The translations under genes were made by a program, and so were the position numbers. A stretch of 64,000 nucleotides of DNA, from positions 480-64,479 of IMG/VR virus record IMGVR_UViG_3300027816_000052, one strand, 5' to 3'. The stretch comes from a virus. The notes under the pieces are model-generated. The model made no database searches and had not been told where the DNA came from. It was given only the letters and a program-made list of their open reading frames with translations. Shown one piece after another: positions 1 to 64,000 of the stretch. How positions within the stretch are numbered: the stretch's first letter is position 1; each line of letters begins with the position of its first letter.

Positions 1-2
1 GA

Positions 3-143
3 TATCTAAATTTAGATAAAACACCAATTCAATCCTTGCCGGATAATCTTGATGTTAAAGGGGTAATTTATATTCGTGGAACACCATTAAAAGATAATGA
101 TGAATTGGTTGCGAAATATAGGAAAAAATATAGGATTTTATAG
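3..143 (+). CDS. Window-truncated 3' fragment of an LRR-like repeat family protein, paralog of 42394..43218
   Basis: Frame from nt 3 reads YLNLDKTPIQSLPDNLDVKGVIYIRGTPLKDNDELVAKYRKKYRIL*. This closely matches the C-terminus of 42394..43218. Stop TAG at 141-143. Confidence 0.55.
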   Translation, partial: YLNLDKTPIQSLPDNLDVKGVIYIRGTPLKDNDELVAKYRKKYRIL

Positions 144-155
144 AACTTTTTAATT

Positions 156-635
156 ATGAAAAAGATTAAATTAACAGAATCCGACCTTTATAATATTATA
201 GAGCGAGTTCTTCTTGAGCAAGAGGAAAATAATAAACGTGTTTGGAATACAACTCCAGAACGTTTTATTATGGTTCTTAATAATGTTTTTAATGGAAATT
301 CTGAAATGTTCAGAAAAATTCTTAATAAAAAATATGATAACATTATTATTAATGAAGATTTGGATTTGAGTGAATCACGAATTAAAACCTTACCTGATAA
401 TCTTAAAGTTAAAGGTTATCTTAATTTAAATTATACAAAAATAGAATCCTTACCGGATAATCTTCATGTTGAGGGGAATTTGTATTTAGCTTTTACACGA
501 ATTTATTCTTTACCGGATAATCTTCGTGTTGGAGGTAAAATCTATATTCATGGAACACTATTAGTTAGAAATAGTGATTTAGTTGCGGAATATAGAAACA
601 AACATAAAATTGAAGGATATTTTTGGTCATCATGA
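156..635 (+). CDS. LRR-like 20-aa tandem-repeat family protein, short member with 3 repeats
   Basis: N-terminus MKKIKLTESDLYNIIERVLLEQEE is shared with 25962..26669(-) and 42394..43218. Three xSLPDNLxVxGxLxL repeats. C-terminal GTLLVRNSDLVAEYRNK tail. Confidence 0.7.
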   Translation: MKKIKLTESDLYNIIERVLLEQEENNKRVWNTTPERFIMVLNNVFNGNSEMFRKILNKKYDNIIINEDLDLSESRIKTLPDNLKVKGYLNLNYTKIESLPDNLHVEGNLYLAFTRIYSLPDNLRVGGKIYIHGTLLVRNSDLVAEYRNKHKIEGYFWSS

Positions 636-1027
636 TATCAATAATAATTTTCATATTAATCGCATTATTTGCAAATAGAGAATCTTCTTTTGATTTTACC
701 AAAATAAAAAATCATGAGAAAATTAATCACATTCAATCATGGATATATCGAGCAACTTTTGTTATATTTATAATACTGCTTACGAACCTTTCAATCTTCA
801 ATAAAATAATTTTATCGATAGGTTCAGCATTTTTATTTTCATCAATATTCAGAGCAAGATTAAATCACAGAAGAAAAAAAGATTTAACATATATAAGCAA
901 TAGTAATTATTATGATTCATTTTTTATAAAACTTTTCCCAAAAAAACATGGTATGATGATATATGTTGTTGAAATCATTATCTTTGTAACCCCAACAATA
1001 ATCTATATAGTAACAAACAATGGATAA
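623..1027 (+). CDS. Hypothetical small membrane protein
   Basis: 134-aa ORF with several hydrophobic segments. It overlaps the upstream gene by 13 nt. No recognisable motif. Confidence 0.45.
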   Translation: MVIMISIIIFILIALFANRESSFDFTKIKNHEKINHIQSWIYRATFVIFIILLTNLSIFNKIILSIGSAFLFSSIFRARLNHRRKKDLTYISNSNYYDSFFIKLFPKKHGMMIYVVEIIIFVTPTIIYIVTNNG

Positions 1028-1271
1028 AAAAATATTATACTTTACAGCAGCATGGTGTGGACCATGTAGAGCAATGGCTCCAGCAATTGAAGAACTTTCA
1101 TCGACTCTGAATATTGAAAAAATTGATGTTGACTCAAAGGATGGTAGAATCTTTGATTATAAAATCAAAGCGGTCCCCTCTTTTGTGTTAGTTGACCAAC
1201 AAAATAATGAATTAAAAAGAGTTGTCGGACTTCAATCAAAAGATACATTAAGAAATTTGTTTAACGATTAA
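1020..1271 (+). CDS. trx: Thioredoxin
   Basis: 83 aa with the canonical WCGPC active site (FTAAWCGPCRAMAP). Typical thioredoxin length. Confidence 0.8.
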   Translation: MDKKILYFTAAWCGPCRAMAPAIEELSSTLNIEKIDVDSKDGRIFDYKIKAVPSFVLVDQQNNELKRVVGLQSKDTLRNLFND

Positions 1272-1274
1272 AAA

Positions 1275-1451
1275 ATGTGGGTTATAGTTAAATTTATTAA
1301 AAATAAAGATGGAAAAGAACTTCCAGTAATTATTTTGGACTCTCAAGAAGAAATATTAGAATTTGAGAATGATGAGGACGCACAAAAACAAAAAAATTTG
1401 TTTTTGATTAATTCGGATTCTGGATATAGATATGAAGTAAAGAAAATTTAA
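1275..1451 (+). CDS. Hypothetical small protein (58 aa), not in the supplied ORF track
   Basis: ATG 1275, TAA 1449-1451. Translates MWVIVKFIKNKDGKELPVIILDSQEEILEFENDEDAQKQKNLFLINSDSGYRYEVKKI. Fills the gap between flanking genes. Confidence 0.35.
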   Translation: MWVIVKFIKNKDGKELPVIILDSQEEILEFENDEDAQKQKNLFLINSDSGYRYEVKKI

Positions 1452-1457
1452 CTTCAT

Positions 1458-1652
1458 ATGGATGAATTAAAGAAAAAAATTAAAGAAAGTCACTATAGAA
1501 AATTTTTGGGTGTTGCACCTGAAGGTTTTATTATCATTCCTGAAGTGACATTTGAAAAATTAAAAGATTTTGATTTTTGGAAGGAATGGAAAAATAATCC
1601 TGAATATTTGAGGGAAGAAGCAATTAAAGACACTAAAGAAAATTTTTTTTAG
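1458..1652 (+). CDS. Hypothetical protein
   Basis: 64-aa ORF tightly following the previous gene. No motif recognised. Confidence 0.4.
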   Translation: MDELKKKIKESHYRKFLGVAPEGFIIIPEVTFEKLKDFDFWKEWKNNPEYLREEAIKDTKENFF

Positions 1653-1702
1653 AAAACATTTGGAAGTTTGAAAAGAAGTATCTATCTTTGTGTTGTTAAA
1701 AT

Positions 1703-1778
1703 GCTCCTATAGCTCAGTTGGTCAGAGCGCCAAGCTTATACCTTGGGTCTGTCACAGGTTCAAGTCCTGTTAGGAGTA
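1703..1778 (+). tRNA. tRNA-Ile (anticodon TAT as folded)
   Basis: Hand fold: acceptor GCTCCTA/TAGGAGT, D-arm GCTC...GAGC, anticodon stem CCAAG/CTTGG with loop CTTATAC, T-arm ACAGG-TTCAAGT-CCTGT, 7-nt variable loop. Confidence 0.55.
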
Positions 1779-1786
1779 CGAAATAT

Positions 1787-1860
1787 TGTGGGGTGGAGCA
1801 GATGGTTAGCTCGGAGGTCTCATAAATCTCAGGTCGCTGGTTCAAGTCCAGCCCCCGCAA
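1787..1860 (+). tRNA. tRNA-Met (anticodon CAT; could be a lysidine-modified Ile)
   Basis: Acceptor TGTGGGG/CCCCGCA, D-arm GAGC/GCTC, anticodon stem GAGGT/ATCTC with loop CTCATAA, T-arm GCTGG-TTCAAGT-CCAGC. Confidence 0.75.
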
Positions 1861-2001
1861 CAAAATGTTGATTAGTAGTTTAGTGGTTGAACTAAAAAGA
1901 AAATCTGACGCTCAGTAGCAATAAATACCACCAGTCAGCTTCGTTCTAATTAACATTTTATTTTTATTGTTCTTTGACATATTTATCTTAAAAAAATTAA
2001 T

Positions 2002-2205
2002 ATGCAAAAAATATCTTTTATTAAATTTAATTTTAAAAATGGATTAATTCATTTATTGACATTATTTTTTGGTAGTTTAATATTATTACCAATAACAGGT
2101 AATGAGATTTTTGAATTTAAAATTTGGTTCATTATTTTATTGTTTCTTAGTATCTTTATGACGTACTTCAATTATCGTGTTTGGAAAAAATTAAAAATTA
2201 AATAA
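2002..2205 (+). CDS. Hypothetical small hydrophobic protein
   Basis: 67-aa ORF with two hydrophobic stretches, between tRNA genes. Weak call. Confidence 0.3.
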   Translation: MQKISFIKFNFKNGLIHLLTLFFGSLILLPITGNEIFEFKIWFIILLFLSIFMTYFNYRVWKKLKIK

Positions 2206-2869
2206 TAATTCTTTGATTTATTATGTTTGTGATAATATCAAGATATTTTTGAGAGGTAATCTCTTTAAAATATTTTTGTGCTGATGTATCAATAACACAA
2301 AAATCAATTTTTGCGTCATGACATGCTTTTGACTTTGATTTATCATTTTCTTGAATTTGATTTAATTTTTTAATGCCATAAATTGGTTCATAGTGAAAAA
2401 TTCCATTAAGTTCAAATGCAATATTTAATGATGGAATATAAATATCTAATTCTGAGTTAATAGCTAATTTATCATTAAATTTGATATCTAGGTTTGGGTA
2501 TAAAAATTCTAACTGCGATTGAATCCAAATTTCAAGTTTTGATTTTCTGTTGCCGTGTTTTTTATTTTTATTGTTATATGTTGCGGCACAAGATTTCGAA
2601 CAAAAATGATTTATAGATCTAGAAATTTGATTATTTGCTTTGATAAATTTTTTATCACAATTAGTACATGTAACCTCTTTTCTTTTTTTTGCTGACAAAC
2701 CATTACATTGTATTGAACAAAAACGTAATTGATTTTTTTGTTTTTCAATATTATATTTAATATGTCTTTTTTCAATATAGAAAAAATTATCACAATATTC
2801 ACATATTAATCTTAACTTATCAAAATGTTTTGCATTATAATAATCAAATTCTGAATACGCTTTTTTCAT
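2198..2869 (-). CDS. Cys-rich Zn-finger protein with a C-terminal DUF559/Vsr-like endonuclease motif, a homing-endonuclease-like gene inside the tRNA cluster
   Basis: 223 aa with multiple CxxC pairs (CEYCDN, CSIQCNG, CTNCDKK, CSKSCA). C-terminus LDIYIPSLNIAFELNGIFHYEP resembles the D...E-x-(D/N)-G-x-x-H motif of Vsr/DUF559 endonucleases. Confidence 0.5.
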   Translation of the reverse strand: MKKAYSEFDYYNAKHFDKLRLICEYCDNFFYIEKRHIKYNIEKQKNQLRFCSIQCNGLSAKKRKEVTCTNCDKKFIKANNQISRSINHFCSKSCAATYNNKNKKHGNRKSKLEIWIQSQLEFLYPNLDIKFNDKLAINSELDIYIPSLNIAFELNGIFHYEPIYGIKKLNQIQENDKSKSKACHDAKIDFCVIDTSAQKYFKEITSQKYLDIITNIINQRIII

Positions 2870-2935
2870 TTATACATATATTTATATATAAATATATTAA
2901 ATTTAATTTTCGAATCTGAAGTACTTTGAAATTAT

Positions 2936-3020
2936 GGAGGATCCCACTGGCGCGGTACGTAGTCTTGAAAACTATGAGGTCGGTAATACCGATGTGAAGG
3001 TTCGAGTCCATCATCCTCCG
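2936..3020 (+). tRNA. tRNA-Ser (anticodon TGA), type II with long variable arm; D-arm fold imperfect
   Basis: Acceptor GGAGGAT/ATCCTCC, anticodon stem GTAGT/ACTAT with loop CTTGAAA, variable arm TCGGT-AAT-ACCGA, T-loop GGTTCGAGTCC. Confidence 0.5.
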
Positions 3021-3203
3021 CTAGATAAAATTTGGAAGTTTGAAATTTTAGTTGTATCTTTGTAGAGCGTGTGAAGCATGTGAGCTAAGTTATCGAGGTG
3101 CTTGGTACGATTCGCGGTCGTGTTGCGCTGGAAACCATCAAAGGTTAAAAGACGTGAAACCAAGTTAAATGGTAAAATCTGACACATTCAGCCTTAAATT
3201 TAC

Positions 3204-3276
3204 GCCACTGTAGCTCAATTGGCAGAGCACTAGTTTTGTAAACTAGCGGTTAGCGGTTCGACTCCGCTCAGTGGCT
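3204..3276 (+). tRNA. tRNA-Thr (anticodon TGT); CCA encoded at 3277-3279
   Basis: Acceptor GCCACTG/CAGTGGC, D-arm GCTC/GAGC, anticodon stem CTAGT/ACTAG with loop TTTGTAA, T-arm AGCGG-TTCGACT-CCGCT. Confidence 0.8.
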
Positions 3277-3301
3277 CCAAGAGTTCTTTGAAAAAGTTTG
3301 A

Positions 3302-3432
3302 GAAAAAGCGGAAGTACGAAAGTACGGGAAGATTGTGATAAAAAGAACAAGGAAATAGTCCCTCCCATTGCAGTCACAAGCATAATTGGGTAGAGTGGAA
3401 AGGTGAGTCCACGAACCGCTTTTTCTCATTTT
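3302..3432 (+). ncRNA. Candidate structured small RNA or long hairpin ending in a T-run
   Basis: 10-bp pairing GAAAAAGCGG (3302-3311) with CCGCTTTTTC (3416-3425) encloses about 105 nt with an internal hairpin GTGGA-aaggtgag-TCCAC. Followed by TTTTCTCATTTT. No plausible ORF; GC is locally higher. Confidence 0.25.
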
Positions 3433-3771
3433 ACATGAAAATATAAAATTAGTGAGCAAAGAGAAAGTGACTTCACCAGTCAGCGTAGTATACAACGGAA
3501 GCACGGGCAAGAAAGTAGCATGGTAGCTACCTGAAATAAAAATCGATTGCTGGGACAAAACTGAAAACGTTTAATTGGATACCCTTAAAATGAAGATATA
3601 CCTCACTAACTTTATATTAAAAATTTGTGGTCAGTACGGATTGACGTACCTAGTAAGCTGGTAAATTACATTACGAAGAAACGCTGAAGCGACTAAGAAA
3701 TGTACTAATATGTAATTATTAGTGGGTTGTTGTTAAGTCTTAGTATGTTAGTTTTTAACACCACAAAAAAA

Positions 3772-3845
3772 GCGAGTGTAGCTTAGTTGATTAAAGCGCC
3801 GTCCTTCCAAGTCGGAGATCGTCAGTTTGAGTCTGACCACTCGCT
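3772..3845 (+). tRNA. tRNA-Gly (anticodon TCC)
   Basis: Acceptor GCGAGTG/CACTCGC, D-arm GCTT/AAGC, anticodon stem CCGTC/GTCGG (one U-U) with loop CTTCCAA, T-arm GTCAG-TTTGAGT-CTGAC. Confidence 0.7.
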
Positions 3846-3931
3846 CACTAATCCCCTCTAACCTCTGAAGAAATTCAAGTTATTGGGTAAAACAGTTTCT
3901 TTTCATATTTATAGAATAAACATCTATCAAT

Positions 3932-6900
3932 ATGATTAAGAAAATATTTTTATCATTAGCAATACTTGCTTCAATTTTAAGCAATGCTGCAACATATTAT
4001 GTTTCACCAAACGGAAATGATTCAAATAATGGGACTTCAATAACCACTCCGTGGAAAACAATAAGTAAAGTTAACACCAGACAATTAGTAGCTGGGGACC
4101 AAATTTTATTTGAACGAAATGGAACATACAGAGGTAATTTAACAATTAACTATTCGGGTACCGATGTCAACCCAATTCTAATTTCCACTTATGGTAGTGG
4201 AAATAACCCCATATTACTTGGTTCACAATTAATTTCAAACTGGATATTACATCAAGGAAATATTTGGAAGACTCAAGTAAATGCAACACAAGTTGTTCAT
4301 TTGTTCTTCAATGACAGTTTAATGCCAATTGCAAGATATCCAAATAATGGTTGGTTAAGAAATATACAAGGAACAAATTCTCAAATAACAGATAATCAAT
4401 TAACACAACCAGCGAATTATTGGAATGGTAGTACAATGGTTATTCGTAGTTCTTCTTGGAGTTATGATACAAGTAGAGTTTTATCATATAGTCCGGGGGT
4501 TATTAACTTTAGACCTATTAGTTATAACTTAGGAAACAGTACGTGGGGTTATTTTATCCGAAATAAATTTCAAGAATTAGATGCCCCCGGTGAATGGTTT
4601 TTTGATAAGACCATCAACACATTATATTTTTACTCCCCAACAGGAAACCCAAATTTAAACGCGATTGAAATAATAACAGCCAATCAATCAACAAATGGTG
4701 TAGGAATAAGGGTTACTTGGCAAAGAAATAATATTATTATTGAAAATCTTACAATTAATAAGTATGGTTATGCTGGTGTTAGCACAAGCGGTACATCTAA
4801 TATAACTGTAAGAAATTGTAATATTAGTCAATGTGATCATGGTATGTGGTTATATGGTAATAATCAAATTATTAGAAATAATTTCATCACAAAATGTCCC
4901 CAAATGGGTTTAAATGCTGTTTCTGGTGGAAGCCCAATTAGTTATGGAAACAACAATACATTTGAAGATAATACCATCCAAAATTGTGCATTATATCCCG
5001 GTCTTGGAAAAAGCTCATGGGGTTATTTCGGAATGACCGTCACTGGTTCCAATAATATAATAAGAAAAAATAATATTACAAATATTGGTTATATTGCATT
5101 ATCTTTCGAATCAAACCCATTAATTGAAAATAACTTTATAAGTAATGCATGTTCAATTTTAAATGATGGTTCTGGTATTGCATTTGATAGAACAAATGGT
5201 GCTGTTATTAGAAATAACATTGTTTTAAATACAATTGGTAATATTGAAAGTTGTGCAACAAATACAACCAACTGTGACCCAAAAGGTAAAGGAATATATT
5301 TTGGAAATGTTAGCAATAAAAATAATTTAGTTGATGGTAATACTGTCGCATATTGTAACGGTGCTGGTATTTGGTTTGATCATACTATGCTATCAGAAGG
5401 TAATCAAATTATTAATAATACCTTATTTGGGAACAATTTATATCAATTAGGTATTTCAGATTTTTCAAACTATAATAGTCCCGGAGCAATTGCTCCTTAT
5501 GCAGTTCCGGTGTATAGTAACCAACTTGTTAGAAATAATATTTTTTATTCAAATAACCAACAACAGAAAACCATGTACCACATAAATAAGTGGTATTCTG
5601 GTGTTGATTTTGCAAATTTTAATGAAAATAAATATATTAACCCTTGGGATACTGTTAGTATTCAAGTTTTTGATATAGCAAATAATGGTAATTCTTTAAA
5701 TTATTCATTAAATCAATGGAAAAATGTTAGAGGTGATGACTCTTTATCTACAAACCAACCTTATCTCCCTCAATCCGAATCATCTGATCATATTTTGGTT
5801 TATAATAATCAAATAACAGAACAATCAATTAGTTTACCAAGTGGTACTTGGTCAGATTTAAACGGTAATTTATATAATTCTTCAATTAATATACCAGCAT
5901 TTGAATCAAAACCTTTATTTAATTCATTATTACTTCCTCCACCACCCTCAACCCCAAGCACTATTGTTTCTTTATTGGTTCAAGCTAGTGTTAATTCAAC
6001 AACACCATCAATTACACTTTCATGGATTAGTTATTCCACTGCAACAGGTTATTCTGTGTTCAGAAAATTAAAAAATGCAACATCTTGGGGAAGCGCAATA
6101 GCTACCTTAGGGGGTAGTGCAACTCAGTATGTTGATAATAACGTTTCTTTAAATACATATTATGAATATCGTGTTGTTAGAAACGCTTCTGTTGGTACTG
6201 CATATGGTTATGTTGCAACAGGTATTAATCTCAATACAATTGATTATAGAGGTAAGCTAATATTAGTTGTTGATAATACATTTACAAGTAGTTTATCTTC
6301 ACAACTAACTCAATTACAAAATGATCTAAAATTAGATGGTTGGAATGTTATTAGAGTTGATGTTTCAAGAACAACAACACCAGCGTCAGTAAAATCTCAA
6401 ATACAGACAATTTACAATACTGATCCAACTAATGTAAAATCAGTTTTATTATTTGGGCATGTTCCGGTTTATCGTTCTGGTAATATTGCACCAGATGGAC
6501 ATAGTTTAATTCCTTGGGCATGTGATTCCTATTATGGTGATATGAATGGTTCTTGGACAACACCTCCCACAGCATTACCTTCAGATTTGGAGTTACAAGT
6601 GGGGAGGATTGATTTATTTAATTTACCCGCGTTTGGACAAACAGAACAACAATTATTGTCAAATTATTTAACTAAATTACATCAATTTAAAACAAAACAA
6701 TTTACTCCTCAAAACAGAATGTTAATTCAGGATAATTTAACTTGGGTTAATAATCCACTAGCTGAAACTTCTTATAGAACTGGTGGTCCTTTAGTTGGTG
6801 AAGCAAATATTACAACAATACCAGCAAATAATCAACCAAATTTTGTATCAAGAATGTCTGATGGTTGGTTATGGGGTTATTTTTCTGGTGGTGGAACATA

Positions 6901-8287
6901 CAATTCCGCTGCTGGGATTGGTAATACATCAAATTTCGCAACAACACAAAATAATGTAGTTTTCAATATGAGTTTGGGTAGTTATTTTGGTAATTGGGAT
7001 TCTAGTACACCAGTTCCGGATTGGAATAATAACAATAATAATTTATTAAGAGCGGTATTAGCTAGCGGTCAAGCACTTACAAACGTTTGGGCGGGTTTAC
7101 CAAATTGGTTTTTCCACCACATGGGAATGGGAGATCCTATTGGTTATTCAACAATGTTAACCATTAATAATAGAACATCAAACGCATTATATCAATTACA
7201 AAATGGTGGTTGGCAAGGACAAGGATTAACAACAGTACATCTTGGTTTAATGGGTGATCCGTCATTAAGAATGAATTATGTTGCACCTCCAAGTAATTTA
7301 ACAATAATTAATAATGGAAATTCGTTAACATTTAACTGGACAGCATCAGCAGAGCAGGTTGATGGGTATTATTTATATGAAATTGTTTCTGGTGTACCAA
7401 CAAGAATAACACCAAATCTAATTACAACAAATACATTAACTGGGAATTTTAACTTAACCACTGGTACAGAATATATGGTTAGAGCGGTTAAATTGGTTAA
7501 TAATTTTAGTGGTAGTTATTATAATTTATCATTAGGTTCGGCAAATACGGTACCACAATCGGTAGCACCAACATTAATAGCAAAAGTTTTTCTAGGTGGT
7601 GCGTATGATAATGGTTTAATGTATGATTCATTACGTGTTAAAAATTTAATACCACTTTCTGATCCTTATCCCGCTTTAGGTTATACACATGTAATAGGTG
7701 GTGGACAAACGACAACGCAATCCGTTTTAACAGTTTCAGGAAATTCAGCAATTGTTGATTGGGTGGTTATTGAATTAAGGAATGCAACCACACCATCAAC
7801 CAGAGTATACACAAGAAGTGCTTTAATCCAAAGAGACGGTGATATTGTTGATATGGATGGTGTATCACCGGTTAGTTTACAAATAACTAGTGGTCAGTAT
7901 TATGTTGCAATTAAACATCGAAATCACTTGGGCGTTATGACAGCGCAACCTATTTCTTTGCAGAACAACACAATAATTAATTTTACAACAATTGCAACAT
8001 TTGGAACCGAAGCTCAAAAAACAATTGGTTCTGTAAAAGTAATGTGGGATGGTAATTCTAATTTTGATGACATAATCAAATATACCGGTCAAAATAATGA
8101 TAGGGATTTTATCTTATCTAGAATTGGTGGTGTAATTCCAACTAATGTTGTAACAGGATATTATTCAGAAGATTTAAATATGGATGGTTTTGTTAAATAC
8201 ACCGGTCAAAATAATGATAGAGATATTATCTTATTTAATATTGGTGGTACAACACCTACAAATACAAAAGTTCAACAGATTCCTTGA
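3932..8287 (+). CDS. Giant secreted right-handed beta-helix protein (pectate-lyase/DUF1565-like N-terminus, FN3-like middle, duplicated C-terminal module); possible depolymerase or adhesin
   Basis: 1451 aa. N-terminal signal peptide MIKKIFLSLAILASILSNAATYYVSPNGNDSNNGT...PWKTI. Repeated N-I/V-x-x-x-N parallel beta-helix rungs. C-terminal tandem duplicate YTGQNNDRDFILSRIGG / YTGQNNDRDIILFNIGG. Confidence 0.8.
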   Translation: MIKKIFLSLAILASILSNAATYYVSPNGNDSNNGTSITTPWKTISKVNTRQLVAGDQILFERNGTYRGNLTINYSGTDVNPILISTYGSGNNPILLGSQLISNWILHQGNIWKTQVNATQVVHLFFNDSLMPIARYPNNGWLRNIQGTNSQITDNQLTQPANYWNGSTMVIRSSSWSYDTSRVLSYSPGVINFRPISYNLGNSTWGYFIRNKFQELDAPGEWFFDKTINTLYFYSPTGNPNLNAIEIITANQSTNGVGIRVTWQRNNIIIENLTINKYGYAGVSTSGTSNITVRNCNISQCDHGMWLYGNNQIIRNNFITKCPQMGLNAVSGGSPISYGNNNTFEDNTIQNCALYPGLGKSSWGYFGMTVTGSNNIIRKNNITNIGYIALSFESNPLIENNFISNACSILNDGSGIAFDRTNGAVIRNNIVLNTIGNIESCATNTTNCDPKGKGIYFGNVSNKNNLVDGNTVAYCNGAGIWFDHTMLSEGNQIINNTLFGNNLYQLGISDFSNYNSPGAIAPYAVPVYSNQLVRNNIFYSNNQQQKTMYHINKWYSGVDFANFNENKYINPWDTVSIQVFDIANNGNSLNYSLNQWKNVRGDDSLSTNQPYLPQSESSDHILVYNNQITEQSISLPSGTWSDLNGNLYNSSINIPAFESKPLFNSLLLPPPPSTPSTIVSLLVQASVNSTTPSITLSWISYSTATGYSVFRKLKNATSWGSAIATLGGSATQYVDNNVSLNTYYEYRVVRNASVGTAYGYVATGINLNTIDYRGKLILVVDNTFTSSLSSQLTQLQNDLKLDGWNVIRVDVSRTTTPASVKSQIQTIYNTDPTNVKSVLLFGHVPVYRSGNIAPDGHSLIPWACDSYYGDMNGSWTTPPTALPSDLELQVGRIDLFNLPAFGQTEQQLLSNYLTKLHQFKTKQFTPQNRMLIQDNLTWVNNPLAETSYRTGGPLVGEANITTIPANNQPNFVSRMSDGWLWGYFSGGGTYNSAAGIGNTSNFATTQNNVVFNMSLGSYFGNWDSSTPVPDWNNNNNNLLRAVLASGQALTNVWAGLPNWFFHHMGMGDPIGYSTMLTINNRTSNALYQLQNGGWQGQGLTTVHLGLMGDPSLRMNYVAPPSNLTIINNGNSLTFNWTASAEQVDGYYLYEIVSGVPTRITPNLITTNTLTGNFNLTTGTEYMVRAVKLVNNFSGSYYNLSLGSANTVPQSVAPTLIAKVFLGGAYDNGLMYDSLRVKNLIPLSDPYPALGYTHVIGGGQTTTQSVLTVSGNSAIVDWVVIELRNATTPSTRVYTRSALIQRDGDIVDMDGVSPVSLQITSGQYYVAIKHRNHLGVMTAQPISLQNNTIINFTTIATFGTEAQKTIGSVKVMWDGNSNFDDIIKYTGQNNDRDFILSRIGGVIPTNVVTGYYSEDLNMDGFVKYTGQNNDRDIILFNIGGTTPTNTKVQQIP

Positions 8288-8327
8288 CGAAATAAAGATA
8301 ATATTTTAAATTTAAAAAACCTAAAAC

Positions 8328-8603
8328 ATGTCGCACATATTTTTTGATTCTCCCACATATATTAATATAACTAATTTCTTAAACAAAGAAGAAGGTACAC
8401 CTATTTCTTGGAATGAAATAATGGAAGCATATTTTAAAATTTATCAAATTGAGTTGGAAAAAGTTAAAAGTCTTAAAGAATTGGAGATTTTTCACGCTCA
8501 ATTAGCGGTAAAAAAACTAAATGGTTCCCATAATTTTGAAATTTGGGCGAACACAATCGATAAGTTTTGCGAATCTTGGTTAAAATCAGCGGTTCTTCAA
8601 TAA
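8328..8603 (+). CDS. Hypothetical protein
   Basis: 91-aa ORF downstream of the giant gene. Confidence 0.45.
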   Translation: MSHIFFDSPTYINITNFLNKEEGTPISWNEIMEAYFKIYQIELEKVKSLKELEIFHAQLAVKKLNGSHNFEIWANTIDKFCESWLKSAVLQ

Positions 8604-9113
8604 TTCCAAAATGTCTTTTTTACTTAACTGAGAAAAATGTTCTTTTATTTTTTGCTCAGGACTAATTGGTTTTGGTTTTATTATTTCCTTAATTGTTGAT
8701 TTTTGCTTTGGTTTAGGTACAACAGGTTTTACCGTTTCTTTAACAACTGGTTTTTGTTCTTGTTTAGCAACCTCAACTGTAATTTTTGGTTTGTCGTCAA
8801 TTTGCTCCTGAACGATAACCGCAACCTTTTTATTTGTTTCTACAATATATTCCGAACTCCAAGGTTGGAAAAATACGTCATCAGCAATAACTTCTAATTT
8901 AACAATACCTGTTGATTTTTCAGGTAAAAAGTTTTTTGTTTTCGGTATTGTAACTTCACAGTTACCTCCTTCATAAATAATACCATCAAACATATAATTA
9001 ATTCCCTCAGATTCAACAACTAATCTGACTTTTGAATTAGCTAATGATGTACCATCAACTTGAACGGTACAGCTAAACTTATTGACTTTATCTGTATATA
9101 ATTTATAGCTCAT
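8586..9113 (-). CDS. Hypothetical protein with Lys/Pro-rich C-terminal region
   Basis: 175-aa ORF. KPxxK-rich low-complexity segment. Confidence 0.5.
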   Translation of the reverse strand: MSYKLYTDKVNKFSCTVQVDGTSLANSKVRLVVESEGINYMFDGIIYEGGNCEVTIPKTKNFLPEKSTGIVKLEVIADDVFFQPWSSEYIVETNKKVAVIVQEQIDDKPKITVEVAKQEQKPVVKETVKPVVPKPKQKSTIKEIIKPKPISPEQKIKEHFSQLSKKDILELLKNR

Positions 9114-9115
9114 TT

Positions 9116-9451
9116 TTATTTCTGTTCATTTATAAATATCCCAACTTTTATATTTTTCACTTCAGAAATAAAATTAGCCACGTCTTTTATTGTTACTTTA
9201 ACGTTTTTATTCTTTTGTTTATTTACTCTTTTTTGAAAATTAACGTCTTGAGCGTGAATTTGAACAAATAATTCAATAAGTACTTTTTTTTCCTCTTTAG
9301 ATAATTTTTCTAATTTTTTTCTTATTTGAGATGGCGGACCAGAACCAACCGTCTCAACCACCTTTTTTATAATACAGAAAAACGCCCAAGTTAGCTCAAC
9401 GGTATTCCATTGAACATCAGCATCATTCCATTTATAACAAAAAACACTCAT
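9116..9451 (-). CDS. Hypothetical protein
   Basis: 111-aa ORF immediately upstream of 8586..9113 on the same strand. Confidence 0.5.
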   Translation of the reverse strand: MSVFCYKWNDADVQWNTVELTWAFFCIIKKVVETVGSGPPSQIRKKLEKLSKEEKKVLIELFVQIHAQDVNFQKRVNKQKNKNVKVTIKDVANFISEVKNIKVGIFINEQK

Positions 9452-9548
9452 TTATTTATTTTGTATTTAAAAAGACTAAATTTAAAACTAATAAAGTTAA
9501 ACATAGGTGTATATTTATAATAAATACACAAATATTGAATAGTAAATA

Positions 9549-10262
9549 ATGTCAGATATATCGAATCTTCTTGTTAAAGATACATATGACTATGTTCTTC
9601 AATCTGACATTGTTACAGGTGTAGTATATAGAATTGGTGGTGCGGTACCCGTAAATCCTATATTTTCATCTGGTGCTACCTTTTTACAATCTTTAAGATA
9701 TTCTGACGGAACAGAACAAAGTGGTTATGTTTTAACTTCAGATGTTAATGGTAATGCGTTTTGGGGTCCGGTATCTGGGGCAAGTTCAGGTAATTTTTTA
9801 AATCTAAGTGGCGGTACTGTAAGTGGATTAACAATATTCCAAAGCGGATTAACAACAAATTCATTTACAGCAACAACATTTACTTTTAATAATGGAAATC
9901 AACAAAATGGCTATATTTTAACATCAGATATTAATGGCAATTCTGATTGGAAACCTAGTGGTGCAATAACCGGTATTACTTTATCAGGTAATACATTATT
10001 AATATATAATAATTCAGGTCAAACTATAAGTACTAATGGGTTTATACAAAAATTTGCAATAGATATTGGTGATAGCTCCGCAAATACAATAACAATAAAT
10101 CATAATTTTAATAGTCGAGATATACAAGTTGAGGTTTATAGAAATACTAGTCCTTGGGATACAGTATTTTGTGATATTACTCGTTTAACCGTGAATTCGG
10201 TTAATTTAACTTTTGCAAATCCTCCGGGTATAAATGAATATAGAGTTGTTATAATTAGTTAA
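9549..10262 (+). CDS. Tail-fibre-like protein, paralog A
   Basis: 237 aa, Gly/Ser/Thr/Asn-rich. C-terminal block VEVYRN..PWDTVFCDITRL...LTFANPP..NEYRVVIIS is shared with 10274..10711. Confidence 0.55.
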   Translation: MSDISNLLVKDTYDYVLQSDIVTGVVYRIGGAVPVNPIFSSGATFLQSLRYSDGTEQSGYVLTSDVNGNAFWGPVSGASSGNFLNLSGGTVSGLTIFQSGLTTNSFTATTFTFNNGNQQNGYILTSDINGNSDWKPSGAITGITLSGNTLLIYNNSGQTISTNGFIQKFAIDIGDSSANTITINHNFNSRDIQVEVYRNTSPWDTVFCDITRLTVNSVNLTFANPPGINEYRVVIIS

Positions 10263-10273
10263 TATATATTAAT

Positions 10274-10711
10274 ATGGCAACAACAGAACTTAAAATAGGT
10301 AATCTTGGTGATATTCAAATACAAACCGGAAAAGGTAATCCGAATCATAGTTCATACCCCGGAACGGTTTATTTAGATAAAACTACTGGATTCTTATATA
10401 AAGGAATTAGTGGTACGACTTGGCAATATATTGGTTCCACATATTCTTATTTAATTTATGATTTTTCTGGTGCAACAACAAGTGGTGGTACAGTAAATAA
10501 ATATGTACAAAATATTGGTGATAATATATCTACAACAATAAATGTAAATCACGGATTAAATTCAGAAGATGTTTTGGTTGAGGTTTATAGAAATGGAGTA
10601 CCTAAGGACACAATTTTTTGTGATATAGAAAGAGTTGATGCAAACAATATTCAATTACTTTTTGCAAACCCCCCAACAACAAATGAATATCGTGTGATAA
10701 TTATATCATAA
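10274..10711 (+). CDS. Tail-fibre-like protein, paralog B
   Basis: 145 aa. C-terminal block VEVYRNGVPKDTIFCDIERV...LLFANPPTTNEYRVIIIS closely matches 9549..10262. Confidence 0.55.
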   Translation: MATTELKIGNLGDIQIQTGKGNPNHSSYPGTVYLDKTTGFLYKGISGTTWQYIGSTYSYLIYDFSGATTSGGTVNKYVQNIGDNISTTINVNHGLNSEDVLVEVYRNGVPKDTIFCDIERVDANNIQLLFANPPTTNEYRVIIIS

Positions 10712-10721
10712 TACATAATAT

Positions 10722-13076
10722 ATGCCAAAATTTTTAAAAGAAATAACATTTAGTGGTCAATCAACACCATCAATACCAGATCCCGGTTATGGTTCATTAT
10801 ATATTGATGGATTAACTAATTTATTATATTATATTGATGATGCTGGTGTTACATATAACTTAACGTCAGGTGGAACAGATACTTATGCTACAGGTTTTAC
10901 ATACAATAATGCAAATACGTTAACAATTCAACAAAATAACGCTCAACCTGATTTAACCGCATCAATAAACGTAATGACCGGATTAACAGTTAATGGTAAC
11001 TTATCAGCAACAACAATTGACACTGAATATATTGATTTCTTACCACTAACCGCTAGACCAGCACATTCAGAAGCAAGAATTTATTGGTATGATGATGAAA
11101 ATACCCTTGAACTTCAAACAGAAAATAATGATTTTAATATTGAAGTTGGTCATCAAACCGTTGTTAGAGTTAGAAATACAACCGGTGGTCCCTTAACAAA
11201 AGGGAGACTTGTCTACATTAATGGTGGTTCAGGAAATAATCCGACAGTAACTTTAGCAAGTTATGAAAATGATTTAAATAGTGCAAGAACATTAGGTTTT
11301 CTTGGTACAAATATAAATGATAATCAATTTGGATACGTAATTACAAATGGTATGTTACGTAATGTGAATACCTCAGCTTATTCTACTGGTACACAGTTAT
11401 ATCTATGGTCTGCTGGTACATATTCAAATCAAATTCCCGAAGCACCATTACACGAAGTAAGAGTTGGTATCGTAATTAGACAAAGTGCAACTGTTGGTAT
11501 TATTTTCGTTGCAATAATGAATGGTTATGAGTTAGGTGAACTTCACGATGTTTTAATTTCTGGTTTAACAAATAACGATTTATTACATTATAATTCCTCA
11601 TTAAGTGCTTGGACTAATACACAAAATATACAAATAAATTCTATTTCAGCAACAACTTATCAGAATTTACCAACTGATATTAGAGTAACTGGTGGAACAT
11701 ATTCTGATGGTTCTGCAACATTTACAAATAATACTGGGGGAACATTTACTGTTAGTGGATTCCAAAATTGGAAATGGTATGCTGAAAATACAACTGCACC
11801 AATTGTTCCCCCACAAGCAAACGGAAGTGGTTCAATTGCATTAGGTGATAATGCTTGTGCTAGAGGTGATAATATGTTTGTTTATGGTAACTGTGCTGGT
11901 ATTGGTTCAGTTGTTACAGATAATTCAAATTTCTTAGGTCATAATGCAGGAACAAATTCAGCATATGGATTTAGTTCAAATTTCTTTGGTTGTAAAGCTG
12001 GTAAAGATGCTACATTAGCTAATAATTCAAATTTCTTAGGAGAAAATGCAGGTAATTTAGCAACAAATGCTGATAATTCAAATTTCTTAGGTACAAACTC
12101 AGGTTATTTAGCTACATCAGCTTGTCATTCTAACTTTATTGGTCGTAATGCTGGTTGTAACGCAAAAGGTGCAAATAATTCTAACTTTATTGGTGAAAAT
12201 GCTGGACGTGAAGCTGATTTTGCAACTTATTCAAATTTATTTGGATATAATGCTGGTGCAACATTTGGTTCTAATGTTATTAAAGAAAATAATATTATTA
12301 TTGGTACAAATATTTCATTACCAAATGGTGCAATAAATTCATTAAATATTGGTGCTACAATATTTGGTACTGATTTATATGGTAATACAATTGGAGACCC
12401 CTCTATTACAGTTCAATCTTCAGGTAGAATCGGTATTGGTGTTCTTAATCCAACAACCACATTACACATATCAGGAGCAACCAATCCTTTAAGGATTGAG
12501 GGTTTATTAACATCGGCAAATACTGAATATCTTACAATCAGTCCAACAGGTGTTGTAACAAAAACATCCGGTGCAACTGGGGTTGATACATTTACAACGG
12601 GATTTACTTATTCAAGTAACACGTTCTCAATTTTTAGAAATCAGGGACTCCCAAATCTAACTGCAACAATTAATTCTGTTACCGGATTAACATCTACAGG
12701 AACAATTTCATCAAGTATTATTTCAGCAACAACTTATCAGAATTTACCATATGGTTTAGCTGGGATTAATAATCAAACAGTTACAGCATATACGTTTACT
12801 TTATTGGATTCTGGTTATTTAGTAACATTTAGTTCATCAACCTCTGTCCTAGCAACTATACCAACAAATATATCAGCACCGTTAGCAATTGGATCTCAAA
12901 TTATGCTATCCCAACTTGGCTCCGGACAATTAAGAATTACTGGTGATACGGGTGTTACTTTATATTCTTACGGAAATGCATATAATTTAGTCGGACAATA
13001 TTCTACAGCATTTTTAACTAAACAAGGAACAAATACTTGGATTTTAGATGGAAATTTAACAACTTTAAATTTATAA
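10722..13076 (+). CDS. Tail fibre protein
   Basis: 784 aa, rich in G/S/T/N. Internal repeats (ISATTYQNLP twice; repeated NSNF[LI]G..AG motif). Follows the smaller fibre paralogs. Confidence 0.65.
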   Translation: MPKFLKEITFSGQSTPSIPDPGYGSLYIDGLTNLLYYIDDAGVTYNLTSGGTDTYATGFTYNNANTLTIQQNNAQPDLTASINVMTGLTVNGNLSATTIDTEYIDFLPLTARPAHSEARIYWYDDENTLELQTENNDFNIEVGHQTVVRVRNTTGGPLTKGRLVYINGGSGNNPTVTLASYENDLNSARTLGFLGTNINDNQFGYVITNGMLRNVNTSAYSTGTQLYLWSAGTYSNQIPEAPLHEVRVGIVIRQSATVGIIFVAIMNGYELGELHDVLISGLTNNDLLHYNSSLSAWTNTQNIQINSISATTYQNLPTDIRVTGGTYSDGSATFTNNTGGTFTVSGFQNWKWYAENTTAPIVPPQANGSGSIALGDNACARGDNMFVYGNCAGIGSVVTDNSNFLGHNAGTNSAYGFSSNFFGCKAGKDATLANNSNFLGENAGNLATNADNSNFLGTNSGYLATSACHSNFIGRNAGCNAKGANNSNFIGENAGREADFATYSNLFGYNAGATFGSNVIKENNIIIGTNISLPNGAINSLNIGATIFGTDLYGNTIGDPSITVQSSGRIGIGVLNPTTTLHISGATNPLRIEGLLTSANTEYLTISPTGVVTKTSGATGVDTFTTGFTYSSNTFSIFRNQGLPNLTATINSVTGLTSTGTISSSIISATTYQNLPYGLAGINNQTVTAYTFTLLDSGYLVTFSSSTSVLATIPTNISAPLAIGSQIMLSQLGSGQLRITGDTGVTLYSYGNAYNLVGQYSTAFLTKQGTNTWILDGNLTTLNL

Positions 13077-13079
13077 ATA

Positions 13080-14003
13080 ATGTCAATATTTAGTTACGGA
13101 AATAGATATGCAAACATACCTCTTACAATAATAAGGGAGTATACTGGAGATACTACTTGGAATAAACCAGATGGGATTAAAGAAATTTTGGTTATATGTG
13201 TTGGCGCTGGTGGTGGTGGAGGCGGAGCCGGTCAGCGGAACGGTGCTGCTACTGGAGCATCAGGTGGTGGCGGAGGAATGGTCGGATGGCTTCGCATTGA
13301 CGCTACTAGCCTTGGATTAACAGAAACCATTGTAATCGGAGCGGGTGGAAATGGCGGTAGTGGAGGCACTGGAGCAGCAAGTGCTGGTGCAAATGGTGGT
13401 GCTGGTGGTACAACGTCATTCGGGTCATTTATCAGCGCAGGTGGTGGTTCAGGAGGATTGCGTGGTGAATCAACAGGTACTATTGCTGGTGGTGCTGGTG
13501 GAACTATTGCAAGTGTTCGATTTTTTCTTCCGGGTGCTGCTGGTGGACAAGCAATAACCAACAATATCGGCTCACCCGGATTGAGTGGTTGGGGACAATT
13601 AACATCAGGTGCTGGTGGAGGTGGTGGTGGTGCGTGTTCAAGCGTTACTCCGTTTGCTTGGGCTGCTGGTGCTGGTGGTGGAGTTTTTGATTGGAATGGG
13701 TCAGCATGGACTCTTATTTCAGGCCCTTCCGGACCTGCTGCAAGCGCAGGTGCTGGTGGCAATGGTGTGAATGACCAATGCTTGTATCTTCTCCAGTCAT
13801 TCTCACAGATTCCTACCATTGGACTTGGTACGGGAGGTGCTGGTGGATCCGGTCAGAATGGCACAGGATCAGCTACTGGCAACGCTGGCGGCAATGGAGG
13901 ACGTGCGGCTGGTGGAGGAGGCGGCGGCGCTGTGCGATTTGGAACAGGCGGTAATGGAGGAAACGGAGGAAATGGTCTTTGTATTGTAGTTGAATACTAT
14001 TAA
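13080..14003 (+). CDS. Glycine-rich fibre-like protein with a GC-rich gene body
   Basis: 307 aa dominated by GGxGG / GAGG runs. Gene GC is well above the flanks. Antisense and alternate-frame ORFs are artefacts of the GGN repeats. Confidence 0.6.
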   Translation: MSIFSYGNRYANIPLTIIREYTGDTTWNKPDGIKEILVICVGAGGGGGGAGQRNGAATGASGGGGGMVGWLRIDATSLGLTETIVIGAGGNGGSGGTGAASAGANGGAGGTTSFGSFISAGGGSGGLRGESTGTIAGGAGGTIASVRFFLPGAAGGQAITNNIGSPGLSGWGQLTSGAGGGGGGACSSVTPFAWAAGAGGGVFDWNGSAWTLISGPSGPAASAGAGGNGVNDQCLYLLQSFSQIPTIGLGTGGAGGSGQNGTGSATGNAGGNGGRAAGGGGGGAVRFGTGGNGGNGGNGLCIVVEYY

Positions 14004-14020
14004 ATAATAAAATAAAAAAA

Positions 14021-14221
14021 ATGATTTACTCACTTATTATAAGAAATAATATTGTAATAAATAAGACGATAGGAAATGAATTGTTAACAACATACCCATT
14101 TCCTTATGATTTAATAATTCAAGATGTAAATGAAAATGTTTTAATTGATTCAACATACAATCCAGTGAATGGAACATTTACATTAATTGGTGCTCCGTAT
14201 AACAATGAAAATGGAAATTAA
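14021..14221 (+). CDS. Hypothetical small protein
   Basis: 66-aa ORF directly after the Gly-rich gene. Confidence 0.35.
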   Translation: MIYSLIIRNNIVINKTIGNELLTTYPFPYDLIIQDVNENVLIDSTYNPVNGTFTLIGAPYNNENGN

Positions 14222-14567
14222 TAATTTAATAGAAAAAAACCTTATAGATTTGTAAAACAAATAAAAAACTTATAAATTTGTAAAAAAAATAAAAATGGCG
14301 TTTTATAGAGAAAATTTTTCAGATTACGAAGATTTTAATCATGATTTTTCTTCAAGAAAAGGAAAGAAAAATTTTAAAAAAAGAAAAGGAGAAGATTTTG
14401 AAAGAGGTTTTGGTAATAATAAGAAAAAAAATAAACCAAAACGAGGTAATAGAGATTATGATGATTATTAATACTTTATTTATATTTTATTAAAAAAATA
14501 AGACATTTTTTATTTTTCTTTTTATGAATACGTAATCATCACGATATTTATATAAAAAGAAAAATAA

Positions 14568-15314
14568 ATGATAAAAAAATACATTATACTATTTTTAAGT
14601 TTTTTTATACATTTAAAAATAAATGCACAAAATAGTAATTGTTCATTAGCAATACCATTTATTGATAATGATTGTATATTATTTTCGCCCCCAACAGCAG
14701 GACCGATAACAAGATGTTATTCTTTCTATTTAGTGGATGATTCTGTTGATTTTAATTTTGTTTCATTTGCACCACTAAATACTTGTACTGATGCTATTGC
14801 TTGGTATACGTTATATGATTCAAATTGTGATACAATTACCACAAATTTAGACGGTAATTTTCAAAATCTAATAGAAAATTCTAATTATACTATTTGCTAT
14901 ACAATACAATGTCCAACAAATGGTGTAATTAATTTATTATGTACATATGAATTAATTGTTTTACCAATAGAGTTATTATATTTTAATGCTCGTATTGAAT
15001 ATAACAACATAAGATTAATATGGGAAACAACTACCGAAACAAATAATTGTTGTTTTACACTATACCACTCAACTGATTTTGTAAATTGGTTGAGTATCGG
15101 TAGAGTAGACGGTGCTGGTAATTCAATAACACCGCTATCATATAGTTTTATTTTTAATAATCCAAGTAATGGTGTAAATTATTTTAAATTAATTCAAGAA
15201 GATTTTGATGGTAAACGCACTGAGTTTAATATTTTAGCGATTCCTTTTATAAAAAAAACCAAACCAAACGATATATTTCAAAAATACAATATATTAGGTC
15301 AACAAATTAAATAA
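14568..15314 (+). CDS. Secreted hypothetical protein with signal peptide
   Basis: 248 aa. N-terminus MIKKYIILFLSFFIHLKINAQ is signal-peptide-like. Cys-rich mature part. Confidence 0.55.
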   Translation: MIKKYIILFLSFFIHLKINAQNSNCSLAIPFIDNDCILFSPPTAGPITRCYSFYLVDDSVDFNFVSFAPLNTCTDAIAWYTLYDSNCDTITTNLDGNFQNLIENSNYTICYTIQCPTNGVINLLCTYELIVLPIELLYFNARIEYNNIRLIWETTTETNNCCFTLYHSTDFVNWLSIGRVDGAGNSITPLSYSFIFNNPSNGVNYFKLIQEDFDGKRTEFNILAIPFIKKTKPNDIFQKYNILGQQIK

Positions 15315-15329
15315 TAAAAACCACCAACC

Positions 15330-15947
15330 ATGAACAAAGTTTTATTAATATTTTTAATGTTATTATCAGTCAATGTTTTTTCACAAAATATTGTTAATGC
15401 TAAAATAACACAAATAACATCATCATATATTGATGTTACGTTATATCCCTCAATTTATGAAACTTCTGTATTATCCAATGTTGTATTTACTCTAAAATGG
15501 GAAAATAAACAAAATATATCTTTTGGTGAGCCGCAATTAGATAATTCATTAATTGTTAAAAAATCAGGACCGGTTTTAACAAATGACACTTGGAAATATC
15601 AAATATTTTGCGGATTTAGTTTTGTTATTACAAATATTGGTCAACCAATTATAATTCGCATACCAAAATCCGGAAACGCTAATTTAATAGTAGCAACAGA
15701 TGAATTTGTTAAAAATATTATGGTAAATGGTGATTATTATGTCTCAATTGGTGGACAAGATGTTACGGGTGAAATTTTGGAAGGAAAGTCCATTGAGTTT
15801 GAAGAAACTAATCAACATAAAATGTATTTCGACCAGAGATTTAATAGATTTTTATTTGAGGTAAATGGTGTTTTTTTAACAACTTTAGGTCAGTACATTG
15901 ATGTTCAAGATAAAACAAATTTAATTTTAGTTAAAAAAGTTAACTAG
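15330..15947 (+). CDS. Secreted hypothetical protein with signal peptide
   Basis: 205 aa. N-terminus MNKVLLIFLMLLSVNVFSQ. Confidence 0.55.
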   Translation: MNKVLLIFLMLLSVNVFSQNIVNAKITQITSSYIDVTLYPSIYETSVLSNVVFTLKWENKQNISFGEPQLDNSLIVKKSGPVLTNDTWKYQIFCGFSFVITNIGQPIIIRIPKSGNANLIVATDEFVKNIMVNGDYYVSIGGQDVTGEILEGKSIEFEETNQHKMYFDQRFNRFLFEVNGVFLTTLGQYIDVQDKTNLILVKKVN

Positions 15948-15996
15948 TATTTGTAGCAATCACTTTTTTGTATTATCTTCGCACAAAATAAAAACA

Positions 15997-16179
15997 ATGA
16001 AAGATAAACTTTATAGAACAGATAATTGTATAGTTGGTGGTGTTTGTAGTGGATTGGGTGAATACTTTAATATCGATGAAAATATTATCAGGGTTGCATT
16101 TTTCTTAGCAATCTTCACACCCTTTCCAATCATTATCACATACCTTTTTATGTGGATGCTAGTTCCAAATCAAAGATAA
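15997..16179 (+). CDS. PspC-domain small membrane protein
   Basis: 60 aa. LYRTDNCIVGGVCSGLGEYFNIDENIIRVAFF followed by a TM helix matches the PspC N-terminal domain pattern. Confidence 0.65.
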   Translation: MKDKLYRTDNCIVGGVCSGLGEYFNIDENIIRVAFFLAIFTPFPIIITYLFMWMLVPNQR

Positions 16180-16790
16180 GTTAATAAACTTTGAGCTTCT
16201 TTTTGTAATTTAACTTTAAAGTCTTCTTTAAAGTTATCATTTTCACTTAATTCTACCGGTACTTCGGTAAATGACCAATCTAAAGCTAGTGTTGCAACTA
16301 GATTCTTATCTTTATCAAAGATTGGAACAACAGCATGTGAATTTGTACCATGAGAACGAATAACTGATTTGGTTGCTAAATCATTAACATCATCATAGAC
16401 CGAATAAAAAAATCCATTATTCTCAAGGGCTTGGTGATAATACCAAGAAAAATTACTAACTAAAATATTCTGATATTTTTGTGCTATTGGTTCAAGACCA
16501 TCGGTCATTCTTTCATATGTCATAGATGATTTTTGCATTGAGGAGTTTGTGTAAAAATTACCACCGTTATGAAATTGCGTTATTGTAATTCTATCAGCAT
16601 CATAATTTCTTTTAATTTCTTTTAAAGAGAAGTGAATAATTTCGTCTTTTGCAAATTGTTCGGTTAAATCTTTTTTAGATTTTCTTTCTTTCCGCAAATC
16701 CATAATTTTTTTAAAATAACCAGCGGTTATTAATGCAACTGATATTGAAGTAAAAGCTGTTATTAATGATGTAATTATAGTCGTTCCCAT
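16170..16790 (-). CDS. Membrane-anchored hypothetical protein
   Basis: 206 aa. N-terminal TM helix MGTTIITSLITAFTSISVALITAGYF, then a soluble domain. Confidence 0.55.
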   Translation of the reverse strand: MGTTIITSLITAFTSISVALITAGYFKKIMDLRKERKSKKDLTEQFAKDEIIHFSLKEIKRNYDADRITITQFHNGGNFYTNSSMQKSSMTYERMTDGLEPIAQKYQNILVSNFSWYYHQALENNGFFYSVYDDVNDLATKSVIRSHGTNSHAVVPIFDKDKNLVATLALDWSFTEVPVELSENDNFKEDFKVKLQKEAQSLLTYL

Positions 16791-16882
16791 TCACAAATCT
16801 TTTAATATAAATATATTAAAAATGTAAATAGAAAAAAAAAATACCATCGAATGATGGTATTTATAAAACTTTTTTATTTAAT

Positions 16883-17056
16883 TTAGTTTTTTGTTGTGTC
16901 TACCGCTGTTGTGTCAACAGAAACCATTGTGGTATCAGCAACCATAGCAGAATCAACAGAAACCGCAGTAGTGTCTACAGTAGCGGTTTCTTCTGTTGTT
17001 ACAGGAGTTCCGCATGATGCTAAAACTACTAAAGAACCAAGAACAATTTTTTTCAT
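16883..17056 (-). CDS. Small lipoprotein (57 aa), not in the ORF track; preferred over the antisense ORF 16896..17090
   Basis: Reverse complement reads MKKIVLGSLVVLASCGTPVTTEETATVDTTAVSVDSAMVADTTMVSVDTTAVDTTKN: signal peptide plus lipobox LASC. Confidence 0.5.
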   Translation of the reverse strand: MKKIVLGSLVVLASCGTPVTTEETATVDTTAVSVDSAMVADTTMVSVDTTAVDTTKN

Positions 17057-17167
17057 TTTTTGTTTTTTTATATGTTTATTTGTACAATAATTATCAAAAA
17101 AGATGAAAAAGTCAAATATTTTAAAAATTTTATTTTATTTGTGATATTTATAGTAAAATAATTCATT

Positions 17168-17500
17168 ATGAGTAAAATTGTTAAACTTAAAGAAAGAGAT
17201 TTAACTGAGATAGTTAAACGTGCTTTAATCGGTAAAATGTTTATAGAAGAACAAAAAAAGGAAAAGATTGAAATACCGCAAAATTGTTTTGGCGGTCCAA
17301 AAACAGGTTTAGGTGGTTTAATTTTATTTACAACAATGTTGCAAAAAGAAGCGGATAATGGCGATATGAATAGTGAAAAATTAATTGCTGATATGAAAAC
17401 CTTTTTAAAAGGTATGAATAGAGCAAACCCCGAAATGATTGCAACGTTATTAAAAAAATATAATAAAGAAAAGTACCTGCCTTGGGTGGGTTGTTTTTAA
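17168..17500 (+). CDS. Hypothetical protein sharing the N-terminal module of the LRR-like family
   Basis: 110 aa. N-terminus MSKIVKLKERDLTEIVKRAL parallels MKKIKLTESDLYRIVRKVL of the repeat family. Confidence 0.55.
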   Translation: MSKIVKLKERDLTEIVKRALIGKMFIEEQKKEKIEIPQNCFGGPKTGLGGLILFTTMLQKEADNGDMNSEKLIADMKTFLKGMNRANPEMIATLLKKYNKEKYLPWVGCF

Positions 17501-17540
17501 TATTCTAATCCCGTCGAATTCGAGGGGTTTAAAAGCAAAA

Positions 17541-17566
17541 AGGGTTCACAAAGGAACCCTTTTTAA
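17541..17566 (+). terminator. Rho-independent terminator after 17168..17500
   Basis: AGGGTTC-acaaag-GAACCCT hairpin followed by TTTTT. Confidence 0.6.
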
Positions 17567-18067
17567 TTGGTGGAGATGGAGGGTTTCGAAACCCTCGTCT
17601 TCCGCTGTCAACCTAAAGAGACTACACGCTTAGAACAACATTAGTTCTTAATGTTTCGAAATATCAAGTTTCACTATATACCAACTTGCAAAGGTTTTCT
17701 TTGGTTAATTTTAAGTATCAACCACACTTTTTTTGGAATTTCTGTTGCTAGGTAAATTCCCAAATTACCCCTTGTAGGTGTTAGCCTTAGGCTACAGCTA
17801 CTTCTTCAGTCTTGATGAGACCCAAAACTGACATCTTGTCTAAAACGTTGCCGTTTACTTGTTTGAACCATTTTAACAAGGTTGATTCACCCTTGACGTG
17901 CCTATTTAACCTAATCATCGGAATCAAATCCAACTCATCCCCATATATTTTCAAAGAACAATGCAAAGATAAGAACAAATTTTAAACTGACAAGTACCAA
18001 CCTAAAAATAAATATTTGCATAATAACAAAAGACTTTGTATATTTGTGGTATAAAATATAAAAAAAA

Positions 18068-18889
18068 ATGAATAATTTTGAATTTTTAAAGGAAGTACTA
18101 TCGGTACCAAGTTCTTCATATAAAGAACATTTAATGATTGAGTTTTTGGAAAAATGGTTGACTGAAAATAATATCCCCCATTATACGGATGATTTTGGAA
18201 ATGTATATGCAACAAAAAAAACGAACTTAAAGGAAGGTGAGTTTTTTCCTTGCGTAGTGTCACACACCGATACCGTACATGATATTAGTAATATTAATAT
18301 TTTAGAAAAGCAACTTCCGGATTCAGATAATATTATTAAATTAGCTCTAACGTCTGTAAATGATGATGGAATACCTAACGGTATTGGTGGTGATGATAAA
18401 TGTGGTGTTTATATTTGTCTTAGACTTTTAAAAGATTTACCGAATGTAAAAGCGGCGTTTTTTGTTAGTGAAGAAATTGGTTGTAGGGGTTCATTAAATG
18501 CTGACCCAAATTTCTTTAAAGATGTTGGTTATGCGATTCAGTTTGATGCACCAGAAAACTGGATGGTTACATATACGTGTATGGGCGTGGAATTATTTGA
18601 TATGAAATCAGAATTTTTTGATAAATGTCATAATGTTCTTACCGAAAACTTTAACCATAAAAAAGATTATCTTAAACATCCATATACAGATGTTTACGCA
18701 TTAAGAAAGAAATTTGACTTTGCTTGCATTAATATTTCATGTGGATATTACAATTATCACAGACCAAATGAATATGTTGTAGTTGATGATGTTGAGAACG
18801 CATATGATGTTGGAGTAAAGATGATTAGTGATTTGGGATGTTGTAGTTATATTTTTAATAAATCAAAAAAAACAAAATTTATGTTATAA
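18068..18889 (+). CDS. M20/M42-family metallopeptidase-like protein
   Basis: 273 aa with HTDTVHD, GIGGDDKCGV and SEEIGCRGS motifs in the order typical of M20/M42 dimetallopeptidases. TTTG-N20-TATATTTG promoter-like motif at 18015-18046. Confidence 0.5.
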   Translation: MNNFEFLKEVLSVPSSSYKEHLMIEFLEKWLTENNIPHYTDDFGNVYATKKTNLKEGEFFPCVVSHTDTVHDISNINILEKQLPDSDNIIKLALTSVNDDGIPNGIGGDDKCGVYICLRLLKDLPNVKAAFFVSEEIGCRGSLNADPNFFKDVGYAIQFDAPENWMVTYTCMGVELFDMKSEFFDKCHNVLTENFNHKKDYLKHPYTDVYALRKKFDFACINISCGYYNYHRPNEYVVVDDVENAYDVGVKMISDLGCCSYIFNKSKKTKFML

Positions 18890-18904
18890 AGAAAAGGGGG
18901 AAAC

Positions 18905-21091
18905 TTATTTCCCCTTTTCAATTTTAACCTTATCTTTTACGAATTTTAATTTATACTTTTTCATCTCAATCATCTCACCCTTTAGAATTTCCTCGGATAT
19001 AAAATCTTCCACATATTCTTGTATTGCTCGTTTTAATGGTCTTGCACCAAACTGAGGGTCAAATCCAACTTTAGCGATGTGCTCGACCAATGAATTATCA
19101 TATTTGATAAAATATTTTAATTTATTTAATCTTTCTACCAATCTATCCAATTCAATCTTAACAATTTCCTTGACATCATCTTCTTTTAATGTATTAAAGA
19201 CAACAACCTCATCAATTCTATTTAAGAATTCTGGAGCAAAGAAATTCTTCATTTCTTTTTGAATTATATCTCGTTTAGCTTCTTCATTAGCAAATGAGTT
19301 TTTACCGAAGCCAATTCCAGAACCAAAATCTTGTATTTTTTTAACACCAAGATTTGATGTTAAAATAATTAATGAGTTTCTAAAGTTTATTTTTCTACCT
19401 AAACTATCAGTTATAAAACCTTCGTCTAAAACCCTCAATAAGATTGAGAATATTTCTTTATTTGCTTTTTCAACCTCATCAAATAAAATAACCGAATATG
19501 GTTTGTTTTTTACTTGTTCGGTTAATTGACCACCTTTATCATAACCAACATAACCGGGGGGAGCACCAACCAATCTAGATACGCTATGTTTTTCTTGATA
19601 TTCTGACATATCAATTCTAATTAAGTTATCTTCGCTACCAAAGATTTCTTTCGCCATCTGTTTAGCTAAATGAGTTTTACCAACACCACTATTACCAAGC
19701 AATATGAACGCACCAATCGGTCTATTTGGGTCTCTAATACCTAATCTATTTCTGCGAATAGCTTTCGCCATTTTTGTAATTGCTTCTTGTTGACCAACAA
19801 CTTTTTCACCCACATTCTTTTCCAAATTCAATAAATTCTTTGTATCGTCAGTGTTTAATTTGTTAATTGGTATTTTTGTCATTGTTGATACAACATCATA
19901 AACCAATTCAGTTGTAACTTCTTTTCTTTTGGTTAAAAGAGTTTCTTCAAATTTCTTTTTTTCTTCATTAAGTTTATCGACAATCTTTTTTTCTTTATCC
20001 CTTAATTCCGCAGCTTTCTCATAATCCTGTTGTTTTACAACGATTAATTTTTCTTCCTTAATTTTATGTGCTTCATCTTTAAGGTGGTTAATAATTTCCG
20101 GTAATTCAATATCTACTTGACTTCTAGCACCAACTTCATCAATAATGTCAAATGCTTTATCGGGAAATTCTCTGTCAGTTATATATCTATCAGCAAGGTT
20201 TACACATAAATCTAAAACCTCATCATTGTAACTTACTCGATGATAAAATTCATATTTATCTTTAACGTTTTTTAAAATTTCTAATGTTTCTTCTTTTGAG
20301 GGTGAATCAACAACAACTTTTTGAAATCTTCGTTCTAATGCACCATCTTTTTCAAAATTTTCACGATATTCATCTAGCGTTGTTGCACCGATACATTGAA
20401 TTTCTCCTCTTGCTAATGCTGGTTTAAAGATGTTTGACGCATCTAATGACCCAGATGAATTACCAGCACCAACTAATGTATGAATTTCATCAATAAAGAC
20501 AATTATATCGGGGTTATTTTGTAATTCTTCAAGAATAACTTTAAGACGTTCTTCAAATTGACCTCTATATTTTGTCCCAGCAACAATAGATGTTAAATCA
20601 AGTAGTACAATTCTTTTATTTTCAAGGTTTCTTGGACATTCACCTAGATAAATTTTCATAGCAAGACCTTCAACTATGGCAGTTTTACCACAATTATGTG
20701 AAGATATGCCATTTGTTAAATATTTTCTTTCCTCATCTAATACTTCTAAATCAAAAGTATCGTGAACCCCAATATATTCTTTTTCAATAACATCATGTAA
20801 TTGATTATCGTCATACCAAACTAAATCTCCAATATTAATATTCTTTAATGATAACCAATATGTGTTATTCTGTTCTTCAACTAAATTATTTGCACAATCA
20901 AAAGATGTCTCAACTAAATGGGATTCTGAACCAGAAAGCTCAACGTTATTTGATAATGTTATTTTATAACACTCTTTTTTTGTTTTTTTAAACAAATTAC
21001 CAATTAATTTGTAACCAGATGGGGTCTTTACTTTATAAGTTCCCCCGTTTTTTTCAACATCGTTAAAAAAATCTTCAATTTTTATTTTCAT
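18905..21091 (-). CDS. ClpA/ClpB-like AAA+ chaperone ATPase: C-terminal intein part plus the rest of the extein. It is in frame with 21098..21391 across a TAA.
   Basis: 728 aa. Begins inside a mini-intein that ends ...GVHDTFDLEV...TNGISSHN. Extein then resumes at CGKTAIVEGLA (Walker A). Second AAA+ module GNSGVGKTHLAKQMA...RIDMSEYQEKHSVSRLVGAPPGYVGY. Confidence 0.75.
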   Translation of the reverse strand: MKIKIEDFFNDVEKNGGTYKVKTPSGYKLIGNLFKKTKKECYKITLSNNVELSGSESHLVETSFDCANNLVEEQNNTYWLSLKNINIGDLVWYDDNQLHDVIEKEYIGVHDTFDLEVLDEERKYLTNGISSHNCGKTAIVEGLAMKIYLGECPRNLENKRIVLLDLTSIVAGTKYRGQFEERLKVILEELQNNPDIIVFIDEIHTLVGAGNSSGSLDASNIFKPALARGEIQCIGATTLDEYRENFEKDGALERRFQKVVVDSPSKEETLEILKNVKDKYEFYHRVSYNDEVLDLCVNLADRYITDREFPDKAFDIIDEVGARSQVDIELPEIINHLKDEAHKIKEEKLIVVKQQDYEKAAELRDKEKKIVDKLNEEKKKFEETLLTKRKEVTTELVYDVVSTMTKIPINKLNTDDTKNLLNLEKNVGEKVVGQQEAITKMAKAIRRNRLGIRDPNRPIGAFILLGNSGVGKTHLAKQMAKEIFGSEDNLIRIDMSEYQEKHSVSRLVGAPPGYVGYDKGGQLTEQVKNKPYSVILFDEVEKANKEIFSILLRVLDEGFITDSLGRKINFRNSLIILTSNLGVKKIQDFGSGIGFGKNSFANEEAKRDIIQKEMKNFFAPEFLNRIDEVVVFNTLKEDDVKEIVKIELDRLVERLNKLKYFIKYDNSLVEHIAKVGFDPQFGARPLKRAIQEYVEDFISEEILKGEMIEMKKYKLKFVKDKVKIEKGK

Positions 21092-21172
21092 TTTAAATTA
21101 TAATATTTCAATATTATGCGTATTAACATCAGAAATTTTTTCAACCTCTATGTACGTATCACCAAGTACACA
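20693..21172 (-). other. Mini-intein (about 160 codons) in the ClpA/B-like P-loop, with an internal in-frame stop
   Basis: Starts at Cys codon 21170-21172 after GEPG. Block [14 protein letters not shown] at 21098-21100. C-terminal blocks VHDTFDLEV and NGISSHN, then +1 Cys (20690-20692). No endonuclease domain. Confidence 0.65.
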
Positions 21173-21391
21173 CCCCGGTTCACCAATTATAATTGGATTA
21201 TTTTTCTTTCTTCTAGATAAGATTTGAGCAATTCTGTTAATTTCATTTTCTCTACCAATAACAGGGTCAAGTTTTCCTTGTTCTGCCATTTTTATCAAAT
21301 CTTTACTAAAATTATCTAAAACCGGTGTTGAACCATCTTTTGTTTTTTCGGAACCAGATTTTTGGTTGCTATTTTCTTCAAATTCTATCAT
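21098..21391 (-). CDS. N-terminal extein of the ClpA/B-like ATPase plus intein N-terminus, terminated by an in-frame TAA
   Basis: [33 protein letters not shown] matches the ClpA/B AAA1 N-terminus. It then runs into [10 protein letters not shown]...THNIEIL*. Confidence 0.7.
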
Positions 21392-21507
21392 GATTTTATT
21401 TTAAAAATAAAATGTGGTTATTTAAAATAAATAGTTCAGAAAAAACTAAAAAGTTTTCATCTCTATTGAAAAAATTTGTTATATTTGCAGAATAAAACAA
21501 AACAACC

Positions 21508-22068
21508 ATGAAAAAGTTAATCATTATTCTAAGTTTATTTCCGAGTATTGTTTGTTCTCAAACAAGATTGGATACGCTCATTTTAAATGAGGTGAATAAA
21601 TATCGAGCGGAAAATGGTTTAAATCTTTTAACGTTCACTGCGCAAGGTCAATGTGTTGCTGAAAACCAAAAAGACTATATGTTGCTAACTGGTTGTGTTA
21701 ATCATGAACAAATTGAGGATGTTGATGATTTTGATGTTGAACCAGATTTTGCAAAAAGAAATTTTAAGTGTGGAATTGATACATTGGATACCAAAACAGT
21801 TTACATGGAAGTTCTTGTTGCTGTGTTGGACACAACAAATGCTTCATTAGAGGATATTGCAATTAAAGCTGTAAATGGTTGGAAAAGTTCAGAGGGACAT
21901 AACTTCGCAATCTTATTACCAATGATTAACTATGTTGGTGTTTCTAGCGGTACTAACCATAAACTAGTTGAATACTACGAAGACCTTTACACGGGTGAAC
22001 TTACTATGGTTGTTACAGAACAAAAATATTGGTTTGTATCTTTAAATGCTTATAATATTTATTATTAA
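21508..22068 (+). CDS. Secreted hypothetical protein
   Basis: 186 aa. Signal peptide MKKLIIILSLFPSIVCSQ. TATATTTG motif at 21480-21487. Confidence 0.5.
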   Translation: MKKLIIILSLFPSIVCSQTRLDTLILNEVNKYRAENGLNLLTFTAQGQCVAENQKDYMLLTGCVNHEQIEDVDDFDVEPDFAKRNFKCGIDTLDTKTVYMEVLVAVLDTTNASLEDIAIKAVNGWKSSEGHNFAILLPMINYVGVSSGTNHKLVEYYEDLYTGELTMVVTEQKYWFVSLNAYNIYY

Positions 22069-22152
22069 GAAAATATCATAAAAACTTGCACAAGGATTTT
22101 TTTATATGTATCTTTGTGATGTTCTTAAATTAATAATTAAAAACAAAACAAA

Positions 22153-22428
22153 ATGAAAAAAACATTTTTTTCCGTGTCAGTAATTATTGGTCTTATGACA
22201 TCGTGTAATAATCAGAATAATCGGCAAGAAATCCAACAAACTGAACCGATTGTTGGGGTAAAGGAAATTAGAGCCGATACTTCATTTACTATTAATGAAG
22301 AAACTGGTGAACCAATGATGGTAATTGAGGAAAAAGTCGTAATTGTAAAGCGAGATACTTTCCATAGTATGGACGAAAAAACCGGATTTTTTAATATGGT
22401 TGTTGTTGAAACAATAATTTCTGAATAA
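22153..22428 (+). CDS. Small lipoprotein
   Basis: 91 aa. MKKTFFSVSVIIGLMTSCNN: signal peptide plus lipobox. TATCTTTG at 22109-22116 with cTTG 20 nt upstream. Confidence 0.5.
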   Translation: MKKTFFSVSVIIGLMTSCNNQNNRQEIQQTEPIVGVKEIRADTSFTINEETGEPMMVIEEKVVIVKRDTFHSMDEKTGFFNMVVVETIISE

Positions 22429-22989
22429 TTACTTTCTCTGATAAATGGGTTTTATGGTACCCGGTGTAGGTTCTATTGGTTTAGTATGTGTGGCTTTAAC
22501 TTTTGATTCCTTAAAACTAAAAACTTTTAACATGTAATCTAAATACGCATCAACCGTATTTGTACCTAAGTTACCATCAACAAAATCTCTTTCTTGACCA
22601 GAACTATCTTTAAATTTTAAAGGTAAACCAGCAAGTTTCACTAAATCAGACTGAAGCGATTTAATTGCTTCTACGGAAACTCCCGATTTTTTTGCCATTT
22701 CAGTTAATTGATTCATATTATATTTCCTCAATTCAACTTTTGCTTTTTTTATTTCATTTTCTCTTTCCAATCGTCTTTCATCTGGCGATAAAGATGAAAA
22801 TGGTACAGAAGAATATTTTCCTATTTTAAATAATTTATTAATAAACTCAATAGCAGGTGAACTTTCCTGACTCATAGATAGGGATATACTTTTCTGTTGT
22901 TCATCCAAATATTGTTGGTAAATAGCTGTTTTGTGCATTTCCAATATTCTGGATTTTTCATTTTGGTCTATTGTGAATATTTTTTTCAT
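22429..22989 (-). CDS. Hypothetical protein with a PG-binding-like C-terminal segment
   Basis: 186 aa. C-terminal LVKLAGLPLKF..DGNLGTNTVDAYLDYM resembles a peptidoglycan-binding repeat. Confidence 0.4.
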   Translation of the reverse strand: MKKIFTIDQNEKSRILEMHKTAIYQQYLDEQQKSISLSMSQESSPAIEFINKLFKIGKYSSVPFSSLSPDERRLERENEIKKAKVELRKYNMNQLTEMAKKSGVSVEAIKSLQSDLVKLAGLPLKFKDSSGQERDFVDGNLGTNTVDAYLDYMLKVFSFKESKVKATHTKPIEPTPGTIKPIYQRK

Positions 22990-23086
22990 TTTCCCTTTTT
23001 ATATAAATATTTGTATTATACAAAAACAACAATCCCCCACCATTTAATTTTGATAGGGGATTATTTATGTTGTGTATGTCGGAATT

Positions 23087-25249
23087 TTAAGAACCCATTA
23101 AGTTTTGTTTCAATTGTCCTGTTACGTCAGAGAACTTAGAACTAACTTTTGATAATTGGGGACAAACAAAACTCAATAATTTATCTTCAACTACCTTAAC
23201 TAATTCAGATTTATCTCTAAATAAGAGGTCAGAAATTGAGTTTCTAATGAGATCTTCAATGTAGTTTGTTTCACCAGTTTTACTCATTTTCTTTCTAAAA
23301 ACTGTGTTTACAATTGTTTCAGCAATCCATTTAACTAATGTATTACAATCACCAGATAGTATTTTACCAATATTATCTAAATCGAAGCTAGCAAATCCGG
23401 TAATTAATAGATTTGATAAATAACTATCTTTTGGTACATTTAATTTCTCTAATATCCAAGCCATTAATCTTTCTTGTAAAGTATCCGCAAAACCACCAAA
23501 ACCTAATTTACCTAAGAAATTAAACCAGTTTTCTTGAATTAAATTTTCATTAAATCCTTGTTCCTTTAAGAAATTAGCTTCACTAATTAAAGATTCAAAT
23601 AATTGATTGTAATCTGATTGAGTTTTTAAACCATTAGATGCTTCAACCAAAACGTATAATCTGTTTTTGATTATTTTGTTTTCTTTAATAAGTCTTTGTT
23701 TCTTCGTTTTTTCAACTATTAAGTTTTCTTTAATCATATTTTTTAAATTTTTCGTTGATTCCATTTTTAATTTTCTACCTTCTTTTCCGAGTTTTTTACA
23801 TGATTCGGTTACATCGGCAAAAGGTATTCTATATTCACCAGCACTTGCTGATCTTAGGTCAACAATTATTCTATCAGCACTTTTTTCTTGTGGTGTTCTA
23901 AACATTCTCTTGAAACGTGTCTCATCTTTATTAATCAACTTACATTGATTATTGCAAGCCATAAGAAACTTTTTAGTTCGTTCTGTTGAACTTTGGTCGA
24001 TTGGTTTTTTACCTAAGAAATTTTTATACCATTGAAATAATGCTGTTAAACATTTTTCATCATTAATGTCTTCTATTTTTGTACTTATAGTAGAAGTGTC
24101 TATACCAGATTTAACGCTGGGCCAAATATACACAAGAATGCTTTCAGAAGTATTCCCTTGGGGGAATGATTGTATTAATTCTTTTAATGGAATTTGTTTG
24201 AAGCTACTTCTTTGTGATGTGGGATCATTTAATTGGTCTATTGAATTATCCTTACCTATTTCATCAATTGGATAGTTAATGAAATTATCAGATTTGACCA
24301 TAGATGTTATTGTATTTGGGTCAAGATCGGTATACTTATCTGGATAAGTTTGTTTTAAAAGTTTAAGACCTTCTTTAAAGGTATAAAAAGCGTTTGATTG
24401 ATAACCATTTTTAAGGGCGCTTAAAATTCCTTTATAAATAGAATTTATTCTATTTTCATCGGGCGGATTATCAAGAATTCCGAGATTCCTAAGAAATTGA
24501 TTGTTAGTCTGTGTACCAGCTTGTTGTTGTGTGGTTGTTGTTTGTGTACCTGCTTGTTGTGTACCTGTTGGTGTGGCGGCTTGTTGTTGTGTGGTTACCG
24601 CTTGTTTTTTTCTTGATGTAATAATTTGTTCCACCATTTCTTTTTTTTCTGGTTGAGTGTTTGTTTCATCAGGTATAAAATCTGCAAGTTCATATGTTCC
24701 GCGATCAGTTTCCGCATTATTAACATATTTTCTCCAAGTATTATTTTTAAAGAAATAATAAAATCCTTGCCCAATCGGTTCGGAATCACCATCAATTAAA
24801 TTCGCAGCTTTTTTATAAGCAAGTTGACCAGTTTTAGCTTTTATTAATGAACCACCACTAAATGTACCATTTTTTATATTTTCTTCAAACCATTTTTGTT
24901 CTTCGGATTTTTCTTCCGTTTTTGTTTTTTCGGGTTCGGGGGTACTAAGTTTAGTTCCAGATTTTTTATATTCTTCACCATAAGAATTCCAAGCTGCGGT
25001 TGTTTTTGGACCAAATCTTCCATAACCACCGGCTTTGTTTAAAACACCGTTTGGATAACCTGTTGCCCAACCCGGATGAGTTTTATCCAACCAATCTTGG
25101 AATTTTTTAACACCATCAACATTACCTAAAAATTCAGGAATTGATGACGGTCTTGGTGTTTGAGTTGTTCCAGTTCCGGTTCCACTTGCGCGAGGTGGTT
25201 TGCCACTAGGTGTTGGCGGTTTACCTTCTTTAATTATTATAGGTTTCAT
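23087..25249 (-). CDS. Large protein with an N-terminal peptidoglycan-binding-like domain and a TQ-rich low-complexity linker
   Basis: 720 aa. FQDWLDKTHPGWATGYPNGVLNKAGGYGRFGPKTTAAWNSY is PG_binding_1-like. QQAATPTGTQQAGTQTTTTQQQAGTQT repeats. Confidence 0.5.
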   Translation of the reverse strand: MKPIIIKEGKPPTPSGKPPRASGTGTGTTQTPRPSSIPEFLGNVDGVKKFQDWLDKTHPGWATGYPNGVLNKAGGYGRFGPKTTAAWNSYGEEYKKSGTKLSTPEPEKTKTEEKSEEQKWFEENIKNGTFSGGSLIKAKTGQLAYKKAANLIDGDSEPIGQGFYYFFKNNTWRKYVNNAETDRGTYELADFIPDETNTQPEKKEMVEQIITSRKKQAVTTQQQAATPTGTQQAGTQTTTTQQQAGTQTNNQFLRNLGILDNPPDENRINSIYKGILSALKNGYQSNAFYTFKEGLKLLKQTYPDKYTDLDPNTITSMVKSDNFINYPIDEIGKDNSIDQLNDPTSQRSSFKQIPLKELIQSFPQGNTSESILVYIWPSVKSGIDTSTISTKIEDINDEKCLTALFQWYKNFLGKKPIDQSSTERTKKFLMACNNQCKLINKDETRFKRMFRTPQEKSADRIIVDLRSASAGEYRIPFADVTESCKKLGKEGRKLKMESTKNLKNMIKENLIVEKTKKQRLIKENKIIKNRLYVLVEASNGLKTQSDYNQLFESLISEANFLKEQGFNENLIQENWFNFLGKLGFGGFADTLQERLMAWILEKLNVPKDSYLSNLLITGFASFDLDNIGKILSGDCNTLVKWIAETIVNTVFRKKMSKTGETNYIEDLIRNSISDLLFRDKSELVKVVEDKLLSFVCPQLSKVSSKFSDVTGQLKQNLMGS

Positions 25250-26007
25250 TATTGTACGAATATAAATTTATTTCCTTCAAGTTTATAATTAAATCTAGCT
25301 TTATTCTCATCAATTACATAATATAAGTCACCTTCAATACCAAAGACTTCATTACCTTTAAAATCATTTGCCCAATCATTTTTAACAAATGTTTTAAATA
25401 ATTCAAAGTTGTTATTATTTGTTTGTTGTGGTGGATTATTTGTTTGTTGTGGCGAATTATCATATTTGTCTTTAAGATTTGAAAAGACATCAACAAAATT
25501 AATCCATTCATCGTCATAATCAATATCATCATCAATCCACGTAAAAAAATTATCGCCTTGACCATATCGTGTTTCAAAAAATGCATTAACCGCACATAAA
25601 TCACCAAAAGTCCCTACTGATAATTTATCTAACCCCTCTTTTACTTTATCTAAATCTGTTCCAGTTGGAATTCCAAGAGTAGCCCTTGAAAATGCATCAT
25701 AAAAAGTACGTGCAATAATTTTAATCTCTTCATCAGTAAATGTTTTAGTTTTTAATACTTCTGTTGTGCAAGCATCTAAAATTTTTTCAACATCTTCGGG
25801 ATGACCTTCATTTAAAAGACCTTTTATTTTTTCCTCATTTTCAGTTAACGTCATATCATTTTTATATGACATAAGGAGTTTAACTCTATTAAGAGATTCC
25901 AAACCCTCATCTAATTTATATTTTTCCATAATTAAAAAGTTTTTTATATAAATATATCGACTTATAATAAAGTATTTGCTTTTCCGCGAGTTAAATCTGT
26001 TGACCAT
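25249..26007 (-). CDS. Hypothetical protein
   Basis: 252-aa ORF. PQQTNN duplication near the middle. Confidence 0.45.
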   Translation of the reverse strand: MVNRFNSRKSKYFIISRYIYIKNFLIMEKYKLDEGLESLNRVKLLMSYKNDMTLTENEEKIKGLLNEGHPEDVEKILDACTTEVLKTKTFTDEEIKIIARTFYDAFSRATLGIPTGTDLDKVKEGLDKLSVGTFGDLCAVNAFFETRYGQGDNFFTWIDDDIDYDDEWINFVDVFSNLKDKYDNSPQQTNNPPQQTNNNNFELFKTFVKNDWANDFKGNEVFGIEGDLYYVIDENKARFNYKLEGNKFIFVQ

Positions 26008-26669
26008 TTATTTTTTTGGTCAATTGTATTTGCTTTACCTCTTTTTATTGGATAAGTTTCAGACCATTTTTGTTTTGGATTAGTCGGATTTGCCGGTCCT
26101 CTTTTTACACCGCTATCCCATTTTGTTACCGCAGGATATGCTGGGTTTTCACCACTTGTTGGTTCTTGTTCTTTTAATTCACTGCTTTTTTTTAAAATTT
26201 TTCCTATTATACTACCGCCAATTTTAATCCCATCTGGTAAATTTTTTATTTTTGTCCCACCAATTCTCAAATCACCACTAACATTAAGATCGTTAGGTAA
26301 AAATTTAATTCCAGTACCAGATAAATCTAAATTACCTATAACATTAAGATTTTTTGGTAAAGCAATTAATTGTTCACAACCATATAAAATAAAAGACCCA
26401 TTTATGGTAAGATTATCTGGTAAAAATTCAATATCCCCAAAGATGAATTGAATTCCTCCATTAATAATAACCTTATCATATTGTTGATTAAAAACCCTTG
26501 TTAATTTCTCAGAATCATTTCTAAATACATTTTTAAGAATCATTTTAAAATATTCTGGATTCTTATTAAAAATTCTTCTGTTATTTTTTTCTTCTTCTTG
26601 CTCAAGAAGGACCTTTCTAACAATCCTATATAAATCTGATTCTGTTAATTTTATCTTTTTCATAACCAT
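25962..26669 (-). CDS. LRR-like repeat family protein, degenerate-repeat member
   Basis: N-terminus MVMKKIKLTESDLYRIVRKVLLEQEEE is identical in style to 42394..43218. Degenerate LPDNL/LPNDL/LPDGI repeats. Confidence 0.6.
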   Translation of the reverse strand: MVMKKIKLTESDLYRIVRKVLLEQEEEKNNRRIFNKNPEYFKMILKNVFRNDSEKLTRVFNQQYDKVIINGGIQFIFGDIEFLPDNLTINGSFILYGCEQLIALPKNLNVIGNLDLSGTGIKFLPNDLNVSGDLRIGGTKIKNLPDGIKIGGSIIGKILKKSSELKEQEPTSGENPAYPAVTKWDSGVKRGPANPTNPKQKWSETYPIKRGKANTIDQKNKWSTDLTRGKANTLL

Positions 26670-26699
26670 AAATAGTTTGGTTTATGAAAAATATGAATT

Positions 26700-27062
26700 T
26701 TAAAATATAACAGCGGTAGGAATCTTATCCGGATTATCCAAATAAAATTCATTTATAAATGTCTTTAAATCTTCTTCTTGAATATCGTATATGTTTGTAT
26801 CATTATCATAATGTGAGTCGTCCATATCCTCATCACTATATTCGTTGTTTACTTCCTCAAAAATATCATAATCATCAGAAAAAACGTTAAACCCATATTC
26901 TTCAATTAATGAAATATCAAAAGTGTCTTCTCTTATTTCAGAATCAGAATCTGTAGCAAATCTAAATTGCACTTCAATTGTTTTCGAAGATTCAATTATG
27001 TACTGCGAAACAATTTCTTTAACTTCCATATCAATACTTCTTAATTCGATTGAACATTTCAA
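26700..27062 (-). CDS. Acidic hypothetical protein
   Basis: 120 aa, D/E-rich. Confidence 0.4.
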   Translation of the reverse strand: MKCSIELRSIDMEVKEIVSQYIIESSKTIEVQFRFATDSDSEIREDTFDISLIEEYGFNVFSDDYDIFEEVNNEYSDEDMDDSHYDNDTNIYDIQEEDLKTFINEFYLDNPDKIPTAVIF

Positions 27063-27462
27063 TGATTAAATTTCTTTGAGTGTTGAAACTTTCTTTAAGG
27101 TCTTCATCAATCTCTTCAAAGGTTTCAGCTTCACACTGCTCACAAACCTCATCTTCCTCAACATAATCAAATTTATCACCAAGTTCCGCTGTTTTATAGT
27201 TACATTCACAAACTTCTTCATTTAACCCGCATTGTTCACAAACCTTAACCTTTTCTTCATTTATTCCGAAGTTTTTGTATGTACTAACATTACCTTTATT
27301 ACTTAAAGTAATACCTCCCTTATCTTTTGCTAAATCTTCAATTGTTAAAGGTTGTGAGTTTGATGTTTTGCTTAAAGTGACATAACCATCATAAAGAGTC
27401 TTATGTTGATTTTTAATTGCGTCTCTTTCTTCGTTTGAGATGTTAAAAAAGTATGCGTTCAT
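27031..27462 (-). CDS. Cys-motif hypothetical protein
   Basis: 143 aa with CEQCGLNEEVCECN and CEQCEAE, possibly Zn-binding. Confidence 0.45.
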   Translation of the reverse strand: MNAYFFNISNEERDAIKNQHKTLYDGYVTLSKTSNSQPLTIEDLAKDKGGITLSNKGNVSTYKNFGINEEKVKVCEQCGLNEEVCECNYKTAELGDKFDYVEEDEVCEQCEAETFEEIDEDLKESFNTQRNLIIEMFNRIKKY

Positions 27463-27504
27463 GGTAATAAATTTAATAATAAATATGCGTTAATTAGAAA
27501 AAAA

Positions 27505-27774
27505 TTATTCCAAAATTTTAATAATAAGTTCGGACGTTCCTTTTATTACTCGATGAAACATTTCTTTAGGAATAAAGATTTTTTCATTTTTAGCCAAACA
27601 TTTTGGTAATTCATTATCCAATTGGAGTTTCCAATCGTTTTCATTTAATGCAATTACAGTCCTATCCTTTTTATCACGATGCCATTTTAACTCAATAGGG
27701 TCAATATCATCGGAAAATTTCCGAATCATAACATCATTTTCTATTATTTGTGAATAAGGTCTTTCCATTACCAA
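27505..27774 (-). CDS. Hypothetical protein
   Basis: 89-aa ORF. Confidence 0.4.
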   Translation of the reverse strand: MVMERPYSQIIENDVMIRKFSDDIDPIELKWHRDKKDRTVIALNENDWKLQLDNELPKCLAKNEKIFIPKEMFHRVIKGTSELIIKILE

Positions 27775-28325
27775 TAACCCGGATATGTTTTACCTCCCCA
27801 CAAGTGACCATAACGATTTACTCTGCAAGCCCAATATCCTGCGGTCATTCTATCTTTTTTATCTTTGCATCGATGTCTTGATGCGAATCTTTTTCTAGCT
27901 TCAGGATTTGAAACTTTCGCACTTAATCCTGTTGTATCACCAAAACTAATTTTTTTAACTTTTCCAGTTTTTGGGTTTTTAACGTATACATAATATTTTT
28001 TTGAACCCCCACGCATAGGATATCCAATCCTAACGTCTTTTCCTTGGTACTCAGCTTCGATTAAAAATTCAATTTCCTCTATTGGAAGATCCAAAGGAAC
28101 AATGTTTCCTTCATATTCATCCCACATACCGATATCGGTACTTTCATATAGCTCTCTGTCAACACCATTTAATTCAATTTCTTCAGAATCATAAAGATTT
28201 CTTACTTCGGTTATTAAATTAAAATATGATTCAGAACCATGTCTGAAAACATTCTCGGTTATTTGAATATCATTTTCTAAATGATAATTTAAGTTTTCGG
28301 AAATTATTGTTTTTTTCATTTTCAT
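27768..28325 (-). CDS. Hypothetical protein
   Basis: 185-aa ORF, 4-nt overlap with the upstream gene (operon-like). Confidence 0.5.
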   Translation of the reverse strand: MKMKKTIISENLNYHLENDIQITENVFRHGSESYFNLITEVRNLYDSEEIELNGVDRELYESTDIGMWDEYEGNIVPLDLPIEEIEFLIEAEYQGKDVRIGYPMRGGSKKYYVYVKNPKTGKVKKISFGDTTGLSAKVSNPEARKRFASRHRCKDKKDRMTAGYWACRVNRYGHLWGGKTYPGYW

Positions 28326-28807
28326 TCTATATTTGTTGATTCGATATCTGAACTATCAGAATCTTCTTGAATAAGGTCGCCATCCCAAGCATCGGTAGTA
28401 CCCTGATTAATATCAAAGATTAGTGCCTCTCTAGCATGATTATAATCATACGCTTGAAATGTGTGTCTATATGTTCTAGTCCAGACTTCGGTTGTTGTTT
28501 GTGTGACATCAAAACTAAAATCTTTTAATTCAGGAATAAAAATCGTTTCTTCGTTAAGTTTATTTTCTTTTATTAAATCAATGTTTTCTAGCACCAATAA
28601 TGTATAAAATGATAATTCATCCAAATCATAATGGTCAATGCTTAACGCACTTGATGCTTTTTCTAATAAATCAAGCCATTCACCGGGAACATTAAAATCA
28701 AGATTTTCCAATTCATCCATTGGTATATTTCTTTTTAGGCTTACATTATAGAGTGCTTTAGCTATCTTTACTAAGGTTTGTTTGTCGCGTTCTCTTCCTT
28801 TCTTCAT
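28322..28807 (-). CDS. Hypothetical protein
   Basis: 161-aa ORF. Confidence 0.5.
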   Translation of the reverse strand: MKKGRERDKQTLVKIAKALYNVSLKRNIPMDELENLDFNVPGEWLDLLEKASSALSIDHYDLDELSFYTLLVLENIDLIKENKLNEETIFIPELKDFSFDVTQTTTEVWTRTYRHTFQAYDYNHAREALIFDINQGTTDAWDGDLIQEDSDSSDIESTNIE

Positions 28808-28839
28808 TTGTTTTTTTACATATAAATATATTTATAAAT

Positions 28840-29250
28840 ATGAATCTATCAAAAATTTTAAATAAAGAAACATTATCTGAAATTGTTAACTTTCTAAAAG
28901 AAAGAGGTTTAGATAATGATGAAATACGTTTTGGTATTAATAATGCAACAAATCTTCTTAAAGACGTACCAAAAAAATTTAAAATATATCGAATTATTTA
29001 TTTAAATAATCCATCTGAATTAGATAAAGAAAAATTAGGCGCTCATTGGACCTTAAATAAGGAAAACCTACTTGAGTCGTACCGTATAATGGATGAAAAA
29101 AATTATTGCTTAGTCACAGCAAATGTAAGTGAAGAAAGAGTTATTCTTAGAAGAACATTTGAATTAAATGCTGAATATCCAAATGAGATGGAAATATTAA
29201 TTGATAATGATGGGAAAAATTTAGATGTTGTTAGTATTGAATGTTTTTAA
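28840..29250 (+). CDS. Hypothetical protein
   Basis: 136-aa ORF. Confidence 0.5.
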   Translation: MNLSKILNKETLSEIVNFLKERGLDNDEIRFGINNATNLLKDVPKKFKIYRIIYLNNPSELDKEKLGAHWTLNKENLLESYRIMDEKNYCLVTANVSEERVILRRTFELNAEYPNEMEILIDNDGKNLDVVSIECF

Positions 29251-29483
29251 TCGGGTTTAATCGTTTTCCAATTTGTTATTTTACCAGAAGGTAATTTTTC
29301 TGCTAACCAAATACAAATTTCTTGTTTTTTACCAGTCAATTTACAAATACGATATAGATATGGTATTTTATATCGTTCACCCTTTTTTTGAGGTAATTCA
29401 AAAGTAATTTTATGACGAATATAATATTCCCAAATGTGAATGTTCAATTTGTCCATAAGAATGGCAAAAAGGGAACGTTTCAT
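29247..29483 (-). CDS. Hypothetical small protein
   Basis: 78-aa ORF. Confidence 0.35.
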   Translation of the reverse strand: MKRSLFAILMDKLNIHIWEYYIRHKITFELPQKKGERYKIPYLYRICKLTGKKQEICIWLAEKLPSGKITNWKTIKPD

Positions 29484-29533
29484 GACAACTGGGAATCATT
29501 TTATTATTGGTTTAGTTTTTTTTAATAAATATA

Positions 29534-30217
29534 CTAATCTCTATTAAAATCATTCGTCTCAATATCAAAATCTTTTTCAAGAACACAATGTTGTATTGTC
29601 TTTACAGTAAAATGCATCATACCGTCAGTTGGGTCATAATCACAGTTAATAGCATCTTTTAATTCCATATCACTTGGAAGTTCGGTATAACCACCAAAAG
29701 GGTTAAATCTTTTAATGATTCCCTTATGTGCTTTGCGAATATCAAATGCTTGAATACCATACGACGAATCGGCACCCCAAACACAACCAGCAACAAAAAT
29801 GATTGGTAGATATTTTGTTTTTTCAATATCTTCTTTTTTTATTCCTTTTACTTCTTGATCACCAAGATAAACTTCATACCTAGAATCTTCAGCACGTTTA
29901 ATCTTATGAACTTTTGGTTGGTAATAATGAACAGGACAAAACCCATATTCATTATATTCTTCACCACCGATATCCTCACATGAAGGAAGTTTCATAATAC
30001 GAGTCATAACATATTTTGGTGAAAATAAAGCGTACCAATTACCATCTTCACCAACAAAAGGAATAAATGTTGTATTACCTCCGGTTGGATAATTTCTGGT
30101 ATATTCACCAATTTTTTTCTTTTTATCAAAAACTTCAACTAACTGATGATTCCAATAACCGGTTTCTTCTCGATTAATGACTTTAGCTTCGACCCTGTAT
30201 TCGTGTTTTGTTGCCAT
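29534..30217 (-). CDS. Hypothetical protein
   Basis: 227-aa ORF. Confidence 0.5.
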   Translation of the reverse strand: MATKHEYRVEAKVINREETGYWNHQLVEVFDKKKKIGEYTRNYPTGGNTTFIPFVGEDGNWYALFSPKYVMTRIMKLPSCEDIGGEEYNEYGFCPVHYYQPKVHKIKRAEDSRYEVYLGDQEVKGIKKEDIEKTKYLPIIFVAGCVWGADSSYGIQAFDIRKAHKGIIKRFNPFGGYTELPSDMELKDAINCDYDPTDGMMHFTVKTIQHCVLEKDFDIETNDFNRD

Positions 30218-30222
30218 ATTAA

Positions 30223-30537
30223 TTAATAATTTATTTCTTTTTCAATTGACGTTTCAATAAAAACATCATAACGACTGCAAATATACATAAAAAAACCATG
30301 CTTATCCACTGAAACTTTTCTAATGAAAGAATTTTTAAATTCCAAACCATTAACTTTAAAATTATAATCACCATCATCAATATGTTTTTCGGAATAAAAA
30401 ACAAATTCTGGTAAGTCATCACCATAATCATTATTGAGTTTTAAAAACTTATTTATTTTTCTTTTTTTTGAAAGTAATACGTTTTTAACTTCTTCAGCGT
30501 TATGATTTGTTGTTACAATTTTAAGATTTTTTGTCAT
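30223..30537 (-). CDS. Hypothetical protein; start trimmed to internal Met to avoid the tRNA
   Basis: Listed ORF 30223..30657 would overlap tRNA-Val. Met-41 (ATG at 30535-30537) gives a 104-aa product MTKNLKIVTT... Confidence 0.4.
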   Translation of the reverse strand: MTKNLKIVTTNHNAEEVKNVLLSKKRKINKFLKLNNDYGDDLPEFVFYSEKHIDDGDYNFKVNGLEFKNSFIRKVSVDKHGFFMYICSRYDVFIETSIEKEINY

Positions 30538-30552
30538 GTTTATTATTTCTTG

Positions 30553-30627
30553 TAGTTCCTTTCGGACTCGAACCGAAAACCTTTTCCACGTCAAGGAAAC
30601 GCTCTGAACCAATTGAGCTAAGGAACT
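30553..30627 (-). tRNA. tRNA-Val (anticodon GAC)
   Basis: Acceptor AGTTCCT/AGGAACT, D-arm GCTC/GAGC, anticodon stem TTTCC/GGAAA with loop TTGACGT, T-arm TTCGG-TTCGAGT-CCGAA. Paralog of tRNA-Val(TAC) at 35585..35659. Confidence 0.75.
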
Positions 30628-30756
30628 GTTAACAAAGGGGGTTAATGATAACCCCATTTGTTTTCTACCAACCTAAATCTTTCGAAACTTTGCCATGTCA
30701 CCTGTAAATAGTGACACTTATTCAGAAGTTGGTGGACCCGGTGAGGCTCTTTTTTG

Positions 30757-30826
30757 TACTCCGTGAGAGATTCGAACTCTCAGCCTTCTCGTTAGGAGTG
30801 AGATGCTCATCCAGTTGAGACGGGGC
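30757..30826 (-). tRNA. Degenerate tRNA-Arg-like gene (anticodon CCT as folded); possible pseudogene
   Basis: Good T-arm GAGAG-TTCGAAT-CTCTC and anticodon arm TCTCA-CTCCTAA-CGAGA. Acceptor GCCCCGT/ACGGAGT has a C-A mismatch and the D region is too short. A tRNA 3'-end remnant ...CACCGGGTCCACCA lies just downstream (30730-30749). Confidence 0.35.
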
Positions 30827-30831
30827 ATGAA

Positions 30832-31335
30832 CTATCTATATCTGTTCTCCACGTACCAATATATGGCTTTATTTTTCACCTCAACACGTTCCTTGACTAT
30901 ACCACGAACTCCAGATGAAGTAGCATATTTTCTTGATAGAGACTTGTCAGACAATATAAGTTGTATTACATATCCACTCCACACACTATCATAGAGTCCG
31001 TCCGACTCCACAACTTCTTCCTCTTGTGTTGTTATTGGAGAGAATTCTGGAAGTCTACGAAACTCTTTCTCTGTTCCATCTTCCGCGTAGAAGCGGAAAC
31101 CATCACTCTCGGCAATAATGGTCAAATCACCTTCCATAAGATCTATCAGACAAGATTGTATACCAACCCTGACCTTGTATAATCCAGATTCAAAATGCTT
31201 AGTGATTTCTCCTTTTCCATATTCAACTTCTTTCAATTGATGATCTATTACAACAATTCTTAGATCTTCACTAGGAGCTTTCACGCGCAACTCATACTCG
31301 ACAATGGTTTTAGTTGGTATTGTGGTCACTCTCAT
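30832..31335 (-). CDS. Hypothetical protein with higher GC than surroundings
   Basis: 167-aa ORF. Local GC is visibly above the window average. Confidence 0.5.
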   Translation of the reverse strand: MRVTTIPTKTIVEYELRVKAPSEDLRIVVIDHQLKEVEYGKGEITKHFESGLYKVRVGIQSCLIDLMEGDLTIIAESDGFRFYAEDGTEKEFRRLPEFSPITTQEEEVVESDGLYDSVWSGYVIQLILSDKSLSRKYATSSGVRGIVKERVEVKNKAIYWYVENRYR

Positions 31336-31399
31336 TTGGCAGCGTCTTTTATGATGTGCTTGACCTCTTCGCTGGAGAAGCCCATTATGTGCTTGAGTA

Positions 31400-32593
31400 T
31401 CATTTTTGTTTCAAATCTAAGTTAAGATCTTTAGCCGATTTCATCATCATAATTTCCATGAAATTTGCCGCCGCATTGCTAGAACCACTTGAGTTACCAC
31501 TCATATATTGAGGAACAACATTTCCTTGATATTTCGAGAAGGCGTTTGCCCAATATTCTTGTGATTTAAGCCAAGCATCCAACTTTTGCTCAAGAGCGCC
31601 ATTAGCAGACATTACAAGACGTTTCTTTTCAGCTTCACCTTGACCTTCAAGAATTTGTTTTTCTTTATTAAGTCTAGCAGTTTCAACATCAAGTTCAGCA
31701 ACTCGTTTACGCGATTCAGCCTCAGTCACTTGTTTTGCTTTAATAACCTCTTGATCCCACTTAGCTTTAGCTGCTTCAGCTTCACCTTGTTTTGCGATGG
31801 TAATAGCATCTTGTTCGGCTTTTTTAGAATTTGCAATTGCCAATTGTACACTCATTAATGCTTGTTGTTGATTTTGAATTTGCTTTTCAACGGTCGCATC
31901 ATATGTAATACCATTAATTGAAATATTATAGAGTCTAATTCCATATCCAGCAATTGGTGATTCTTCTTGTCGAATTGGTTGACCGGGAGTCTTTTCAACA
32001 ATCTCAACTTTGGTTACTAATTTTTCCTCACCAGTCAATGGATCAGCTTCTTTAACCTCAACTTGTTTAGTTTTATATACACCTCTAGAAGCTTGATCTT
32101 CAATATAGAAAATCAAATCATTTCTTTTTTCCGCATACGACTCTTTAGATGTCATAAGCGGTCCAGTCATGTAAACTGATTTTTCAATGTTAGTTTTAAT
32201 TAACTGATTCTCCAACGCTTCTTGCGAACCAAATGTTGAGTGTAATTTAATAATTTGTTCAGAAGATAAGGGAAGATCATAACGAACCGATCCTGAAATT
32301 GTTGCATGTCCACCATCATTCCATTTTACGGCAATTGATTTATCTGTTTCACCCTCCTCTTTTGGAGAAGAAAACCAAAATTGATTTGATTTACGATAAT
32401 GTGTTGCCCTACCAAATAATTGCCAAACCCAACCCGGTTCAGTATATGTATGAAGATTACCATCAAATGGGTCTTGAATAACAACAACTTCTCCAGCATC
32501 AACATCTTCCCAAATAAGGGGAACAAAGATTAGACCAAGAACAATAAATACGCCAATAACAATTGCACTAATAGATTTTTTAAAGTTTTCCAT
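31400..32593 (-). CDS. SPFH/band-7 (HflK/C, stomatin-like) domain membrane protein
   Basis: 397 aa. N-terminal TM helix ISAIVIGVFIVLGLIFVPLIW, then a long A/E/K/Q-rich coiled-coil segment typical of SPFH proteins. Confidence 0.55.
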   Translation of the reverse strand: MENFKKSISAIVIGVFIVLGLIFVPLIWEDVDAGEVVVIQDPFDGNLHTYTEPGWVWQLFGRATHYRKSNQFWFSSPKEEGETDKSIAVKWNDGGHATISGSVRYDLPLSSEQIIKLHSTFGSQEALENQLIKTNIEKSVYMTGPLMTSKESYAEKRNDLIFYIEDQASRGVYKTKQVEVKEADPLTGEEKLVTKVEIVEKTPGQPIRQEESPIAGYGIRLYNISINGITYDATVEKQIQNQQQALMSVQLAIANSKKAEQDAITIAKQGEAEAAKAKWDQEVIKAKQVTEAESRKRVAELDVETARLNKEKQILEGQGEAEKKRLVMSANGALEQKLDAWLKSQEYWANAFSKYQGNVVPQYMSGNSSGSSNAAANFMEIMMMKSAKDLNLDLKQK

Positions 32594-32599
32594 GTTTTT

Positions 32600-32866
32600 T
32601 TAAATTTTTGTTTTGTTTTTAATTTTATTAATTTTATTTACAGTTTGATTAACTTCATCATTCACCACATTATACTTCTCAACCGCCTTATCAACTTTTT
32701 CTTCCAGTTCATCTATCGTTGATGAGTGTTGGATTTTTTCTTTATTTTTCTTTTTAAGAAACCAAAAAAATTCTAATTTGGGAATAAAAAGAGGTAGAAT
32801 TATTTGTGTTATAATTGTTAGTATGCTTATAACTGTTAATAAAAATATTATAATTATTTTAGCCAT
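32600..32866 (-). CDS. Small membrane protein
   Basis: 88 aa with N-terminal TM helix. Confidence 0.4.
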   Translation of the reverse strand: MAKIIIIFLLTVISILTIITQIILPLFIPKLEFFWFLKKKNKEKIQHSSTIDELEEKVDKAVEKYNVVNDEVNQTVNKINKIKNKTKI

Positions 32867-33071
32867 TTTGGTTTTTAAATTTAAAAATTATATCATTTAT
32901 ATCATTTCTTATTGATTCCATATCATCTATGTCAAGATAAAATGAAAATGAATCATCACCTTGACTACAGGTTAACCATATTTCATCATCACCACCTTGA
33001 ATAAAAAATTCCAAGTCTTTATCTCCTTGTGAAAATTTATATGTTTTTATTGTTTTCATTTTATAGTACAA
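32859..33071 (-). CDS. Hypothetical small protein
   Basis: 70-aa ORF. Confidence 0.35.
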   Translation of the reverse strand: MYYKMKTIKTYKFSQGDKDLEFFIQGGDDEIWLTCSQGDDSFSFYLDIDDMESIRNDINDIIFKFKNQNG

Positions 33072-33100
33072 ATATAGTATATGTTTTTAACATAAACAAA

Positions 33101-33286
33101 TCAAATGAAAATTTCACCAAATAAGGAAATATATTCATTTTTTGGTATTTTACAATAAACATCACCAACCCAAAAAAATACATCGTCACCAATTTCATTC
33201 GGTTCGGTGATATTCCATTTTTTAACAATATTGACAGGTATTTTGTCGTAATCTAAATTAGGGAAAGCAACATGTACGTAGTCCAT
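33101..33286 (-). CDS. Hypothetical small protein
   Basis: 61-aa ORF. Confidence 0.35.
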   Translation of the reverse strand: MDYVHVAFPNLDYDKIPVNIVKKWNITEPNEIGDDVFFWVGDVYCKIPKNEYISLFGEIFI

Positions 33287-33365
33287 TTTTTTTTAGTTTA
33301 CACAAAGATAATAACAAATATTTAAATTTCCAATAACTGATAATATTTATTTTAAAAGTTGGTAT

Positions 33366-34151
33366 ATGAGAAATCTAATCAAAAAAGTTTTGCGTGAATT
33401 TGTATTAAAAGAAGCGGAAGAGACAGACCACGCAAAATGTCGTTATGTTAATAGAGTTGCGAATGAAAGAAATCATAAAACAACAAATGTTAAGGACAAA
33501 ATTGGTAAAGAAGGAATTGAAAACATTAAATTTATCATCGAACTTGTTAAAAAAATAGATTTTCCAAAAAATATCGATATTGCAATTAATTTAGCTTATT
33601 CACCATCAAGAGATGTTAACAATCCAGAAGGTTTTGAAAACGCAAAAGGATTTTATTTTAATGACCCTAATGATAATTGTACTAAAAAAGAAAATATTGA
33701 ACCTAGCTGGGGACATTATTTGTGGTTAATAATAAGAGATAATTCTATCACAACAATAATGATTCATAGAACCAAACCAAAAGATTTAAGAGAGGTTAAT
33801 ATAGATAGATTAATAAATAATTTAAATAACTATTTTGGACTTAATATTAAAGAAAAAGAACTTTCGTCGGCTGAAAATTTAAAACAAATAGATTTAACAA
33901 ATGAGAGACTTTTCTTTAAGATGATTAGTAAACCAGAAAAAAAATCTGAGGAATCTCCTTTAAAAAATGAAGAAATACTTCTTGTTAAACAAAAAAAATA
34001 TGTTATTGATAAAATTAAAAAAACAATTCATCCAAAAAATAAACCAAAAGAAATACAGAAAATAGAAGAATTTATCAATTTAATTTTAAATTTAGAACCT
34101 TTTACCCCTGAAGATGAGAAAGCTATTGAATACTTAATTTCTTTGATTTGA
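33366..34151 (+). CDS. Hypothetical protein with an LxE-type N-terminal module
   Basis: 261 aa. N-terminus MRNLIKKVLREFVLKEAEE resembles the KVLLEQEE motif of the repeat family. Confidence 0.5.
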   Translation: MRNLIKKVLREFVLKEAEETDHAKCRYVNRVANERNHKTTNVKDKIGKEGIENIKFIIELVKKIDFPKNIDIAINLAYSPSRDVNNPEGFENAKGFYFNDPNDNCTKKENIEPSWGHYLWLIIRDNSITTIMIHRTKPKDLREVNIDRLINNLNNYFGLNIKEKELSSAENLKQIDLTNERLFFKMISKPEKKSEESPLKNEEILLVKQKKYVIDKIKKTIHPKNKPKEIQKIEEFINLILNLEPFTPEDEKAIEYLISLI

Positions 34152-34439
34152 TTTTATAATTAATCTGTCATAATGCGTGAAATAACCCCGTTTATTAGCC
34201 TCATCTAATATTTCATCAGTTGTTGGTCTTGGTTGTTTTTCCAAATAATATTTGATATTTTTTTCATCCATATATTCTCTAATGGTTTCTTCAACATTAC
34301 TAAATAAGCGATAAATATTATCAGCTAAAATATCAGCATCAACCAATCCGGTTACATTTTCCATCATATCATCAAAAACAAAATTTGATGATTCATCCTT
34401 TTTAATAATCAAGATATAATAGTCGTATTTCATCTGCAA
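34134..34439 (-). CDS. Hypothetical protein
   Basis: 101-aa ORF. Confidence 0.45.
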   Translation of the reverse strand: MQMKYDYYILIIKKDESSNFVFDDMMENVTGLVDADILADNIYRLFSNVEETIREYMDEKNIKYYLEKQPRPTTDEILDEANKRGYFTHYDRLIIKSNQRN

Positions 34440-34885
34440 TGATAATCCGCCGCTTTAGTTGCGATTTGAATATTTGGTTTTACATTAACTTGATACCCCA
34501 ATGAATTCGCCCACCCCTTTGTTGCACTGATTAATTGATTACTTTTATAAAATTCATCCTCATTATAATCCATATCTAATTCAAGTTTTAGACTGACATT
34601 AACTTTGTTTTTAAACCATTCCGCAATTTCAATCGTGCTTTCAGCTTCCTTCCAAAGTCTAGTCCATAAATCATTAATTCTATTGATTCTTTCTTTTGTG
34701 AAAATATAATGGACACCCCTAGTACCATAACGATAGGCGATAACGGAAACATAAACGGTTTCATTTGACACGTTTTGTGAATCAGTACCGATATGGATTT
34801 TTACATCAGGATTTTCCCTGATAACCTCAAGAGTATGTTTTACAACATCTACTGGAGTTCCATCTAATTTTCTAAACACTTTCAT
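34430..34885 (-). CDS. Hypothetical protein
   Basis: 151-aa ORF, 10-nt overlap with the downstream gene. Confidence 0.45.
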   Translation of the reverse strand: MKVFRKLDGTPVDVVKHTLEVIRENPDVKIHIGTDSQNVSNETVYVSVIAYRYGTRGVHYIFTKERINRINDLWTRLWKEAESTIEIAEWFKNKVNVSLKLELDMDYNEDEFYKSNQLISATKGWANSLGYQVNVKPNIQIATKAADYHCR

Positions 34886-34897
34886 TTTATAGTTATT

Positions 34898-35254
34898 TTA
34901 TTCGTCTACACTGATGAGGGGGAATTCAATTTTAAGTCTATAATGAATAAAATCATTCATATCTTCCACTAAATCAAAATATTTTCTATAAGACTCACCA
35001 TTTGACATTTTTATTTTTAAAAATGGTTTGTAATAAACAACATAATCCTCAATATATAAGTTTTTGTTTTTAAGAATCTCTTCTTCTGTTATAAAAAAAG
35101 TTCCATTGTAATACCAATCAGCGTAATAAAATCCTTCTTTTCTTTCTTTACAAAATAAACTTTTTTTTCTGCGATTTTGCCAAACAAATTTATCATTTTC
35201 TATTTTTTCAAATTTTCTAATACTACAAATTTGTTTGATATTAATTTCTTCCAT
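34898..35254 (-). CDS. Hypothetical protein
   Basis: 118-aa ORF. Confidence 0.45.
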   Translation of the reverse strand: MEEINIKQICSIRKFEKIENDKFVWQNRRKKSLFCKERKEGFYYADWYYNGTFFITEEEILKNKNLYIEDYVVYYKPFLKIKMSNGESYRKYFDLVEDMNDFIHYRLKIEFPLISVDE

Positions 35255-35399
35255 TTTTAAAAGTTTGGTACAAAGATATGAAAAGTTTTATGAAAAAAAA
35301 AATTGCAACGATTTTAGCCTACGTTAATATTTTGTGGGAAGAGCTTATCGTTATTAAGTTTCGCTTATTATACCAACACAATTTTTAATTCATAATACA

Positions 35400-35475
35400 T
35401 GGTGGACCGGAAGGGATTCGAACCCTCATCCTCCTGAGTGCAAATCAGGTGCTCATCCAGTTGAGCTACCAGCCC
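35400..35475 (-). tRNA. tRNA-Ala (anticodon TGC), CCA encoded
   Basis: Reverse complement GGGCTGG-TA-GCTC-AACTGGAT-GAGC-A-CCTGA-TTTGCAC-TCAGG-AGGAT-GAGGG-TTCGAAT-CCCTT-CCGGTCC-A-CCA. Confidence 0.8.
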
Positions 35476-35584
35476 ATGTTCCCGTTTTTCTTCATCATTT
35501 AGTTCACCACCCAGATGAACAAGTGGTGGATTTTGCTTTTGGAAGTCTGCATTACAGACCGTCACCACGGGAAAACCAACGCAG

Positions 35585-35659
35585 TAGTTCCTGTGTGACT
35601 TGAACACACGCCCTTTCGAATGTAAATCGAACGCTCTAAACCAACTGAGCTAAGGAACT
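35585..35659 (-). tRNA. tRNA-Val (anticodon TAC)
   Basis: Acceptor AGTTCCT/AGGAACT, D-arm GCTC/GAGC, anticodon stem TTCGA/TCGAA with loop TTTACAT, T-arm GTGTG-TTCAAGT-CACAC. Confidence 0.75.
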
Positions 35660-35667
35660 ATATTTCG

Positions 35668-35739
35668 CACCCCCTGAAGAATTCGAATCCTCACCAACGA
35701 TGTTGGAGATCGTTACTCTACCAATTGAGCTAAAGGGGT
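35668..35739 (-). tRNA. tRNA-Trp (anticodon CCA)
   Basis: Acceptor ACCCCTT/AGGGGGT, D-arm GCTC/GAGT, anticodon stem ACGAT/ATCGT with loop CTCCAAC, T-arm GAGGA-TTCGAAT-TCTTC. Confidence 0.7.
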
Positions 35740-35749
35740 ATGTATTTTG

Positions 35750-35825
35750 GGTGAATAACGAGACTCGAACTCGCAAAAATCCGGGACCACAATCCGGAGT
35801 GTATACCAATTCCACCATATTCACC
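35750..35825 (-). tRNA. tRNA-His (anticodon GTG) with G-1
   Basis: Extra 5' G pairs with discriminator C. Acceptor GTGAATA/TATTCAC. Anticodon stem CCGGA/CCCGG (A-C closing pair) with loop TTGTGGT. T-arm GCGAG-TTCGAGT-CTCGT. Confidence 0.6.
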
Positions 35826-35833
35826 ATAATTCG

Positions 35834-35912
35834 TACTCCCGGTGAGAATCGAACTCACACCCTTTCGGATCTGTTCCTAAAACAGACGCGGCTACCGTTA
35901 CGCCACAGGAGT
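35834..35912 (-). tRNA. tRNA-Leu (anticodon TAG), short type-II variable arm
   Basis: Acceptor ACTCCTG/CGGGAGT, anticodon stem TCTGT/ACAGA with loop TTTAGGA, 11-nt variable region, T-arm GTGAG-TTCGATT-CTCAC. Confidence 0.55.
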
Positions 35913-35963
35913 GTTTAACATCACAAAGATATAACTTTATTTTCTTATCTCCAAATTAAACTG

Positions 35964-36035
35964 AGGTCGAAGTGAGAATCGAACTCACGTAAGAAGTTTT
36001 GCAGACTTCCGCCTAAACCACTCGACCATTCGACC
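35964..36035 (-). tRNA. tRNA-Cys (anticodon GCA)
   Basis: Acceptor GGTCGAA/TTCGACC, anticodon stem GAAGT/ACTTC with loop CTGCAAA, T-arm GTGAG-TTCGATT-CTCAC. Confidence 0.75.
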
Positions 36036-36221
36036 TTACTTTTCACCTAATTTTCTAATAATACCTCCCTTAGCTTCATACCAAGTACCCTGATAATTAA
36101 ATTCAAATCCGGTATCTCTCATACAAATACCCATAAATTCACCGTCTCTTGTTTTTAAACCAACCCCTGAAAAAACATCTTCAAGAATTATTTCACCGTT
36201 TTCATCTGTTGTTAATTTCAT
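36036..36221 (-). CDS. Small hypothetical protein (61 aa) between tRNA-Cys and tRNA-Arg; start trimmed to avoid the tRNA
   Basis: Listed ORF 36036..36296 would overlap tRNA-Arg. The internal ATG at 36219-36221 gives MKLTTDENGEIILEDVF... Confidence 0.4.
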   Translation of the reverse strand: MKLTTDENGEIILEDVFSGVGLKTRDGEFMGICMRDTGFEFNYQGTWYEAKGGIIRKLGEK

Positions 36222-36238
36222 AATTTTAATTTTTTTTG

Positions 36239-36310
36239 TATCCCCCGAAGGATTCGAACCCTCACCAACTGAGTCGAAATCAGGTATGCTATCCATTACA
36301 CTAGAGGGAC
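36239..36310 (-). tRNA. tRNA-Arg (anticodon TCG)
   Basis: Acceptor GTCCCTC/GGGGGAT (two G-U), D-arm GTGT/GCAT, anticodon stem CCTGA/TCAGT (one mismatch) with loop TTTCGAC, T-arm GAGGG-TTCGAAT-CCTTC. Confidence 0.65.
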
Positions 36311-36570
36311 TTTTTCTCTTTTCTTTTTTTCCATTCTACAGCAAGTGCTGCTCCAATAAAAGCGCCTAACATTGCAGCACCAAATAAACGTGTATCATTT
36401 ACATAATTTACAGTGGTGAAAGCACCAAATAAAACAATTAATGCTGACCATATTCCGGATGCGATAGTTTTTCTTTCCTCCACTTTAATAAAATATAAAG
36501 TCCATGCAATATCAGCTAAAATCATGGAAAACATAACCAGCAAAAATTTTAATTCAAAGGGTATATTCAT
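36301..36570 (-). CDS. Small membrane protein
   Basis: 89 aa with 3 hydrophobic helices and a basic C-terminus KKRKEKKSL. Confidence 0.5.
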   Translation of the reverse strand: MNIPFELKFLLVMFSMILADIAWTLYFIKVEERKTIASGIWSALIVLFGAFTTVNYVNDTRLFGAAMLGAFIGAALAVEWKKRKEKKSL

Positions 36571-37013
36571 CTTTTTAATAATTTATCACATTTATTTTTC
36601 CAATTTGATGAGAGACATGAAATTGGTGTTACTTTTGTAAGTTGATTAATTAATCTAATTTCTTGTGGATTATCATCCAAATGAAATACAAAATCATTTC
36701 CATTCTTTTTAAACCACCAAGCCTTTGGGTCGTGGTTTGTAAAAATCACTCGTTCCCTTGGGATTCCTAAATCTTTCGCCACCAAAAACAAATCTTCTTC
36801 ATTTGACCACCAAAGAACATCATCGTCTCTTTTAAAAGTTTCATCATCAGGATATTTCTTTCTGAAAAATTCTTTTGGATTTTCCGGTCTTGAGGTAACA
36901 ATCCATACCTCAATGTTGGAATCTTCAATTAATTCCTTACAATAATTTTGTATGAACAGCGAATGACCAAGACAATCATCAAAATCAAAACTTACTTTTT
37001 TCATGCTAACCAA
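36567..37013 (-). CDS. HAD-superfamily hydrolase-like protein
   Basis: 148 aa. N-terminal VSFDFDDCLG matches HAD motif I (hhhhDxDx[TV]). Confidence 0.5.
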   Translation of the reverse strand: MVSMKKVSFDFDDCLGHSLFIQNYCKELIEDSNIEVWIVTSRPENPKEFFRKKYPDDETFKRDDDVLWWSNEEDLFLVAKDLGIPRERVIFTNHDPKAWWFKKNGNDFVFHLDDNPQEIRLINQLTKVTPISCLSSNWKNKCDKLLKR

Positions 37014-37303
37014 CGAATTAAATATTTTGCTTGCATTTGAGATGTAAAATCAGCCTCACCCATATCTGTAACAGGAATTTCAAAACTTATCACTTCAGTA
37101 TCCTCACCACCATCTCCCAAAAATAATGAATAATAAGCAACACCGAGTCTGATTTTATCAAAAAACGCTATTGGATTGTTTTTATATAGCATTTTTTTAA
37201 TTTCGTTTTTTCTTATTGTATTTAATTTTTTATCCATTTTATCTAAAGTTATTTTATCAACGCTATCCATTGCTTCTTTATATAATTCTTCGTCTGTCTT
37301 CAT
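37001..37303 (-). CDS. Hypothetical protein
   Basis: 100-aa ORF overlapping neighbours by 13 and 4 nt. Confidence 0.45.
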   Translation of the reverse strand: MKTDEELYKEAMDSVDKITLDKMDKKLNTIRKNEIKKMLYKNNPIAFFDKIRLGVAYYSLFLGDGGEDTEVISFEIPVTDMGEADFTSQMQAKYLIRWLA

Positions 37304-38817
37304 CGTATTAAATTAATATTACCAATTTTATTAATTAAGTTATTAGCTATAATTCCGCTAAATTTATAAACATAAACACCATTCTGACAATTAAGCCCAT
37401 CCCATGATTCGTTTTGATTGGTAAATTCATAAATTTTCTCACCCCAACTATTATAAATTTGCATTTTAAAATTTTCAATTTTTGAAATTGTTGTTACTTT
37501 AAATGAATCATTTATATTATCATAATCGGGTGAAAATGTGTTAGGAATATAAATATCTCCACAAATTTCTGAATAAATTTCTAATGTTGTTAAATCGCCA
37601 AAACAACCAAATTCATTTATCTCATAAACACTTAATATGTTTTCAAAATTAGAAATGTTTGGTAAATTTATTGTTATAGTATTTTGTGTCAAATTTAATG
37701 TATCTTGATTTAAAATCCAAATATATGAAGAATTTATATTACCAGTTGTTAAAAATTGTAAAGTTCTATCGAATTCTGAGCAATTTACAAAACTATTTTC
37801 ACCGATAATAATAACATCTTCAGGATTTGGATTCACAACAACTAATATCGAATCGTTGTTTCTACAACCAAAAGAATCAATAAATGTATATTCAACCCAA
37901 TTTGTTCCAAATTGTGGTAAATAATTAGGACCAATATTCCAAGTACCACCAATAGGGAATGCTTGCATTTGAACCGGTGAATCATTAAAACATAGTGTGT
38001 CAACAGGATTAATTAATACTACAGGTAATTGATTTACGTTTACAGTAAAAATAGTTGTATCTATACAATTATTAATTGTTTCTTCAATAATACTAATTTG
38101 TTGAGTCCCTATATTATTCCAAATATTTATTTGGGGATTACCTGTATAAAAAATTGAGTTATTTGTTGGATTTGCTAATTCATGAATTGTCGTATCCCCA
38201 AGACATACGGTTTGGACCAATGGGGTTATTGGATTACTTTCAAAGTCTAAAGGAATATTGGTACCATTAAATAAATTAAATGGTGATAGATTACAGTTAT
38301 TATTTCCCCAAGATCCCCAAGTACCGTCAGCACCAGCGGTTATTTGAATTATAATGTCCTCAGAGGAACATGTCTCAACAACTGTGGTTGTAAAACAAAA
38401 ATTCCATGTACAATTTCCAAAATCACCCCAATCATTACCGGGATTTCCATCAATAACACCACCTTGATTTGTTTCAAAAAACCAACCCGGTCCAGCAGAA
38501 ATACCCGTTGATGATGATGTTACCGTACCAGAAATCCAAACCCAATTACCAGAACCACCATTACAATTGGTAGGTGATGCTTGCGGAATAGGGGGTGTTA
38601 AAGAAGGACTTAGATTAATTTCAAATCCCTCAACCCAATTTGAACTAACGTTCAAACCGTTCCAACCATTCATTGTATAACACACATTTAAAACAGTTCC
38701 ACTAGCGTATTGACCATTAATTGGGGTTGGGTTTATTGAAAAACTTTCAATCCCATTACATTGATTAAACGCTAAATTACTAATTAAAGTAAAAATTATT
38801 AATAATACTTTTTTCAT
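37300..38817 (-). CDS. Secreted protein with signal peptide and a T9SS type-B / CHU_C-like C-terminal sorting domain
   Basis: 505 aa. N-terminus MKKVLLIIFTLISNLAFNQ. C-terminus IPNTFSPDYDNINDSFKV...NGVYVYKF matches the gliding-motility C-terminal domain pattern PN.F.PN.DG.ND.F. Confidence 0.6.
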   Translation of the reverse strand: MKKVLLIIFTLISNLAFNQCNGIESFSINPTPINGQYASGTVLNVCYTMNGWNGLNVSSNWVEGFEINLSPSLTPPIPQASPTNCNGGSGNWVWISGTVTSSSTGISAGPGWFFETNQGGVIDGNPGNDWGDFGNCTWNFCFTTTVVETCSSEDIIIQITAGADGTWGSWGNNNCNLSPFNLFNGTNIPLDFESNPITPLVQTVCLGDTTIHELANPTNNSIFYTGNPQINIWNNIGTQQISIIEETINNCIDTTIFTVNVNQLPVVLINPVDTLCFNDSPVQMQAFPIGGTWNIGPNYLPQFGTNWVEYTFIDSFGCRNNDSILVVVNPNPEDVIIIGENSFVNCSEFDRTLQFLTTGNINSSYIWILNQDTLNLTQNTITINLPNISNFENILSVYEINEFGCFGDLTTLEIYSEICGDIYIPNTFSPDYDNINDSFKVTTISKIENFKMQIYNSWGEKIYEFTNQNESWDGLNCQNGVYVYKFSGIIANNLINKIGNINLIR

Positions 38818-38983
38818 TTTTTATAAAAAATTAAGAGTTTAAACCACCACTTCCACCACATGAATTTTAATGTTAAAAGACCTTCTGGGTCATGGTAGTA
38901 TATGATTGTTGGAATTAAAGGTTTATGGTCCTCGATAATAAATCGCTTTGACCTATCTGTTCTAATTTTCATGTTTGTTAATT

Positions 38984-39256
38984 TTATCGTTTACAATAAT
39001 TCCATATTTCTTCCGCTGTATTCCATTCCGAACCAACGTTTAACATACCGATTGGGTCTTCTTTAAACCACATTCGTTCTTTCCATTCACCAGTACCATT
39101 TAATCTAAAATAACTTATAATTGAGAGTGAGATATTACTTGGTTCTAGTTCATTTGGGTCATTTGCGGAATTACCAATCCAATGGTCGATAAATCCATCT
39201 TTACAATAAATTCGTCGAAATTTAACCCACCCTTCTTGTAGTTTTTCGGTTTTCAT
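38984..39256 (-). CDS. Hypothetical protein
   Basis: 90-aa ORF, Trp-rich. Confidence 0.4.
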   Translation of the reverse strand: MKTEKLQEGWVKFRRIYCKDGFIDHWIGNSANDPNELEPSNISLSIISYFRLNGTGEWKERMWFKEDPIGMLNVGSEWNTAEEIWNYCKR

Positions 39257-39510
39257 ATAATTTCTAATGATATTAAACTCATAAATCTATCATGTGAGTC
39301 TAAAGAATAATAAATTCTAACTTTTTGACCTTGTTCACTTATTAATTCTTTAAAATGTTTATGAATTAAAATTTTAACATCTTTATTTATCACCATAAAT
39401 AAATGATTTTCTTTAAAATCAAGTTCAGATGGAATTTCTGTGTAATAAACATTTTTAATAATCAACTCAATAAAAGGGAATTTGTTTGTGTATGATGTTT
39501 CAATATTCAT
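39253..39510 (-). CDS. Hypothetical protein
   Basis: 85-aa ORF, 4-nt overlap with the downstream gene. Confidence 0.4.
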   Translation of the reverse strand: MNIETSYTNKFPFIELIIKNVYYTEIPSELDFKENHLFMVINKDVKILIHKHFKELISEQGQKVRIYYSLDSHDRFMSLISLEII

Positions 39511-39526
39511 TATTATTAATTTTTAG

Positions 39527-39600
39527 TTGTCCCACTCTGACTCGAACAGAGAACCTCCACATTATCAGTGTGACGATCTAACCAATTGATCTATGAGACA
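39527..39600 (-). tRNA. tRNA-Ile (anticodon GAT)
   Basis: Acceptor TGTCTCA/TGGGACA, D-arm GATC/GATC, anticodon stem TCACA/TGTGG with loop CTGATAA, T-arm CTCTG-TTCGAGT-CAGAG. Confidence 0.75.
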
Positions 39601-39842
39601 ATAAGTGGTTATTTTATCGCTTTTATCCCTTGATCAGAGGGGAAGTGCTCGTAAAATAACCAAAACCAAACTTCAAATATCATTATATGTTCTATATAAA
39701 ATTCGACAAAAGATAAACCCTAAAAAGCAACAAATCAAATTTATAATGGTAACATCATAAGATTGGGGATATAATATTTGTGTATATACACCAGCTAGGA
39801 ATAAGGTAATGTAAGATAATACTTTAAGTACGTGTTTCATTT

Positions 39843-40091
39843 TTATATAAAATAAGGTCCGTAGATAACACCCCCTGACTCAACAACACCCTTTTCCATT
39901 TCCCAAGCTTTTTTTAATGCTTCTTTAAGGGTATATACAGGACTAGCACCATTACCCCTAATTAACATGTGTGCGTGTTTGAAAACTCTTTTCTTTGAGA
40001 TTTCTTTGGGAAAAATGATTAAGCTATTATCGCTATTTTTTTGATTTAAATAACGAGTTAACATTCCTTTTTTTGGTTCCATATCATTCAT
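39843..40091 (-). CDS. Hypothetical protein
   Basis: 82-aa ORF. Confidence 0.4.
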   Translation of the reverse strand: MNDMEPKKGMLTRYLNQKNSDNSLIIFPKEISKKRVFKHAHMLIRGNGASPVYTLKEALKKAWEMEKGVVESGGVIYGPYFI

Positions 40092-40221
40092 TGTTTTTTT
40101 CTTTATCTTTAATTTCTTCTATACGTCTGATGGTTGAGGGTTTAGTACATCTTCCACCGTAACCACAAAGATACGAAAGATTTCTGGTTTTTCTACGCAC
40201 AATTTTACCTTGTTTACTCAT
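40084..40221 (-). CDS. Small basic Cys-containing protein (45 aa) inside the tRNA cluster, not in the ORF track
   Basis: MSKQGKIVRRKTRNLSYLCGYGGRCTKPSTIRRIEEIKDKEKNNE. ATG at 40219-40221, TGA at 40084-40086. Confidence 0.3.
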   Translation of the reverse strand: MSKQGKIVRRKTRNLSYLCGYGGRCTKPSTIRRIEEIKDKEKNNE

Positions 40222-40238
40222 TTTGATTTTTTTATATG

Positions 40239-40310
40239 CGGTCTATGACGGGTTCGATCCGTCTACTCTACCGTGACAGGGTAGGATGATAGCCATTTCA
40301 CCAATAGACC
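40239..40310 (-). tRNA. tRNA-Asp (anticodon GTC)
   Basis: Acceptor GGTCTAT/ATAGACC, anticodon stem CTACC/GGTAG with loop CTGTCAC, T-arm GACGG-ATCGAAC-CCGTC. Confidence 0.8.
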
Positions 40311-40321
40311 AAAAGAAATTG

Positions 40322-40393
40322 AGGACTCGGAGAATTACGATATCTCGACCTAAAAGTTAACAGCTTTTTGCTCTGCCCCTGAGCTACGAGTCC
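40322..40393 (-). tRNA. tRNA-Asn (anticodon GTT)
   Basis: Acceptor GGACTCG/CGAGTCC, D-arm GCTC/GAGC, anticodon stem AAAAG/CTTTT with loop CTGTTAA. T-arm is atypical (GAGAT-ATCGTAA-TTCTC). Confidence 0.65.
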
Positions 40394-40399
40394 TTATTG

Positions 40400-40472
40400 T
40401 GGTACTTCGTGGTTCCGAGCCACGCTCCTCCCGTCTTCAGCGGGATGCTTTCACCAGATTAGCTTAAGTACC
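40400..40472 (-). tRNA. tRNA-Phe (anticodon GAA)
   Basis: Acceptor GGTACTT/AAGTACC, anticodon stem TCCCG/CGGGA with loop CTGAAGA, T-arm CGTGG-CTCGGAA-CCACG. Confidence 0.8.
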
Positions 40473-40527
40473 GTTATCAGTTACAAAACCTCTCAAATTA
40501 GGAACTTCACCGATGTAGTTTTTTTAG

Positions 40528-40611
40528 TGGAAGTAGTAAGACTCGAACTTACGAACCCCTTTCGGAGAAGTGATTTACAGTCACTTGGAATTGCCGCTAT
40601 CCGATACTTCC
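40528..40611 (-). tRNA. tRNA-Tyr (anticodon GTA), type II
   Basis: Acceptor GGAAGTA/TACTTCC, anticodon stem AGTGA/TCACT with loop CTGTAAA, variable arm CTCC-GAAA-GGGG, T-arm GTAAG-TTCGAGT-CTTAC. Confidence 0.75.
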
Positions 40612-40685
40612 ATTTGCTGTCTCTCCATGCTGTCAATGCGGATGTTTTATCATGAATTTAGGTACCTCGCATTGCTCCCATATTG

Positions 40686-40757
40686 TAGTCCCGACGAGAA
40701 TCGAACTCGCATTACCGGAGTGAAAATCCGGGTTCCGAACCATTAGAAGACGGGACC
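40686..40757 (-). tRNA. tRNA-Glu (anticodon TTC)
   Basis: Acceptor GGTCCCG/CGGGACT, anticodon stem CCGGA/TCCGG with loop TTTTCAC, T-arm GCGAG-TTCGATT-CTCGT. Confidence 0.75.
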
Positions 40758-40781
40758 ATTTAAAATTTTAATGAACTAAAG

Positions 40782-40855
40782 CTGTCCCGGAAGGGGTCGA
40801 ACCTTCAAACTTCCCCTTCAAAGGGGGATGACTTTGCCAATTTGTCTACAGGACA
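40782..40855 (-). tRNA. tRNA-Gln (anticodon TTG)
   Basis: Acceptor TGTCCTG/CGGGACA, anticodon stem TCCCC/GGGGA with loop CTTTGAA, T-arm GAAGG-TTCGACC-CCTTC. Confidence 0.75.
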
Positions 40856-40860
40856 ATAAG

Positions 40861-40994
40861 CGGGGGAGGTTGGATTCGCACCAACAATCGTTACATTTCA
40901 GAGTAATTGCTTTACTGTTTCGAAGTATCTCATATTCTCACCACTCGGACGAGGGAAAATGAAATGAGTTTTTCTTTTTATTAGCTTCTCCCCC
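40861..40994 (-). other. Unresolved tRNA-like locus: a canonical T-arm plus 3' acceptor whose only complementary 5' acceptor lies 134 nt away
   Basis: 3' part GTTGG-TGCGAAT-CCAAC-CTCCCCC-G (40861-40885, complement). The matching GGGGGAG is at 40988-40994. The intervening sequence does not fold as a D/anticodon arm by hand. Confidence 0.25.
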
Positions 40995-41006
40995 AAGAAA
41001 TTATAG

Positions 41007-41089
41007 TGGATGTTGACGGAATCGAACCGCGTTTCCAAACAGCACCCCCAACCTCATCATGAACGGTCGGTCAAGGTTTAGCAACACCC
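41007..41089 (-). other. Unresolved tRNA-like sequence (83 nt): T-arm and acceptor pairing present, anticodon and D arms could not be folded
   Basis: Reverse complement GGGTGTT...CGCGG-TTCGATT-CCGTC-AACATCC-A. The ends pair (7 bp with G-U). The middle lacks a clean 5-7-5 anticodon arm. Confidence 0.25.
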
Positions 41090-41100
41090 AAAAAAGTTAG

Positions 41101-41174
41101 TTCTCCCAGCGAGACTCGAACTCACAACTCCCATATTAAAAGTATGGTACTCTAACCAATTGAGTTACAGGAGA
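41101..41174 (-). tRNA. tRNA-Lys (anticodon TTT)
   Basis: Acceptor TCTCCTG/TGGGAGA (two G-U), D-arm ACTC/GAGT, anticodon stem CCATA/TATGG with loop CTTTTAA, T-arm GTGAG-TTCGAGT-CTCGC. Confidence 0.7.
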
Positions 41175-41182
41175 TTATGTGA

Positions 41183-41403
41183 TGAGTGATGGATTCGAAC
41201 CACCATAAGCTGCTTCGTTTAGGATATCCTCTAAGCAACAGCGGGATATGTATAGTGTTGGGTAACTATATCACTAATATCCACCGCAACCCGTTCCCTT
41301 GGGCTATCTCATCAAATTGAGAGGACACCGATACCTCCTCTCTGGGTGGGTCTAATTTCGAATTCTTTTATGACTTGTTCTGAAAGTCGCCAACATACTC
41401 ATC
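41183..41403 (-). other. Unresolved tRNA-like locus: T-arm plus 3' acceptor ACTCATC at 41183-41210, with the complementary GATGAGT 215 nt away at 41397-41403
   Basis: 3' part GGTGG-TTCGAAT-CCATC-ACTCATC-A. Candidate 5' part GATGAGT-AT-GTTGGCGACTTTCAGAAC... The interior contains a 7-bp hairpin GAGAGGA/TCCTCTC. Confidence 0.2.
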
Positions 41404-41471
41404 ATTTCTGATTTAGTCATTGCACGTCCCACTTAACTTTAAACGCGGTCGGTTTTAAGGTATGTATTGTG

Positions 41472-41547
41472 TCGAGGTGAGAGGATTTGAACCTCCATGA
41501 TATCTTCGCCCCAAACGAAGAGACTTAGCCAATTAGTCCACACCTCG
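41472..41547 (-). tRNA. tRNA-Pro (anticodon TGG)
   Basis: Acceptor CGAGGTG/CACCTCG, U8, D-arm GAC/GTC with 11-nt loop, anticodon stem CTTCG/CGAAG with loop TTTGGGG, 7-nt variable loop, T-arm GGAGG-TTCAAAT-CCTCT. Confidence 0.6.
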
Positions 41548-41745
41548 ATAATTAATCGTCTCTCCGATCTGTCACACTTATTCATTGTTACGTCGATTGA
41601 CACTAAGTGTTTAAATTCAATCGAACATGATAATAATCAAATTATTATTATCTAAATTTCTTGGTATTACAATATGTCAACGAACGTCACAAAGTTATGT
41701 CTTATTCTTCAAACTACCAAAACTTTTTTGGTATAAAATTTAAAA

Positions 41746-41766
41746 CCCCGGATTTTTTGTCCGGGG
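41746..41766. terminator. Strong GC hairpin with flanking T/A runs; candidate bidirectional terminator between the endo VII gene and the tRNA cluster
   Basis: CCCCGGA-ttttttgt-TCCGGGG. A second ACCCCGGA copy sits about 45 nt downstream. Confidence 0.45.
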
Positions 41767-41935
41767 TTACATTTTCTTTGTGTTAAAAATTATTTCACAA
41801 AAACCCCGGAATACATAATGGGAGCATAAAACCAATCACACTGATTTGGTTTTACTACCTCAAGATTATGTTTACGTAGATTGTTCATTTAAAATAATTT
41901 TCAATAAATATATACAAGTTTTGAAAAAAGTCAAA

Positions 41936-42340
41936 TCATTCTAATTTTTTTTCTAAATTTAAATAATCGATTGCTTTTTGTAATAATTTTACATCATCAT
42001 TAAATCTACCCAAACCCAAGTTGCAGTTGTTGCATATATAACCCCTAAACGTATCAGTAAAATGACAATGATCTAAAACCCATGATGTTGTATGTTTATC
42101 ACATATTGGACAATTTCCGGATGGTGGTGGTGAATACTTAATTTTTAAATGTTTTCTTATTTCAGCTAATTTTTGATTGCAACTTTTGCATGTATTTTTT
42201 CTTCCAGCATCGATTGTTGAGAAGAATGGAAATTCGTCAATTTGTTTTTCAATATTGCAATTTCTGCATGTTTTTGTTTCTCCTGAAATAACTGGTTTTA
42301 TGTTTTCTTCAGGTTCAAATAAATTTAATTGATTCATCAA
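41936..42340 (-). CDS. Recombination endonuclease VII (T4 gp49-like) family protein
   Basis: 134 aa. Zn-binding Cys pairs and the WVLDHCHFTDTFRGYICNNCNLGLG motif (DHxH...RG.LC..CN..LG) characteristic of endonuclease VII. Confidence 0.7.
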   Translation of the reverse strand: MMNQLNLFEPEENIKPVISGETKTCRNCNIEKQIDEFPFFSTIDAGRKNTCKSCNQKLAEIRKHLKIKYSPPPSGNCPICDKHTTSWVLDHCHFTDTFRGYICNNCNLGLGRFNDDVKLLQKAIDYLNLEKKLE

Positions 42341-42393
42341 ATTTTATTTGAACATAATGAGGTTCTGTGTTAAAGTAAACTATTCATATATTT

Positions 42394-43218
42394 ATGGTTA
42401 TGAAAAAGATTAAATTAACAGAATCGGATTTATATAGAATTGTTAGAAAGGTTCTTCTTGAGCAAGATGAAAAAAAGAAAAGTTTTACATTTTCTCCGGG
42501 TTCATTTGAATCTCTTATAACATCATCATCAGGTGAAAGATTTGTTAAACATCTTAATAACAAATATGATAGGGTTATTGTTAATGAAGAGTTGGATTTA
42601 AGTGAAACACCAATTCAATCCTTGCCGGATAATCTTCATGTTGAGGGAAATTTGGATTTAGAAGGAACGCAAATTCAATCCTTACCGGATAATCTTCATG
42701 TTGGGGGGAATTTGTTTTTATATGGATGCAAAAATCTTAAATCCTTACCGGATAATCTTTATGTTGGGGGAAATTTGGAGTTAGATGGAATACCAATTCA
42801 ATACTTAGGGAATAATATTCATGTTAAGGGAAATTTGGAGTTAGATGGAATACCAATTCAATCCTTACCGGATAATCTTCATGTTGGGGGAGATTTGAGT
42901 TTAGTAGGAACACCAATTCAATCCTTACCGGATAATCTTCATGTTGGGGGATATTTGGATTTATATGGAACACCAATTCAATCCTTACCGGATAATCTTC
43001 ATGTTGGGGGAAGTTTGTATTTAAGAGGAACACCAATTCAATCCTTACCGGATAATCTTCATGTTGAGGGAGATTTGTTTTTAGGTAAAACACCAATTCA
43101 ATCCTTACCGAATAATCTTGACGTTAAGGGGACAATTTATATTAAAGGAACACCATTAAATGATAATGATGAATTGGTTAAGAAATATGAAGAAAAATAT
43201 AGAATTATTAGAGTTTAA
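42394..43218 (+). CDS. LRR-like 20-aa tandem-repeat family protein, long member with about 9 repeats
   Basis: 274 aa. N-terminus MVMKKIKLTESDLYRIVRKVLLEQDE. Nine near-identical repeats (G)TPIQSLPDNLHVGGxLxLxG that differ only at 3-4 positions. C-terminus KGTPLNDNDELVKKYEEKYRIIRV. Confidence 0.75.
   Translation: MVMKKIKLTESDLYRIVRKVLLEQDEKKKSFTFSPGSFESLITSSSGERFVKHLNNKYDRVIVNEELDLSETPIQSLPDNLHVEGNLDLEGTQIQSLPDNLHVGGNLFLYGCKNLKSLPDNLYVGGNLELDGIPIQYLGNNIHVKGNLELDGIPIQSLPDNLHVGGDLSLVGTPIQSLPDNLHVGGYLDLYGTPIQSLPDNLHVGGSLYLRGTPIQSLPDNLHVEGDLFLGKTPIQSLPNNLDVKGTIYIKGTPLNDNDELVKKYEEKYRIIRV
42605..43150. repeat. Tandem array of 60-nt direct repeats (about 9 units) encoding the 20-aa LRR-like repeat
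   Basis: The unit caattcaatccttaccggataatcttcatgttggggg(n) recurs with period 60 nt. Variation is concentrated in about 12 nt per unit. It also generates the antisense ORF 42824..43096. Confidence 0.85.
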
Positions 43219-43245
43219 TAATAAACACATAACACACATAAAAAA

Positions 43246-43554
43246 ATGGGAATATTTGAACTAGTTAATACATTATTTGTATTATCATCGTTAGTTGTCG
43301 TTGCTTCAGAATATGCAAGCAAATATACAAAAGTTAAAGGAACGTTATCACAAATCCAATCTTGGGTAATTTCAATCCTAATTGGTATTTTTTGTGCATG
43401 GTTAAACTTTGGAGTATTCAATGGTGTGGACACCAAAGGGGGCATTCTCTATGGAATATTAATCGGATTAATATCAAATGGAATATTTGACATGTCATTC
43501 GTTAAACAAATCTTAACAATGATTGGTGCTAGAGCAAATACTTTAAAGGATTAA
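43246..43554 (+). CDS. Small membrane protein with 3 predicted TM helices; holin-like candidate
   Basis: 102 aa. Hydrophobic segments LVNTLFVLSSLVVVA, WVISILIGIFCAWLNFGVF and ILYGILIGLISNGIF, with a charged C-terminus. Confidence 0.4.
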   Translation: MGIFELVNTLFVLSSLVVVASEYASKYTKVKGTLSQIQSWVISILIGIFCAWLNFGVFNGVDTKGGILYGILIGLISNGIFDMSFVKQILTMIGARANTLKD

Positions 43555-44159
43555 ACGATATCTTTACTTTCAATTAAGGTGTAGGTAAATCTATTACCGT
43601 GGATATTTCTTGCTTTATTTAAAATTGTCATAAATTCATTAAAGTCTTTGACTCTTTTAAATACAGAACATCCTTCGCTCCAATCGTTTACAAATTGTGA
43701 TTCAGTTTTTGGATTTGAACGATGTATATTAATACCAAAAACACCCTCATGAATTGTTGCGGGGTCCATATCAAATTTCATATCTTTATTTTTATCACGA
43801 TAAACTTTAACAGGTCTGTCTTGACATAAAGCATCATATTTTCCTTGGTGCTTTCTTATAATATATGCACTTCTATATTGACCCGGAACAAGAATTGCAA
43901 CACCCCTTGTATTACTAAATTCTCTCACAGCTTTTGTTCCCGGATCTGTGGTAATATCCCACTCATGATATTTCCACACACCATTTTCTTTATATGTTAA
44001 TGTTAATTTATCATCAAAAACATTTGTAACTCTTGAACCCGGTCCTGAGTTTCTAATGCTAACAACGTTAACATCAAATCCTTTATTTGAATCATCATTA
44101 AACCAAACATAACCTTTTGATTTAAGAGCGTTTTCTATTTTTTCTTTTGAGTATAACAT
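43551..44159 (-). CDS. L,D-transpeptidase (YkuD)-like catalytic domain protein
   Basis: 202 aa. HEGVFGINIHRSNPKTESQFVNDWSEGCSVF matches the YkuD H-x-G ... S-x-G-C-[IV] catalytic signature. Confidence 0.5.
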   Translation of the reverse strand: MLYSKEKIENALKSKGYVWFNDDSNKGFDVNVVSIRNSGPGSRVTNVFDDKLTLTYKENGVWKYHEWDITTDPGTKAVREFSNTRGVAILVPGQYRSAYIIRKHQGKYDALCQDRPVKVYRDKNKDMKFDMDPATIHEGVFGINIHRSNPKTESQFVNDWSEGCSVFKRVKDFNEFMTILNKARNIHGNRFTYTLIESKDIV

Positions 44160-44234
44160 GTGATATATAGTTTAACCATAAATATTATTGATTTATTTTT
44201 TATATAATTTATTTTTTCATAAAAACTTAAACAA

Positions 44235-44477
44235 ATGTCAATATTAAAAGAAGAAATCAAAGGAACGAAGATTTATAATGAAATTCAATCTTCAAATATT
44301 GTGAGAACAGAATATGATACACAAACTGAAATTATGATAGTTGAATTTAAAAATGGTTCTAGGTTTGAGTATGAAAAAGTACCCCATAAAATATATTCTC
44401 AATTTAGATTAGCTGAATCGCAGGGAAAGTTCTTTTCATCCTCAATATCAAAAGCATATAAGTATAAAAAAATTTAA
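44235..44477 (+). CDS. KTSC-domain protein
   Basis: 80 aa. IMIVEFKNGSRFEYEKVPHKIYSQFRLAESQGKFFSSSI matches the KTSC pattern Y.F.NG..Y.Y..VP...Y..F..A.S.GK.F. Flanked by 15-bp inverted repeats. Confidence 0.5.
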   Translation: MSILKEEIKGTKIYNEIQSSNIVRTEYDTQTEIMIVEFKNGSRFEYEKVPHKIYSQFRLAESQGKFFSSSISKAYKYKKI

Positions 44478-44533
44478 TAAATTTAAAAACTTATTGGTTA
44501 CCATATATTTATGGTTAAAGCTTTTTTAAATAT

Positions 44534-46525
44534 ATGAGTGAAGAATCGAAAATAATTTCATCGTTTTCATTACAAGAAACATTAAATCCGAAAATTTGGG
44601 ATAATTATAAAAATCCTGAAAAAGCTTCGCTTAAACCAGAAATAAGAAAGAAACTTCTTGAGATTGCTCATGAGTTTATGGATTTTATTGATATTGAGTT
44701 TTTTGTTGATGATATTATTTTTACCGGTTCTCTTTCAAATTTTAATTGGTCAGATTTTTCTGACGTTGATTTACATCTTGAAGTTGATTTTACCCAGTTT
44801 GATACTGATTCAGTTGAGTTATATCGTGAACTGTTTAATTTAAAAAAACTCTTATTTAATACCAATCATGATATTACCATAAAGGGGTTTGAGGTTGAGC
44901 TTTATGTTCAAGATATTATTGAACCCCACACAAGTGGTGGGATTTATTCGGTTCTTTTTGATGAATGGACGGTTGTACCACAAAAAAAAGATGTTAAAAT
45001 AGATAGGAATCTTTTAAAGAAAAAAATTAAAACGTGGACCAATAAAATTGATGAAATTACCGAACAAGTTAAAAATGGTGATTATGACGAATCAATTTTA
45101 TTAATTAAAGAATTAAGAGATAAGATTAAAAAATATAGAAAAGCTGGTCTTGAAAAGAATGGTGAATTTTCATATGAGAATTTGGTATTCAAATACTTAA
45201 GAAGGGGTAAATATATTGAAAGATTAATAGACTTATCCAATCAATTAAAAGATAAAAAGCTGTCTTTAGAATCGTTAAATGAAGCTAAATTAATTGGTGG
45301 TGATTTTAAATGGGGTGGTGGACCAAAAGAACACGGTAAAAGAGCATTCGGTAATTGGCAATCTGATAACGCTTATGATTTAATGGCTCCGGTAGGTACG
45401 CCCGTTTATTCATTAACTGATGGGACAATCACAAAAACATATTTCACTGAAGGAGGTGAAAGTGGAAAACAAACTAAAATCTATGGTTGGCAAGTAACTA
45501 TAAAAGGTGATGATAATAATTTTTTTTATACCCATTTAGGTGAAATAAATCCAAACATAAAGGTTGGTAATAGAATTTCTAAAGGTGATTTAATTGGTAC
45601 AATTGGCGCACCTACAAGTGGTAGAAAATGGTATCCACATTTACACATTGCGGTTCAAAATGGTGATTTAAAATCATACATAAATGATACGGCAATTATA
45701 AAAAAAGAAGAAAGTATTTTTGATAAGATTTTAAAGTTTTTAGGTCTTGAAGGATTAATAACATCAGAAGAAACAAATTTTGTTAAAGAGTTAGAAAGTT
45801 TAATACAGTCAAATACTGAGTTAAAATGGGAAAAAAATAAAAAGATAGAATATAATGATAATACTAAAACACTGCAAAGCATTCTACAATTATTAGGATA
45901 TTCTTTACCCAAATGGGGTGTTGATGGAAAGTTTGGTCCTGAAACAAATACGGCTGTTATTAATTTCCAAAAAGAAAATAATTTAACACCAAATGGTGTT
46001 GTTGATAACATCACACTTAAAGTAATTCTTAAAGAATTATCAAAAATTGATTTGAATCAAGATAAAATTAGTGGAATTCAAAAAAATAAAGAAAATCTAA
46101 AAATAAACCCAACAAGTAATAAAAATAAAATTTTAAAGTTTTTAACCGATAAGGGATTAACAATAGAACAAGCATCTGGAGTAGCTGGTAATTTACAAGC
46201 AGAATCTAATTTTAATCCGAGTGCTGTTGGCGATAATGGAACATCTTTAGGTATTGCTCAATGGCATAAAAGTAGAAAAGATAATTTAATTAATTTTTGT
46301 AATTCAAAAAAACAAAATTCAGAATCACTTGATTGTCAATTAGATTTCTTGTGGAGTGAGTTAAATACAAAATATTCAAATGTTTTATCCTCTATTAAGG
46401 CAAGTAACTCTGCTGGTGATGTAGCTGAAATTTTTGCATCAAAATACGAAAAACCAAGTAGTACAGATTATAGTAAAAGAATAAATTTTGCAGAAAAAAT
46501 ATATAGTGATACAACAATTTCTTAA
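44534..46525 (+). CDS. Multidomain cell-wall-targeting protein: NTase-fold N-domain, M23 peptidase, PG-binding domain and tail-lysozyme-like C-domain
   Basis: 663 aa. FTGSLSNFNWSDFSDVDLHL is the GS...DxD minimal nucleotidyltransferase motif. M23 block YSLTDGTI..WQVTIKGDDNNFFYTHLGE..GDLIGTIG..HLH. PG_binding_1-like LQLLGYSLPKWGVDGKFGPETNTAVINFQKENNL. C-domain ASGVAGNLQAESNFNPSAVGDNGTSLGIAQWH. Confidence 0.65.
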   Translation: MSEESKIISSFSLQETLNPKIWDNYKNPEKASLKPEIRKKLLEIAHEFMDFIDIEFFVDDIIFTGSLSNFNWSDFSDVDLHLEVDFTQFDTDSVELYRELFNLKKLLFNTNHDITIKGFEVELYVQDIIEPHTSGGIYSVLFDEWTVVPQKKDVKIDRNLLKKKIKTWTNKIDEITEQVKNGDYDESILLIKELRDKIKKYRKAGLEKNGEFSYENLVFKYLRRGKYIERLIDLSNQLKDKKLSLESLNEAKLIGGDFKWGGGPKEHGKRAFGNWQSDNAYDLMAPVGTPVYSLTDGTITKTYFTEGGESGKQTKIYGWQVTIKGDDNNFFYTHLGEINPNIKVGNRISKGDLIGTIGAPTSGRKWYPHLHIAVQNGDLKSYINDTAIIKKEESIFDKILKFLGLEGLITSEETNFVKELESLIQSNTELKWEKNKKIEYNDNTKTLQSILQLLGYSLPKWGVDGKFGPETNTAVINFQKENNLTPNGVVDNITLKVILKELSKIDLNQDKISGIQKNKENLKINPTSNKNKILKFLTDKGLTIEQASGVAGNLQAESNFNPSAVGDNGTSLGIAQWHKSRKDNLINFCNSKKQNSESLDCQLDFLWSELNTKYSNVLSSIKASNSAGDVAEIFASKYEKPSSTDYSKRINFAEKIYSDTTIS

Positions 46526-46567
46526 TTTTTTTAAAATCAACTATATTTATATATAAAAAATAATAAA

Positions 46568-46741
46568 ATGCCAGAAACAGTATCAGCGGGAACTTATAAC
46601 TATGTAATACAAGATTGCGCTTGTACGGGTAATACTCAGTTTTATTCACCACATCCTGAATATGTTAACCCAAAGAATGGTGATACCGTTGTTCAAATCT
46701 CTTCCATTGAGCTTGGTGGGTTCAATGGATTAAATAATTAA
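46568..46741 (+). CDS. Hypothetical small Cys-containing protein (57 aa), not in the ORF track
   Basis: MPETVSAGTYNYVIQDCACTGNTQFYSPHPEYVNPKNGDTVVQISSIELGGFNGLNN. Competes with the antisense ORF 46395..46652. Confidence 0.3.
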   Translation: MPETVSAGTYNYVIQDCACTGNTQFYSPHPEYVNPKNGDTVVQISSIELGGFNGLNN

Positions 46742-46753
46742 AAATATAAAAAA

Positions 46754-47941
46754 ATGGGAACATTAAAACCAGTAGGTAGTGAAAAATTACAGGGGGCGGA
46801 TAAAATCGCTCGTATTATGGAAATTGCCAGATATAAAGAAGCTTTACCTAATCAAGAAAAAAATTTACAAACAGAATCATTTTCAGTTCAGTTAGCTGAT
46901 GGTAATACCTATAGAATTTTATACGAGAAGAACGGCTATATTATTCAGAAATCTGTAAATGAATCATTTGATTATATTGAACCGATGAAGAATAGAAAAT
47001 ATTATTCATCATATTCTGACGCATTTAAAAGAGTAAATTTGATTGCTAAGGAATTAAATACTTTGTATGAAAATAAAGACGGTGTTTCATTATTTGGTGA
47101 ACAAAAAAAGTTCGTTTTAAAGGCTCCAACACCTCCCGCACCAGAAATGGCTCCCGAAATTAGTGCTCCAGCACCTAATTCCGGAATACCAGAAACACCT
47201 GCGGTTGATGATATTTCTTTAGATATTGAAACACCTTCTACTGATTTAGCGGAACCAATGACCGGTGAAGTTCCTTCAGAAACAGGTGAAGTATCGTTTA
47301 AACAAATACAAAAATTAACCGGAAAACTTGCTCAAAAATTAAGAGAATTTAAAGTTTCTGGTGAAATGTCATCAAAAGATATAAAATACGTTGTTAATTC
47401 AATATTATCTGCTTTGGATTTAACATCGCTTGAGGAGGAAGATAAAGAAGAAATTTTATCAAGATTTGATAGTGAAGATATGGATATTGACATAGAAACT
47501 GACATGAGTGCTGAAGCTGGTCTTGAAACACCGGAAGAGGAAATTCCTATGGGTGAAGGTTGGGATGTTGAGGAATCATATGAGGAGGTTGAGGAGGAAG
47601 AATCACCTGAAAATAAATTCACAAAAGATATTATGGATTCAATTTTTTCAGAATCAAAAGTTGAATCTACATTAACAAAGTATTTTGAAAAAACAAAATC
47701 AGAAATTTTAAGTGAACAGAAAAAATATAATCAATTTAAGGAAAGTTTAAAAACTAAAATTAAACAAGAATTAAGTGAAATTAAAAAATTAGCTGAGAAT
47801 ACTAATCAAGAAAAAAATGCTAAAACTTTCTTACGTGAGAACCCTACTTTTAACTTTGTTGGAAAAACTAATAAGAAAAGTTTAGTGTTTGAAAATAAAG
47901 GCGAACAAATAAGAATCACAAAGGAAGGTAATGTATTATGA
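46754..47941 (+). CDS. Acidic Pro/Glu-rich hypothetical virion-module protein
   Basis: 395 aa with a PTPPAPEMAPEISAPAP segment and long D/E-rich stretches. First of four translationally coupled genes upstream of the terminase. Confidence 0.5.
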   Translation: MGTLKPVGSEKLQGADKIARIMEIARYKEALPNQEKNLQTESFSVQLADGNTYRILYEKNGYIIQKSVNESFDYIEPMKNRKYYSSYSDAFKRVNLIAKELNTLYENKDGVSLFGEQKKFVLKAPTPPAPEMAPEISAPAPNSGIPETPAVDDISLDIETPSTDLAEPMTGEVPSETGEVSFKQIQKLTGKLAQKLREFKVSGEMSSKDIKYVVNSILSALDLTSLEEEDKEEILSRFDSEDMDIDIETDMSAEAGLETPEEEIPMGEGWDVEESYEEVEEEESPENKFTKDIMDSIFSESKVESTLTKYFEKTKSEILSEQKKYNQFKESLKTKIKQELSEIKKLAENTNQEKNAKTFLRENPTFNFVGKTNKKSLVFENKGEQIRITKEGNVL

Positions 47942-48339
47942 GTCATCTAGTATATGTGAACGGGTTAGGACCAAATTATAAAGGTGAACATATATATGAA
48001 TTTATTTTTTCAGAATCTGATGAAATTAGTGGTGATTATTGGGACGCAAAACCATCGCATGGTCAACCAAAACCTCCAGATTTGGAGTATGTAAAAAAAG
48101 TTGGTATACTTAGAAATAGTGGTGTTATTTTTGACTTAATACAGAACTCTGACGTTTTTGGAATGGAAGACGCTGTAGATGGTATTATAGCATTAGCTTG
48201 GGAAAACGACGAAACTAAAACTAATTTTAAAAAATTGGTATTCTTATTTGGTGAAGAAGAAAAAATTATAAAAGATAAACTATATTCAAGAGATTTAATT
48301 CTTGAATTTGAAAAAGAAATGAGTTATGAAATCGATTAA
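47938..48339 (+). CDS. Hypothetical protein
   Basis: 133 aa, 4-nt overlap ATGA with the upstream gene. Confidence 0.5.
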   Translation: MSHLVYVNGLGPNYKGEHIYEFIFSESDEISGDYWDAKPSHGQPKPPDLEYVKKVGILRNSGVIFDLIQNSDVFGMEDAVDGIIALAWENDETKTNFKKLVFLFGEEEKIIKDKLYSRDLILEFEKEMSYEID

Positions 48340-49024
48340 AGAAAAATACAACGAATTAATTCAAAAAGGTTTTTCCAAAAAAACCCTTTATTCTTTAAAT
48401 GAGACTGAACTTTCAGATCTTCATAAGCTAATTACTGAACAAGTAAAACAAACAACTAAACAAGTTACAACCACAACAATTCCCTCGTCTGTTGCAAAAT
48501 CAACCGGTGCTAATGTTGGTAATGTCGATATAAAACAGGACGCTTCCGGAAATATTGTTGCAACAAAAATGGAGGGTGAAATGAAAGAAGGTGGAAAGAA
48601 AAAAGTAAATCCTTGGGCGGTTTGTACTTCAAATATGGGTAAAAAGTTTGGTACAACTGAAAGAAGTGAGTGGAATAAAGAACAAATGGATGAATATGAG
48701 CGTTGTATTATGGATGTTAAAAAATCCGCAAAAAAATATAAGAAAAAAATTGATGAAGAATTGGAAAAACAACTTGTAAAGTTAGTTGAAAAGCATATCT
48801 CACCAAGAATGACTAAGGGTGATTTACTTAATTTAATTGAGCAAGGAACAAAAGAAGCGCCAACAAAACCTAAAGAAAAGGAAAAGGAGCGTACAAAACC
48901 TTGGCATCCCGGAAGAGATCCCCGTCCCGGTGTTGAACCAGCACCGAAAGCTAAAAAATCGGATGAGAAGAAAAAAGAGGATATTATGAAAATAATTGCA
49001 AAAATATTAAACAATAATGAGTAA
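48326..49024 (+). CDS. Hypothetical protein with Lys-rich C-terminus
   Basis: 232 aa, overlaps neighbours by 14 and 8 nt. K/E-rich tail. Confidence 0.5.
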   Translation: MKSIKEKYNELIQKGFSKKTLYSLNETELSDLHKLITEQVKQTTKQVTTTTIPSSVAKSTGANVGNVDIKQDASGNIVATKMEGEMKEGGKKKVNPWAVCTSNMGKKFGTTERSEWNKEQMDEYERCIMDVKKSAKKYKKKIDEELEKQLVKLVEKHISPRMTKGDLLNLIEQGTKEAPTKPKEKEKERTKPWHPGRDPRPGVEPAPKAKKSDEKKKEDIMKIIAKILNNNE

Positions 49025-50261
49025 AAAATTTAAATTATCTGAAGCTCCGGTTGATTATGGTGATTATCCGGAAAGAATGGACCCAGAAACTGAAAGAAAA
49101 GTTTCAAGTCCCGAAAATCCATTTGCAAAAGCATTAAGAGGTGGTGTTTCTGATGTTGAAAAATTAATCGGTTCTCGATTTAAAAAAGTCGTTGATAAAC
49201 TCAAAGCTGCGACTGGAATTGAGGATTTGAGCAATCATGAGGTTACTAGTAGCTTGGTCAAAGATTTGTTTAATAATATAAATAGCGTTGTTCAAATTGA
49301 ATCGAGATATAAAGAAGAGTTAACAGAATTAGCGATTAAATTAGCGATAGACGCTGCTGATGCTGAAGAAGATTGGTATGAGATTGAGGCTCGTCTTAAT
49401 CCGATTGGGATTGATACTTCAAAGTTTAGATTGAAAAAAGAAGCGCCGCCCAAATTTCAACCCTCAACTTCATTTGAAATGGATACTTTAACAGATGAGG
49501 AAAAATTTGAATTAGAAAAGGCAAAAAGAAATATAATTAATGCTATTGTACAAGGCTCATCAAAAAAAGGACATTATATTTTTCAATTACCAGAAGTTAA
49601 AGAAAAGTTAGATGAAATTAATCCTTCGTTATATGATTTTTACTCTAAAATAATGGCGGTTAATGATATTATGTATTTTACTATGGATAAGCTTATTGAA
49701 GCTGCGAGTAAAACTGGTCGGGGTGTTGCTGGTAAAGTACAAACAATGAGTAATGATGATGAAGACGATGAAAATGCACCAGACATAAAAATTGTTGCTG
49801 AAGGATTAATGTTTCCGATATTAGTTCATGAAATAATAAAAGGTATTGAGGAAGCAAAAGCTAAATATGGTTTACCCGAAGACCCTGAAATGGCGATGAA
49901 AGTTATGGGTCAAACAGATGTTCTTTCTCAGGAACCCATGCAATTAAGAATTGGACCTGAATTAGTGGAGAAAATAAAGTTTGCGTTACCCGCAGAAATT
50001 TTTGAACCCGAAAATAAAGGTTTAATTAGCTTTTTCCAAACTGAACTTTATTCTTTACCAGCTAAAGAATTCTTAGATGTTATTAGTGATATTGTTTCTG
50101 AAAATGATGCTGAGAATAGAAACGGAATAAAAAAATTCAATGATTTATTGAAAATTGCAAAAAACAAAAAAAACCAATACGACAAATCAAAAAAATCAAC
50201 TGATTCGGGTGATGATGAGGATGAGGAATTTGGTTCATTTTTAAAGGACTTAGGTTTATAA
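49017..50261 (+). CDS. Hypothetical protein immediately upstream of the large terminase
   Basis: 414 aa with acidic C-terminus. Sits where a small terminase or neck protein might be, but is too long and has no recognisable motif. Confidence 0.5.
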   Translation: MSKKFKLSEAPVDYGDYPERMDPETERKVSSPENPFAKALRGGVSDVEKLIGSRFKKVVDKLKAATGIEDLSNHEVTSSLVKDLFNNINSVVQIESRYKEELTELAIKLAIDAADAEEDWYEIEARLNPIGIDTSKFRLKKEAPPKFQPSTSFEMDTLTDEEKFELEKAKRNIINAIVQGSSKKGHYIFQLPEVKEKLDEINPSLYDFYSKIMAVNDIMYFTMDKLIEAASKTGRGVAGKVQTMSNDDEDDENAPDIKIVAEGLMFPILVHEIIKGIEEAKAKYGLPEDPEMAMKVMGQTDVLSQEPMQLRIGPELVEKIKFALPAEIFEPENKGLISFFQTELYSLPAKEFLDVISDIVSENDAENRNGIKKFNDLLKIAKNKKNQYDKSKKSTDSGDDEDEEFGSFLKDLGL

Positions 50262-50297
50262 AATCACTCTATTAGTTATTCTAATAGATAATATATA

Positions 50298-52067
50298 ATG
50301 CAAGGATTAACAAAAGAGCAATTAGCGTTAGAGTATGTTAGGTGTTTAAAAAGCACACCATATGCACTTAAAACGTATTTACAAACATATGATAACACGG
50401 TACAAAAATATGTCCCTCTTGAGCTATTCAAAGACCAGCAACAACTAATCAACGATTATGATACGTTTGAAGAAAACATTGCGTTAAAATATCGTCAAGC
50501 TGGCGTATCAACAGCTACAGCGGGTTGGGCTTCAAAAATACTTGCTTTTGCGAAAAAAGAAAAACCTGAAAAAATTCTAATTATTGCAAACAAATTGGAT
50601 ACCGCCGTTGAGATGGCGAATAAGATTAGAAGTTTTATTGACCAGTGGCCTAAATGGGTTGGTATTGAGTTTTCAGATGAAAAGAACGCTGCTAGACATT
50701 TTAAATTAAATAATGATAGTGAGGTTAAAGCTGTTGCCACTTCTAAAGATGCTCTTAGAGGTTATACACCAACAATTCTTATTTTTGATGAGGCAGCTTA
50801 TATTGAAGCTGATGATGATTTCTGGGCTGCTTGTATGGCATCTCTTTCCACCGGTGGTAAAGTCATTGTAATATCAACACCAAACGGATTTGATCCAATT
50901 TATTATGAAATTTATGACCAATCAATTCGTAATATGAATAACTTCAAAATTACAGAAATGTATTGGTATAGAGATCCCAGATATACAAAAGATTTATATC
51001 TAGTTAAAACAAATGATATCGTGGATTATCTTTTAAATAGAGAAGAAAGAAAAGATTTAGAAATTATTGATTTTTCACATATAAGTCCACATGAAAGAGA
51101 TTTTAATATAATCAAGGATTATATTGGTCAAGGGTTCAAACCATGCTCAACATGGTTTGAAAATATGGTTAAAAAATTAAAATATGATAGAAGAAAAGTT
51201 GCACAAGAACTAGATTGTCAGTTTTTAGGTTCAGGTGACAACGTTGTAGATTCAACAATTCTTGAAGATATTAGAGAAAATCAAGTTTGTGAGCCAAAAT
51301 ATAAAACAATGGGAGGTTCTTTATGGGTTTGGAAAGAACCCGAACTTGGTCATAAGTACGTTTGTGGCTTGGATGTCTCAAGAGGAGACAGTGATGATTT
51401 TTCAGCTTTTCAGATAATTGATTTTGAAACCAGAGAACAAGTTGCGGAATATCTTGGTAAAGTACCACCAGATGTGATGGCGGAAATAGCGTATAAGTGG
51501 GGAACAACATATAACGCTTATATTGTTATTGATATTACCGGTGGTATGGGGGTTTCTACTGCTAGAAAATTACAAGAATTAAATTATAAAAATTTATATA
51601 TCGATGGGCTTGAGCTTGGTAATAAATGGAAATATGATGCAAAAGCACTTGATAAAATTCCCGGTATTAATTTCAATAATAAAAGAGTTCAGATTATTTC
51701 TTCATTTGAGGAGGCTTTAAGACATAAATTTAAAGTTTATAGTAGTAGATTATTAAATGAGTTAAATTCATTTGTTTATATTAATGGTAGACCTGATCAC
51801 CAAAAGGGTCGTCATGATGATTTAATCATGTCAATTGCTATGGCAATTTATGTTTCCGAATTTTCTTTCACACAATTAGAAAAAGTTACGGAACATACGA
51901 AAGTTATGATTGAATCATGGCAAGTTAATACATATGAACCAAAACAAACTTCACAATTCTTTAATCCAAGCGTATCTTTTACTGATGATAAAAGTATATA
52001 TAGAAATAACCCAACAAGAAAAGACTATGAACAACATTCTTGGTTATTTGGTGGGATAAGAAGGTAA
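50298..52067 (+). CDS. Terminase large subunit (T4 gp17-like)
   Basis: 589 aa. Walker A-like YRQAGVSTATAG, Walker B ILIFDEAAYI, C-terminal nuclease-like region. Immediately upstream of the portal, as in T4. Confidence 0.85.
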   Translation: MQGLTKEQLALEYVRCLKSTPYALKTYLQTYDNTVQKYVPLELFKDQQQLINDYDTFEENIALKYRQAGVSTATAGWASKILAFAKKEKPEKILIIANKLDTAVEMANKIRSFIDQWPKWVGIEFSDEKNAARHFKLNNDSEVKAVATSKDALRGYTPTILIFDEAAYIEADDDFWAACMASLSTGGKVIVISTPNGFDPIYYEIYDQSIRNMNNFKITEMYWYRDPRYTKDLYLVKTNDIVDYLLNREERKDLEIIDFSHISPHERDFNIIKDYIGQGFKPCSTWFENMVKKLKYDRRKVAQELDCQFLGSGDNVVDSTILEDIRENQVCEPKYKTMGGSLWVWKEPELGHKYVCGLDVSRGDSDDFSAFQIIDFETREQVAEYLGKVPPDVMAEIAYKWGTTYNAYIVIDITGGMGVSTARKLQELNYKNLYIDGLELGNKWKYDAKALDKIPGINFNNKRVQIISSFEEALRHKFKVYSSRLLNELNSFVYINGRPDHQKGRHDDLIMSIAMAIYVSEFSFTQLEKVTEHTKVMIESWQVNTYEPKQTSQFFNPSVSFTDDKSIYRNNPTRKDYEQHSWLFGGIRR

Positions 52068-52079
52068 AAAAGATATAAA

Positions 52080-55000
52080 ATGGAAGATGAAAAACTAACA
52101 ATATGGCAACGACTTTCTAAAGGATTTGGTCCAAACTCATTACTTGGACAAGAAAGTCCAACATTTAAATTTGATAAGAAGGTTTTATTAAAAACACCGA
52201 ATAAGCAAGAGTACGAAAGAGAAAAACTCCAAGCACAACAAACAGCTTATTTAACATACCAATGGAGTAAGATTGAAAATAATTTATATACACAATCAGT
52301 ATATTATGAACCCACTAGATTAGCATCATATTATGATTATGAGAGTATGGAATATTTTCCGGAAATTTCAGCAGCATTAGATACATTTTCGGAAGAATCT
52401 ACAACGCCAAATCAAGATGGTCAAATGTTACAGATTTATTCTGAATCAAAAAGAATTAAATCAATTTTAACAGATTTATTCTATAATCAATTAGATATTA
52501 ACACAAATCTACCCATGTGGACAAGAAATACTTGTAAGTATGGTGATAATTTTGTGTTTTTAAAACTAGACCCAGAAAAAGGTATTGTTGGTTGTTTTCA
52601 ACTACCAAATATTGAAATTGAACGTATTGAAAAGGGGATGGTTAAACGTCCGGGTGGGACACCAAATAGCGACCCAGAAAATAAACAAATGAAATTCTCT
52701 TGGAAACAAAAAGATTTAGATTTTAATACTTGGGAGGTCGCACATTTTAGATTATTGGGTGATGATAGAAAATTACCATACGGTACTTCGATGTTAGAAA
52801 AAGCGAGAAGAATTTGGAAACAATTAGTTCTTGCTGAAGATGCAATGTTAATTTATAGAACATCTAGAGCACCGGAAAGAAGAGTATTTAAAGTTTTTGT
52901 TGGTAATATGGATGATAAAGATGTTGAAGCATATGTGCAAAGATTTGCAAATAAATTTAAGCGAGACCAAGTAGCGGACCCAAAAACGGGTAATGTGGAT
53001 TTACGTTTTAATCAAATGGCGGTAGACCAAGATTATTTTGTACCGGTTAGGGATATTGCTGCACCTAATCCGATTGATACATTACCGGGAGCGTGTATTG
53101 ATTTAAATACCAGAATTCCCCTTCTTGATGGTAGAACTTTAACTTTACAACAAATAATTAATGAGTGGGATAATGGTAATAGAAACTTATGGGTTTATTC
53201 TTGTGACCCAAATACAGGGTCCGTACATCCGGGTATGGTAACTTGGGCTGGTGTAACAAGAAAAGACGCTGAAGTTATTAAAATTACATTAGACAATGGT
53301 GAAGAGGTGATTACAACTCCAGACCATAAATTTGTTCATAGAACTAGAGAATTTGTTGAAGCGAAAGATTTAATTGTTGGGGATAGTTTAATGCCTTTTT
53401 ATTCAAGAACCGAAAAAATAAAGACCAACACTAATGATTATCACCAAATTTTTGATAATGAAAAAAATCAATGGGTTTTTACGCATAGAATGGTAAAAAA
53501 CAGTACTGTTGGTAGTTCTTTAGTAAAAGAATGGGTTTTTAATTCTGAATTTAAAAATAAAGATAAAAAAATAATTCACCATAAAGACCATAATCGCTTT
53601 AATAATAATCCAAATAATTTACTAATAATGAATGGTGAAGACCATTTAAAATATCACCAACATATCATAAAAGAAACGATTTGGAAAGATATTGAACTTA
53701 ATAAGAAAAAAATTTCAGAAGGTATTAAAAATTATTTAAATAATCTTTCTTCAGATGAATTACAAAAAAGACATGAAAGAATTAATAATCCAATATCAAA
53801 AGCTAAAACAACTAAAAAGTTATTGGAATGGAATAAAAATGATGAAAATTTAAAAAATAAAGGTAAAAAAATTTCAAAAGCTTATACAGAAGAAAGAAAA
53901 AATAAGATAAAGGAATTAAATTTAATAAGGTGGTTGAATGATGATTATCGAAATAAAGTTTTTTCTAAAAAACAAACAATAACATTTGATGATTATATAT
54001 ATAATTCATTTGTTAGTGAATTTAAAAAGACTTTACGTGCTGATTTAGCGTTAAAGAACTTAAATAATTCTTTTGAATTTATTTCACATTTTAAACAAAT
54101 TAATGAGGAAATTAGAAGTTCGTTAACAAACTTAAATGAATTCACGCAAAACCATGTAGATAAAATGGTTAAACAACAAGGGTTTAAAAATTTTACTGAA
54201 TGGAAACATTTTGAGTGTAAAAAGAGAGGATTTAAAAATATTCGTCAATGGAAATATAATGTTGAGAAAGAAATTTATTTTAACCATAAAATAACAAAAA
54301 TTGAATGGTTAACAAATAAAATTGACACTGGTACGATTACGGTTGATGGTAATGAATTATATTCAAAATCTCACACTTTTGCTATTGAAAGTGGTATTTT
54401 TATTAAAAATTCTAACCTTTCTGAAATTGCAGATATAGAATACATCCAGAAAAAACTTTTAACAGCATTAAGGATACCAAAAGCGTTCCTTGGGTTTGAA
54501 GAAGTTGTTGCTGATGGTAAAAATCTTGCGTTACAAGATATTCGTTTTGCTAGAACAATTAACAGAATACAAAAAAGTATGTTAGCGGAATTAAATAAAA
54601 TTGCTATTATACATTTATTTATTTTAGGTTTTGAAGATGAACTTTCTAACTTTACATTAGGATTAACAAACCCATCAACACAAGCTGATTTATTAAAGGT
54701 TGAGGTTTGGAAAGAGAAAATCTTACTTTATAAAGACGCTGTTGCAGGAATTGAGGGTATTGCACCAACTTCACATTCTTGGGCTAAAAAACATATTCTT
54801 GGTTTCTCGGATGATGAAATTAAACTTGATATTCAACAACAAAGAATTGAAAAGGCGGTCGCAAAAGAACTTGAGAACACACCAAATGTGATTGTAAAAA
54901 CAGGTATTTTTGATAGTGTTGATGCAATCTACGGTCAAAAAGGTGGTGGTACTCAAGCTGGAACTCCCCCTCAAGAACCAACATCTGATATGACAATGCC

Positions 55001-55220
55001 TGAAACTAGTCCAGCATCATCACCATCAATAACTCCACCAGAAGCTCCTGAGAGCGCACCAACTGAAACTCCAACAACAGTACCTGAATCAAAACAGGAA
55101 AGAGTAAATATTTTACTTGAAGGTGGTCTTTTAAATGAAGATGAAGAAATCGATTTGAGTAAAGCTAGAATTCAATTAGGTGAAATGGAAGAACATTTAA
55201 ATAAACTTCTAAAGTCGTGA
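52080..55220 (+). CDS. Portal protein (T4 gp20-like) interrupted by an in-frame intein
   Basis: 1046 aa. LAEDAMLIYRTSRAPERRVFKVFVGNM...IDTLPGA aligns to T4 gp20 ...[26 protein letters not shown]...VDTLPGA. After the insertion, SNLSEIADIEYIQKKLLTALRIP aligns to T4 [23 protein letters not shown]. Confidence 0.85.
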   Translation: MEDEKLTIWQRLSKGFGPNSLLGQESPTFKFDKKVLLKTPNKQEYEREKLQAQQTAYLTYQWSKIENNLYTQSVYYEPTRLASYYDYESMEYFPEISAALDTFSEESTTPNQDGQMLQIYSESKRIKSILTDLFYNQLDINTNLPMWTRNTCKYGDNFVFLKLDPEKGIVGCFQLPNIEIERIEKGMVKRPGGTPNSDPENKQMKFSWKQKDLDFNTWEVAHFRLLGDDRKLPYGTSMLEKARRIWKQLVLAEDAMLIYRTSRAPERRVFKVFVGNMDDKDVEAYVQRFANKFKRDQVADPKTGNVDLRFNQMAVDQDYFVPVRDIAAPNPIDTLPGACIDLNTRIPLLDGRTLTLQQIINEWDNGNRNLWVYSCDPNTGSVHPGMVTWAGVTRKDAEVIKITLDNGEEVITTPDHKFVHRTREFVEAKDLIVGDSLMPFYSRTEKIKTNTNDYHQIFDNEKNQWVFTHRMVKNSTVGSSLVKEWVFNSEFKNKDKKIIHHKDHNRFNNNPNNLLIMNGEDHLKYHQHIIKETIWKDIELNKKKISEGIKNYLNNLSSDELQKRHERINNPISKAKTTKKLLEWNKNDENLKNKGKKISKAYTEERKNKIKELNLIRWLNDDYRNKVFSKKQTITFDDYIYNSFVSEFKKTLRADLALKNLNNSFEFISHFKQINEEIRSSLTNLNEFTQNHVDKMVKQQGFKNFTEWKHFECKKRGFKNIRQWKYNVEKEIYFNHKITKIEWLTNKIDTGTITVDGNELYSKSHTFAIESGIFIKNSNLSEIADIEYIQKKLLTALRIPKAFLGFEEVVADGKNLALQDIRFARTINRIQKSMLAELNKIAIIHLFILGFEDELSNFTLGLTNPSTQADLLKVEVWKEKILLYKDAVAGIEGIAPTSHSWAKKHILGFSDDEIKLDIQQQRIEKAVAKELENTPNVIVKTGIFDSVDAIYGQKGGGTQAGTPPQEPTSDMTMPETSPASSPSITPPEAPESAPTETPTTVPESKQERVNILLEGGLLNEDEEIDLSKARIQLGEMEEHLNKLLKS
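53094..54410 (+). other. Intein (439 aa) with HNH homing-endonuclease domain inside the portal gene
   Basis: Begins CIDLNTRIPLLDGR (block A) right after the conserved TLPGA. Contains HHKDHNRFNNNPNNLLIMNGEDHLKYH (HNH). Ends ...GIFIKN, followed by +1 Ser. Confidence 0.7.
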
Positions 55221-55247
55221 TATTTATTTAAAAATATATTTTGAAAA

Positions 55248-55955
55248 ATGAAAACCTTTGGAACTATAAAAACAAAAATTGAGGATAAATTAACTGATTC
55301 CTACAAAAAAAATACATTTAAAAAAGAATTAAAGAAATTTAAAACACTTGTTTTAGAAGATAAAAATGTTGTGCAAATTTATCACATTTATGACAATTTA
55401 TCTAAACCTCAAGGATATTCCGAAGAAACATCAAAATTATTTTTAGATGAAGCAATTAATATGGTTAAAAAATCAATCGAAAAAACTGATTTTAAAAAAT
55501 TAAATGAATGGATAAGTGATGTAAAATCTGAAAACAGATATTCACATATTGATATGATTGTTGAGGGTAAAGTCCAACAAATTGAATCTATTATTAATAG
55601 TAAAAAATTAATAATTGAAAATTTACAGAAAAAACAAGATAAGAAAGAGGTAATTAATCTACCACTAAAAACTATGTTAGGTGTAGCAAATAAAGCATTA
55701 AATTCAATTGTGTCTAATTTGAATGAGGAAGAGAAAAAAGAGTTAACTCATATTATTTCTTTATCTGAAAATGATATAAAAATTCAATTTAGTGATTTAA
55801 AGGAAAGTACAATAAAAAAATTAGAAAGTTTATTATTAGAACAAACTGATGTCGAGTTGGTTAATAAGATTCAAGATACTATTACAAAAATAAAAGATGA
55901 GACTCCCGGAAGTTTAAGTCTATATAAGTTACTAACGTTAAATAAAACATTTTAA
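55248..55955 (+). CDS. Hypothetical head-assembly module protein
   Basis: 235 aa, K/E-rich, between portal and protease, where T4 has prohead core genes. Confidence 0.45.
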   Translation: MKTFGTIKTKIEDKLTDSYKKNTFKKELKKFKTLVLEDKNVVQIYHIYDNLSKPQGYSEETSKLFLDEAINMVKKSIEKTDFKKLNEWISDVKSENRYSHIDMIVEGKVQQIESIINSKKLIIENLQKKQDKKEVINLPLKTMLGVANKALNSIVSNLNEEEKKELTHIISLSENDIKIQFSDLKESTIKKLESLLLEQTDVELVNKIQDTITKIKDETPGSLSLYKLLTLNKTF

Positions 55956-56025
55956 AAAAAATTTGTTAATTCAGTATTTGTTTTCTATACTTTAAAAAAT
56001 AAACTTTTATGTGAGATGAGTATAG

Positions 56026-56496
56026 ATGAAGACAGGAAAAACATTAAAACTAACCGGTTATAATAATATAAAAGTTAGTTACGGTACGGTGGATTTTAAA
56101 AATTTTAAATCGTTATATTTAAATATTCAAAGTTGGTTGCAACCAAAGATTGATTTGGAAGATTGGGATCGAGTCGTGGGTAATTTACGAAAAGATGTAA
56201 AGCACGTAATTCATGATATATTAAATCCAATTTTTTTTGAAAATAATTATATTGTTGATTTGGATTTAAGAACTAGCGGAATCCAATATGGAAAAAGGAG
56301 TTTTATGAATTTAGAAATAACACTTTACGTTAAAAACAATATAAACTTTAAATCAAGTGAACTTAGAAATGAACTTAATTACATTTCAAGAACAATAAAT
56401 GATAATGTCTTTTTAAATAATAAATATTTTACATATTCAATAACAAAAAAGATTACACAAGAAAATATATTAGAAAATACACATATTTATAGATAA
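56026..56496 (+). CDS. Hypothetical head-assembly module protein
   Basis: 156-aa ORF. Confidence 0.45.
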   Translation: MKTGKTLKLTGYNNIKVSYGTVDFKNFKSLYLNIQSWLQPKIDLEDWDRVVGNLRKDVKHVIHDILNPIFFENNYIVDLDLRTSGIQYGKRSFMNLEITLYVKNNINFKSSELRNELNYISRTINDNVFLNNKYFTYSITKKITQENILENTHIYR

Positions 56497-56506
56497 AAAA
56501 TTATCT

Positions 56507-57229
56507 ATGAAAATCTTAGGACCAAACGAAATAGGACAAAGAGGTATTCTTATTGAAATGGATGCTGGTTATATTTCACCAAGTGATGAACGTAATTTAG
56601 CAATCATTAAAGAATCTAAAAACTTATTGGATTATTCAAAACCATTTGAATTTTATGCTGTATTACAAAAATACGGAGTACCAAACAGAAATGGTAGAAT
56701 TTATCCTGAAAGTATATTAAAAAGAGAATCTGAAAATTATTTAAAATTAATCAAACAAGGGAAAGCTATGAGTGAATTAAATCACCCAGAATCTTCCCTT
56801 ATTGATTTGGATAGAGTTTCACATCTTATTACAGATATGTGGTGGGACGGTCATATTTTAATGGGTAAATTAAAGTTATTAACATCACCCGGATTCCATG
56901 AAAGAGGTATTGTATCAACAAAAGCGGACATTGCTGCTAATTTGTTAAGACACGGTGCAACTTTGGGTATTTCCTCAAGAGGTGTTGGTTCATTGGTTAA
57001 AAAGGGTGAACAAAATGAGGTTCAATCAGATTTTGAATTAATTTGTTTTGATTTGGTATCATCACCTTCAACACCGGGTGCGTATCTCTTTAGTGATGTT
57101 AATGATAGAAACAAATTTGAAGAGAATATTGAGGAAGAGAAAAAATTGAGACAGCAGCCTATTTCAGATAAAAAAGAAATTAAGTCACTTGACTTAATGA
57201 AAAGATTATCCGATTATTTGGGAAAATAA
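56507..57229 (+). CDS. Candidate prohead core protease (T4 gp21 position)
   Basis: 240 aa between portal and scaffold genes. Contains a NRNGRIYPESI segment and conserved His/Ser residues. Assignment is by synteny plus weak motif recall. Confidence 0.45.
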   Translation: MKILGPNEIGQRGILIEMDAGYISPSDERNLAIIKESKNLLDYSKPFEFYAVLQKYGVPNRNGRIYPESILKRESENYLKLIKQGKAMSELNHPESSLIDLDRVSHLITDMWWDGHILMGKLKLLTSPGFHERGIVSTKADIAANLLRHGATLGISSRGVGSLVKKGEQNEVQSDFELICFDLVSSPSTPGAYLFSDVNDRNKFEENIEEEKKLRQQPISDKKEIKSLDLMKRLSDYLGK

Positions 57230-57246
57230 TCTAAAACATTTTAAAA

Positions 57247-57462
57247 ATGAACGAAAATCAAAAGTATTTTGTGGCAAAAGTTTCTTTGGACATTCCAGAT
57301 CTTGACAGCGGTAGAATTAAAACAAAAAAAGAAGAGAAATTAGTTATGGGATATTCCGTAACTGATGTTGAAGCTAAAATTACAAAAAAATATGAAGGAT
57401 TTCCTAGTGATTGGAGAATTACTGCGGTAGTTGAGAGTAAAATAGATGAGGTGATAAGTTAA
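57247..57462 (+). CDS. Hypothetical small protein
   Basis: 71-aa ORF followed by a terminator. Confidence 0.4.
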   Translation: MNENQKYFVAKVSLDIPDLDSGRIKTKKEEKLVMGYSVTDVEAKITKKYEGFPSDWRITAVVESKIDEVIS

Positions 57463-57487
57463 TAACTTTATAAATAATTTAATAAAA

Positions 57488-57513
57488 AGAGGACATTTTG
57501 TCCTCTTTTTTTG
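57488..57513 (+). terminator. Rho-independent terminator
   Basis: AGAGGACA-ttttg-TGTCCTCT followed by TTTTTTT. Confidence 0.7.
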
Positions 57514-57566
57514 TTTTTTTATGATTTTTTCAAATTAGCACATATTTATTGTTAAAAATATAATAA

Positions 57567-59114
57567 ATGTCAGAAAAAAAATCATTAGTAGAAGATACTC
57601 TAATCCAAATGAGAAATTTGGAGGAAGCTATCCAAGAAAATGCAAAAGGAATACTTGCTTCAACCATGAAGGAAGAAATCAGTGATTTAGTAAAAGAGTC
57701 TTTAAATGAGACTGAAACAGAAGAGGAAATGGATGAAATGGAAATGGAGTCCAAGACCGATGATAAAGTTGACGAGCAAGAGTCATCCGATTTAGAAATG
57801 GACATGGATATGGAAGATGAAGTTAGTGACGAATCTGAAGAAGAGTCTGATGAAGATTCAGAAGAGATGATGGGCGCTGAAATGAATCTTGACATGGACG
57901 TAGAAGATGAAGTCCCGATGGACTTAACAAACGCATCAACAGAAGAGCTTTTAAAAGTTTTTAAAGCTATGGGTGAAGAAGATGGTATTATCGTTAAAAA
58001 AGAAGATGATAAAATCCATCTAAAAGATGATTCAGAAGGTGTTGAATATATGATTGATTTAGGAGAAAGCATTAATGAACAACCTCTTGATTTGGGCGAT
58101 GAGTCTGAGGAAGAAGAATTTGACTTTAATTTAGATGATGAATCTGAAGATGAGGAATTTGAATTCGATGAGTTTGAAGAAAGAATGCCAATGCGTAAAT
58201 CACATAGAATTCGCAAAATGAAAAGAGATGAAGAAATGCATGAACAATCATTTGCGGATGAGACAGAGTCTGAAAAACAAGCCGATATTGATGCGATGTT
58301 AGACGATATCTTTAATGAATCAGAAGTATCTGAGGAGGAAGAGGTTGTCTATGAAATTGAGCTAGATGAAGAGGATGATAATGAAGATATGACGGAAGAA
58401 ACTGAAGAAACAGATGAGGAAATGAATGAAACCTATGATTTAGAGGAAGCATTCAAACCAAAAATGTTCAAAGGTAAAAATCCTGAAAATAAAACAAATA
58501 AAGGTCCGAAAAAGATGTTAATGAAAAAACCTACCGGAAAAATGTTTGGTATGACACCAAAAATCGGTAAAACAACAAAAACATCGGAATCTGATGTAAA
58601 GAAAGTTGAGACCAAAGAAGCAGCAAGAACCTTGGGTATGGGTAGTAAATTTAGAAAAGGTGGTTTACCAAAACCTAAAGCTGCCCCAAGACATCTCGGA
58701 GAAGATTTTGATTTTGAAGCGATGAACGCTGAGTTAGTTTCTTTAAGAGAAAAAAATGAAGAATATAGAAAAGCATTAAATATCTTCAGAGAAAAACTTA
58801 ATGAGGTTGCTATATTCAATTCAAATCTTGCTTATGCGACAAGACTTTTCACCGAACATTCAACTTCTAAGCAAGAAAAAATTAATATTCTTAGAAGATT
58901 TGATGGTGTTGAGACAATTAAGGAATCTAAAAATCTTTACACAACAATAAAAGAGGAATTAAGTTCCAAGGGTGTTACACCAATAACCGAATCGATTGAG
59001 TCAAAAATTGAAAAAACTCCATCTAGCGGTTCTGCGGCTAATTTGATTGAGTCAAAAACTTATGAGAATCCGCAGTTCTTGAGAATGAAAGACCTCATGA
59101 ATAAAATAAAATAA
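57567..59114 (+). CDS. Acidic prohead scaffold protein (T4 gp22 position)
   Basis: 515 aa. Extremely D/E-rich central region, helical K/E-rich ends, directly upstream of the major capsid gene. Confidence 0.6.
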   Translation: MSEKKSLVEDTLIQMRNLEEAIQENAKGILASTMKEEISDLVKESLNETETEEEMDEMEMESKTDDKVDEQESSDLEMDMDMEDEVSDESEEESDEDSEEMMGAEMNLDMDVEDEVPMDLTNASTEELLKVFKAMGEEDGIIVKKEDDKIHLKDDSEGVEYMIDLGESINEQPLDLGDESEEEEFDFNLDDESEDEEFEFDEFEERMPMRKSHRIRKMKRDEEMHEQSFADETESEKQADIDAMLDDIFNESEVSEEEEVVYEIELDEEDDNEDMTEETEETDEEMNETYDLEEAFKPKMFKGKNPENKTNKGPKKMLMKKPTGKMFGMTPKIGKTTKTSESDVKKVETKEAARTLGMGSKFRKGGLPKPKAAPRHLGEDFDFEAMNAELVSLREKNEEYRKALNIFREKLNEVAIFNSNLAYATRLFTEHSTSKQEKINILRRFDGVETIKESKNLYTTIKEELSSKGVTPITESIESKIEKTPSSGSAANLIESKTYENPQFLRMKDLMNKIK

Positions 59115-59137
59115 ACCTAAAAAACAATTAAAAAACA

Positions 59138-60997
59138 ATGGGTGCATTATTAGAAAGCGGTCTTGTTGGTAACATTGGTCTTAAGCATCTTAAGGTTATC
59201 AAGGAAGACACAATTAACAAGTGGGACAAATTAGGATTCTTAGAGGGTCTTAGAGGTCACTTAAAGGAAAACATGGCTCAGTTGTATGAAAACCAAGCTT
59301 CACATCTTATTAACGAAGCTGCTTCAACAACTGATAGCGGTTCATTTGAAACCGTAGTTTTCCCGATTATCAGAAGAGTTTTCTCAAAACTCTTGGCGAA
59401 CGATATCGTATCAGTTCAAGCCATGAACCTTCCTATCGGTAAGTTATTCTACTTTATTCCGAGAATTCAGGGTTATACCGGCGCTACTGCTGATGCCGCT
59501 ATCCCCGGTGGTTTCTCAGATTCAGGTCAGCACTACGCTCCGGTTGGTTCTCCCGGTAACTATCCCGGAGATCCTAACACTGGATATCCCCCTGCTTCAA
59601 ATGCTTATGGAAAGAATCTTTACGATCTCTTCTATGAGGGTAATGAGCCGGGATTAAATCCTGCCGGTCTTTTCGATTACTCAAAGGGTAGATTCCTCAT
59701 CGTAACTGCTAACACACAAACTGTTGCTTGGAGCGGTTCTGACCTTATCGCTTCTGCTTACACCGCTGGTGAATTCAGAAAGATTTTAGTCGCTCTTTCA
59801 GGTTTCTCAACTGTAGGTGCTGGTAAGCTTATTGGTCCTGATGGTCAAGAAATGGATACAGAGTCATTCTTGTCAGATCTTACTCTTTATACTTCAAACG
59901 CAACAGTTGCTTCACAATTAGGTACTTCGACAATAACTCCTCTTCTTTACAGAGTTGTAACTCAGAAGTATGGTAAGGGTATTGTTGAGTACGGTACCAC
60001 AACTCAGGCTCCGTTTAACAGAACTACAACTGGTGGAAATGGTGGTTACTTTGATAACATCTGCTCACCGACCGGTATCATTTACCTCGAAGTTGACGCT
60101 CAAGTCCCTGTTTGTATTTCATGTAATAACGCTAACACAATTGATGGTTACTCTGGTGCCACTATTACATCTGCCGCTTGGTCAGGTTCATCTGGAAGTG
60201 GTCAAATTATGGCAGCTTGGAAGCGTTACGAAGAACTCGAATTTGAAGACAAGATTGGTGAAGTTTCGTTTGACCTTCAGTCAGTAACTGTTTCAGTAAC
60301 TGAAAGAAAGTTAAGAGCACAATGGTCACCTGAACTCGCTCAAGACGTTGCGGCTTTCCACAACATTGATGCTGAGGCTGAATTAACCGCTCTCTTATCT
60401 GAACAAGTTGCTGCTGAAATCGACAGAGAAATCTTAAGAGATTTAAGAAAGGGTGCTGCTTGGACATTAAGATGGGATTACAATGGTTGGAAGAGATTAG
60501 GTACCGCTGCTGTTCCTTATACCCAAAAGGACTGGAACCAGACCCTCATCACCGCTATCAACCAAATCTCAGCACAAATCCACAAGTCAACCTTAAGAGG
60601 TGGTGCTAACTGGATTGTTGTATCATCTGAAATCTCAGCTATCTTCGACGATCTCGAATACTTCCACGTTTCAAACGCTGCTCCTGAACAGGATCAGTAC
60701 AACATGGGTATTGAGAAAATCGGTACATTAGCTGGAAGATATCAGGTTTACAGAGATCCTTACTTCCCACCCAACACTGTGTTGCTCGGTCACAAGGGAA
60801 CCTCTCTCTTAGATACTGGTTACGTCTACGCTCCGTATGTACCTCTCCAGTTAACTCCGACAATGTACAATCCGTTCAACTTTACCCCGATTAAGGGTAT
60901 CATGACCCGTTACGCCAAAAAAATGGTAAATAACCGGTTCTATGGTAGAATTACTGTTGACGGTGTTCGTTCATTTGACTTAAGAGAATTGAGATAA
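59138..60997 (+). CDS. Major capsid protein (T4 gp23-like)
   Basis: 619 aa. VFPIIRRVFSKLLANDIVSVQAMNLPIGKLFYFIPR aligns to gp23 MVRRAIPNLIAFDICGVQPMNSPTGQVFALRAV. C-terminal GRYQVYRDPYF...GYVYAPYVPLQLTPT...FNFTPIKGIMTRYA aligns to GKYRVYIDQYA...GIYYAPYVALTPL...FQPVMGFKTRYG. Codon usage shifted to C/G-ending codons. Confidence 0.9.
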   Translation: MGALLESGLVGNIGLKHLKVIKEDTINKWDKLGFLEGLRGHLKENMAQLYENQASHLINEAASTTDSGSFETVVFPIIRRVFSKLLANDIVSVQAMNLPIGKLFYFIPRIQGYTGATADAAIPGGFSDSGQHYAPVGSPGNYPGDPNTGYPPASNAYGKNLYDLFYEGNEPGLNPAGLFDYSKGRFLIVTANTQTVAWSGSDLIASAYTAGEFRKILVALSGFSTVGAGKLIGPDGQEMDTESFLSDLTLYTSNATVASQLGTSTITPLLYRVVTQKYGKGIVEYGTTTQAPFNRTTTGGNGGYFDNICSPTGIIYLEVDAQVPVCISCNNANTIDGYSGATITSAAWSGSSGSGQIMAAWKRYEELEFEDKIGEVSFDLQSVTVSVTERKLRAQWSPELAQDVAAFHNIDAEAELTALLSEQVAAEIDREILRDLRKGAAWTLRWDYNGWKRLGTAAVPYTQKDWNQTLITAINQISAQIHKSTLRGGANWIVVSSEISAIFDDLEYFHVSNAAPEQDQYNMGIEKIGTLAGRYQVYRDPYFPPNTVLLGHKGTSLLDTGYVYAPYVPLQLTPTMYNPFNFTPIKGIMTRYAKKMVNNRFYGRITVDGVRSFDLRELR

Positions 60998-61024
60998 TAG
61001 ACTCAAAAACAACAAAATAAAGAA

Positions 61025-61050
61025 GGCGGGAGATTTCTCCCGCTTTTTTT
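61025..61050 (+). terminator. Rho-independent terminator after the capsid gene
   Basis: GCGGGAG-attt-CTCCCGC followed by TTTTTTT. Confidence 0.75.
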
Positions 61051-61116
61051 ATTTATATTTTTCATGGTTAATTGACGATTCTATGGATTAATGTTATATT
61101 TATTAAAAAGGTAAAA

Positions 61117-62544
61117 ATGAAAAAAATAGAACCAACAAAAGAACAAGTAGAAGAAATGCTACATTTATATAATGTCGAGTTACTTGGTTCTCCGACAATA
61201 GCGGAAAAAATGGGGCTATCAAAACCAACTGTAATACGTATCCTAAAAGAAAATGGTGCTAAGTTTGGACCGTCTGGTAGAAAATTTAAAGGGGGTAAAT
61301 CAGTTTCCGATAAAAAATACCGAACTAAAAAAGAAGTTGTTGATAGAATAAAAAGTTATTTTAAAAATTGGTCAAAAGAAAACAAAGAACATTTAAATGA
61401 ATATTGTAAAAATTGGACTGAAAAAAACATAGAAAGGGTAAGAGCAAAAAAAGCCCAATATGAGCGAGAGAAAAAAGCAAAAGACCCCAAATACAAAATA
61501 TCCAGCGTATTTAGAACCGCACTATATACAGCGTTAAAAGAAAAGGATATTCTTAAAGATAAAAAATGTTTTGAGTTATTAGGTTACACTAAAAATGATT
61601 TAATAAAACATTTAACTAAATTACTAGAACCCGGAATGACCTTAGAAAATTATGGTGAGTGGCATATCGATCATATAATTCCAATATCTAAATTTAATTA
61701 CACCTCAACGCAAGATGATGAATTTAAGGAATGTTGGTCATTAAGTAATTTAAAACCCATGTGGGGTCCAGAAAACATTAGTAAGAGTGATAAGATTATT
61801 GCGCATCAATATAAAATAAGACAACAAAAAGAAATCGAACAACAAAATGCAATTGATTTTAATATTACAAAAGTAAGTTTAAAGAATTGTGAAATTAGAC
61901 AGATAACTAGAAAAGAATGTGAACCAATCATAAATGAATATGAATGGTTAGGTTATCTTCCAAGATATACAAATTATTATTTTGGTATTTTCTTTAAGAT
62001 TGACGATAGAGAAATTCTTGGGGGTGTTGTCGCATATCAACCCGAATATGGTGAGAATATGGGGGTATGGGATAAATATGGTTATACGGGTAAAATAATA
62101 CAATTAAGCAGAGGTGTTTGTCTTTGGTGGACACCAAAAAATACAGCATCTTTCTTTATTACAAGAACAAATGAATGGTTAAAAAAGAATACACACTATA
62201 AGGTAGTTACAGCAACCGTGGACTCTTCCGCTGGTGAAATTGGTACTATATATCAATCAATGAATTGGTATTATGTTGGTACGTTTGGTGGTAATATAAC
62301 AAAAACCGGTAAAGAGAGAATTCGTTATGGTTATATTATAAATGGTAAGACATACAATCAAAGACATATAAGAAGTATGATTGGTACAGCAAAAAAAGAA
62401 AATGTGTTAAAGCATTTTCCAGATGTTAAAATGGTTAATTTGGGTAGGAAAAAAAGATATTTTACTTTCTTAGGTAATAAGAAAGAAAACGAAGAACTAT
62501 TCAAACCAATAAAAAATTTAATTAAGGAATATCCGAAACGATAA
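61117..62544 (+). CDS. HNH homing-endonuclease-like protein with N-terminal HTH and a large C-terminal domain
   Basis: ORF track starts at 61072. ATG at 61117 (MKKIEP) has an AAGG 8 nt upstream. HNH core GEWHIDHIIPISKFNYTSTQDDEFKECWSLSNLKPMWGPENISKSDK. Confidence 0.65.
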   Translation: MKKIEPTKEQVEEMLHLYNVELLGSPTIAEKMGLSKPTVIRILKENGAKFGPSGRKFKGGKSVSDKKYRTKKEVVDRIKSYFKNWSKENKEHLNEYCKNWTEKNIERVRAKKAQYEREKKAKDPKYKISSVFRTALYTALKEKDILKDKKCFELLGYTKNDLIKHLTKLLEPGMTLENYGEWHIDHIIPISKFNYTSTQDDEFKECWSLSNLKPMWGPENISKSDKIIAHQYKIRQQKEIEQQNAIDFNITKVSLKNCEIRQITRKECEPIINEYEWLGYLPRYTNYYFGIFFKIDDREILGGVVAYQPEYGENMGVWDKYGYTGKIIQLSRGVCLWWTPKNTASFFITRTNEWLKKNTHYKVVTATVDSSAGEIGTIYQSMNWYYVGTFGGNITKTGKERIRYGYIINGKTYNQRHIRSMIGTAKKENVLKHFPDVKMVNLGRKKRYFTFLGNKKENEELFKPIKNLIKEYPKR

Positions 62545-62546
62545 TA

Positions 62547-62789
62547 TTACCAAATTATTTTTTTCCAATCATCAATAAGTTTTTTTCTTTTTTCTTGGTC
62601 AATTCCAAGACTTTTTAAATCGTCCTCAATTTTTTGAACTAGTGTTGTTCTTTGTTCAATGATATTATCAACACCACCACCAAATGAAATTACCTTTCCA
62701 ATTTTTGTTACATTAGATAAAACTTCATGGTATTCTTGGGATGTTAATCCGGTTAAATGAAAGTTTGCTTGATATAATTGTTCACTCAT
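62547..62789 (-). CDS. Hypothetical small protein
   Basis: 80-aa ORF, overlaps the upstream minus-strand ORF by 8 nt. Confidence 0.45.
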   Translation of the reverse strand: MSEQLYQANFHLTGLTSQEYHEVLSNVTKIGKVISFGGGVDNIIEQRTTLVQKIEDDLKSLGIDQEKRKKLIDDWKKIIW

Positions 62790-62994
62790 TGGTCATTATA
62801 TATCTTAAAGCTTTGGATACAACTTCACTCTCCTCAAGAGAAAAGACTCCTCTTGAGTGTGCTGCTTTTATTGCTTGATTTAAACAATAAATTGCTTGTT
62901 CATTTGTCATTCCATTTGAAAAAGCATCCAAATCATTATTTGAATAATAATTTATTGAATTAAATAACGTACCTATTGGTGTTTTTTCTTCCAT
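62782..62994 (-). CDS. Hypothetical small protein
   Basis: 70-aa ORF. It is the first gene of a 2-gene minus-strand pair inside an otherwise plus-strand module. Confidence 0.45.
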   Translation of the reverse strand: MEEKTPIGTLFNSINYYSNNDLDAFSNGMTNEQAIYCLNQAIKAAHSRGVFSLEESEVVSKALRYIMTNE

Positions 62995-63053
62995 TTTTAT
63001 TTAAATATATAAAAATTTATCTCGCATTCAAGATATTTATTGTAAAAACTTTT

Positions 63054-64000
63054 ATGAAAGTTAAAAAAGAAATAATTTTTAGATTTTTGGATTTAAGATT
63101 TAGTCGATATACGTTGGTTAAATCAAAATGTTCTGTTACTGGTGATTTGAGTTTTATCGTACCAGCTTGGGCAATGTATGCAATTGAATGCGGTAATTAC
63201 GAGACATTAAGTGAAGAGGAAATTGAAAGTCTTAATGATTTTTTGGATGATTTGGTTAAAACTTATGGTAATGCTGTGTTAGCTTTTGGGGATGAATCAT
63301 ATTTTTCAACAATCAATGATATTGATAATTTAGGTGGTGACGTTTTTCAGGCTAGTTTAGTTCCAAGTGTAGTAAATACCTATATTGTGGATTTAAATAA
63401 CGATAAATTAATAATGAAACACGAATTTAAAAGTAATTATGTTTTTTTTAAGGATATAATATTTGAAATGAATTCTATTTTTAGTTTAAAAGAAGACGAT
63501 TACAATTCACTTAGAGAAATTATTAATGAGTGGGTTGAGGACAGATTTAATATACCAAGAAGTTTATCGACATTTCATACATTCTCAAAAATAAATTATC
63601 GTAACGATTTAATTTCATGTATAATGCGTAAGGCAGTTGAGACAAAAAAACTAGATTATCTTAATAATAAAAAAAATAATGTTTCAGAAAATTCAAGTTC
63701 TAGATTTGCTGGTGAATATAATGGACCGATTGAGTTGGGTTTAAGAAAGTGGAAAAATCCTGAACTTAAACCTTTTAGTGAAATTTCTTCGCATTTAGCA
63801 AATAACGATAGTAAAAGCAAAACACTTAAAGATAACATAAAACGTATTGTTGGAATGTGGGAAAAAGGTTCAGATGGAACATATGATATACCAACACATG
63901 ATGTTGATACAATTAATGAGGATTTAGCTGTTTGGTTTGGTAAGAAAAAGAAACCAAAAGGTAGTAAACAACCACAAGGTCCGTGGGTTAATATTTGCAA
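63054..64000 (+). CDS. Hypothetical protein, 3' end beyond window; absent from the ORF track because it runs off the edge
   Basis: Open frame from ATG 63054 to the window end (over 315 codons): MKVKKEIIFRFLDLRFSRYTLVKSKCSVTGD... The antisense ORF 63656..64000 is judged spurious. Confidence 0.55.
   Translation, partial: MKVKKEIIFRFLDLRFSRYTLVKSKCSVTGDLSFIVPAWAMYAIECGNYETLSEEEIESLNDFLDDLVKTYGNAVLAFGDESYFSTINDIDNLGGDVFQASLVPSVVNTYIVDLNNDKLIMKHEFKSNYVFFKDIIFEMNSIFSLKEDDYNSLREIINEWVEDRFNIPRSLSTFHTFSKINYRNDLISCIMRKAVETKKLDYLNNKKNNVSENSSSRFAGEYNGPIELGLRKWKNPELKPFSEISSHLANNDSKSKTLKDNIKRIVGMWEKGSDGTYDIPTHDVDTINEDLAVWFGKKKKPKGSKQPQGPWVNIC

Follow-up and report, generated by a model that had tools for sequence, protein, structure and literature searches.

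The shared N-terminus and its carriers

Why do several proteins of one phage begin with nearly the same short peptide, and is that peptide a leader of the kind that directs proteins into the T4 head? The window analyzed here, meaning the whole 64,000-nucleotide stretch of DNA (G+C 31%), comes from an uncultured T4-like giant phage, for which megablast found no close cultured relatives. In the first-pass annotation, five or more otherwise unrelated proteins were described as sharing an N-terminus comparable to the capsid-targeting sequences of T4. Six-frame profile scans support this for four ORFs of the window, the sole matches, namely three LRR paralogs starting at 156, 26663, and 42400 and a 110-aa protein starting at 17168. 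The answer favored below, with a probability of roughly 0.6, is that the shared segment (the module) is a propeptide for capsid targeting as in T4, non-homologous to T4's own sequence and removed by a gp21-type protease. The carriers are as follows:

156-218, + strand: module of LRR paralog 1, MKKIKLTESDLYNIIERVLLE then Q; predicted cut after E21; profile E = 4e-12
156-635, + strand: LRR paralog 1, whole gene
26601-26663, - strand: module of LRR paralog 2, MKKIKLTESDLYRIVRKVLLE then Q
25962-26663, - strand: LRR paralog 2, whole gene
42400-42462, + strand: module of LRR paralog 3, MKKIKLTESDLYRIVRKVLLE then Q
42400-43218, + strand: LRR paralog 3, whole gene
17168-17251, + strand: divergent module of the 110-aa protein, MSKIVKLKERDLTEIVKRALIGKMFIEE then Q
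17168-17500, + strand: 110-aa protein, whole gene; helical body without kinship to the LRR paralogs
3-146, + strand: fourth LRR paralog, 3' end only, cut by the window start

With a profile built from viral-contig N-termini, the three LRR proteins score E = 3e-13 to 4e-12 and the 17168 protein 1e-4, the runner-up in the window being at 0.015; with a profile of the three paralogs the 17168 protein is the top match, yet at E = 0.047 only. Its module starts with MSKIVKLKERDLTEIVKRAL and ends with FIEE, followed by Q, and among the 11 homologs of its family E28 is invariant, with I, V, or L two residues ahead in every one. The 110-aa protein is also known from a contig of 256 kb and from a number of freshwater metagenomes, and freshwater samples that contain this phage include JGI 3300031963 and 3300005525 and ENA ERZ27247957. 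The fourth LRR paralog, complete at L260:9293-9988 of the same phage, begins with MKKIKLTESDLYRIIKQVLFE followed by Q and carries the module, and a fifth lies approximately 9 kb further upstream.

Two further proteins that had been counted with this group do not belong to it, as the ORF at 33366 (MRNLIKKVLREF) has profile E-values of 5.8 and 18 and the N-terminus of the scaffold protein (57567) one of 1.3. A second tag class, L-R-E-x-x-L-x-E, considered for 33366, gave 6 N-terminal matches among 4,083 ORFs (2 distinct, both dubious) and a single relative, and was dropped. The description of the carriers as otherwise unrelated holds within the window for the body of the 17168 protein, the other three being paralogs of one another, and position 25962, previously given as a module site, is where an ORF of the minus strand stops, its N-terminus lying at 26663 (26669 counting MVM). 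An in-frame ATG is present at both 26669 and 42394, six nucleotides before the LRR starts (ATG GTT ATG), where it overlaps a promoter-like box (TATTTATGGTTATG). Since the extension upstream of MKK differs between homologs (MVM, MDM, MNM, MIFMIM), translation of these two genes probably starts at the Met of MKK, and their mRNA may have almost no leader.

Anatomy of the module and selection on the peptide

The consensus reads M-K-K/R-I/V-I/V-R/K-L-T-E-S-D-L-x-R-I-V-K/R-R-V-I-x-E, with a length of 21-22 residues (28 in the 17168 family) and a mean net charge of +3. Its end is sharp: amino-acid entropy is 0.9 bits at E22 versus 3.2-4.1 bits from residue 23 onward, and in 227 of 229 proteins the module ends with (I/L/V/M)-x-E, a motif found in 18% of control windows. 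In a variant with four additional helix residues, the terminal (I/L/V/M)-x-E is shifted by four residues too. The terminal motifs in the window are VLLE followed by Q (three times) and FIEE followed by Q (17168). Of the several L-x-E sites pointed out earlier, KLTE, KLKE, and DLTE are internal to the module, and it is VLLE of the LRR proteins that sits at the conservation boundary. In the AlphaFold2 model of paralog 3 (42400), residues 8-23 form a helix at pLDDT of approximately 70 and the LRR solenoid exceeds 92, and in that of the 17168 protein a helix at 9-23 is followed by residues 24-31 at pLDDT <50, such that the predicted site falls in a low-confidence linker between the helix and the confident body.

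At the invariant residues L7, T8, and L12 every synonymous codon is in use, codon entropy being 1.2-1.7 bits at the third position of invariant residues and near 0 at the first and second, and module copies of one genome share approximately 78% of their DNA sequence. Selection therefore acts on the module at the level of the peptide. Its position is largely terminal, as 239 of 258 profile matches in the sampled loci begin at Met1, with a Met a few residues away in most of the others, and 125 of the 141 newly listed library-wide matches lie at residue 1 (14 further ones within 12 residues). A second, internal module occurs besides the N-terminal one in proteins P0140, P0145, P0157, P0158, P0182, P0191, and P0168, often without Met-Lys-Lys (e.g. 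YGKLTEADLARIVKRVIKEQ), so that the module is not strictly N-terminal; such two-module proteins may be fused cassettes or two-cargo precursors.

Proteins with the pattern ..YMFFSNLEQ.KRQ...GHDWA.DH... and a Cys-rich basic tail (the YMFFSNL family, with no member in the window) carry a full or shortened module, in which (I/L)-x-E is nearly always kept, also where the module is truncated. They are encoded at loci L178-L252, less than approximately 10 kb from the protease gene and on the opposite strand, and at L009, L029, L032, and L064.

Two assignments of the segment were rejected. A ribbon-helix-helix domain does not fit, since conservation ends past the first helix with no conserved helix B and there is no Pfam match, and neither does a Sec, Tat, or lipoprotein signal peptide, the sequence reading as a charged amphipathic segment without a hydrophobic run, twin arginine, or lipobox.

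Distribution outside the window

A word-indexed search with the first 70 aa returned only 6 candidates and was replaced by an exhaustive profile search, in which the profile of the window's four N-termini matched 1,260 protein clusters at E <= 0.001 among 1.84 billion cluster representatives. In 1.46 Mb of sampled viral loci, 235 distinct module proteins were found (median length 133 aa), and their bodies past residue 28, long enough in 226 cases, fall into 171 BLAST clusters, 136 of which are singletons. Only 13 Pfam families were recognized among 150 module proteins, including peptidoglycan-binding, LysM, NUDIX, SAM lyase, and a few others, with some cargo bodies having peptidoglycan-binding, LysM, or endolysin-like domains. 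Since 57 of the 120 best LRR homologs have the module and the rest begin with unrelated N-termini, the module is a separable add-on. The usual module gene is a stand-alone cassette consisting of a terminator-like hairpin, the ATATTTAT box, and the ATG; tandem arrays are common, with 7 genes in approximately 6 kb at locus L119 and 5 at L028, and the modules of one genome have a genome-specific flavor.

A strict DNA pattern occurs at at least 120 viral-contig loci, the chance expectation by our own estimate being <0.01 occurrences. In bacterial and archaeal genome sequence (596 Gb) it gave 14 matches, mostly Bacteroidota and mostly metagenome-assembled bins, with none of the 14 in the genome of a cultured isolate. 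As far as these searches reach, the module is phage-restricted. It matches no family in Pfam, PHROGs, or NCBIfam, and tblastn with a 23-aa consensus against 50,697 records of cultured phages gave no match at E = 10, at the limited sensitivity of so short a query. It is likewise absent from 150 of the 160 kb of immuto, the nearest cultured T4-like Flavobacterium phage, and from the 83 kb of T4 that were scanned, ipI-III and alt included. No paper was returned by a full-text literature search for the core string 'LTESDL'. Leaders of the T4 kind are already known; the module as a sequence family, and its scale, appear to be undescribed.

Head genes and the candidate processing protease

The head genes of the window are arranged as follows:

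52080-55220, + strand: gp20 portal (Portal_T4, Pfam), with an intein and HNH endonuclease insert
55248-56496, + strand: two small genes, 235 and 156 aa, in the T4 gene 67/68 position; assigned by position only
56507-57229, + strand: gp21-type prohead serine protease (Pfam Peptidase_S77); predicted processing enzyme
57567-59114, + strand: scaffold-like protein in the gp22 position, very acidic (pI 4.3; 149 D+E in 515 aa)
59138-60997, + strand: gp23-type major capsid protein (Pfam Gp23, E = 5e-71)
59138-59317, + strand: capsid N-terminal propeptide, predicted to end in LINE, then AAST (E60)

The order of portal, two small genes, protease, acidic scaffold, and gp23-type capsid gene is that of T4, and a T4-type large terminase is also encoded in the window (Pfam). 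The portal ORF, with its intein, has 1046 aa versus 524 in T4. No family match was obtained for the 235-aa and 156-aa genes, or for the scaffold-like protein in Pfam and PHROGs. The proposal that a gp21-like protease is encoded at 56507-57229 is borne out by a Peptidase_S77 score of 78.8 bits against a cutoff of 27 and by 36% identity to T4 gp21, with which the ELNHP, SSRG, and D motifs (His, Ser, Asp) align. T4 gp21 itself has the motif LIE-9 near its N-terminus (PMC9026906), and the window protease has LIE-17 near its own.

The similarity of the capsid protein to T4 gp23 lies outside the propeptide, where a comparison by eye sets INKWDKLGFLEG against LNKWKPLLEG and LYENQ against IFENQ of T4. 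An L(I/L)xE site followed by A is kept in the 28 relatives that reach it, with variable sequence directly after. The closest records of this protein, at 42-46% identity, are those of Microcystis phage Mel-JY01, Flavobacterium phage immuto, and two unannotated huge phages. The ORF immediately following the capsid gene (61072-62544, + strand) has HNH/endonuclease VII-like and Mom-like regions and occupies the place of the homing endonuclease segD in T4.

Relatives of the protease were found at >580 viral-contig loci, the best 80 of these being 73-94% identical. Homologs of the protease are present in nine module loci and homologs of gp23 in nine, these being short loci that reach the head genes. 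Four loci (L007, L014, L120, and L141) combine a protease homolog with longer, divergent module genes of an 'ESV' form, and a module gene and the protease occur together on one 295-kb contig. Among the matches listed for the 112 large ORFs that neighbor module genes (25 of 77 Pfam families), the only structural families are Portal_T4 and Gp23.

A promoter-like box upstream of module and head genes

The box, (C/G)ATATTTAT, keeps a constant spacing of approximately 24 nt to start codons. Its sites in the window are the following:

17144-17151, + strand: ATATTTAT box, 24 nt before the 17168 start codon
56483 (protease), 57542 (scaffold), 55220 (235-aa head gene), 44505 (tail lysozyme): ATATTTAT box, other sites
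3905 (beta-helix protein), 42388, 26674 (- strand): ATATTTAT box, other sites

The box abuts the start codons of two LRR genes (42400 and 26663), and a copy with one mismatch is found approximately 25 nt upstream of 156. Of the 229 module genes, 160 (70%) have the box in the 60 nt before their start, the background rate being 31%, with a peak at -21 to -26 and often after a terminator-like hairpin. In relatives it precedes the protease gene in 47 of 47 cases, the 235-aa head gene in 40 of 40, the scaffold gene in 34 of 43, the tail lysozyme gene in 18 of 18, the head completion gene in 3 of 3, and the baseplate wedge gene in 6 of 11. It was not found upstream of RecA, exonuclease, NrdA, NrdF, and primase homologs (2 of 3 primase upstreams have TTGACA-type boxes), DnaB homologs being the exception among replication genes with the box in 5 of 7. 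Many genes of unknown function also have it upstream. The box may be a late promoter. As a side observation, the core of the box, TATTTATA, reads as the T4 late promoter TATAAATA on the opposite strand.

Near the module gene at 17168, a group of genes between 18068 and 21391 is without the box:

18068-18889, + strand: M20/M42-like peptidase
18905-21091, - strand: ClpB/ClpC-like double-AAA ATPase

A 97-aa gene adjoins this pair, and homologs of the genes of the region recur in about 14-17 module-bearing loci.

The LRR bodies

The proteins that had been called LRR-like are true LRR solenoids by AlphaFold2 and Foldseek. Those encoded at 156-635, 25962-26663, and 42400-43218 consist of repeating LxxLxLxxN-type units forming a curved solenoid (AlphaFold2 pLDDT 93.5), and their homologs match Pfam LRR families. 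The top solved-structure match of the 42400-43218 body is PDB 8z5u_0, an unnamed 180-residue chain in a cryo-EM structure of a polar flagellar motor, with 34% identity and a TM-score of 0.72 on the target. Among the closest solved folds are also the LRR domains of SspH1 and IpaH (E from 8e-5, TM 0.4-0.5). The solenoid fold is common to the window paralogs and to injected type III secretion effectors such as SspH1, IpaH, SlrP, and YopM. The likeness is only a generic LRR similarity at 15-20% identity; the window proteins are without an E3-ligase domain, and their proposed delivery route is a different one. In the 41-kb Edwardsiella phage Edno5, an LRR body encoded at 26924-27667 is 50% identical to a window paralog.

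Comparison with known leader systems

In T4, gp21 cleaves after the Glu of L/I-X-E, and the first 10 residues of IPIII are enough for head targeting (PMC9026906); the internal proteins of T-even phages are diverse, with only the targeting sequence conserved in common (PMC3012670). The T4 record gives such N-termini as MKTYQEFIAE then A, ...STITE then A, and MELITE then L. The likeness of the module to these sequences, as suggested previously, stands with regard to its N-terminal position, its (I/L/V/M)-x-E end, and its occurrence on unrelated small proteins, and fails with regard to sequence, for which neither the profile nor a comparison by eye with MKTYQEFIAE shows similarity. Like the leaders of IPI, IPII, IPIII, and Alt, the module is short, lies at the extreme N-terminus, and ends in (L/I)-x-E, and in both phages the carriers are small, diverse, poorly conserved, and sometimes clustered. 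T4 and the window phage also have in common an S77 protease, a scaffold in the gp22 position, and a gp23-type capsid protein in the same order. The module differs from the T4 leader in its length (21-22 residues, or 28 in the 17168 family, versus 6-19), in being basic where the T4 leader is slightly acidic, and in its much stronger conservation. It is also carried far more widely, with at least 6 genes in approximately 74 kb of the window phage and >1,000 protein clusters overall as compared with about five T4 proteins. The stronger conservation and the greater length suggest that its partner could be a different and specific one.

In the giant phages phiKZ, 201phi2-1, and SPN3US, head and ejection proteins have N-terminal propeptides; many head proteins are cut after the Glu of a three-residue motif, and prohead targeting is the presumed role of the propeptides (PMC5694885, PMC9026906). 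Unlike the module, these propeptides are mostly >100 residues long and have no single shared tag, their sites are S/A-x-E (S80 protease) as opposed to I/L/V two residues before the Glu, and both the protease family and the phage lineage differ from those of the window phage. Encapsulin cargo-loading peptides are another case in which a short conserved peptide brings unrelated cargo into an HK97-fold shell. These, however, are usually C-terminal, are not known to be removed by proteolysis, and are non-viral.

Proposed mechanism

In the model considered here, module genes would be transcribed together with the head genes, and the leader of a newly made protein, a basic strand plus amphipathic helix, would dock it on the core of the assembling prohead, perhaps on the very acidic scaffold (57567-59114), around which core the capsid shell would then close. 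The gp21-type protease would cleave after the Glu of the terminal (I/L/V)-x-E, leaving the mature protein free inside the head, from where it would enter the host cell with the DNA. The injected cargo would comprise the LRR paralogs and the 110-aa protein as well as hundreds of further small and variable proteins. We infer docking, cleavage, packaging, and injection of the module proteins, and the acidic scaffold is a putative docking partner of the basic module.

A wider reading, to which we give slightly less than even odds, is that the 22-residue tag labels, like an address, the full set of proteins that a large group of uncultured T4-like giant phages injects. More than 1,000 families of fast-evolving small proteins would then owe their entry into the head to one conserved leader and would reach the host together with the DNA. 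The cargo might include, with the same reserve, LRR proteins, peptidoglycan binders, a SAM lyase, and a NUDIX enzyme, and the hosts would probably be Bacteroidota of freshwater and gut.

If this holds, the module set would be a phage counterpart of an effector set defined by a secretion signal, readable from sequence. If the module is a head-loading leader, the T4 scheme, in which many cargos have a single leader, would have been reinvented and much expanded in a distant branch, and the injected proteins of these uncultured giant phages could be listed from sequence alone, which would directly point out candidate anti-defense and host-takeover factors. The tag could give hundreds of 'hypothetical' proteins their first annotation and, provided that the model is correct, would offer a compact means of packaging foreign proteins in phage heads.

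Competing explanations

The main rival to the propeptide reading is that the segment is not removed and is instead retained as a docking handle, the strand and helix of which bind many proteins to one hub of the phage or host, such as the phage ClpB/ClpC-like ATPase, a chaperone, the membrane, or a host complex. We regard this as unlikely, although it would accommodate a conservation that is very high for a mere leader, the internal second copies, and the genome-specific flavor of the modules, which is expected if they co-evolve with a single partner. The ClpB-like ATPase and the M20/M42 peptidase, which adjoin module genes in 16-17 loci and at 17168, also speak in its favor, but this neighborhood may equal mere conserved gene order, and its genes lack the box. 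A retained handle leaves unexplained, moreover, both the end of conservation at (I/L/V)-x-E, which is kept in truncated modules, and the box that module genes have in common with head genes. A different possibility is that the peptide has no targeting function, the shared 5' end being a side effect of cassettes that duplicate and recombine or of the translation-start context. The stand-alone cassettes of hairpin, ATATTTAT box, and ATG, the frequent tandem arrays (L119, L028), and the paralogy of three window copies are what such a process would leave, but the use of all synonymous codons (with third-position entropy of 1.2-1.7 bits and the other positions near 0), the merely 78% or so DNA identity within a genome, and the retention of the tag across 1,260 clusters make it very unlikely.

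An export or membrane-targeting signal is remoter still. A few cargo bodies do have peptidoglycan-binding, LysM, or endolysin-like domains, which act outside the cytoplasm; the segment, however, is charged and amphipathic and has no hydrophobic core, twin arginine, or lipobox, and the NCBIfam TatA match of a sequence from another viral contig is weak (E = 0.012, 16 bits versus a cutoff of 121). The type IX signal of Bacteroidota is C-terminal, the window having one on another protein (37300-38817), and the tag was not found in bacterial isolate genomes. The chance that a generic amphipathic helix simply recurs in an AT-rich genome, which had been named at the outset as an explanation that would overturn the proposal, is negligible and is refuted for the four carriers. 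The starts of 33366 and of the scaffold are indeed of such a loose kind, but only four window ORFs match, the next one scoring many orders of magnitude worse, and neither the at least 120 viral loci with the strict pattern against <0.01 expected nor the 1,260 library matches at E <= 0.001 would arise in this way.

Other features of the source phage

The CHU_C type IX secretion sorting domain of the 505-aa protein encoded at 37300-38817 (- strand) suggests that the host of the window phage belongs to the Bacteroidota. The part of this phage that lies upstream of the window has a ribonucleotide reductase gene with an intein and a LAGLIDADG insert, accompanied by another LAGLIDADG ORF (L260:1261-6681); counting the portal intein as well, the phage is rich in selfish elements. 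The window encodes 22 tRNA genes in three groups, at 1703-3846 (+ strand) and 30552-41547 (- strand), 13 of them in a minus-strand run between 35400 and 41547. An SPFH/Band 7 protein of 397 aa is encoded at 31400-32593 (- strand), and a 663-aa protein at 44534-46525 (+ strand) combines M23 peptidase, peptidoglycan-binding, and tail-lysozyme domains.

Follow-up and report, generated by a model that had tools for sequence, protein, structure and literature searches.

A predicted Sec-exported beta-helix exoprotein with an unmodelled C-terminal module in a T4-like jumbo phage

The DNA analysed here (the window, a 64,000-nucleotide stretch of one IMG/VR virus record) belongs to a T4-like jumbo phage: it encodes a large terminase, a portal protein, a Gp23 capsid protein and 22 tRNAs. 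The presumed hosts of the phage are uncultured freshwater or wastewater Flavobacteriales. In view of this gene content and tRNA arsenal, the wording "prophage moron" used in the initial annotation is unsupported. Phage contigs from lake metagenomes carry a gene identical to the one studied here, and a megablast search of window positions 1-20000 against the INPHARED phages returned no match.

The gene had been described as a 1451-aa open reading frame heading the tail-fibre block. The reading frame is as described (3932 to 8287, plus strand, ATG start) and encodes a multi-domain exoprotein of 160 kDa that includes a putative module for surface targeting. A tRNA cluster lies upstream. Downstream are three small open reading frames, two of them on the minus strand (8586-9113 and 9116-9451), followed by four plus-strand fibre-like genes (9549-14003) that begin 1.3 kb from the end of the gene. 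The fibre-like genes are present, but the intervening reading frames mean that the gene does not head the block directly, and the link is loose and not kept in relatives. Scans for sigma-70 promoters and terminators around the gene scored no better than on shuffled sequence. Nor does the T4 late-promoter motif TATAAATA occur at useful positions before this gene or the structural genes, and it thus gives no pointer to the timing of expression. The signal peptide, module A, the intervening Fn3 and gingipain-fold block (module B) and module C are laid out as follows.

3932 to 3988, plus strand: Sec signal peptide (SPase I type), aa 1-19, predicted cleavage between SNA and AT (sequence reading and heuristic)
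3989 to 5926, plus strand: module A, aa 20-665, right-handed parallel beta-helix with an inserted and a C-terminal beta-sandwich, GH141/GH120/GH136-like glycosidase fold
5927 to 5962, plus strand: Pro/Ser/Thr linker LLLPPPPSTPST, aa 666-677, recombination joint between modules (sequence reading and homologue joints)
5963 to 6235, plus strand: Fn3 domain 1, aa ~678-768
6236 to 7270, plus strand: gingipain-fold (clan CD, C25-like) domain, aa ~769-1113, canonical His/Cys dyad apparently absent
7271 to 7561, plus strand: Fn3/Ig-like domain 2, aa ~1114-1210
7562 to 8284, plus strand: module C, aa 1211-1451, beta-sandwich and two loop-helix repeats, ending in ...QQIP, unmodelled C-terminal domain family
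8051 to 8167, plus strand: C-terminal repeat 1, aa 1374-1412 (GNSNFDDIIKYTGQNNDRDFILSRIGGVIPTN...)
8168 to 8284, plus strand: C-terminal repeat 2, aa 1413-1451 (EDLNMDGFVKYTGQNNDRDIILFNIGGTTPTNTKVQQIP), with a DxNxDG calcium-loop-like motif

In the N-terminal sequence, MIKKIFLSLAILASILSNA followed by ATYYVS, all three regions (n, h and c) typical of an SPase I signal peptide can be recognised, and residues -3 to -1 are S-N-A. The call was made by eye and with a crude hydrophobicity and charge heuristic; the hydrophobicity heuristic found a similar N-terminus in 24 of 29 phage-clade homologues, and the remaining five are truncated or have a mis-called start. The signal peptide noticed initially is borne out to this extent. 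The YYVS motif always falls at aa 21-25 in the phage-clade homologues. Related phages also encode paralogues that lack the signal peptide and have a different tail, and the signal peptide is therefore lost where it is unneeded. The predicted N-terminal Sec signal peptide also agrees with a published definition of T9SS substrates (PMC12618676).

The beta-helix of more than ten rungs read from the sequence was confirmed by Pfam matches to Beta_helix (7e-10) and NosD, and by an AF2 monomer model of module A (pLDDT 94.3), in which some 13 rungs lie between aa ~245 and ~570. Pfam DUF1565, proposed for the start of the protein, gave no match; the YYVSPNGND...PWKTI segment is instead the N-terminal cap common to GH136, GH120 and GH141 glycosidases. 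The best Foldseek matches of the model were cellular enzymes, namely BT_1002 of GH141 (5mqp; E 4e-18, TM 0.53-0.60), XylC of GH120 (3vst; E 2e-15) and GH136 (E 1e-9 to 4e-10), and profile searches against the PDB recovered GH136 (8e-23) and GH141 (6e-13), the glycosidase matches ranging from 8e-23 to 7e-11. Module A shares with GH141 (BT_1002), GH120 (XylC) and GH136 (LnbX and relatives) the beta-helix, the inserted beta-sandwich and a YYVS...G(N/D)D..NGT cap, but its identity to these glycosidases is just 12-16% and the Pfam GH141_M match is weak (16.8 bits against a cut-off of 27). The NCBIfam rhamnogalacturonidase model likewise scored below threshold on the protein (20.9 bits against a cut-off of 500). 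Across 62 homologues, three acidic residues (E221, D412 and D483) never vary and three more (E399, D419 and D510) show at least 90% conservation; the placing of invariant acidic residues on successive rungs suggests that an active site has been kept. The HMM alignments to GH136 and GH141 span the N-terminal cap only and do not place these residues on known catalytic positions. Module A could therefore be a binding domain only.

The linker behaves as a joint between modules: in 911-aa homologues it joins A to C, and in proteins consisting of a signal peptide, B and C (P0123) it is fused straight to the signal peptide. The central block combines a clan CD caspase-like fold with an IgSF-type domain, as peptidase family C25 does, and Pfam C25 gave no match in the protein. 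The register of the catalytic dyad was set from the RgpB motifs GHG, ACVNG and GDPSL. In 58 homologues the expected sites read S/C-G-G-G and F-N-M-(S/T)-(F/L)-G-S-Y. Unlike the gingipains RgpB and Kgp (C25, with an IgSF domain), the family thus has Gly and a variable Ser/Thr-Phe/Leu at these sites, and conserves H857, D865 and H1062 instead. With this register, we have moderate confidence that the domain lacks the catalytic His-Cys dyad. The apparently dyad-less gingipain-fold domain is uncharacterised and widespread in the same uncultured bacteria. Homologues of module B (45-50% identity) are found in proteins with a T9SS CTD or TSP3.

Module C ends in the duplicated unit that had been noticed from the sequence: the two repeats are identical at 20 of 39 positions, and AF2 predicts repeat 1 as strand-loop-helix. 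None of the Pfam or NCBIfam models matched module C in this protein or in 69 module-C sequences, including those for T9SS type A (PF18962/TIGR04183) and type B (PF13585/TIGR04131) domains. The module is nevertheless abundant, with 13,218 cluster representatives at E<=1e-3. It occurs in at least 578 loci of GTDB genomes, nearly all of them MAGs of uncultured Flavobacteriales with several copies per genome; in IMG/VR it was found at only 4 loci. Complete copies lie at the exact C-terminus of the protein in 203 of 210 cases (97%), and 193 of 206 end in Q[LIVMF]P. Fusion partners include M36 and S8 peptidases, lipase, BACON, PKD, MAM, GEVED and DUF5122, and module C stands at the position that a T9SS sorting domain occupies in bacterial homologues. 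By sequence pattern, the extreme C-terminal placement and the Q-[LIVM]-P end look like a sorting or processing signal, and module C may serve as a sorting tag. The reading of module C as a divergent type A CTD of the T9SS was rejected (hhalign probability 1.6% against type A CTDs from homologues); the last 80 aa are loop-helix repeats in the AF2 model, unlike the beta-sandwich of known CTDs. As module C is no recognised sorting domain, has no T9SS type A or B match and has this loop-helix end, passage across the outer membrane is putative.

Related phages keep the signal peptide and shuffle the modules (A+B+C, A+C, B+C), with swaps at the same slot. The phage clade holds at least 25 full-length variants (50-83% identity) from divergent phages, in which signal peptide, reading frame and every domain have been kept, and identity is higher from phage to phage than from phage to bacterium. 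All modules also have close bacterial relatives at 40-55% identity; among the bacterial homologues of module A (~40% identity), some carry a T9SS type A CTD and others module C.

Taken together, these results probably identify the protein as a host-derived, phage-encoded exoprotein, secreted or surface-targeted and a putative glycan-acting enzyme, and not a virion tail spike. Of the roles initially offered, a secreted polysaccharide-acting enzyme or adhesin fits the data: the signal peptide is conserved, every module is of a host-exoprotein type, module C is common to thousands of bacterial exoproteins, and the phage orthologues lie in non-structural contexts. We infer the substrate and role of the protein as follows. 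It would be made in the infected cell as a pre-protein and exported by the Sec pathway, with the signal peptide cut after Ala19, and module C would direct or tether it to the destination of host exoproteins, the cell surface or exterior. There, the GH141/GH136/GH120-like beta-helix would bind and probably cleave a glycan, while the apparently non-proteolytic gingipain-fold domain and its flanking Fn3 domains may act as a spacer or in binding. Most likely, the protein would remodel or remove polysaccharide on the surface of the infected cell or of neighbouring cells, which could serve receptor destruction or superinfection exclusion, or easier escape of progeny; polysaccharide foraging would be an alternative role.

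Retention in the periplasm is an unlikely alternative to this scheme. The enzyme would then cross the inner membrane only and act from inside on an envelope glycan, for example capsule or LPS export intermediates or peptidoglycan-linked polymers, aiding lysis or blocking receptor display, with module C as a binding domain and not an export signal. A signal peptide with no recognised outer-membrane export signal would be consistent with this, and T4 Spackle, a periplasmic phage protein with a signal peptide, is a precedent. Spackle and cyanophage PstS are small, single-domain, periplasmic auxiliary proteins of T4-like phages, and the protein studied here resembles them in its predicted export by host Sec to act outside the cytoplasm during lytic infection, but differs in being a large multi-domain exoprotein. 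Against periplasmic retention, module C is found at the end of typically extracellular proteins, both enzymes and adhesin types (M36, S8, lipase, BACON, PKD, GEVED), and alternates with the T9SS CTD among homologues, and its strict placement with a QLP end resembles a sorting or processing signal.

We regard as improbable a virion-associated tail-spike depolymerase, the other role initially offered, which would sit on the baseplate or fibres and digest capsule or LPS at adsorption, its N-terminus being unused as a signal peptide or an assembly feature. Foldseek does match the beta-helix significantly to the tailspikes of phages of Klebsiella, Pseudomonas and Acinetobacter (E 1e-9 to 1e-6), the fibre-like genes are close by, and another module-C gene lies near a tail-fibre gene on a second contig (L096). 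Like the depolymerases Klebsiella phage K64-1 S2-4, LKA1 gp49, phi297 gp61 and AP22 gp54, the protein is a phage-encoded right-handed beta-helix with a probable action on polysaccharide. However, those proteins are trimeric, have an N-terminal particle-binding domain and lack a signal peptide, whereas here the cap motif begins at aa 21, directly after the conserved Sec-type signal peptide, with no adaptor or virion-attachment domain between them. The tailspikes align at a TM of only 0.16-0.34, far below the 0.5-0.6 of cellular GH141 and GH120, and the best matches of module A (GH141, GH120, GH136) are not trimeric spikes. No PHROGs family matched the protein, its orthologues sit in conserved slots among non-structural genes (TROVE, NUDIX, RNaseH, Metallophos) and not in a tail or baseplate module, and its C-terminal module is common to more than 10,000 bacterial exoproteins.

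It is similarly doubtful that the protein is a non-catalytic adhesin or post-lysis decoration, in which the beta-helix and Fn3 domains only bind glycans and dockerin-like repeats dock onto a cohesin-like partner on the cell surface or on released virions. The duplicated DxNxDG loop-helix unit has marginal dockerin, EF-hand and FG-GAP matches, one module-C protein (P0292) has a cohesin domain, and both the apparent loss of the gingipain-type dyad and the unmapped catalytic residues of module A would agree with binding. The dockerin similarity is, however, non-significant (PDB 3ul4_B, E 0.83; Pfam Dockerin_1 in 1 of 69 module-C members, at 0.006), the invariant acidic residues of module A hint at catalysis, and no cohesin-like partner was found within the window. 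That the gene is a passenger, recently captured from a host and with no phage role, would agree with the closeness of the bacterial relatives but is very improbable given the number of intact phage variants, their greater identity to one another and the conserved slots.

As a host-derived secreted or surface-targeted protein, it is best read as a variant of the T9SS cargo encoded by the cryoconite Bacteroidetes phage "Cryophage" (76 kb). The cargo genes of that phage, of endoglucanase, GH39 and PA14 types, are highly variable between phage variants and were proposed to act in superinfection exclusion or to widen enzymatic capacity (Bellas et al. 2020, PMC7468147). Both are cases of a Bacteroidota phage with a host-like secreted protein of glycan-active or adhesin type that carries a C-terminal sorting-type domain. 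The present protein differs in ending in an unmodelled 240-aa module instead of a T9SS type A CTD, in its T4-like jumbo carrier, in its additional gingipain-fold domain and in varying by whole-module swaps. Bacillus phage GH32 enzymes were set aside as a precedent, as they lack signal peptides.

If this reading is correct, environmental Flavobacteriales are infected by large lytic phages that use enzymes of host origin to reprogramme the surface or secretome of the cells they infect, which goes beyond the one previous account of T9SS cargo encoded by a phage. Enzymes of this kind would bear on superinfection exclusion, receptor and capsule removal, and polysaccharide turnover in lakes and wastewater plants. 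Module C may matter more, being a family of more than 13,000 protein clusters with no Pfam or NCBIfam model and sorting-tag-like behaviour, and it makes the export and anchoring of a large share of the exoproteome of uncultured Bacteroidota a directly testable question. We offer, as a speculation held at less than even confidence, that module C represents a third class of C-terminal signal, so far undescribed, for secretion or surface anchoring, which replaces T9SS type A or B domains in a lineage of uncultured Flavobacteriales, and that jumbo phages have captured it to send enzymes and small signal-peptide companions to the surface of the infected cell. The rest of the window holds no paralogue of module A, B or C. 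It does encode two possible companions.

14568 to 15314, plus strand: possible companion, 248-aa signal-peptide protein with a Cys-rich N-terminal half and an Fn3-like C-terminal half
15330 to 15947, plus strand: possible companion, 205-aa signal-peptide protein

Their association with module-C genes is tentative for each. Two bacterial loci (L048 and L025) have homologues of the 205-aa protein next to module-C genes, and on viral contig L095 one homologue (33% identity) adjoins a homologue of the 248-aa protein. Homologues of the latter adjoin B+C or A+C genes on viral contigs L095 (47% identity), L094 (34%) and L091 (partial), and the contigs that carry them differ greatly in GC content.

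The open reading frame at 3932..8287 on the plus strand is intact and encodes a protein of 1451 amino acids. Its first 19 residues, MIKKIFLSLAILASILSNA, run from a basic n-region through a hydrophobic core of 13 residues to S-N-A, ahead of the mature start ATYYVS, where a signal peptide would be cleaved. The mature protein contains a beta-helix (module A; Pfam Beta_helix 7e-10, also NosD), a gingipain-fold region flanked by Fn3-type domains (module B) and a C-terminal module (module C) whose end is duplicated (aa 1374-1412 versus aa 1413-1451, 20/39 residues identical). On this evidence, the signal-peptide beta-helix protein described in the initial annotation stands, with two imprecisions. 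Pfam DUF1565 does not match the start of the protein, where the motif is instead a cap common to GH136, GH120 and GH141 enzymes. Fibre-like genes do lie downstream in the same orientation, but the gene does not head them directly: three small ORFs lie between, and two of these run on the minus strand. The protein is phage-encoded and homologous to host exoproteins, and we consider it probable that it is a Sec-exported, surface-targeted or secreted enzyme, derived from such proteins, that would act on glycans.

Features of the window (coordinates, strand, description)
1703-3846, 35400-36310 and 39526-41547: clusters of tRNA genes
9549-14003, plus strand: four fibre-like genes (PHROGs: head decoration or virion structural protein, minor tail protein, tail-fibre assembly)
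14568-15314, plus strand: o248, signal-peptide protein
15330-15947, plus strand: o205, signal-peptide protein, adjacent to o248
30552-30627, minus strand: isolated tRNA-Val call
50298-52067: large terminase
52080-55220, plus strand: portal protein of 1046 aa, in which aa ~448-579 match HNH-endonuclease PHROGs
59138-60997: Gp23-type capsid protein

The window belongs to a T4-like jumbo phage. Its GC content is ~30%, and its 64 kb hold 22 tRNA genes in three clusters plus the isolated tRNA-Val; a tRNA-Gly (3772-3846) ends 86 nt before the start of the beta-helix gene. Contigs of up to 256 kb carry an identical protein, and the gene neighbourhood was found again in freshwater metagenomes. None of the INPHARED phage genomes is close at the DNA level to positions 1-20000 of the window, the part compared.

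An AF2 model of aa 1-680 (pLDDT 94.3) showed module A (aa 20-665) as a beta-helix of ~13 rungs plus two beta-sandwiches, one inserted and one C-terminal. The best structural matches found with Foldseek were cellular glycosidases, namely BT_1002 (GH141; E 4e-18, TM 0.53-0.60), XylC (GH120; E 2e-15) and the GH136 lacto-N-biosidases (E 4e-10 to ~1e-8), with phage tailspikes further down the list at TM 0.16-0.34 only. The family profile likewise matched GH136 at 8e-23 and GH141 at 6e-13. Across 62 homologues E221, D412 and D483 are invariant, and E399, D419 and D510 are conserved in at least 90%; the conservation of these acidic residues would fit a retained active site.

The phage clade of this protein includes at least 25 variants of 50-83% identity, built either as A+B+C (~1450 aa) or as A+C (~910 aa). 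Similar contigs also carry proteins in which a signal peptide directly precedes B+C (~800 aa), and for some of these the gene context is clearly phage-like; a signal peptide is predicted in every protein of either group with a complete N-terminus. One A+B+C and one A+C homologue (P0017 and P0019) share one syntenic slot, Metallophos ... gene ... RNaseH ... gp25. The slot of a further homologue, P0003, adjoins TROVE; another phage has a signal-peptide B+C gene there, and divergently upstream of it lies a beta-helix protein with a TIGR03790-type C-terminal domain and no signal peptide. Together, these architectures and slots indicate that modules have been shuffled at the linker, a Pro-rich segment (aa 666-677) joining module A to module B, and that the signal peptide has been lost in some paralogues; its retention in the 1451-residue protein is therefore meaningful.

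Beta-helix paralogues of related phages, 42% identical to module A (L092:1493-4687, minus strand; also P0056, P0048 and P0058), carry a TIGR03790-family domain in place of modules B and C, the P0056 type without a signal peptide. The beta-helix thus recurs with this second kind of uncharacterised C-terminal domain.

On two IMG/VR contigs with GC contents of 47% and 58% (L095, L094), and on L091, homologues of o248 and o205 are neighbours of B+C or A+C genes. This arrangement hints that o248, o205 and module-C genes form a small secreted-protein cassette. In two bacterial MAG loci (L048, L025), module-C genes are likewise flanked by o205 homologues.

Within an AF2 model of aa 665-1451 (pLDDT 93.3), module B is ordered as Fn3, gingipain-fold domain and second Fn3/Ig domain; one bacterial module-B homologue matches Pfam Peptidase_C25. 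The expected sites of the His/Cys dyad, placed in a register that we take from the RgpB motifs GHG, ACVNG and GDPSL, hold S/C-G-G-G and a variable S/T-F/L across the family. With the dyad apparently absent, the domain is probably not a cysteine protease. H857, D865 and H1062 are ~93% conserved (54/58 sequences), and the surrounding motifs PDGH...W.CD.YYG (aa 853-865, window ~6488-6526) and FHHMGMGD (aa 1060-1068, window ~7109-7135), nearly invariant across 58 phage and bacterial homologues, may mark an alternative metal or active site.

The most informative part of the protein is module C (aa 1211-1451), which was modelled by AF2 as a beta-sandwich followed by two loop-helix repeats. No Pfam or NCBIfam model matches it in this protein or in 69 relatives; a profile search recovered 13,218 cluster representatives, with E<=1e-30 for 4,364. 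At least 578 loci were found in GTDB species genomes, nearly all from uncultured Flavobacteriales MAGs of wastewater plants and lakes, commonly with several copies per genome. Module C forms the exact protein C-terminus in 203 of 210 complete copies and ends in Q-[LIVMF]-P in 193 of 206. It is fused to M36 and S8 peptidases, lipase, BACON, PKD, HYR, MAM, LamG, Kelch, GEVED and DUF5122, which are typical exoprotein domains. Some bacterial module-A homologues end in a T9SS type A sorting domain and others in module C, and by this comparison the two seem interchangeable in position. With an hhalign probability of 1.6%, they are not detectably homologous. We tentatively raise the possibility that phages have co-opted module C, and with it a new class of signal for secretion or anchoring.

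We infer that the protein passes the outer membrane, and action in the periplasm only appears improbable. A non-catalytic adhesin or dockerin-type protein is also an unlikely reading; the dockerin-like features of module C (duplication, DxNxDG) find marginal support only. It is equally unlikely that the protein is a tail spike, as it bears a signal peptide, lacks an adaptor domain and has no PHROG match, and its relatives' genes lie in non-structural contexts. For an exported glycan-acting enzyme, a role in receptor or capsule removal together with superinfection exclusion is favoured over nutrient foraging.

The closest precedent is Cryophage, a 76-kb Bacteroidetes phage from cryoconite, in which T9SS type A sorting domains occur in three variable genes (endoglucanase, GH39, PA14 protein) that have been proposed to hijack host secretion (PMC7468147). 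The present gene is set apart from these by a different C-terminal domain, by the T4-like jumbo phage that carries it, by an additional module with the gingipain fold and by module shuffling. Bacillus phage GH32 enzymes, unlike this protein, lack signal peptides.

Several other features of the phage were observed. The fibre-like gene at 13080-14003 (plus strand) is glycine-rich (Pfam Gly_rich_2), with a local GC of 41% compared to 30% elsewhere; the long Pro/Ala-rich ORF opposite it (13232-13819, minus strand) is almost certainly an artefact of repeat composition. In the portal gene, the HNH matches suggest an intein or homing-endonuclease insertion. Directly 3′ of the Gp23 capsid gene, a 490-aa protein (61072-62544, plus strand) contains a Mom-family domain (PF25680, 5e-19) and may function in DNA modification. 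An intein-like insert splits the P-loop (GEPG|C...SSHN|CGKTA) of a ClpA/ClpB-like ATPase gene (18905-21391, minus strand); an in-frame TAA occurs 24 aa into the insert, with an ATG two codons after it. The insert may be a decayed intein or one that is split atypically, leaving a very short N-fragment. Two further proteins look exported: one (21508-22068, plus strand) has a signal peptide and weakly matches YkwD/CAP-like proteins, and the other (22153-22428, plus strand) is small, with an N-terminus resembling that of a lipoprotein (...LMTSC). The phage seems to carry genes for several proteins directed to the envelope.

Follow-up and report, generated by a model that had tools for sequence, protein, structure and literature searches.

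Anatomy of the locus

On the minus strand of the window (the whole 64-kb stretch of viral DNA analyzed here), two neighboring open reading frames, ORF1 and ORF2, jointly encode a ClpA/B/C-type two-ring AAA+ ATPase whose AAA1 Walker A motif is interrupted by a Hint domain of 157 residues lying between GEPG and CGKT (Table 1). The two ORFs share a reading frame and, in the minus-strand reading, are separated only by the TAA stop of ORF1 and 6 nt. Much of this had been captured by the first-pass annotation, which described a Hint domain interrupting the Walker A region of a ClpA/B-like ATPase and an in-frame TAA dividing two same-frame ORFs, and whose interval of 20693..21172 corresponds exactly to the limits of the intein, from the Cys1 codon to the Asn157 codon. 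However, its assignment of block B to a THN motif in ORF1 was incorrect; the invariant block B is S79-x-x-H82 (GSESH) and is encoded in ORF2.

Table 1. Features of the interrupted ATPase gene, given in positions of the window
Feature	Position	Strand	Description
ORF1	21391..21098	-	97 aa; TAA stop at 21100..21098
N-extein	21173..21391	-	First 73 aa of the ClpA/B/C-type AAA+ ATPase; ends in the first half of Walker A
IntN	21101..21172	-	24 aa; Cys1 codon 21172-21170; contains block A and strand β2
TAA stop of the N-precursor (conserved split point)	21098..21100	-	Stop at the same intein position in relatives
Spacer TTTAAA	21092..21097	-	6 nt from the stop to the next ATG; ~1.2 kb nuclease-like gene or its remnants here in relatives
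ORF2	21091..18905	-	728 aa; begins MKIKIEDFF and runs through NGISSHN/CGKTAIVEGLA; stop codon 18905-18907
IntC	20693..21091	-	133 aa, from Met 21091 to Asn 20695-20693; helix α1 and blocks B, F, and G
Block B (GSESH)	20929..20918	-	S55/H58 of IntC = S79/H82 of the fused intein; in ORF2
Block F D138, block G H156-N157	in IntC	-	Fused-intein numbering
C-extein	18908..20692	-	595 aa; +1 Cys (20692-20690), then GKT, the second half of Walker A
GC hairpin resembling a terminator, with a T-run after it	18897..18914	-	Overlaps the ORF2 stop codon (18905-18907)

Domain analysis of ORF2 identified AAA, AAA_lid_9, AAA_2, and ClpB_D2-small; beyond Walker A, the C-extein completes AAA1 and continues with a short UVR-bearing M-domain, AAA2, and the D2-small domain, and the N-extein aligns with the contiguous homologs L002 and L015. 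The ATPase is of the class-I Hsp100/Clp two-ring type, without an N-domain and with a short UVR-containing middle domain. It cannot be placed in one named ortholog, ClpB or ClpA; the predicted spliced product scored 812 bits against the ClpB equivalog (TIGR03346, NCBIfam; cut-off 1232) and 698 bits against the ClpA equivalog (NCBIfam; cut-off 993), reaching neither cut-off. Intein-less relatives are uninterrupted at the insertion site, where L015, L018, L022, L045, L055, L062, and L065 carry GEPGCGKTAIVEGLA and L002 reads GEPGVGKS. No Pfam intein model matched the insert in either ORF. Annotation pipelines would report ORF1 as a 97-aa hypothetical protein and ORF2 as an "AAA ATPase" whose first 133 residues go unexplained, or else call a pseudogene.

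The junction between the ORFs is identical in six independent assemblies, produced by different pipelines from different samples (Logan SRR5574092; JGI 3300031963 and 3300031857; ENA ERZ27247954, ERZ27247975, and ERZ27247979), with 0–1 mismatches over the 2212–2487 nt compared. This agreement rules out the sequencing error that had initially been raised for the stop codon, and the chance that the stop is an artefact of sequencing or assembly is negligible. A terminator-like site was found only at the end of ORF2 and not between ORF1 and ORF2, and genes of the window typically have A/T-rich leaders that lack a Shine-Dalgarno sequence. One sigma-70-like promoter match between the ORFs (10/12, at 21126..21097) lies inside the IntN coding sequence and was given no weight, the region yielding 23 matches in total against 17 ± 4 expected. 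A search of all six frames of the window with the family profile recovered no further copy of the intein besides this one.

A split shared by diverged relatives

Comparison with 11 diverged relatives (56–74% identity) revealed that the intein is broken at the same place in all of them. IntN is 24 aa long in 10 relatives and 26 aa long in L011, and IntC begins with MKI(K/T/S)I, except in L012 and L013, where it instead carries a 16-residue N-terminal extension (MMENT…). The gaps between IntN and IntC measure 7, 11, 24, 29, 121, 360, or 1198–1209 nt, and the two halves are offset by 0, 1, or 2 frames; the gap often contains several stops. The arrangement is that of a naturally split intein, with the parts on separate ORFs, each joined to one part of the extein, and with this layout conserved. 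The dN/dS ratios were 0.01–0.20 for IntN and 0.04–0.27 for IntC, which are rough values as dS is near saturation in most pairs; the least saturated pair, L008/L009, gave 0.17 for IntN and 0.12 for IntC, and both exteins displayed low dN/dS as well. By these substitution patterns, both intein pieces are under purifying selection.

The catalytic residues are similarly retained. In the window and its 11 relatives alike, Cys1 comes directly after GEPG; it is present in every IntN-bearing sequence. The +1 position holds Cys except in L012 and L013, where it holds Thr. In a family alignment of 44 sequences, H82, D138, and N157 do not vary, conservation of S79 and H156 is 90% or higher, and block B aligns with the SEEH block B of gp41-1 (6qaz). 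The complete set of class-1 intein residues is present, namely Cys1, a (T/S)-x-x-H block B, the block F Asp, the block G His-Asn, and a +1 Cys or Thr. At 10 of the 11 loci, IntN carries a charge of -3 to -6 and residues 17–46 of IntC a charge of +5 to +8, which is suggestive of charge complementarity between the two pieces. Residues 14–22 of IntN form a conserved extra loop with (T/S)-H at positions 18–19.

Structure prediction with AlphaFold2 for IntN fused to IntC, an artificial fusion rather than a two-chain complex, yielded a Hint fold with a pLDDT of 93.2 and a pTM of 0.86; an alignment of library proteins was used as input after the single sequence had given an unusable model (pLDDT 40). 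In Foldseek comparisons against the PDB, all 50 matches listed were inteins or intein-like Hint (BIL) domains, the best being VidaL (6vgv; TM 0.82/0.89, rmsd 1.6 Å, ~17% sequence identity), and sequence matches to solved structures comprised gp41-1, CatC (6dsl_B, the C-fragment of a consensus atypical TerL intein), and VidaL. Natural atypically split inteins possess an IntN of 15–37 aa and actively splice in trans (PMC13014065, PMC11766414), and the intein described here displays the same proportions, with an IntN of 24 aa and an IntC of 133 aa that holds blocks B, F, and G. In the model, β2 spans residues 7–13 and helix α1 residues 29–39, and the break between residues 24 and 25 falls between them. 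The stop had previously been placed at the usual insertion site of homing endonucleases; however, the canonical site lies between blocks B and F, and the break is near the N-terminus, at β2/α1. A free-standing endonuclease-like gene does occupy exactly this break in relatives.

The gaps of ~1.2 kb (L006, L009, L012/L013, and L014) encode a free-standing ORF of 382–401 aa, which places a putative endonuclease gene between the intein halves at these loci, where the window holds 6 nt. The inserted ORF has a PD-(D/E)xK-like C-terminus, with a weak match to PHROG 9019 ("Holliday junction resolvase") over the C-terminal ~70 aa; searches returned no match in Pfam and, with either a single sequence or a 5-sequence profile, no sequence match in the PDB. 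In L010 and L008, the gap contains what is left of the same nuclease-like ORF, frameshifted or truncated. The window represents the endonuclease-free state, in which the nuclease gene has been wholly lost and the TAA and 6 nt are left. Together, the locus and its relatives provide an unusually complete "fractured gene" series, leading from an endonuclease gene through frameshifted or truncated remnants to a clean 6-nt scar, and show that the split state is maintained under selection even once the endonuclease has disappeared.

Proposed trans-splicing and the alternatives

We interpret the insert as a class-1 intein that is naturally and atypically split and that interrupts the Walker A loop of an Hsp100/Clp-type phage ATPase, the two polypeptides of which are joined by protein trans-splicing, and we assign this reading a probability of roughly 0.85. 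In the proposed mechanism, the expression of both ORFs, the association of their products, and the splicing chemistry are predicted steps, built on the observed anatomy, conserved split, selection, fold, and remnant series. The gene would be transcribed as a single unit and translated into two polypeptides, an N-precursor of 97 aa (73 aa of extein and the 24-aa IntN) and a C-precursor of 728 aa (the 133-aa IntC and 595 aa of extein). IntN (β1-β2) would then dock into the near-complete IntC and complete the Hint fold, allowing Cys1, Ser79/His82, Asp138, His156-Asn157, and the +1 Cys to perform protein trans-splicing. The intein pieces would be released, leaving an ATPase of 668 aa whose P-loop, GEPGCGKT, is intact. 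The break itself would be the former seat of a free-standing homing-endonuclease-like gene. Two separate polypeptides had been among the options offered by the first-pass annotation; with trans-splicing added, this option agrees with the evidence, although a split intein had not been named.

The in-frame stop within a domain had also been taken as a possible sign of recent inactivation, in which a nonsense mutation killed a contiguous mini-intein and left the Clp-type gene as a decaying pseudogene, and contiguous members of the intein family are indeed known (P0030, P0044, P0048, and P0072). Such decay is difficult to reconcile with a break point and a Met start of IntC that are common to 11 diverged loci, with the low dN/dS in both intein pieces (0.01–0.27) and both exteins, with the retention of all catalytic residues, and with an ORF2 that forms an intact 728-aa frame, identical on 19 contigs. 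Furthermore, the break lies at the insertion site of the endonuclease gene in relatives and not at a random position. We consider inactivation highly improbable.

Readthrough or suppression of the TAA, which would produce a single precursor for cis-splicing, had been suggested as well, and the shared frame of the two ORFs, with only TAA-TTT-AAA between them, would permit it. However, readthrough cannot be the general mechanism, because the halves in the relatives lie in every possible relative frame, separated by additional stops, and both pieces are nevertheless kept. The shared frame in the window is coincidental and, with a chance of 1 in 3, unremarkable. In addition, TAA is the main genuine stop of the window, terminating 35 of its 53 long ORFs, and the suggested search for a suppressor tRNA found no suppressor anticodon among the 22 tRNAs of the window. 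These observations render readthrough even harder to credit than a decaying gene.

Another scenario is that the intein fragments no longer splice and, as association domains, serve solely to keep the pieces of the ATPase together non-covalently. A precedent is a fragmented ribonucleotide reductase, which is described as assembling via interaction domains that originate from a mobile element (PMC3045599). Nevertheless, Cys1, S79/H82, D138, H156, N157, and the +1 Cys/Thr are conserved family-wide, and such conservation of every catalytic residue is not expected if the splicing chemistry were dispensable. An unspliced complex would, moreover, keep 157 residues between GEPG and CGKT and disrupt the AAA1 P-loop. 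Loss of splicing is therefore very unlikely, albeit a little less so than the two preceding scenarios.

The wider family and comparison with known systems

An exhaustive HMMER search identified 60 library representatives with matches covering most of IntC, where a word-indexed protein search gave only 3. In 41 of the 60, IntC stands at the protein's own N-terminus, and most of these 41 continue into the x-G-K-[ST] of a P-loop; the wider intein family is mostly split at the same site. A huge phage (L003) has the same architecture in a PhoH-like gene, and Aeromonas phage PX29 has it in gp17A/17B, a tblastn relative whose depositors annotated the parts as N-intein and C-intein. Tentatively, and at somewhat below even odds, the element may be one endpoint of a large, unsurveyed intein lineage that homes specifically into Walker A loops in phage NTPases of many unrelated kinds (AAA+, PhoH-like, RecA/DnaB-like, clamp-loader-like, and Clp-type), is mostly split at β2/α1, and is mobilized by a free-standing ~390-aa nuclease of no described family; the nuclease would have been lost stepwise in the Clp lineage, with trans-splicing becoming fixed and obligatory. 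If so, the trans-splicing step might serve to time or gate the activity of the ATPase during infection.

The mechanism itself is known from a few other phage genes, and what is new here is the host gene; our search of the searchable literature found no intein in a Clp ATPase. A chaperone/unfoldase-type ATPase would accordingly join the hosts of split inteins. Few natural split inteins have an IntN so short that it can be made by peptide synthesis, and such inteins are in demand (PMC13014065); the family supplies many new candidate pairs of a 24-aa IntN and a ~133-aa IntC for protein engineering.

Among the known systems, VidaL shares with the present intein a natural atypical split with a short IntN and a long IntC, a cysteine-dependent mechanism, and a split after β2 and before α1, termed the "S1" site (PMC13014065). 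The C-terminal flank in its crystallized chain (…SHA/SGK) suggests that VidaL, too, may be inserted in a P-loop. The two differ in their host gene and in their IntN, which is 16 aa in VidaL and 24 aa here, where it contains the extra conserved loop; moreover, splicing has been demonstrated for VidaL, whereas here it is predicted from sequence and model. AceL-TerL, GOS-TerL, and Cat are likewise natural split inteins of phages, with an IntN of 25–37 aa and an IntC of 104–122 aa (PMC11766414, PMC2677866), and the CatC chain 6dsl_B aligns to the IntC described here. However, these inteins are split after α1, at the "S2" site (PMC13014065), whereas α1 belongs to IntC in our case, and they reside in terminase genes rather than in the Walker A loop of a Clp ATPase.

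In published "fractured genes", an endonuclease gene lies between the intein halves, and a gp41-7 locus without the endonuclease has also been reported (Dassa et al. 2009, PMC2677866). The relatives L006, L009, L012/L013, and L014 reproduce the fractured layout exactly, and the window is endonuclease-free like gp41-7. The published endonuclease is Vsr-like, whereas the ORF of our relatives has just the weak PD-(D/E)xK-type PHROG match, and the published hosts are DNA-metabolism enzymes, in contrast to the chaperone/unfoldase ATPase found here. Finally, the Walker A motif is a well-documented hot spot for inteins (PMC4760082), and P-loop inteins of ATPases such as DnaB-b, MCM-a, and RFC share with the present element an insertion within Walker A. 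In those cases the intein is contiguous, splices in cis, and often harbors a nested endonuclease domain, whereas the intein of the Clp-type ATPase is split near its N-terminus.

Architecture of the Clp-type ATPase locus

The Clp-type ATPase gene of the window is divided by a TAA codon into an upstream ORF1 and a downstream ORF2, which share a common frame and carry the N-terminal (IntN, 24 aa) and C-terminal (IntC, 133 aa) pieces of an intein, respectively. The junction between the intein and its C-extein, NGISSHN|CGKTAIVEGLA, is reached 133 residues into ORF2, which further encodes AAA, AAA_lid_9, UVR motif, AAA_2, and ClpB_D2-small domains, while the insert itself was matched by no intein model in a Pfam search. 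Once the 157 intein residues are conceptually excised, a 668-aa class-I Hsp100/Clp ATPase remains that scores under the ClpB and ClpA equivalog cut-offs. Contiguous homologues (L015, L018, L022, L045, and others) read GEPGCGKTAIVEGLA at the intein site, and the homologue in L002, a 642-kb uncultured phage, reads GEPGVGKS; the insertion therefore lies exactly within Walker A. The first-pass annotation of a Walker A intein split by an in-frame stop is thus confirmed, and its intein coordinates proved exact.

Coordinates of the Clp-type ATPase locus and of other features of the window
Feature	Position	Strand	Remarks
ORF1, 97 aa	21391..21098	-	holds first Walker A half, then IntN, then stop
Spacer TTTAAA, 6 nt	ORF1 stop to ORF2 ATG	-	
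ORF2, 728 aa	ATG 21091 to 18905	-	starts MKIKIEDFFNDVEK
Terminator-like site	18897-18914		after ORF2
T4-like gp20 (portal) gene	52080-55217	+	contiguous intein at about aa 337-640
gp23-like major capsid protein	59138-60994	+	Pfam model matched only from residue 353
CHU_C domain protein	37303-38817		type IX secretion
tRNA genes (22)	1703-3846, 30552-36310, 39526-41547		three clusters

Close intein-free homologues (L015, L018, L022, L045, L055, L062, and L065) carry a Cys in Walker A (GEPGCGKT) at the position occupied by Val in most Clp ATPases, as in L002. This Cys is either the footprint of precise intein loss or a pre-adapted homing site supplying the +1 nucleophile. In L061 (IMGVR_UViG_3300028581_000022, ~2790-3380), the P-loop of a related Clp-type gene is interrupted three residues further downstream by a distinct atypically split intein, arranged as GEPGVGK|CICSDTNIVIRNDITGEVIKISLNEFLNNK*, a short gap, and an IntC running from METLKK to GILSHN|TSIVEGLA. 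Its IntN comprises 30 aa and, from its sequence, apparently includes the first helix. This locus shows recurrent, independent invasion of the Clp-type P-loop.

Conservation of the break and loss of the endonuclease

The exact ORF2 protein is recorded on 19 contigs. A sequencing error at the stop is excluded, since the 97-aa ORF, TAA, TTTAAA, and ATG are the same in six assemblies from different samples and pipelines, with 0-1 mismatches to the window across the 2212-2487 nt compared. Eleven more loci in which this gene carries the intein (56-74% protein identity) were found in a scan of viral contigs, and in all eleven the intein is broken at one shared place. Here, IntN spans 24 aa (26 in L011) with the stop at its end, and IntC starts at the equivalent residue with the Met of MKI(K/T/S)I, except in L012 and L013, where 16 further residues extend its N-terminus. 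Stop and ATG are 6 nt apart in the window; in the relatives they are separated by 7, 11, 24, 29, 121, 360, 1198, 1208, or 1209 nt, with the two halves lying in relative frames 0, 1, or 2. A single readthrough precursor is thus impossible in most relatives, and the two window ORFs share a frame by coincidence. Readthrough is likewise contradicted by the use of TAA as terminator in 35 of the 53 long ORFs of the window and by the lack of a suppressor anticodon among its 22 tRNAs.

Nei-Gojobori estimates on codon alignments gave dN/dS values of 0.01-0.20 for IntN, 0.04-0.27 for IntC, and 0.01-0.17 for the exteins; in the least saturated pair (L008/L009, dS 0.6-1.0), they were 0.17 for IntN and 0.12 for IntC. 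In an alignment of 44 fused, contiguous, and IntC-only family members, H82, D138, and N157 (fused-intein numbering) are invariant, and S79 and H156 are kept in at least 90%. Cys1 is present in all IntN sequences, and the +1 position holds Cys, replaced by Thr in L012 and L013. Judged from these sequences, IntN and IntC are still functional domains. A pseudogene is contradicted by the low dN/dS, the retained catalytic residues, and the break shared by 11 diverged relatives. The first-pass interpretation is thus supported in part: among the options initially offered (pseudogene, readthrough, or two polypeptides), only the last stands, completed by the trans-splicing proposed here.

The ~1.2 kb gaps (L006, L009, L012/L013, and L014) each hold one same-strand ORF of 382-401 aa, the stop codon of which overlaps the IntC start in L006 (ORF end 3004, ATG 3001). 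This ORF had no match in Pfam or PDB, and its C-terminal ~70 residues match a PHROG named Holliday junction resolvase in four of five members, which suggests a PD-(D/E)xK-type nuclease. It resembles a 430-aa ORF in L003 (LR756500.1, a 462-kb uncultured phage), where a related intein splits the P-loop of a PhoH-like gene (635-3897) in the order GKAG|CLYPDEKIKIYKMKSKNKINSKNQQE*, the free-standing ORF, and an IntC that is extended by ~60 aa at its N-terminus and ends GISSHN|TGKT. The inserted ORF persists in the 360-nt gap of L010 as a frameshifted remnant lacking its 5' part, and the 121-nt gap of L008 retains its last ~35 codons. Dassa et al. (PMC2677866) described this layout as 'fractured genes', and their loci include one that lacks the endonuclease (gp41-7) and a terminase intein with a long C-part, 'fractured at an unusual point'. 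The Clp loci thus appear as a clear series of endonuclease loss, of which the window is the fully endonuclease-free end. The 128-aa ENA protein P0003 has an IntC-like start (MKITIQDFFNMVESEGGTYKVKTPSGYKLIGN) followed by HNH-like-looking sequence (WHVDHIRPITSF), and may have arisen when an endonuclease was inserted into an IntC gene or recombined with it.

Intein family and phage background

An exhaustive HMMER search with IntC over 1.84 billion representatives returned 78 matches at E <= 1e-3. Most of IntC was matched in 60 representatives, and in 41 of these it lies at the protein's own N-terminus, i.e. with the same split, mostly followed by the x-G-K-[ST] of diverse P-loop NTPases; further Clp-type proteins are among them (P0004, P0005, and P0073). 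The remaining 19 include contiguous inteins (e.g. P0030, P0044, P0048, and P0072), forms with a 40-60-residue N-terminal extension, and fusions with a long, possibly endonuclease-like N-terminal region (P0028 and P0031). A tblastn relative, Aeromonas phage PX29 gp17A/17B, has a 33-aa IntN and is annotated in GenBank as an N-intein and a GIY-YIG endonuclease plus C-intein. The Clp-locus intein belongs to a sizeable P-loop-targeting family, and a preference of inteins for P-loops is documented (PMC4760082). The searchable literature yielded no intein in a ClpA/B/C/X-type ATPase; the element is a phage-borne, atypically split intein, and its host gene is new.

The window phage is T4-like and has a probable Bacteroidota host, as judged from its gp20, gp23, and TerL homologues, 31% GC, 22 tRNAs, and a CHU_C sorting domain, the last of which points to the host. 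The ~350 extra N-terminal residues of the capsid protein and the tRNA clusters fit a large T4-like phage. The portal intein, unrelated to the Clp family, starts PGA|CIDLNTRIPLLDGRT, and has block B TTPDH, an HNH-like segment (IIHHKDHNRFNNNPNNLLIMNGEDHLKYH), and a Pfam Intein_splicing match (E = 3e-8) below the curated cut-off. The motif ATATTTATA occurs at 18 window sites (e.g. 3905, 14544, 17144, 23002, 28821, and 56483) against 4.3 expected, a count reached in none of 100 shuffles, and many sites precede a start codon by 10-25 nt. In relatives with the inserted ORF, or with its remnant in L010, a similar TATTTAT(A/T/G)G comes immediately after the IntN stop.

Proposed trans-splicing and position of the break

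ORF1 and ORF2 probably share one transcript, since no terminator-like site was found between them and one follows ORF2. ORF2 would be translated by independent initiation, or by re-initiation 6 nt past the stop; its A/T-rich leader without Shine-Dalgarno is typical for window genes. The acidic IntN would then dock onto IntC and complete the Hint fold, and the net charges (-3 to -6 for IntN in 10 of 11 loci, +5 to +8 for IntC residues 17-46) are only suggestive of such docking. Standard class-1 chemistry is predicted to ligate the exteins and restore GEPGCGKT, and natural atypically split inteins of such architecture are experimentally active (PMC11766414, PMC13014065). Non-covalent assembly of the halves without splicing is unlikely, because the catalytic residues are fully conserved and the intein lies within the P-loop.

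A sequence search against solved structures aligned GSESH with block B (SEEH) of gp41-1 and also matched VidaL and CatC (6dsl_B, the C-fragment of a consensus atypical TerL intein). The IntN 'THN' is therefore not block B, as had been assigned, and represents a (T/S)-H loop motif that the Clp group conserves and that compact relatives (e.g. P0044 and P0048) lack. The fused IntN and IntC, modeled from a 34-sequence alignment (mean pLDDT 93.2, pTM 0.86), displayed a strand (7-13), a less confident loop (14-22), a strand (23-28), and a helix (29-39) preceding the usual Hint strands, which places the break (24|25) after β2 and before helix α1. Canonically, endonuclease domains are inserted, and inteins split, between blocks B and F. 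The earlier claim that the stop occupies the usual homing-endonuclease site thus fails for inteins generally, though in the Clp family free-standing endonuclease-like genes do lie at the break.

The Clp split intein, unsurprising to intein specialists, is useful for annotation, for split-intein evolution, and for obtaining split inteins with a short IntN. All 50 listed Foldseek matches of the fused model were inteins or intein-like Hint domains, with VidaL (6vgv) at the top (TM 0.82/0.89, rmsd 1.6 Å). The break corresponds to the S1 site assigned to VidaL and PolB16; AceL-TerL and GOS-TerL have theirs after α1, the S2 site (PMC13014065).
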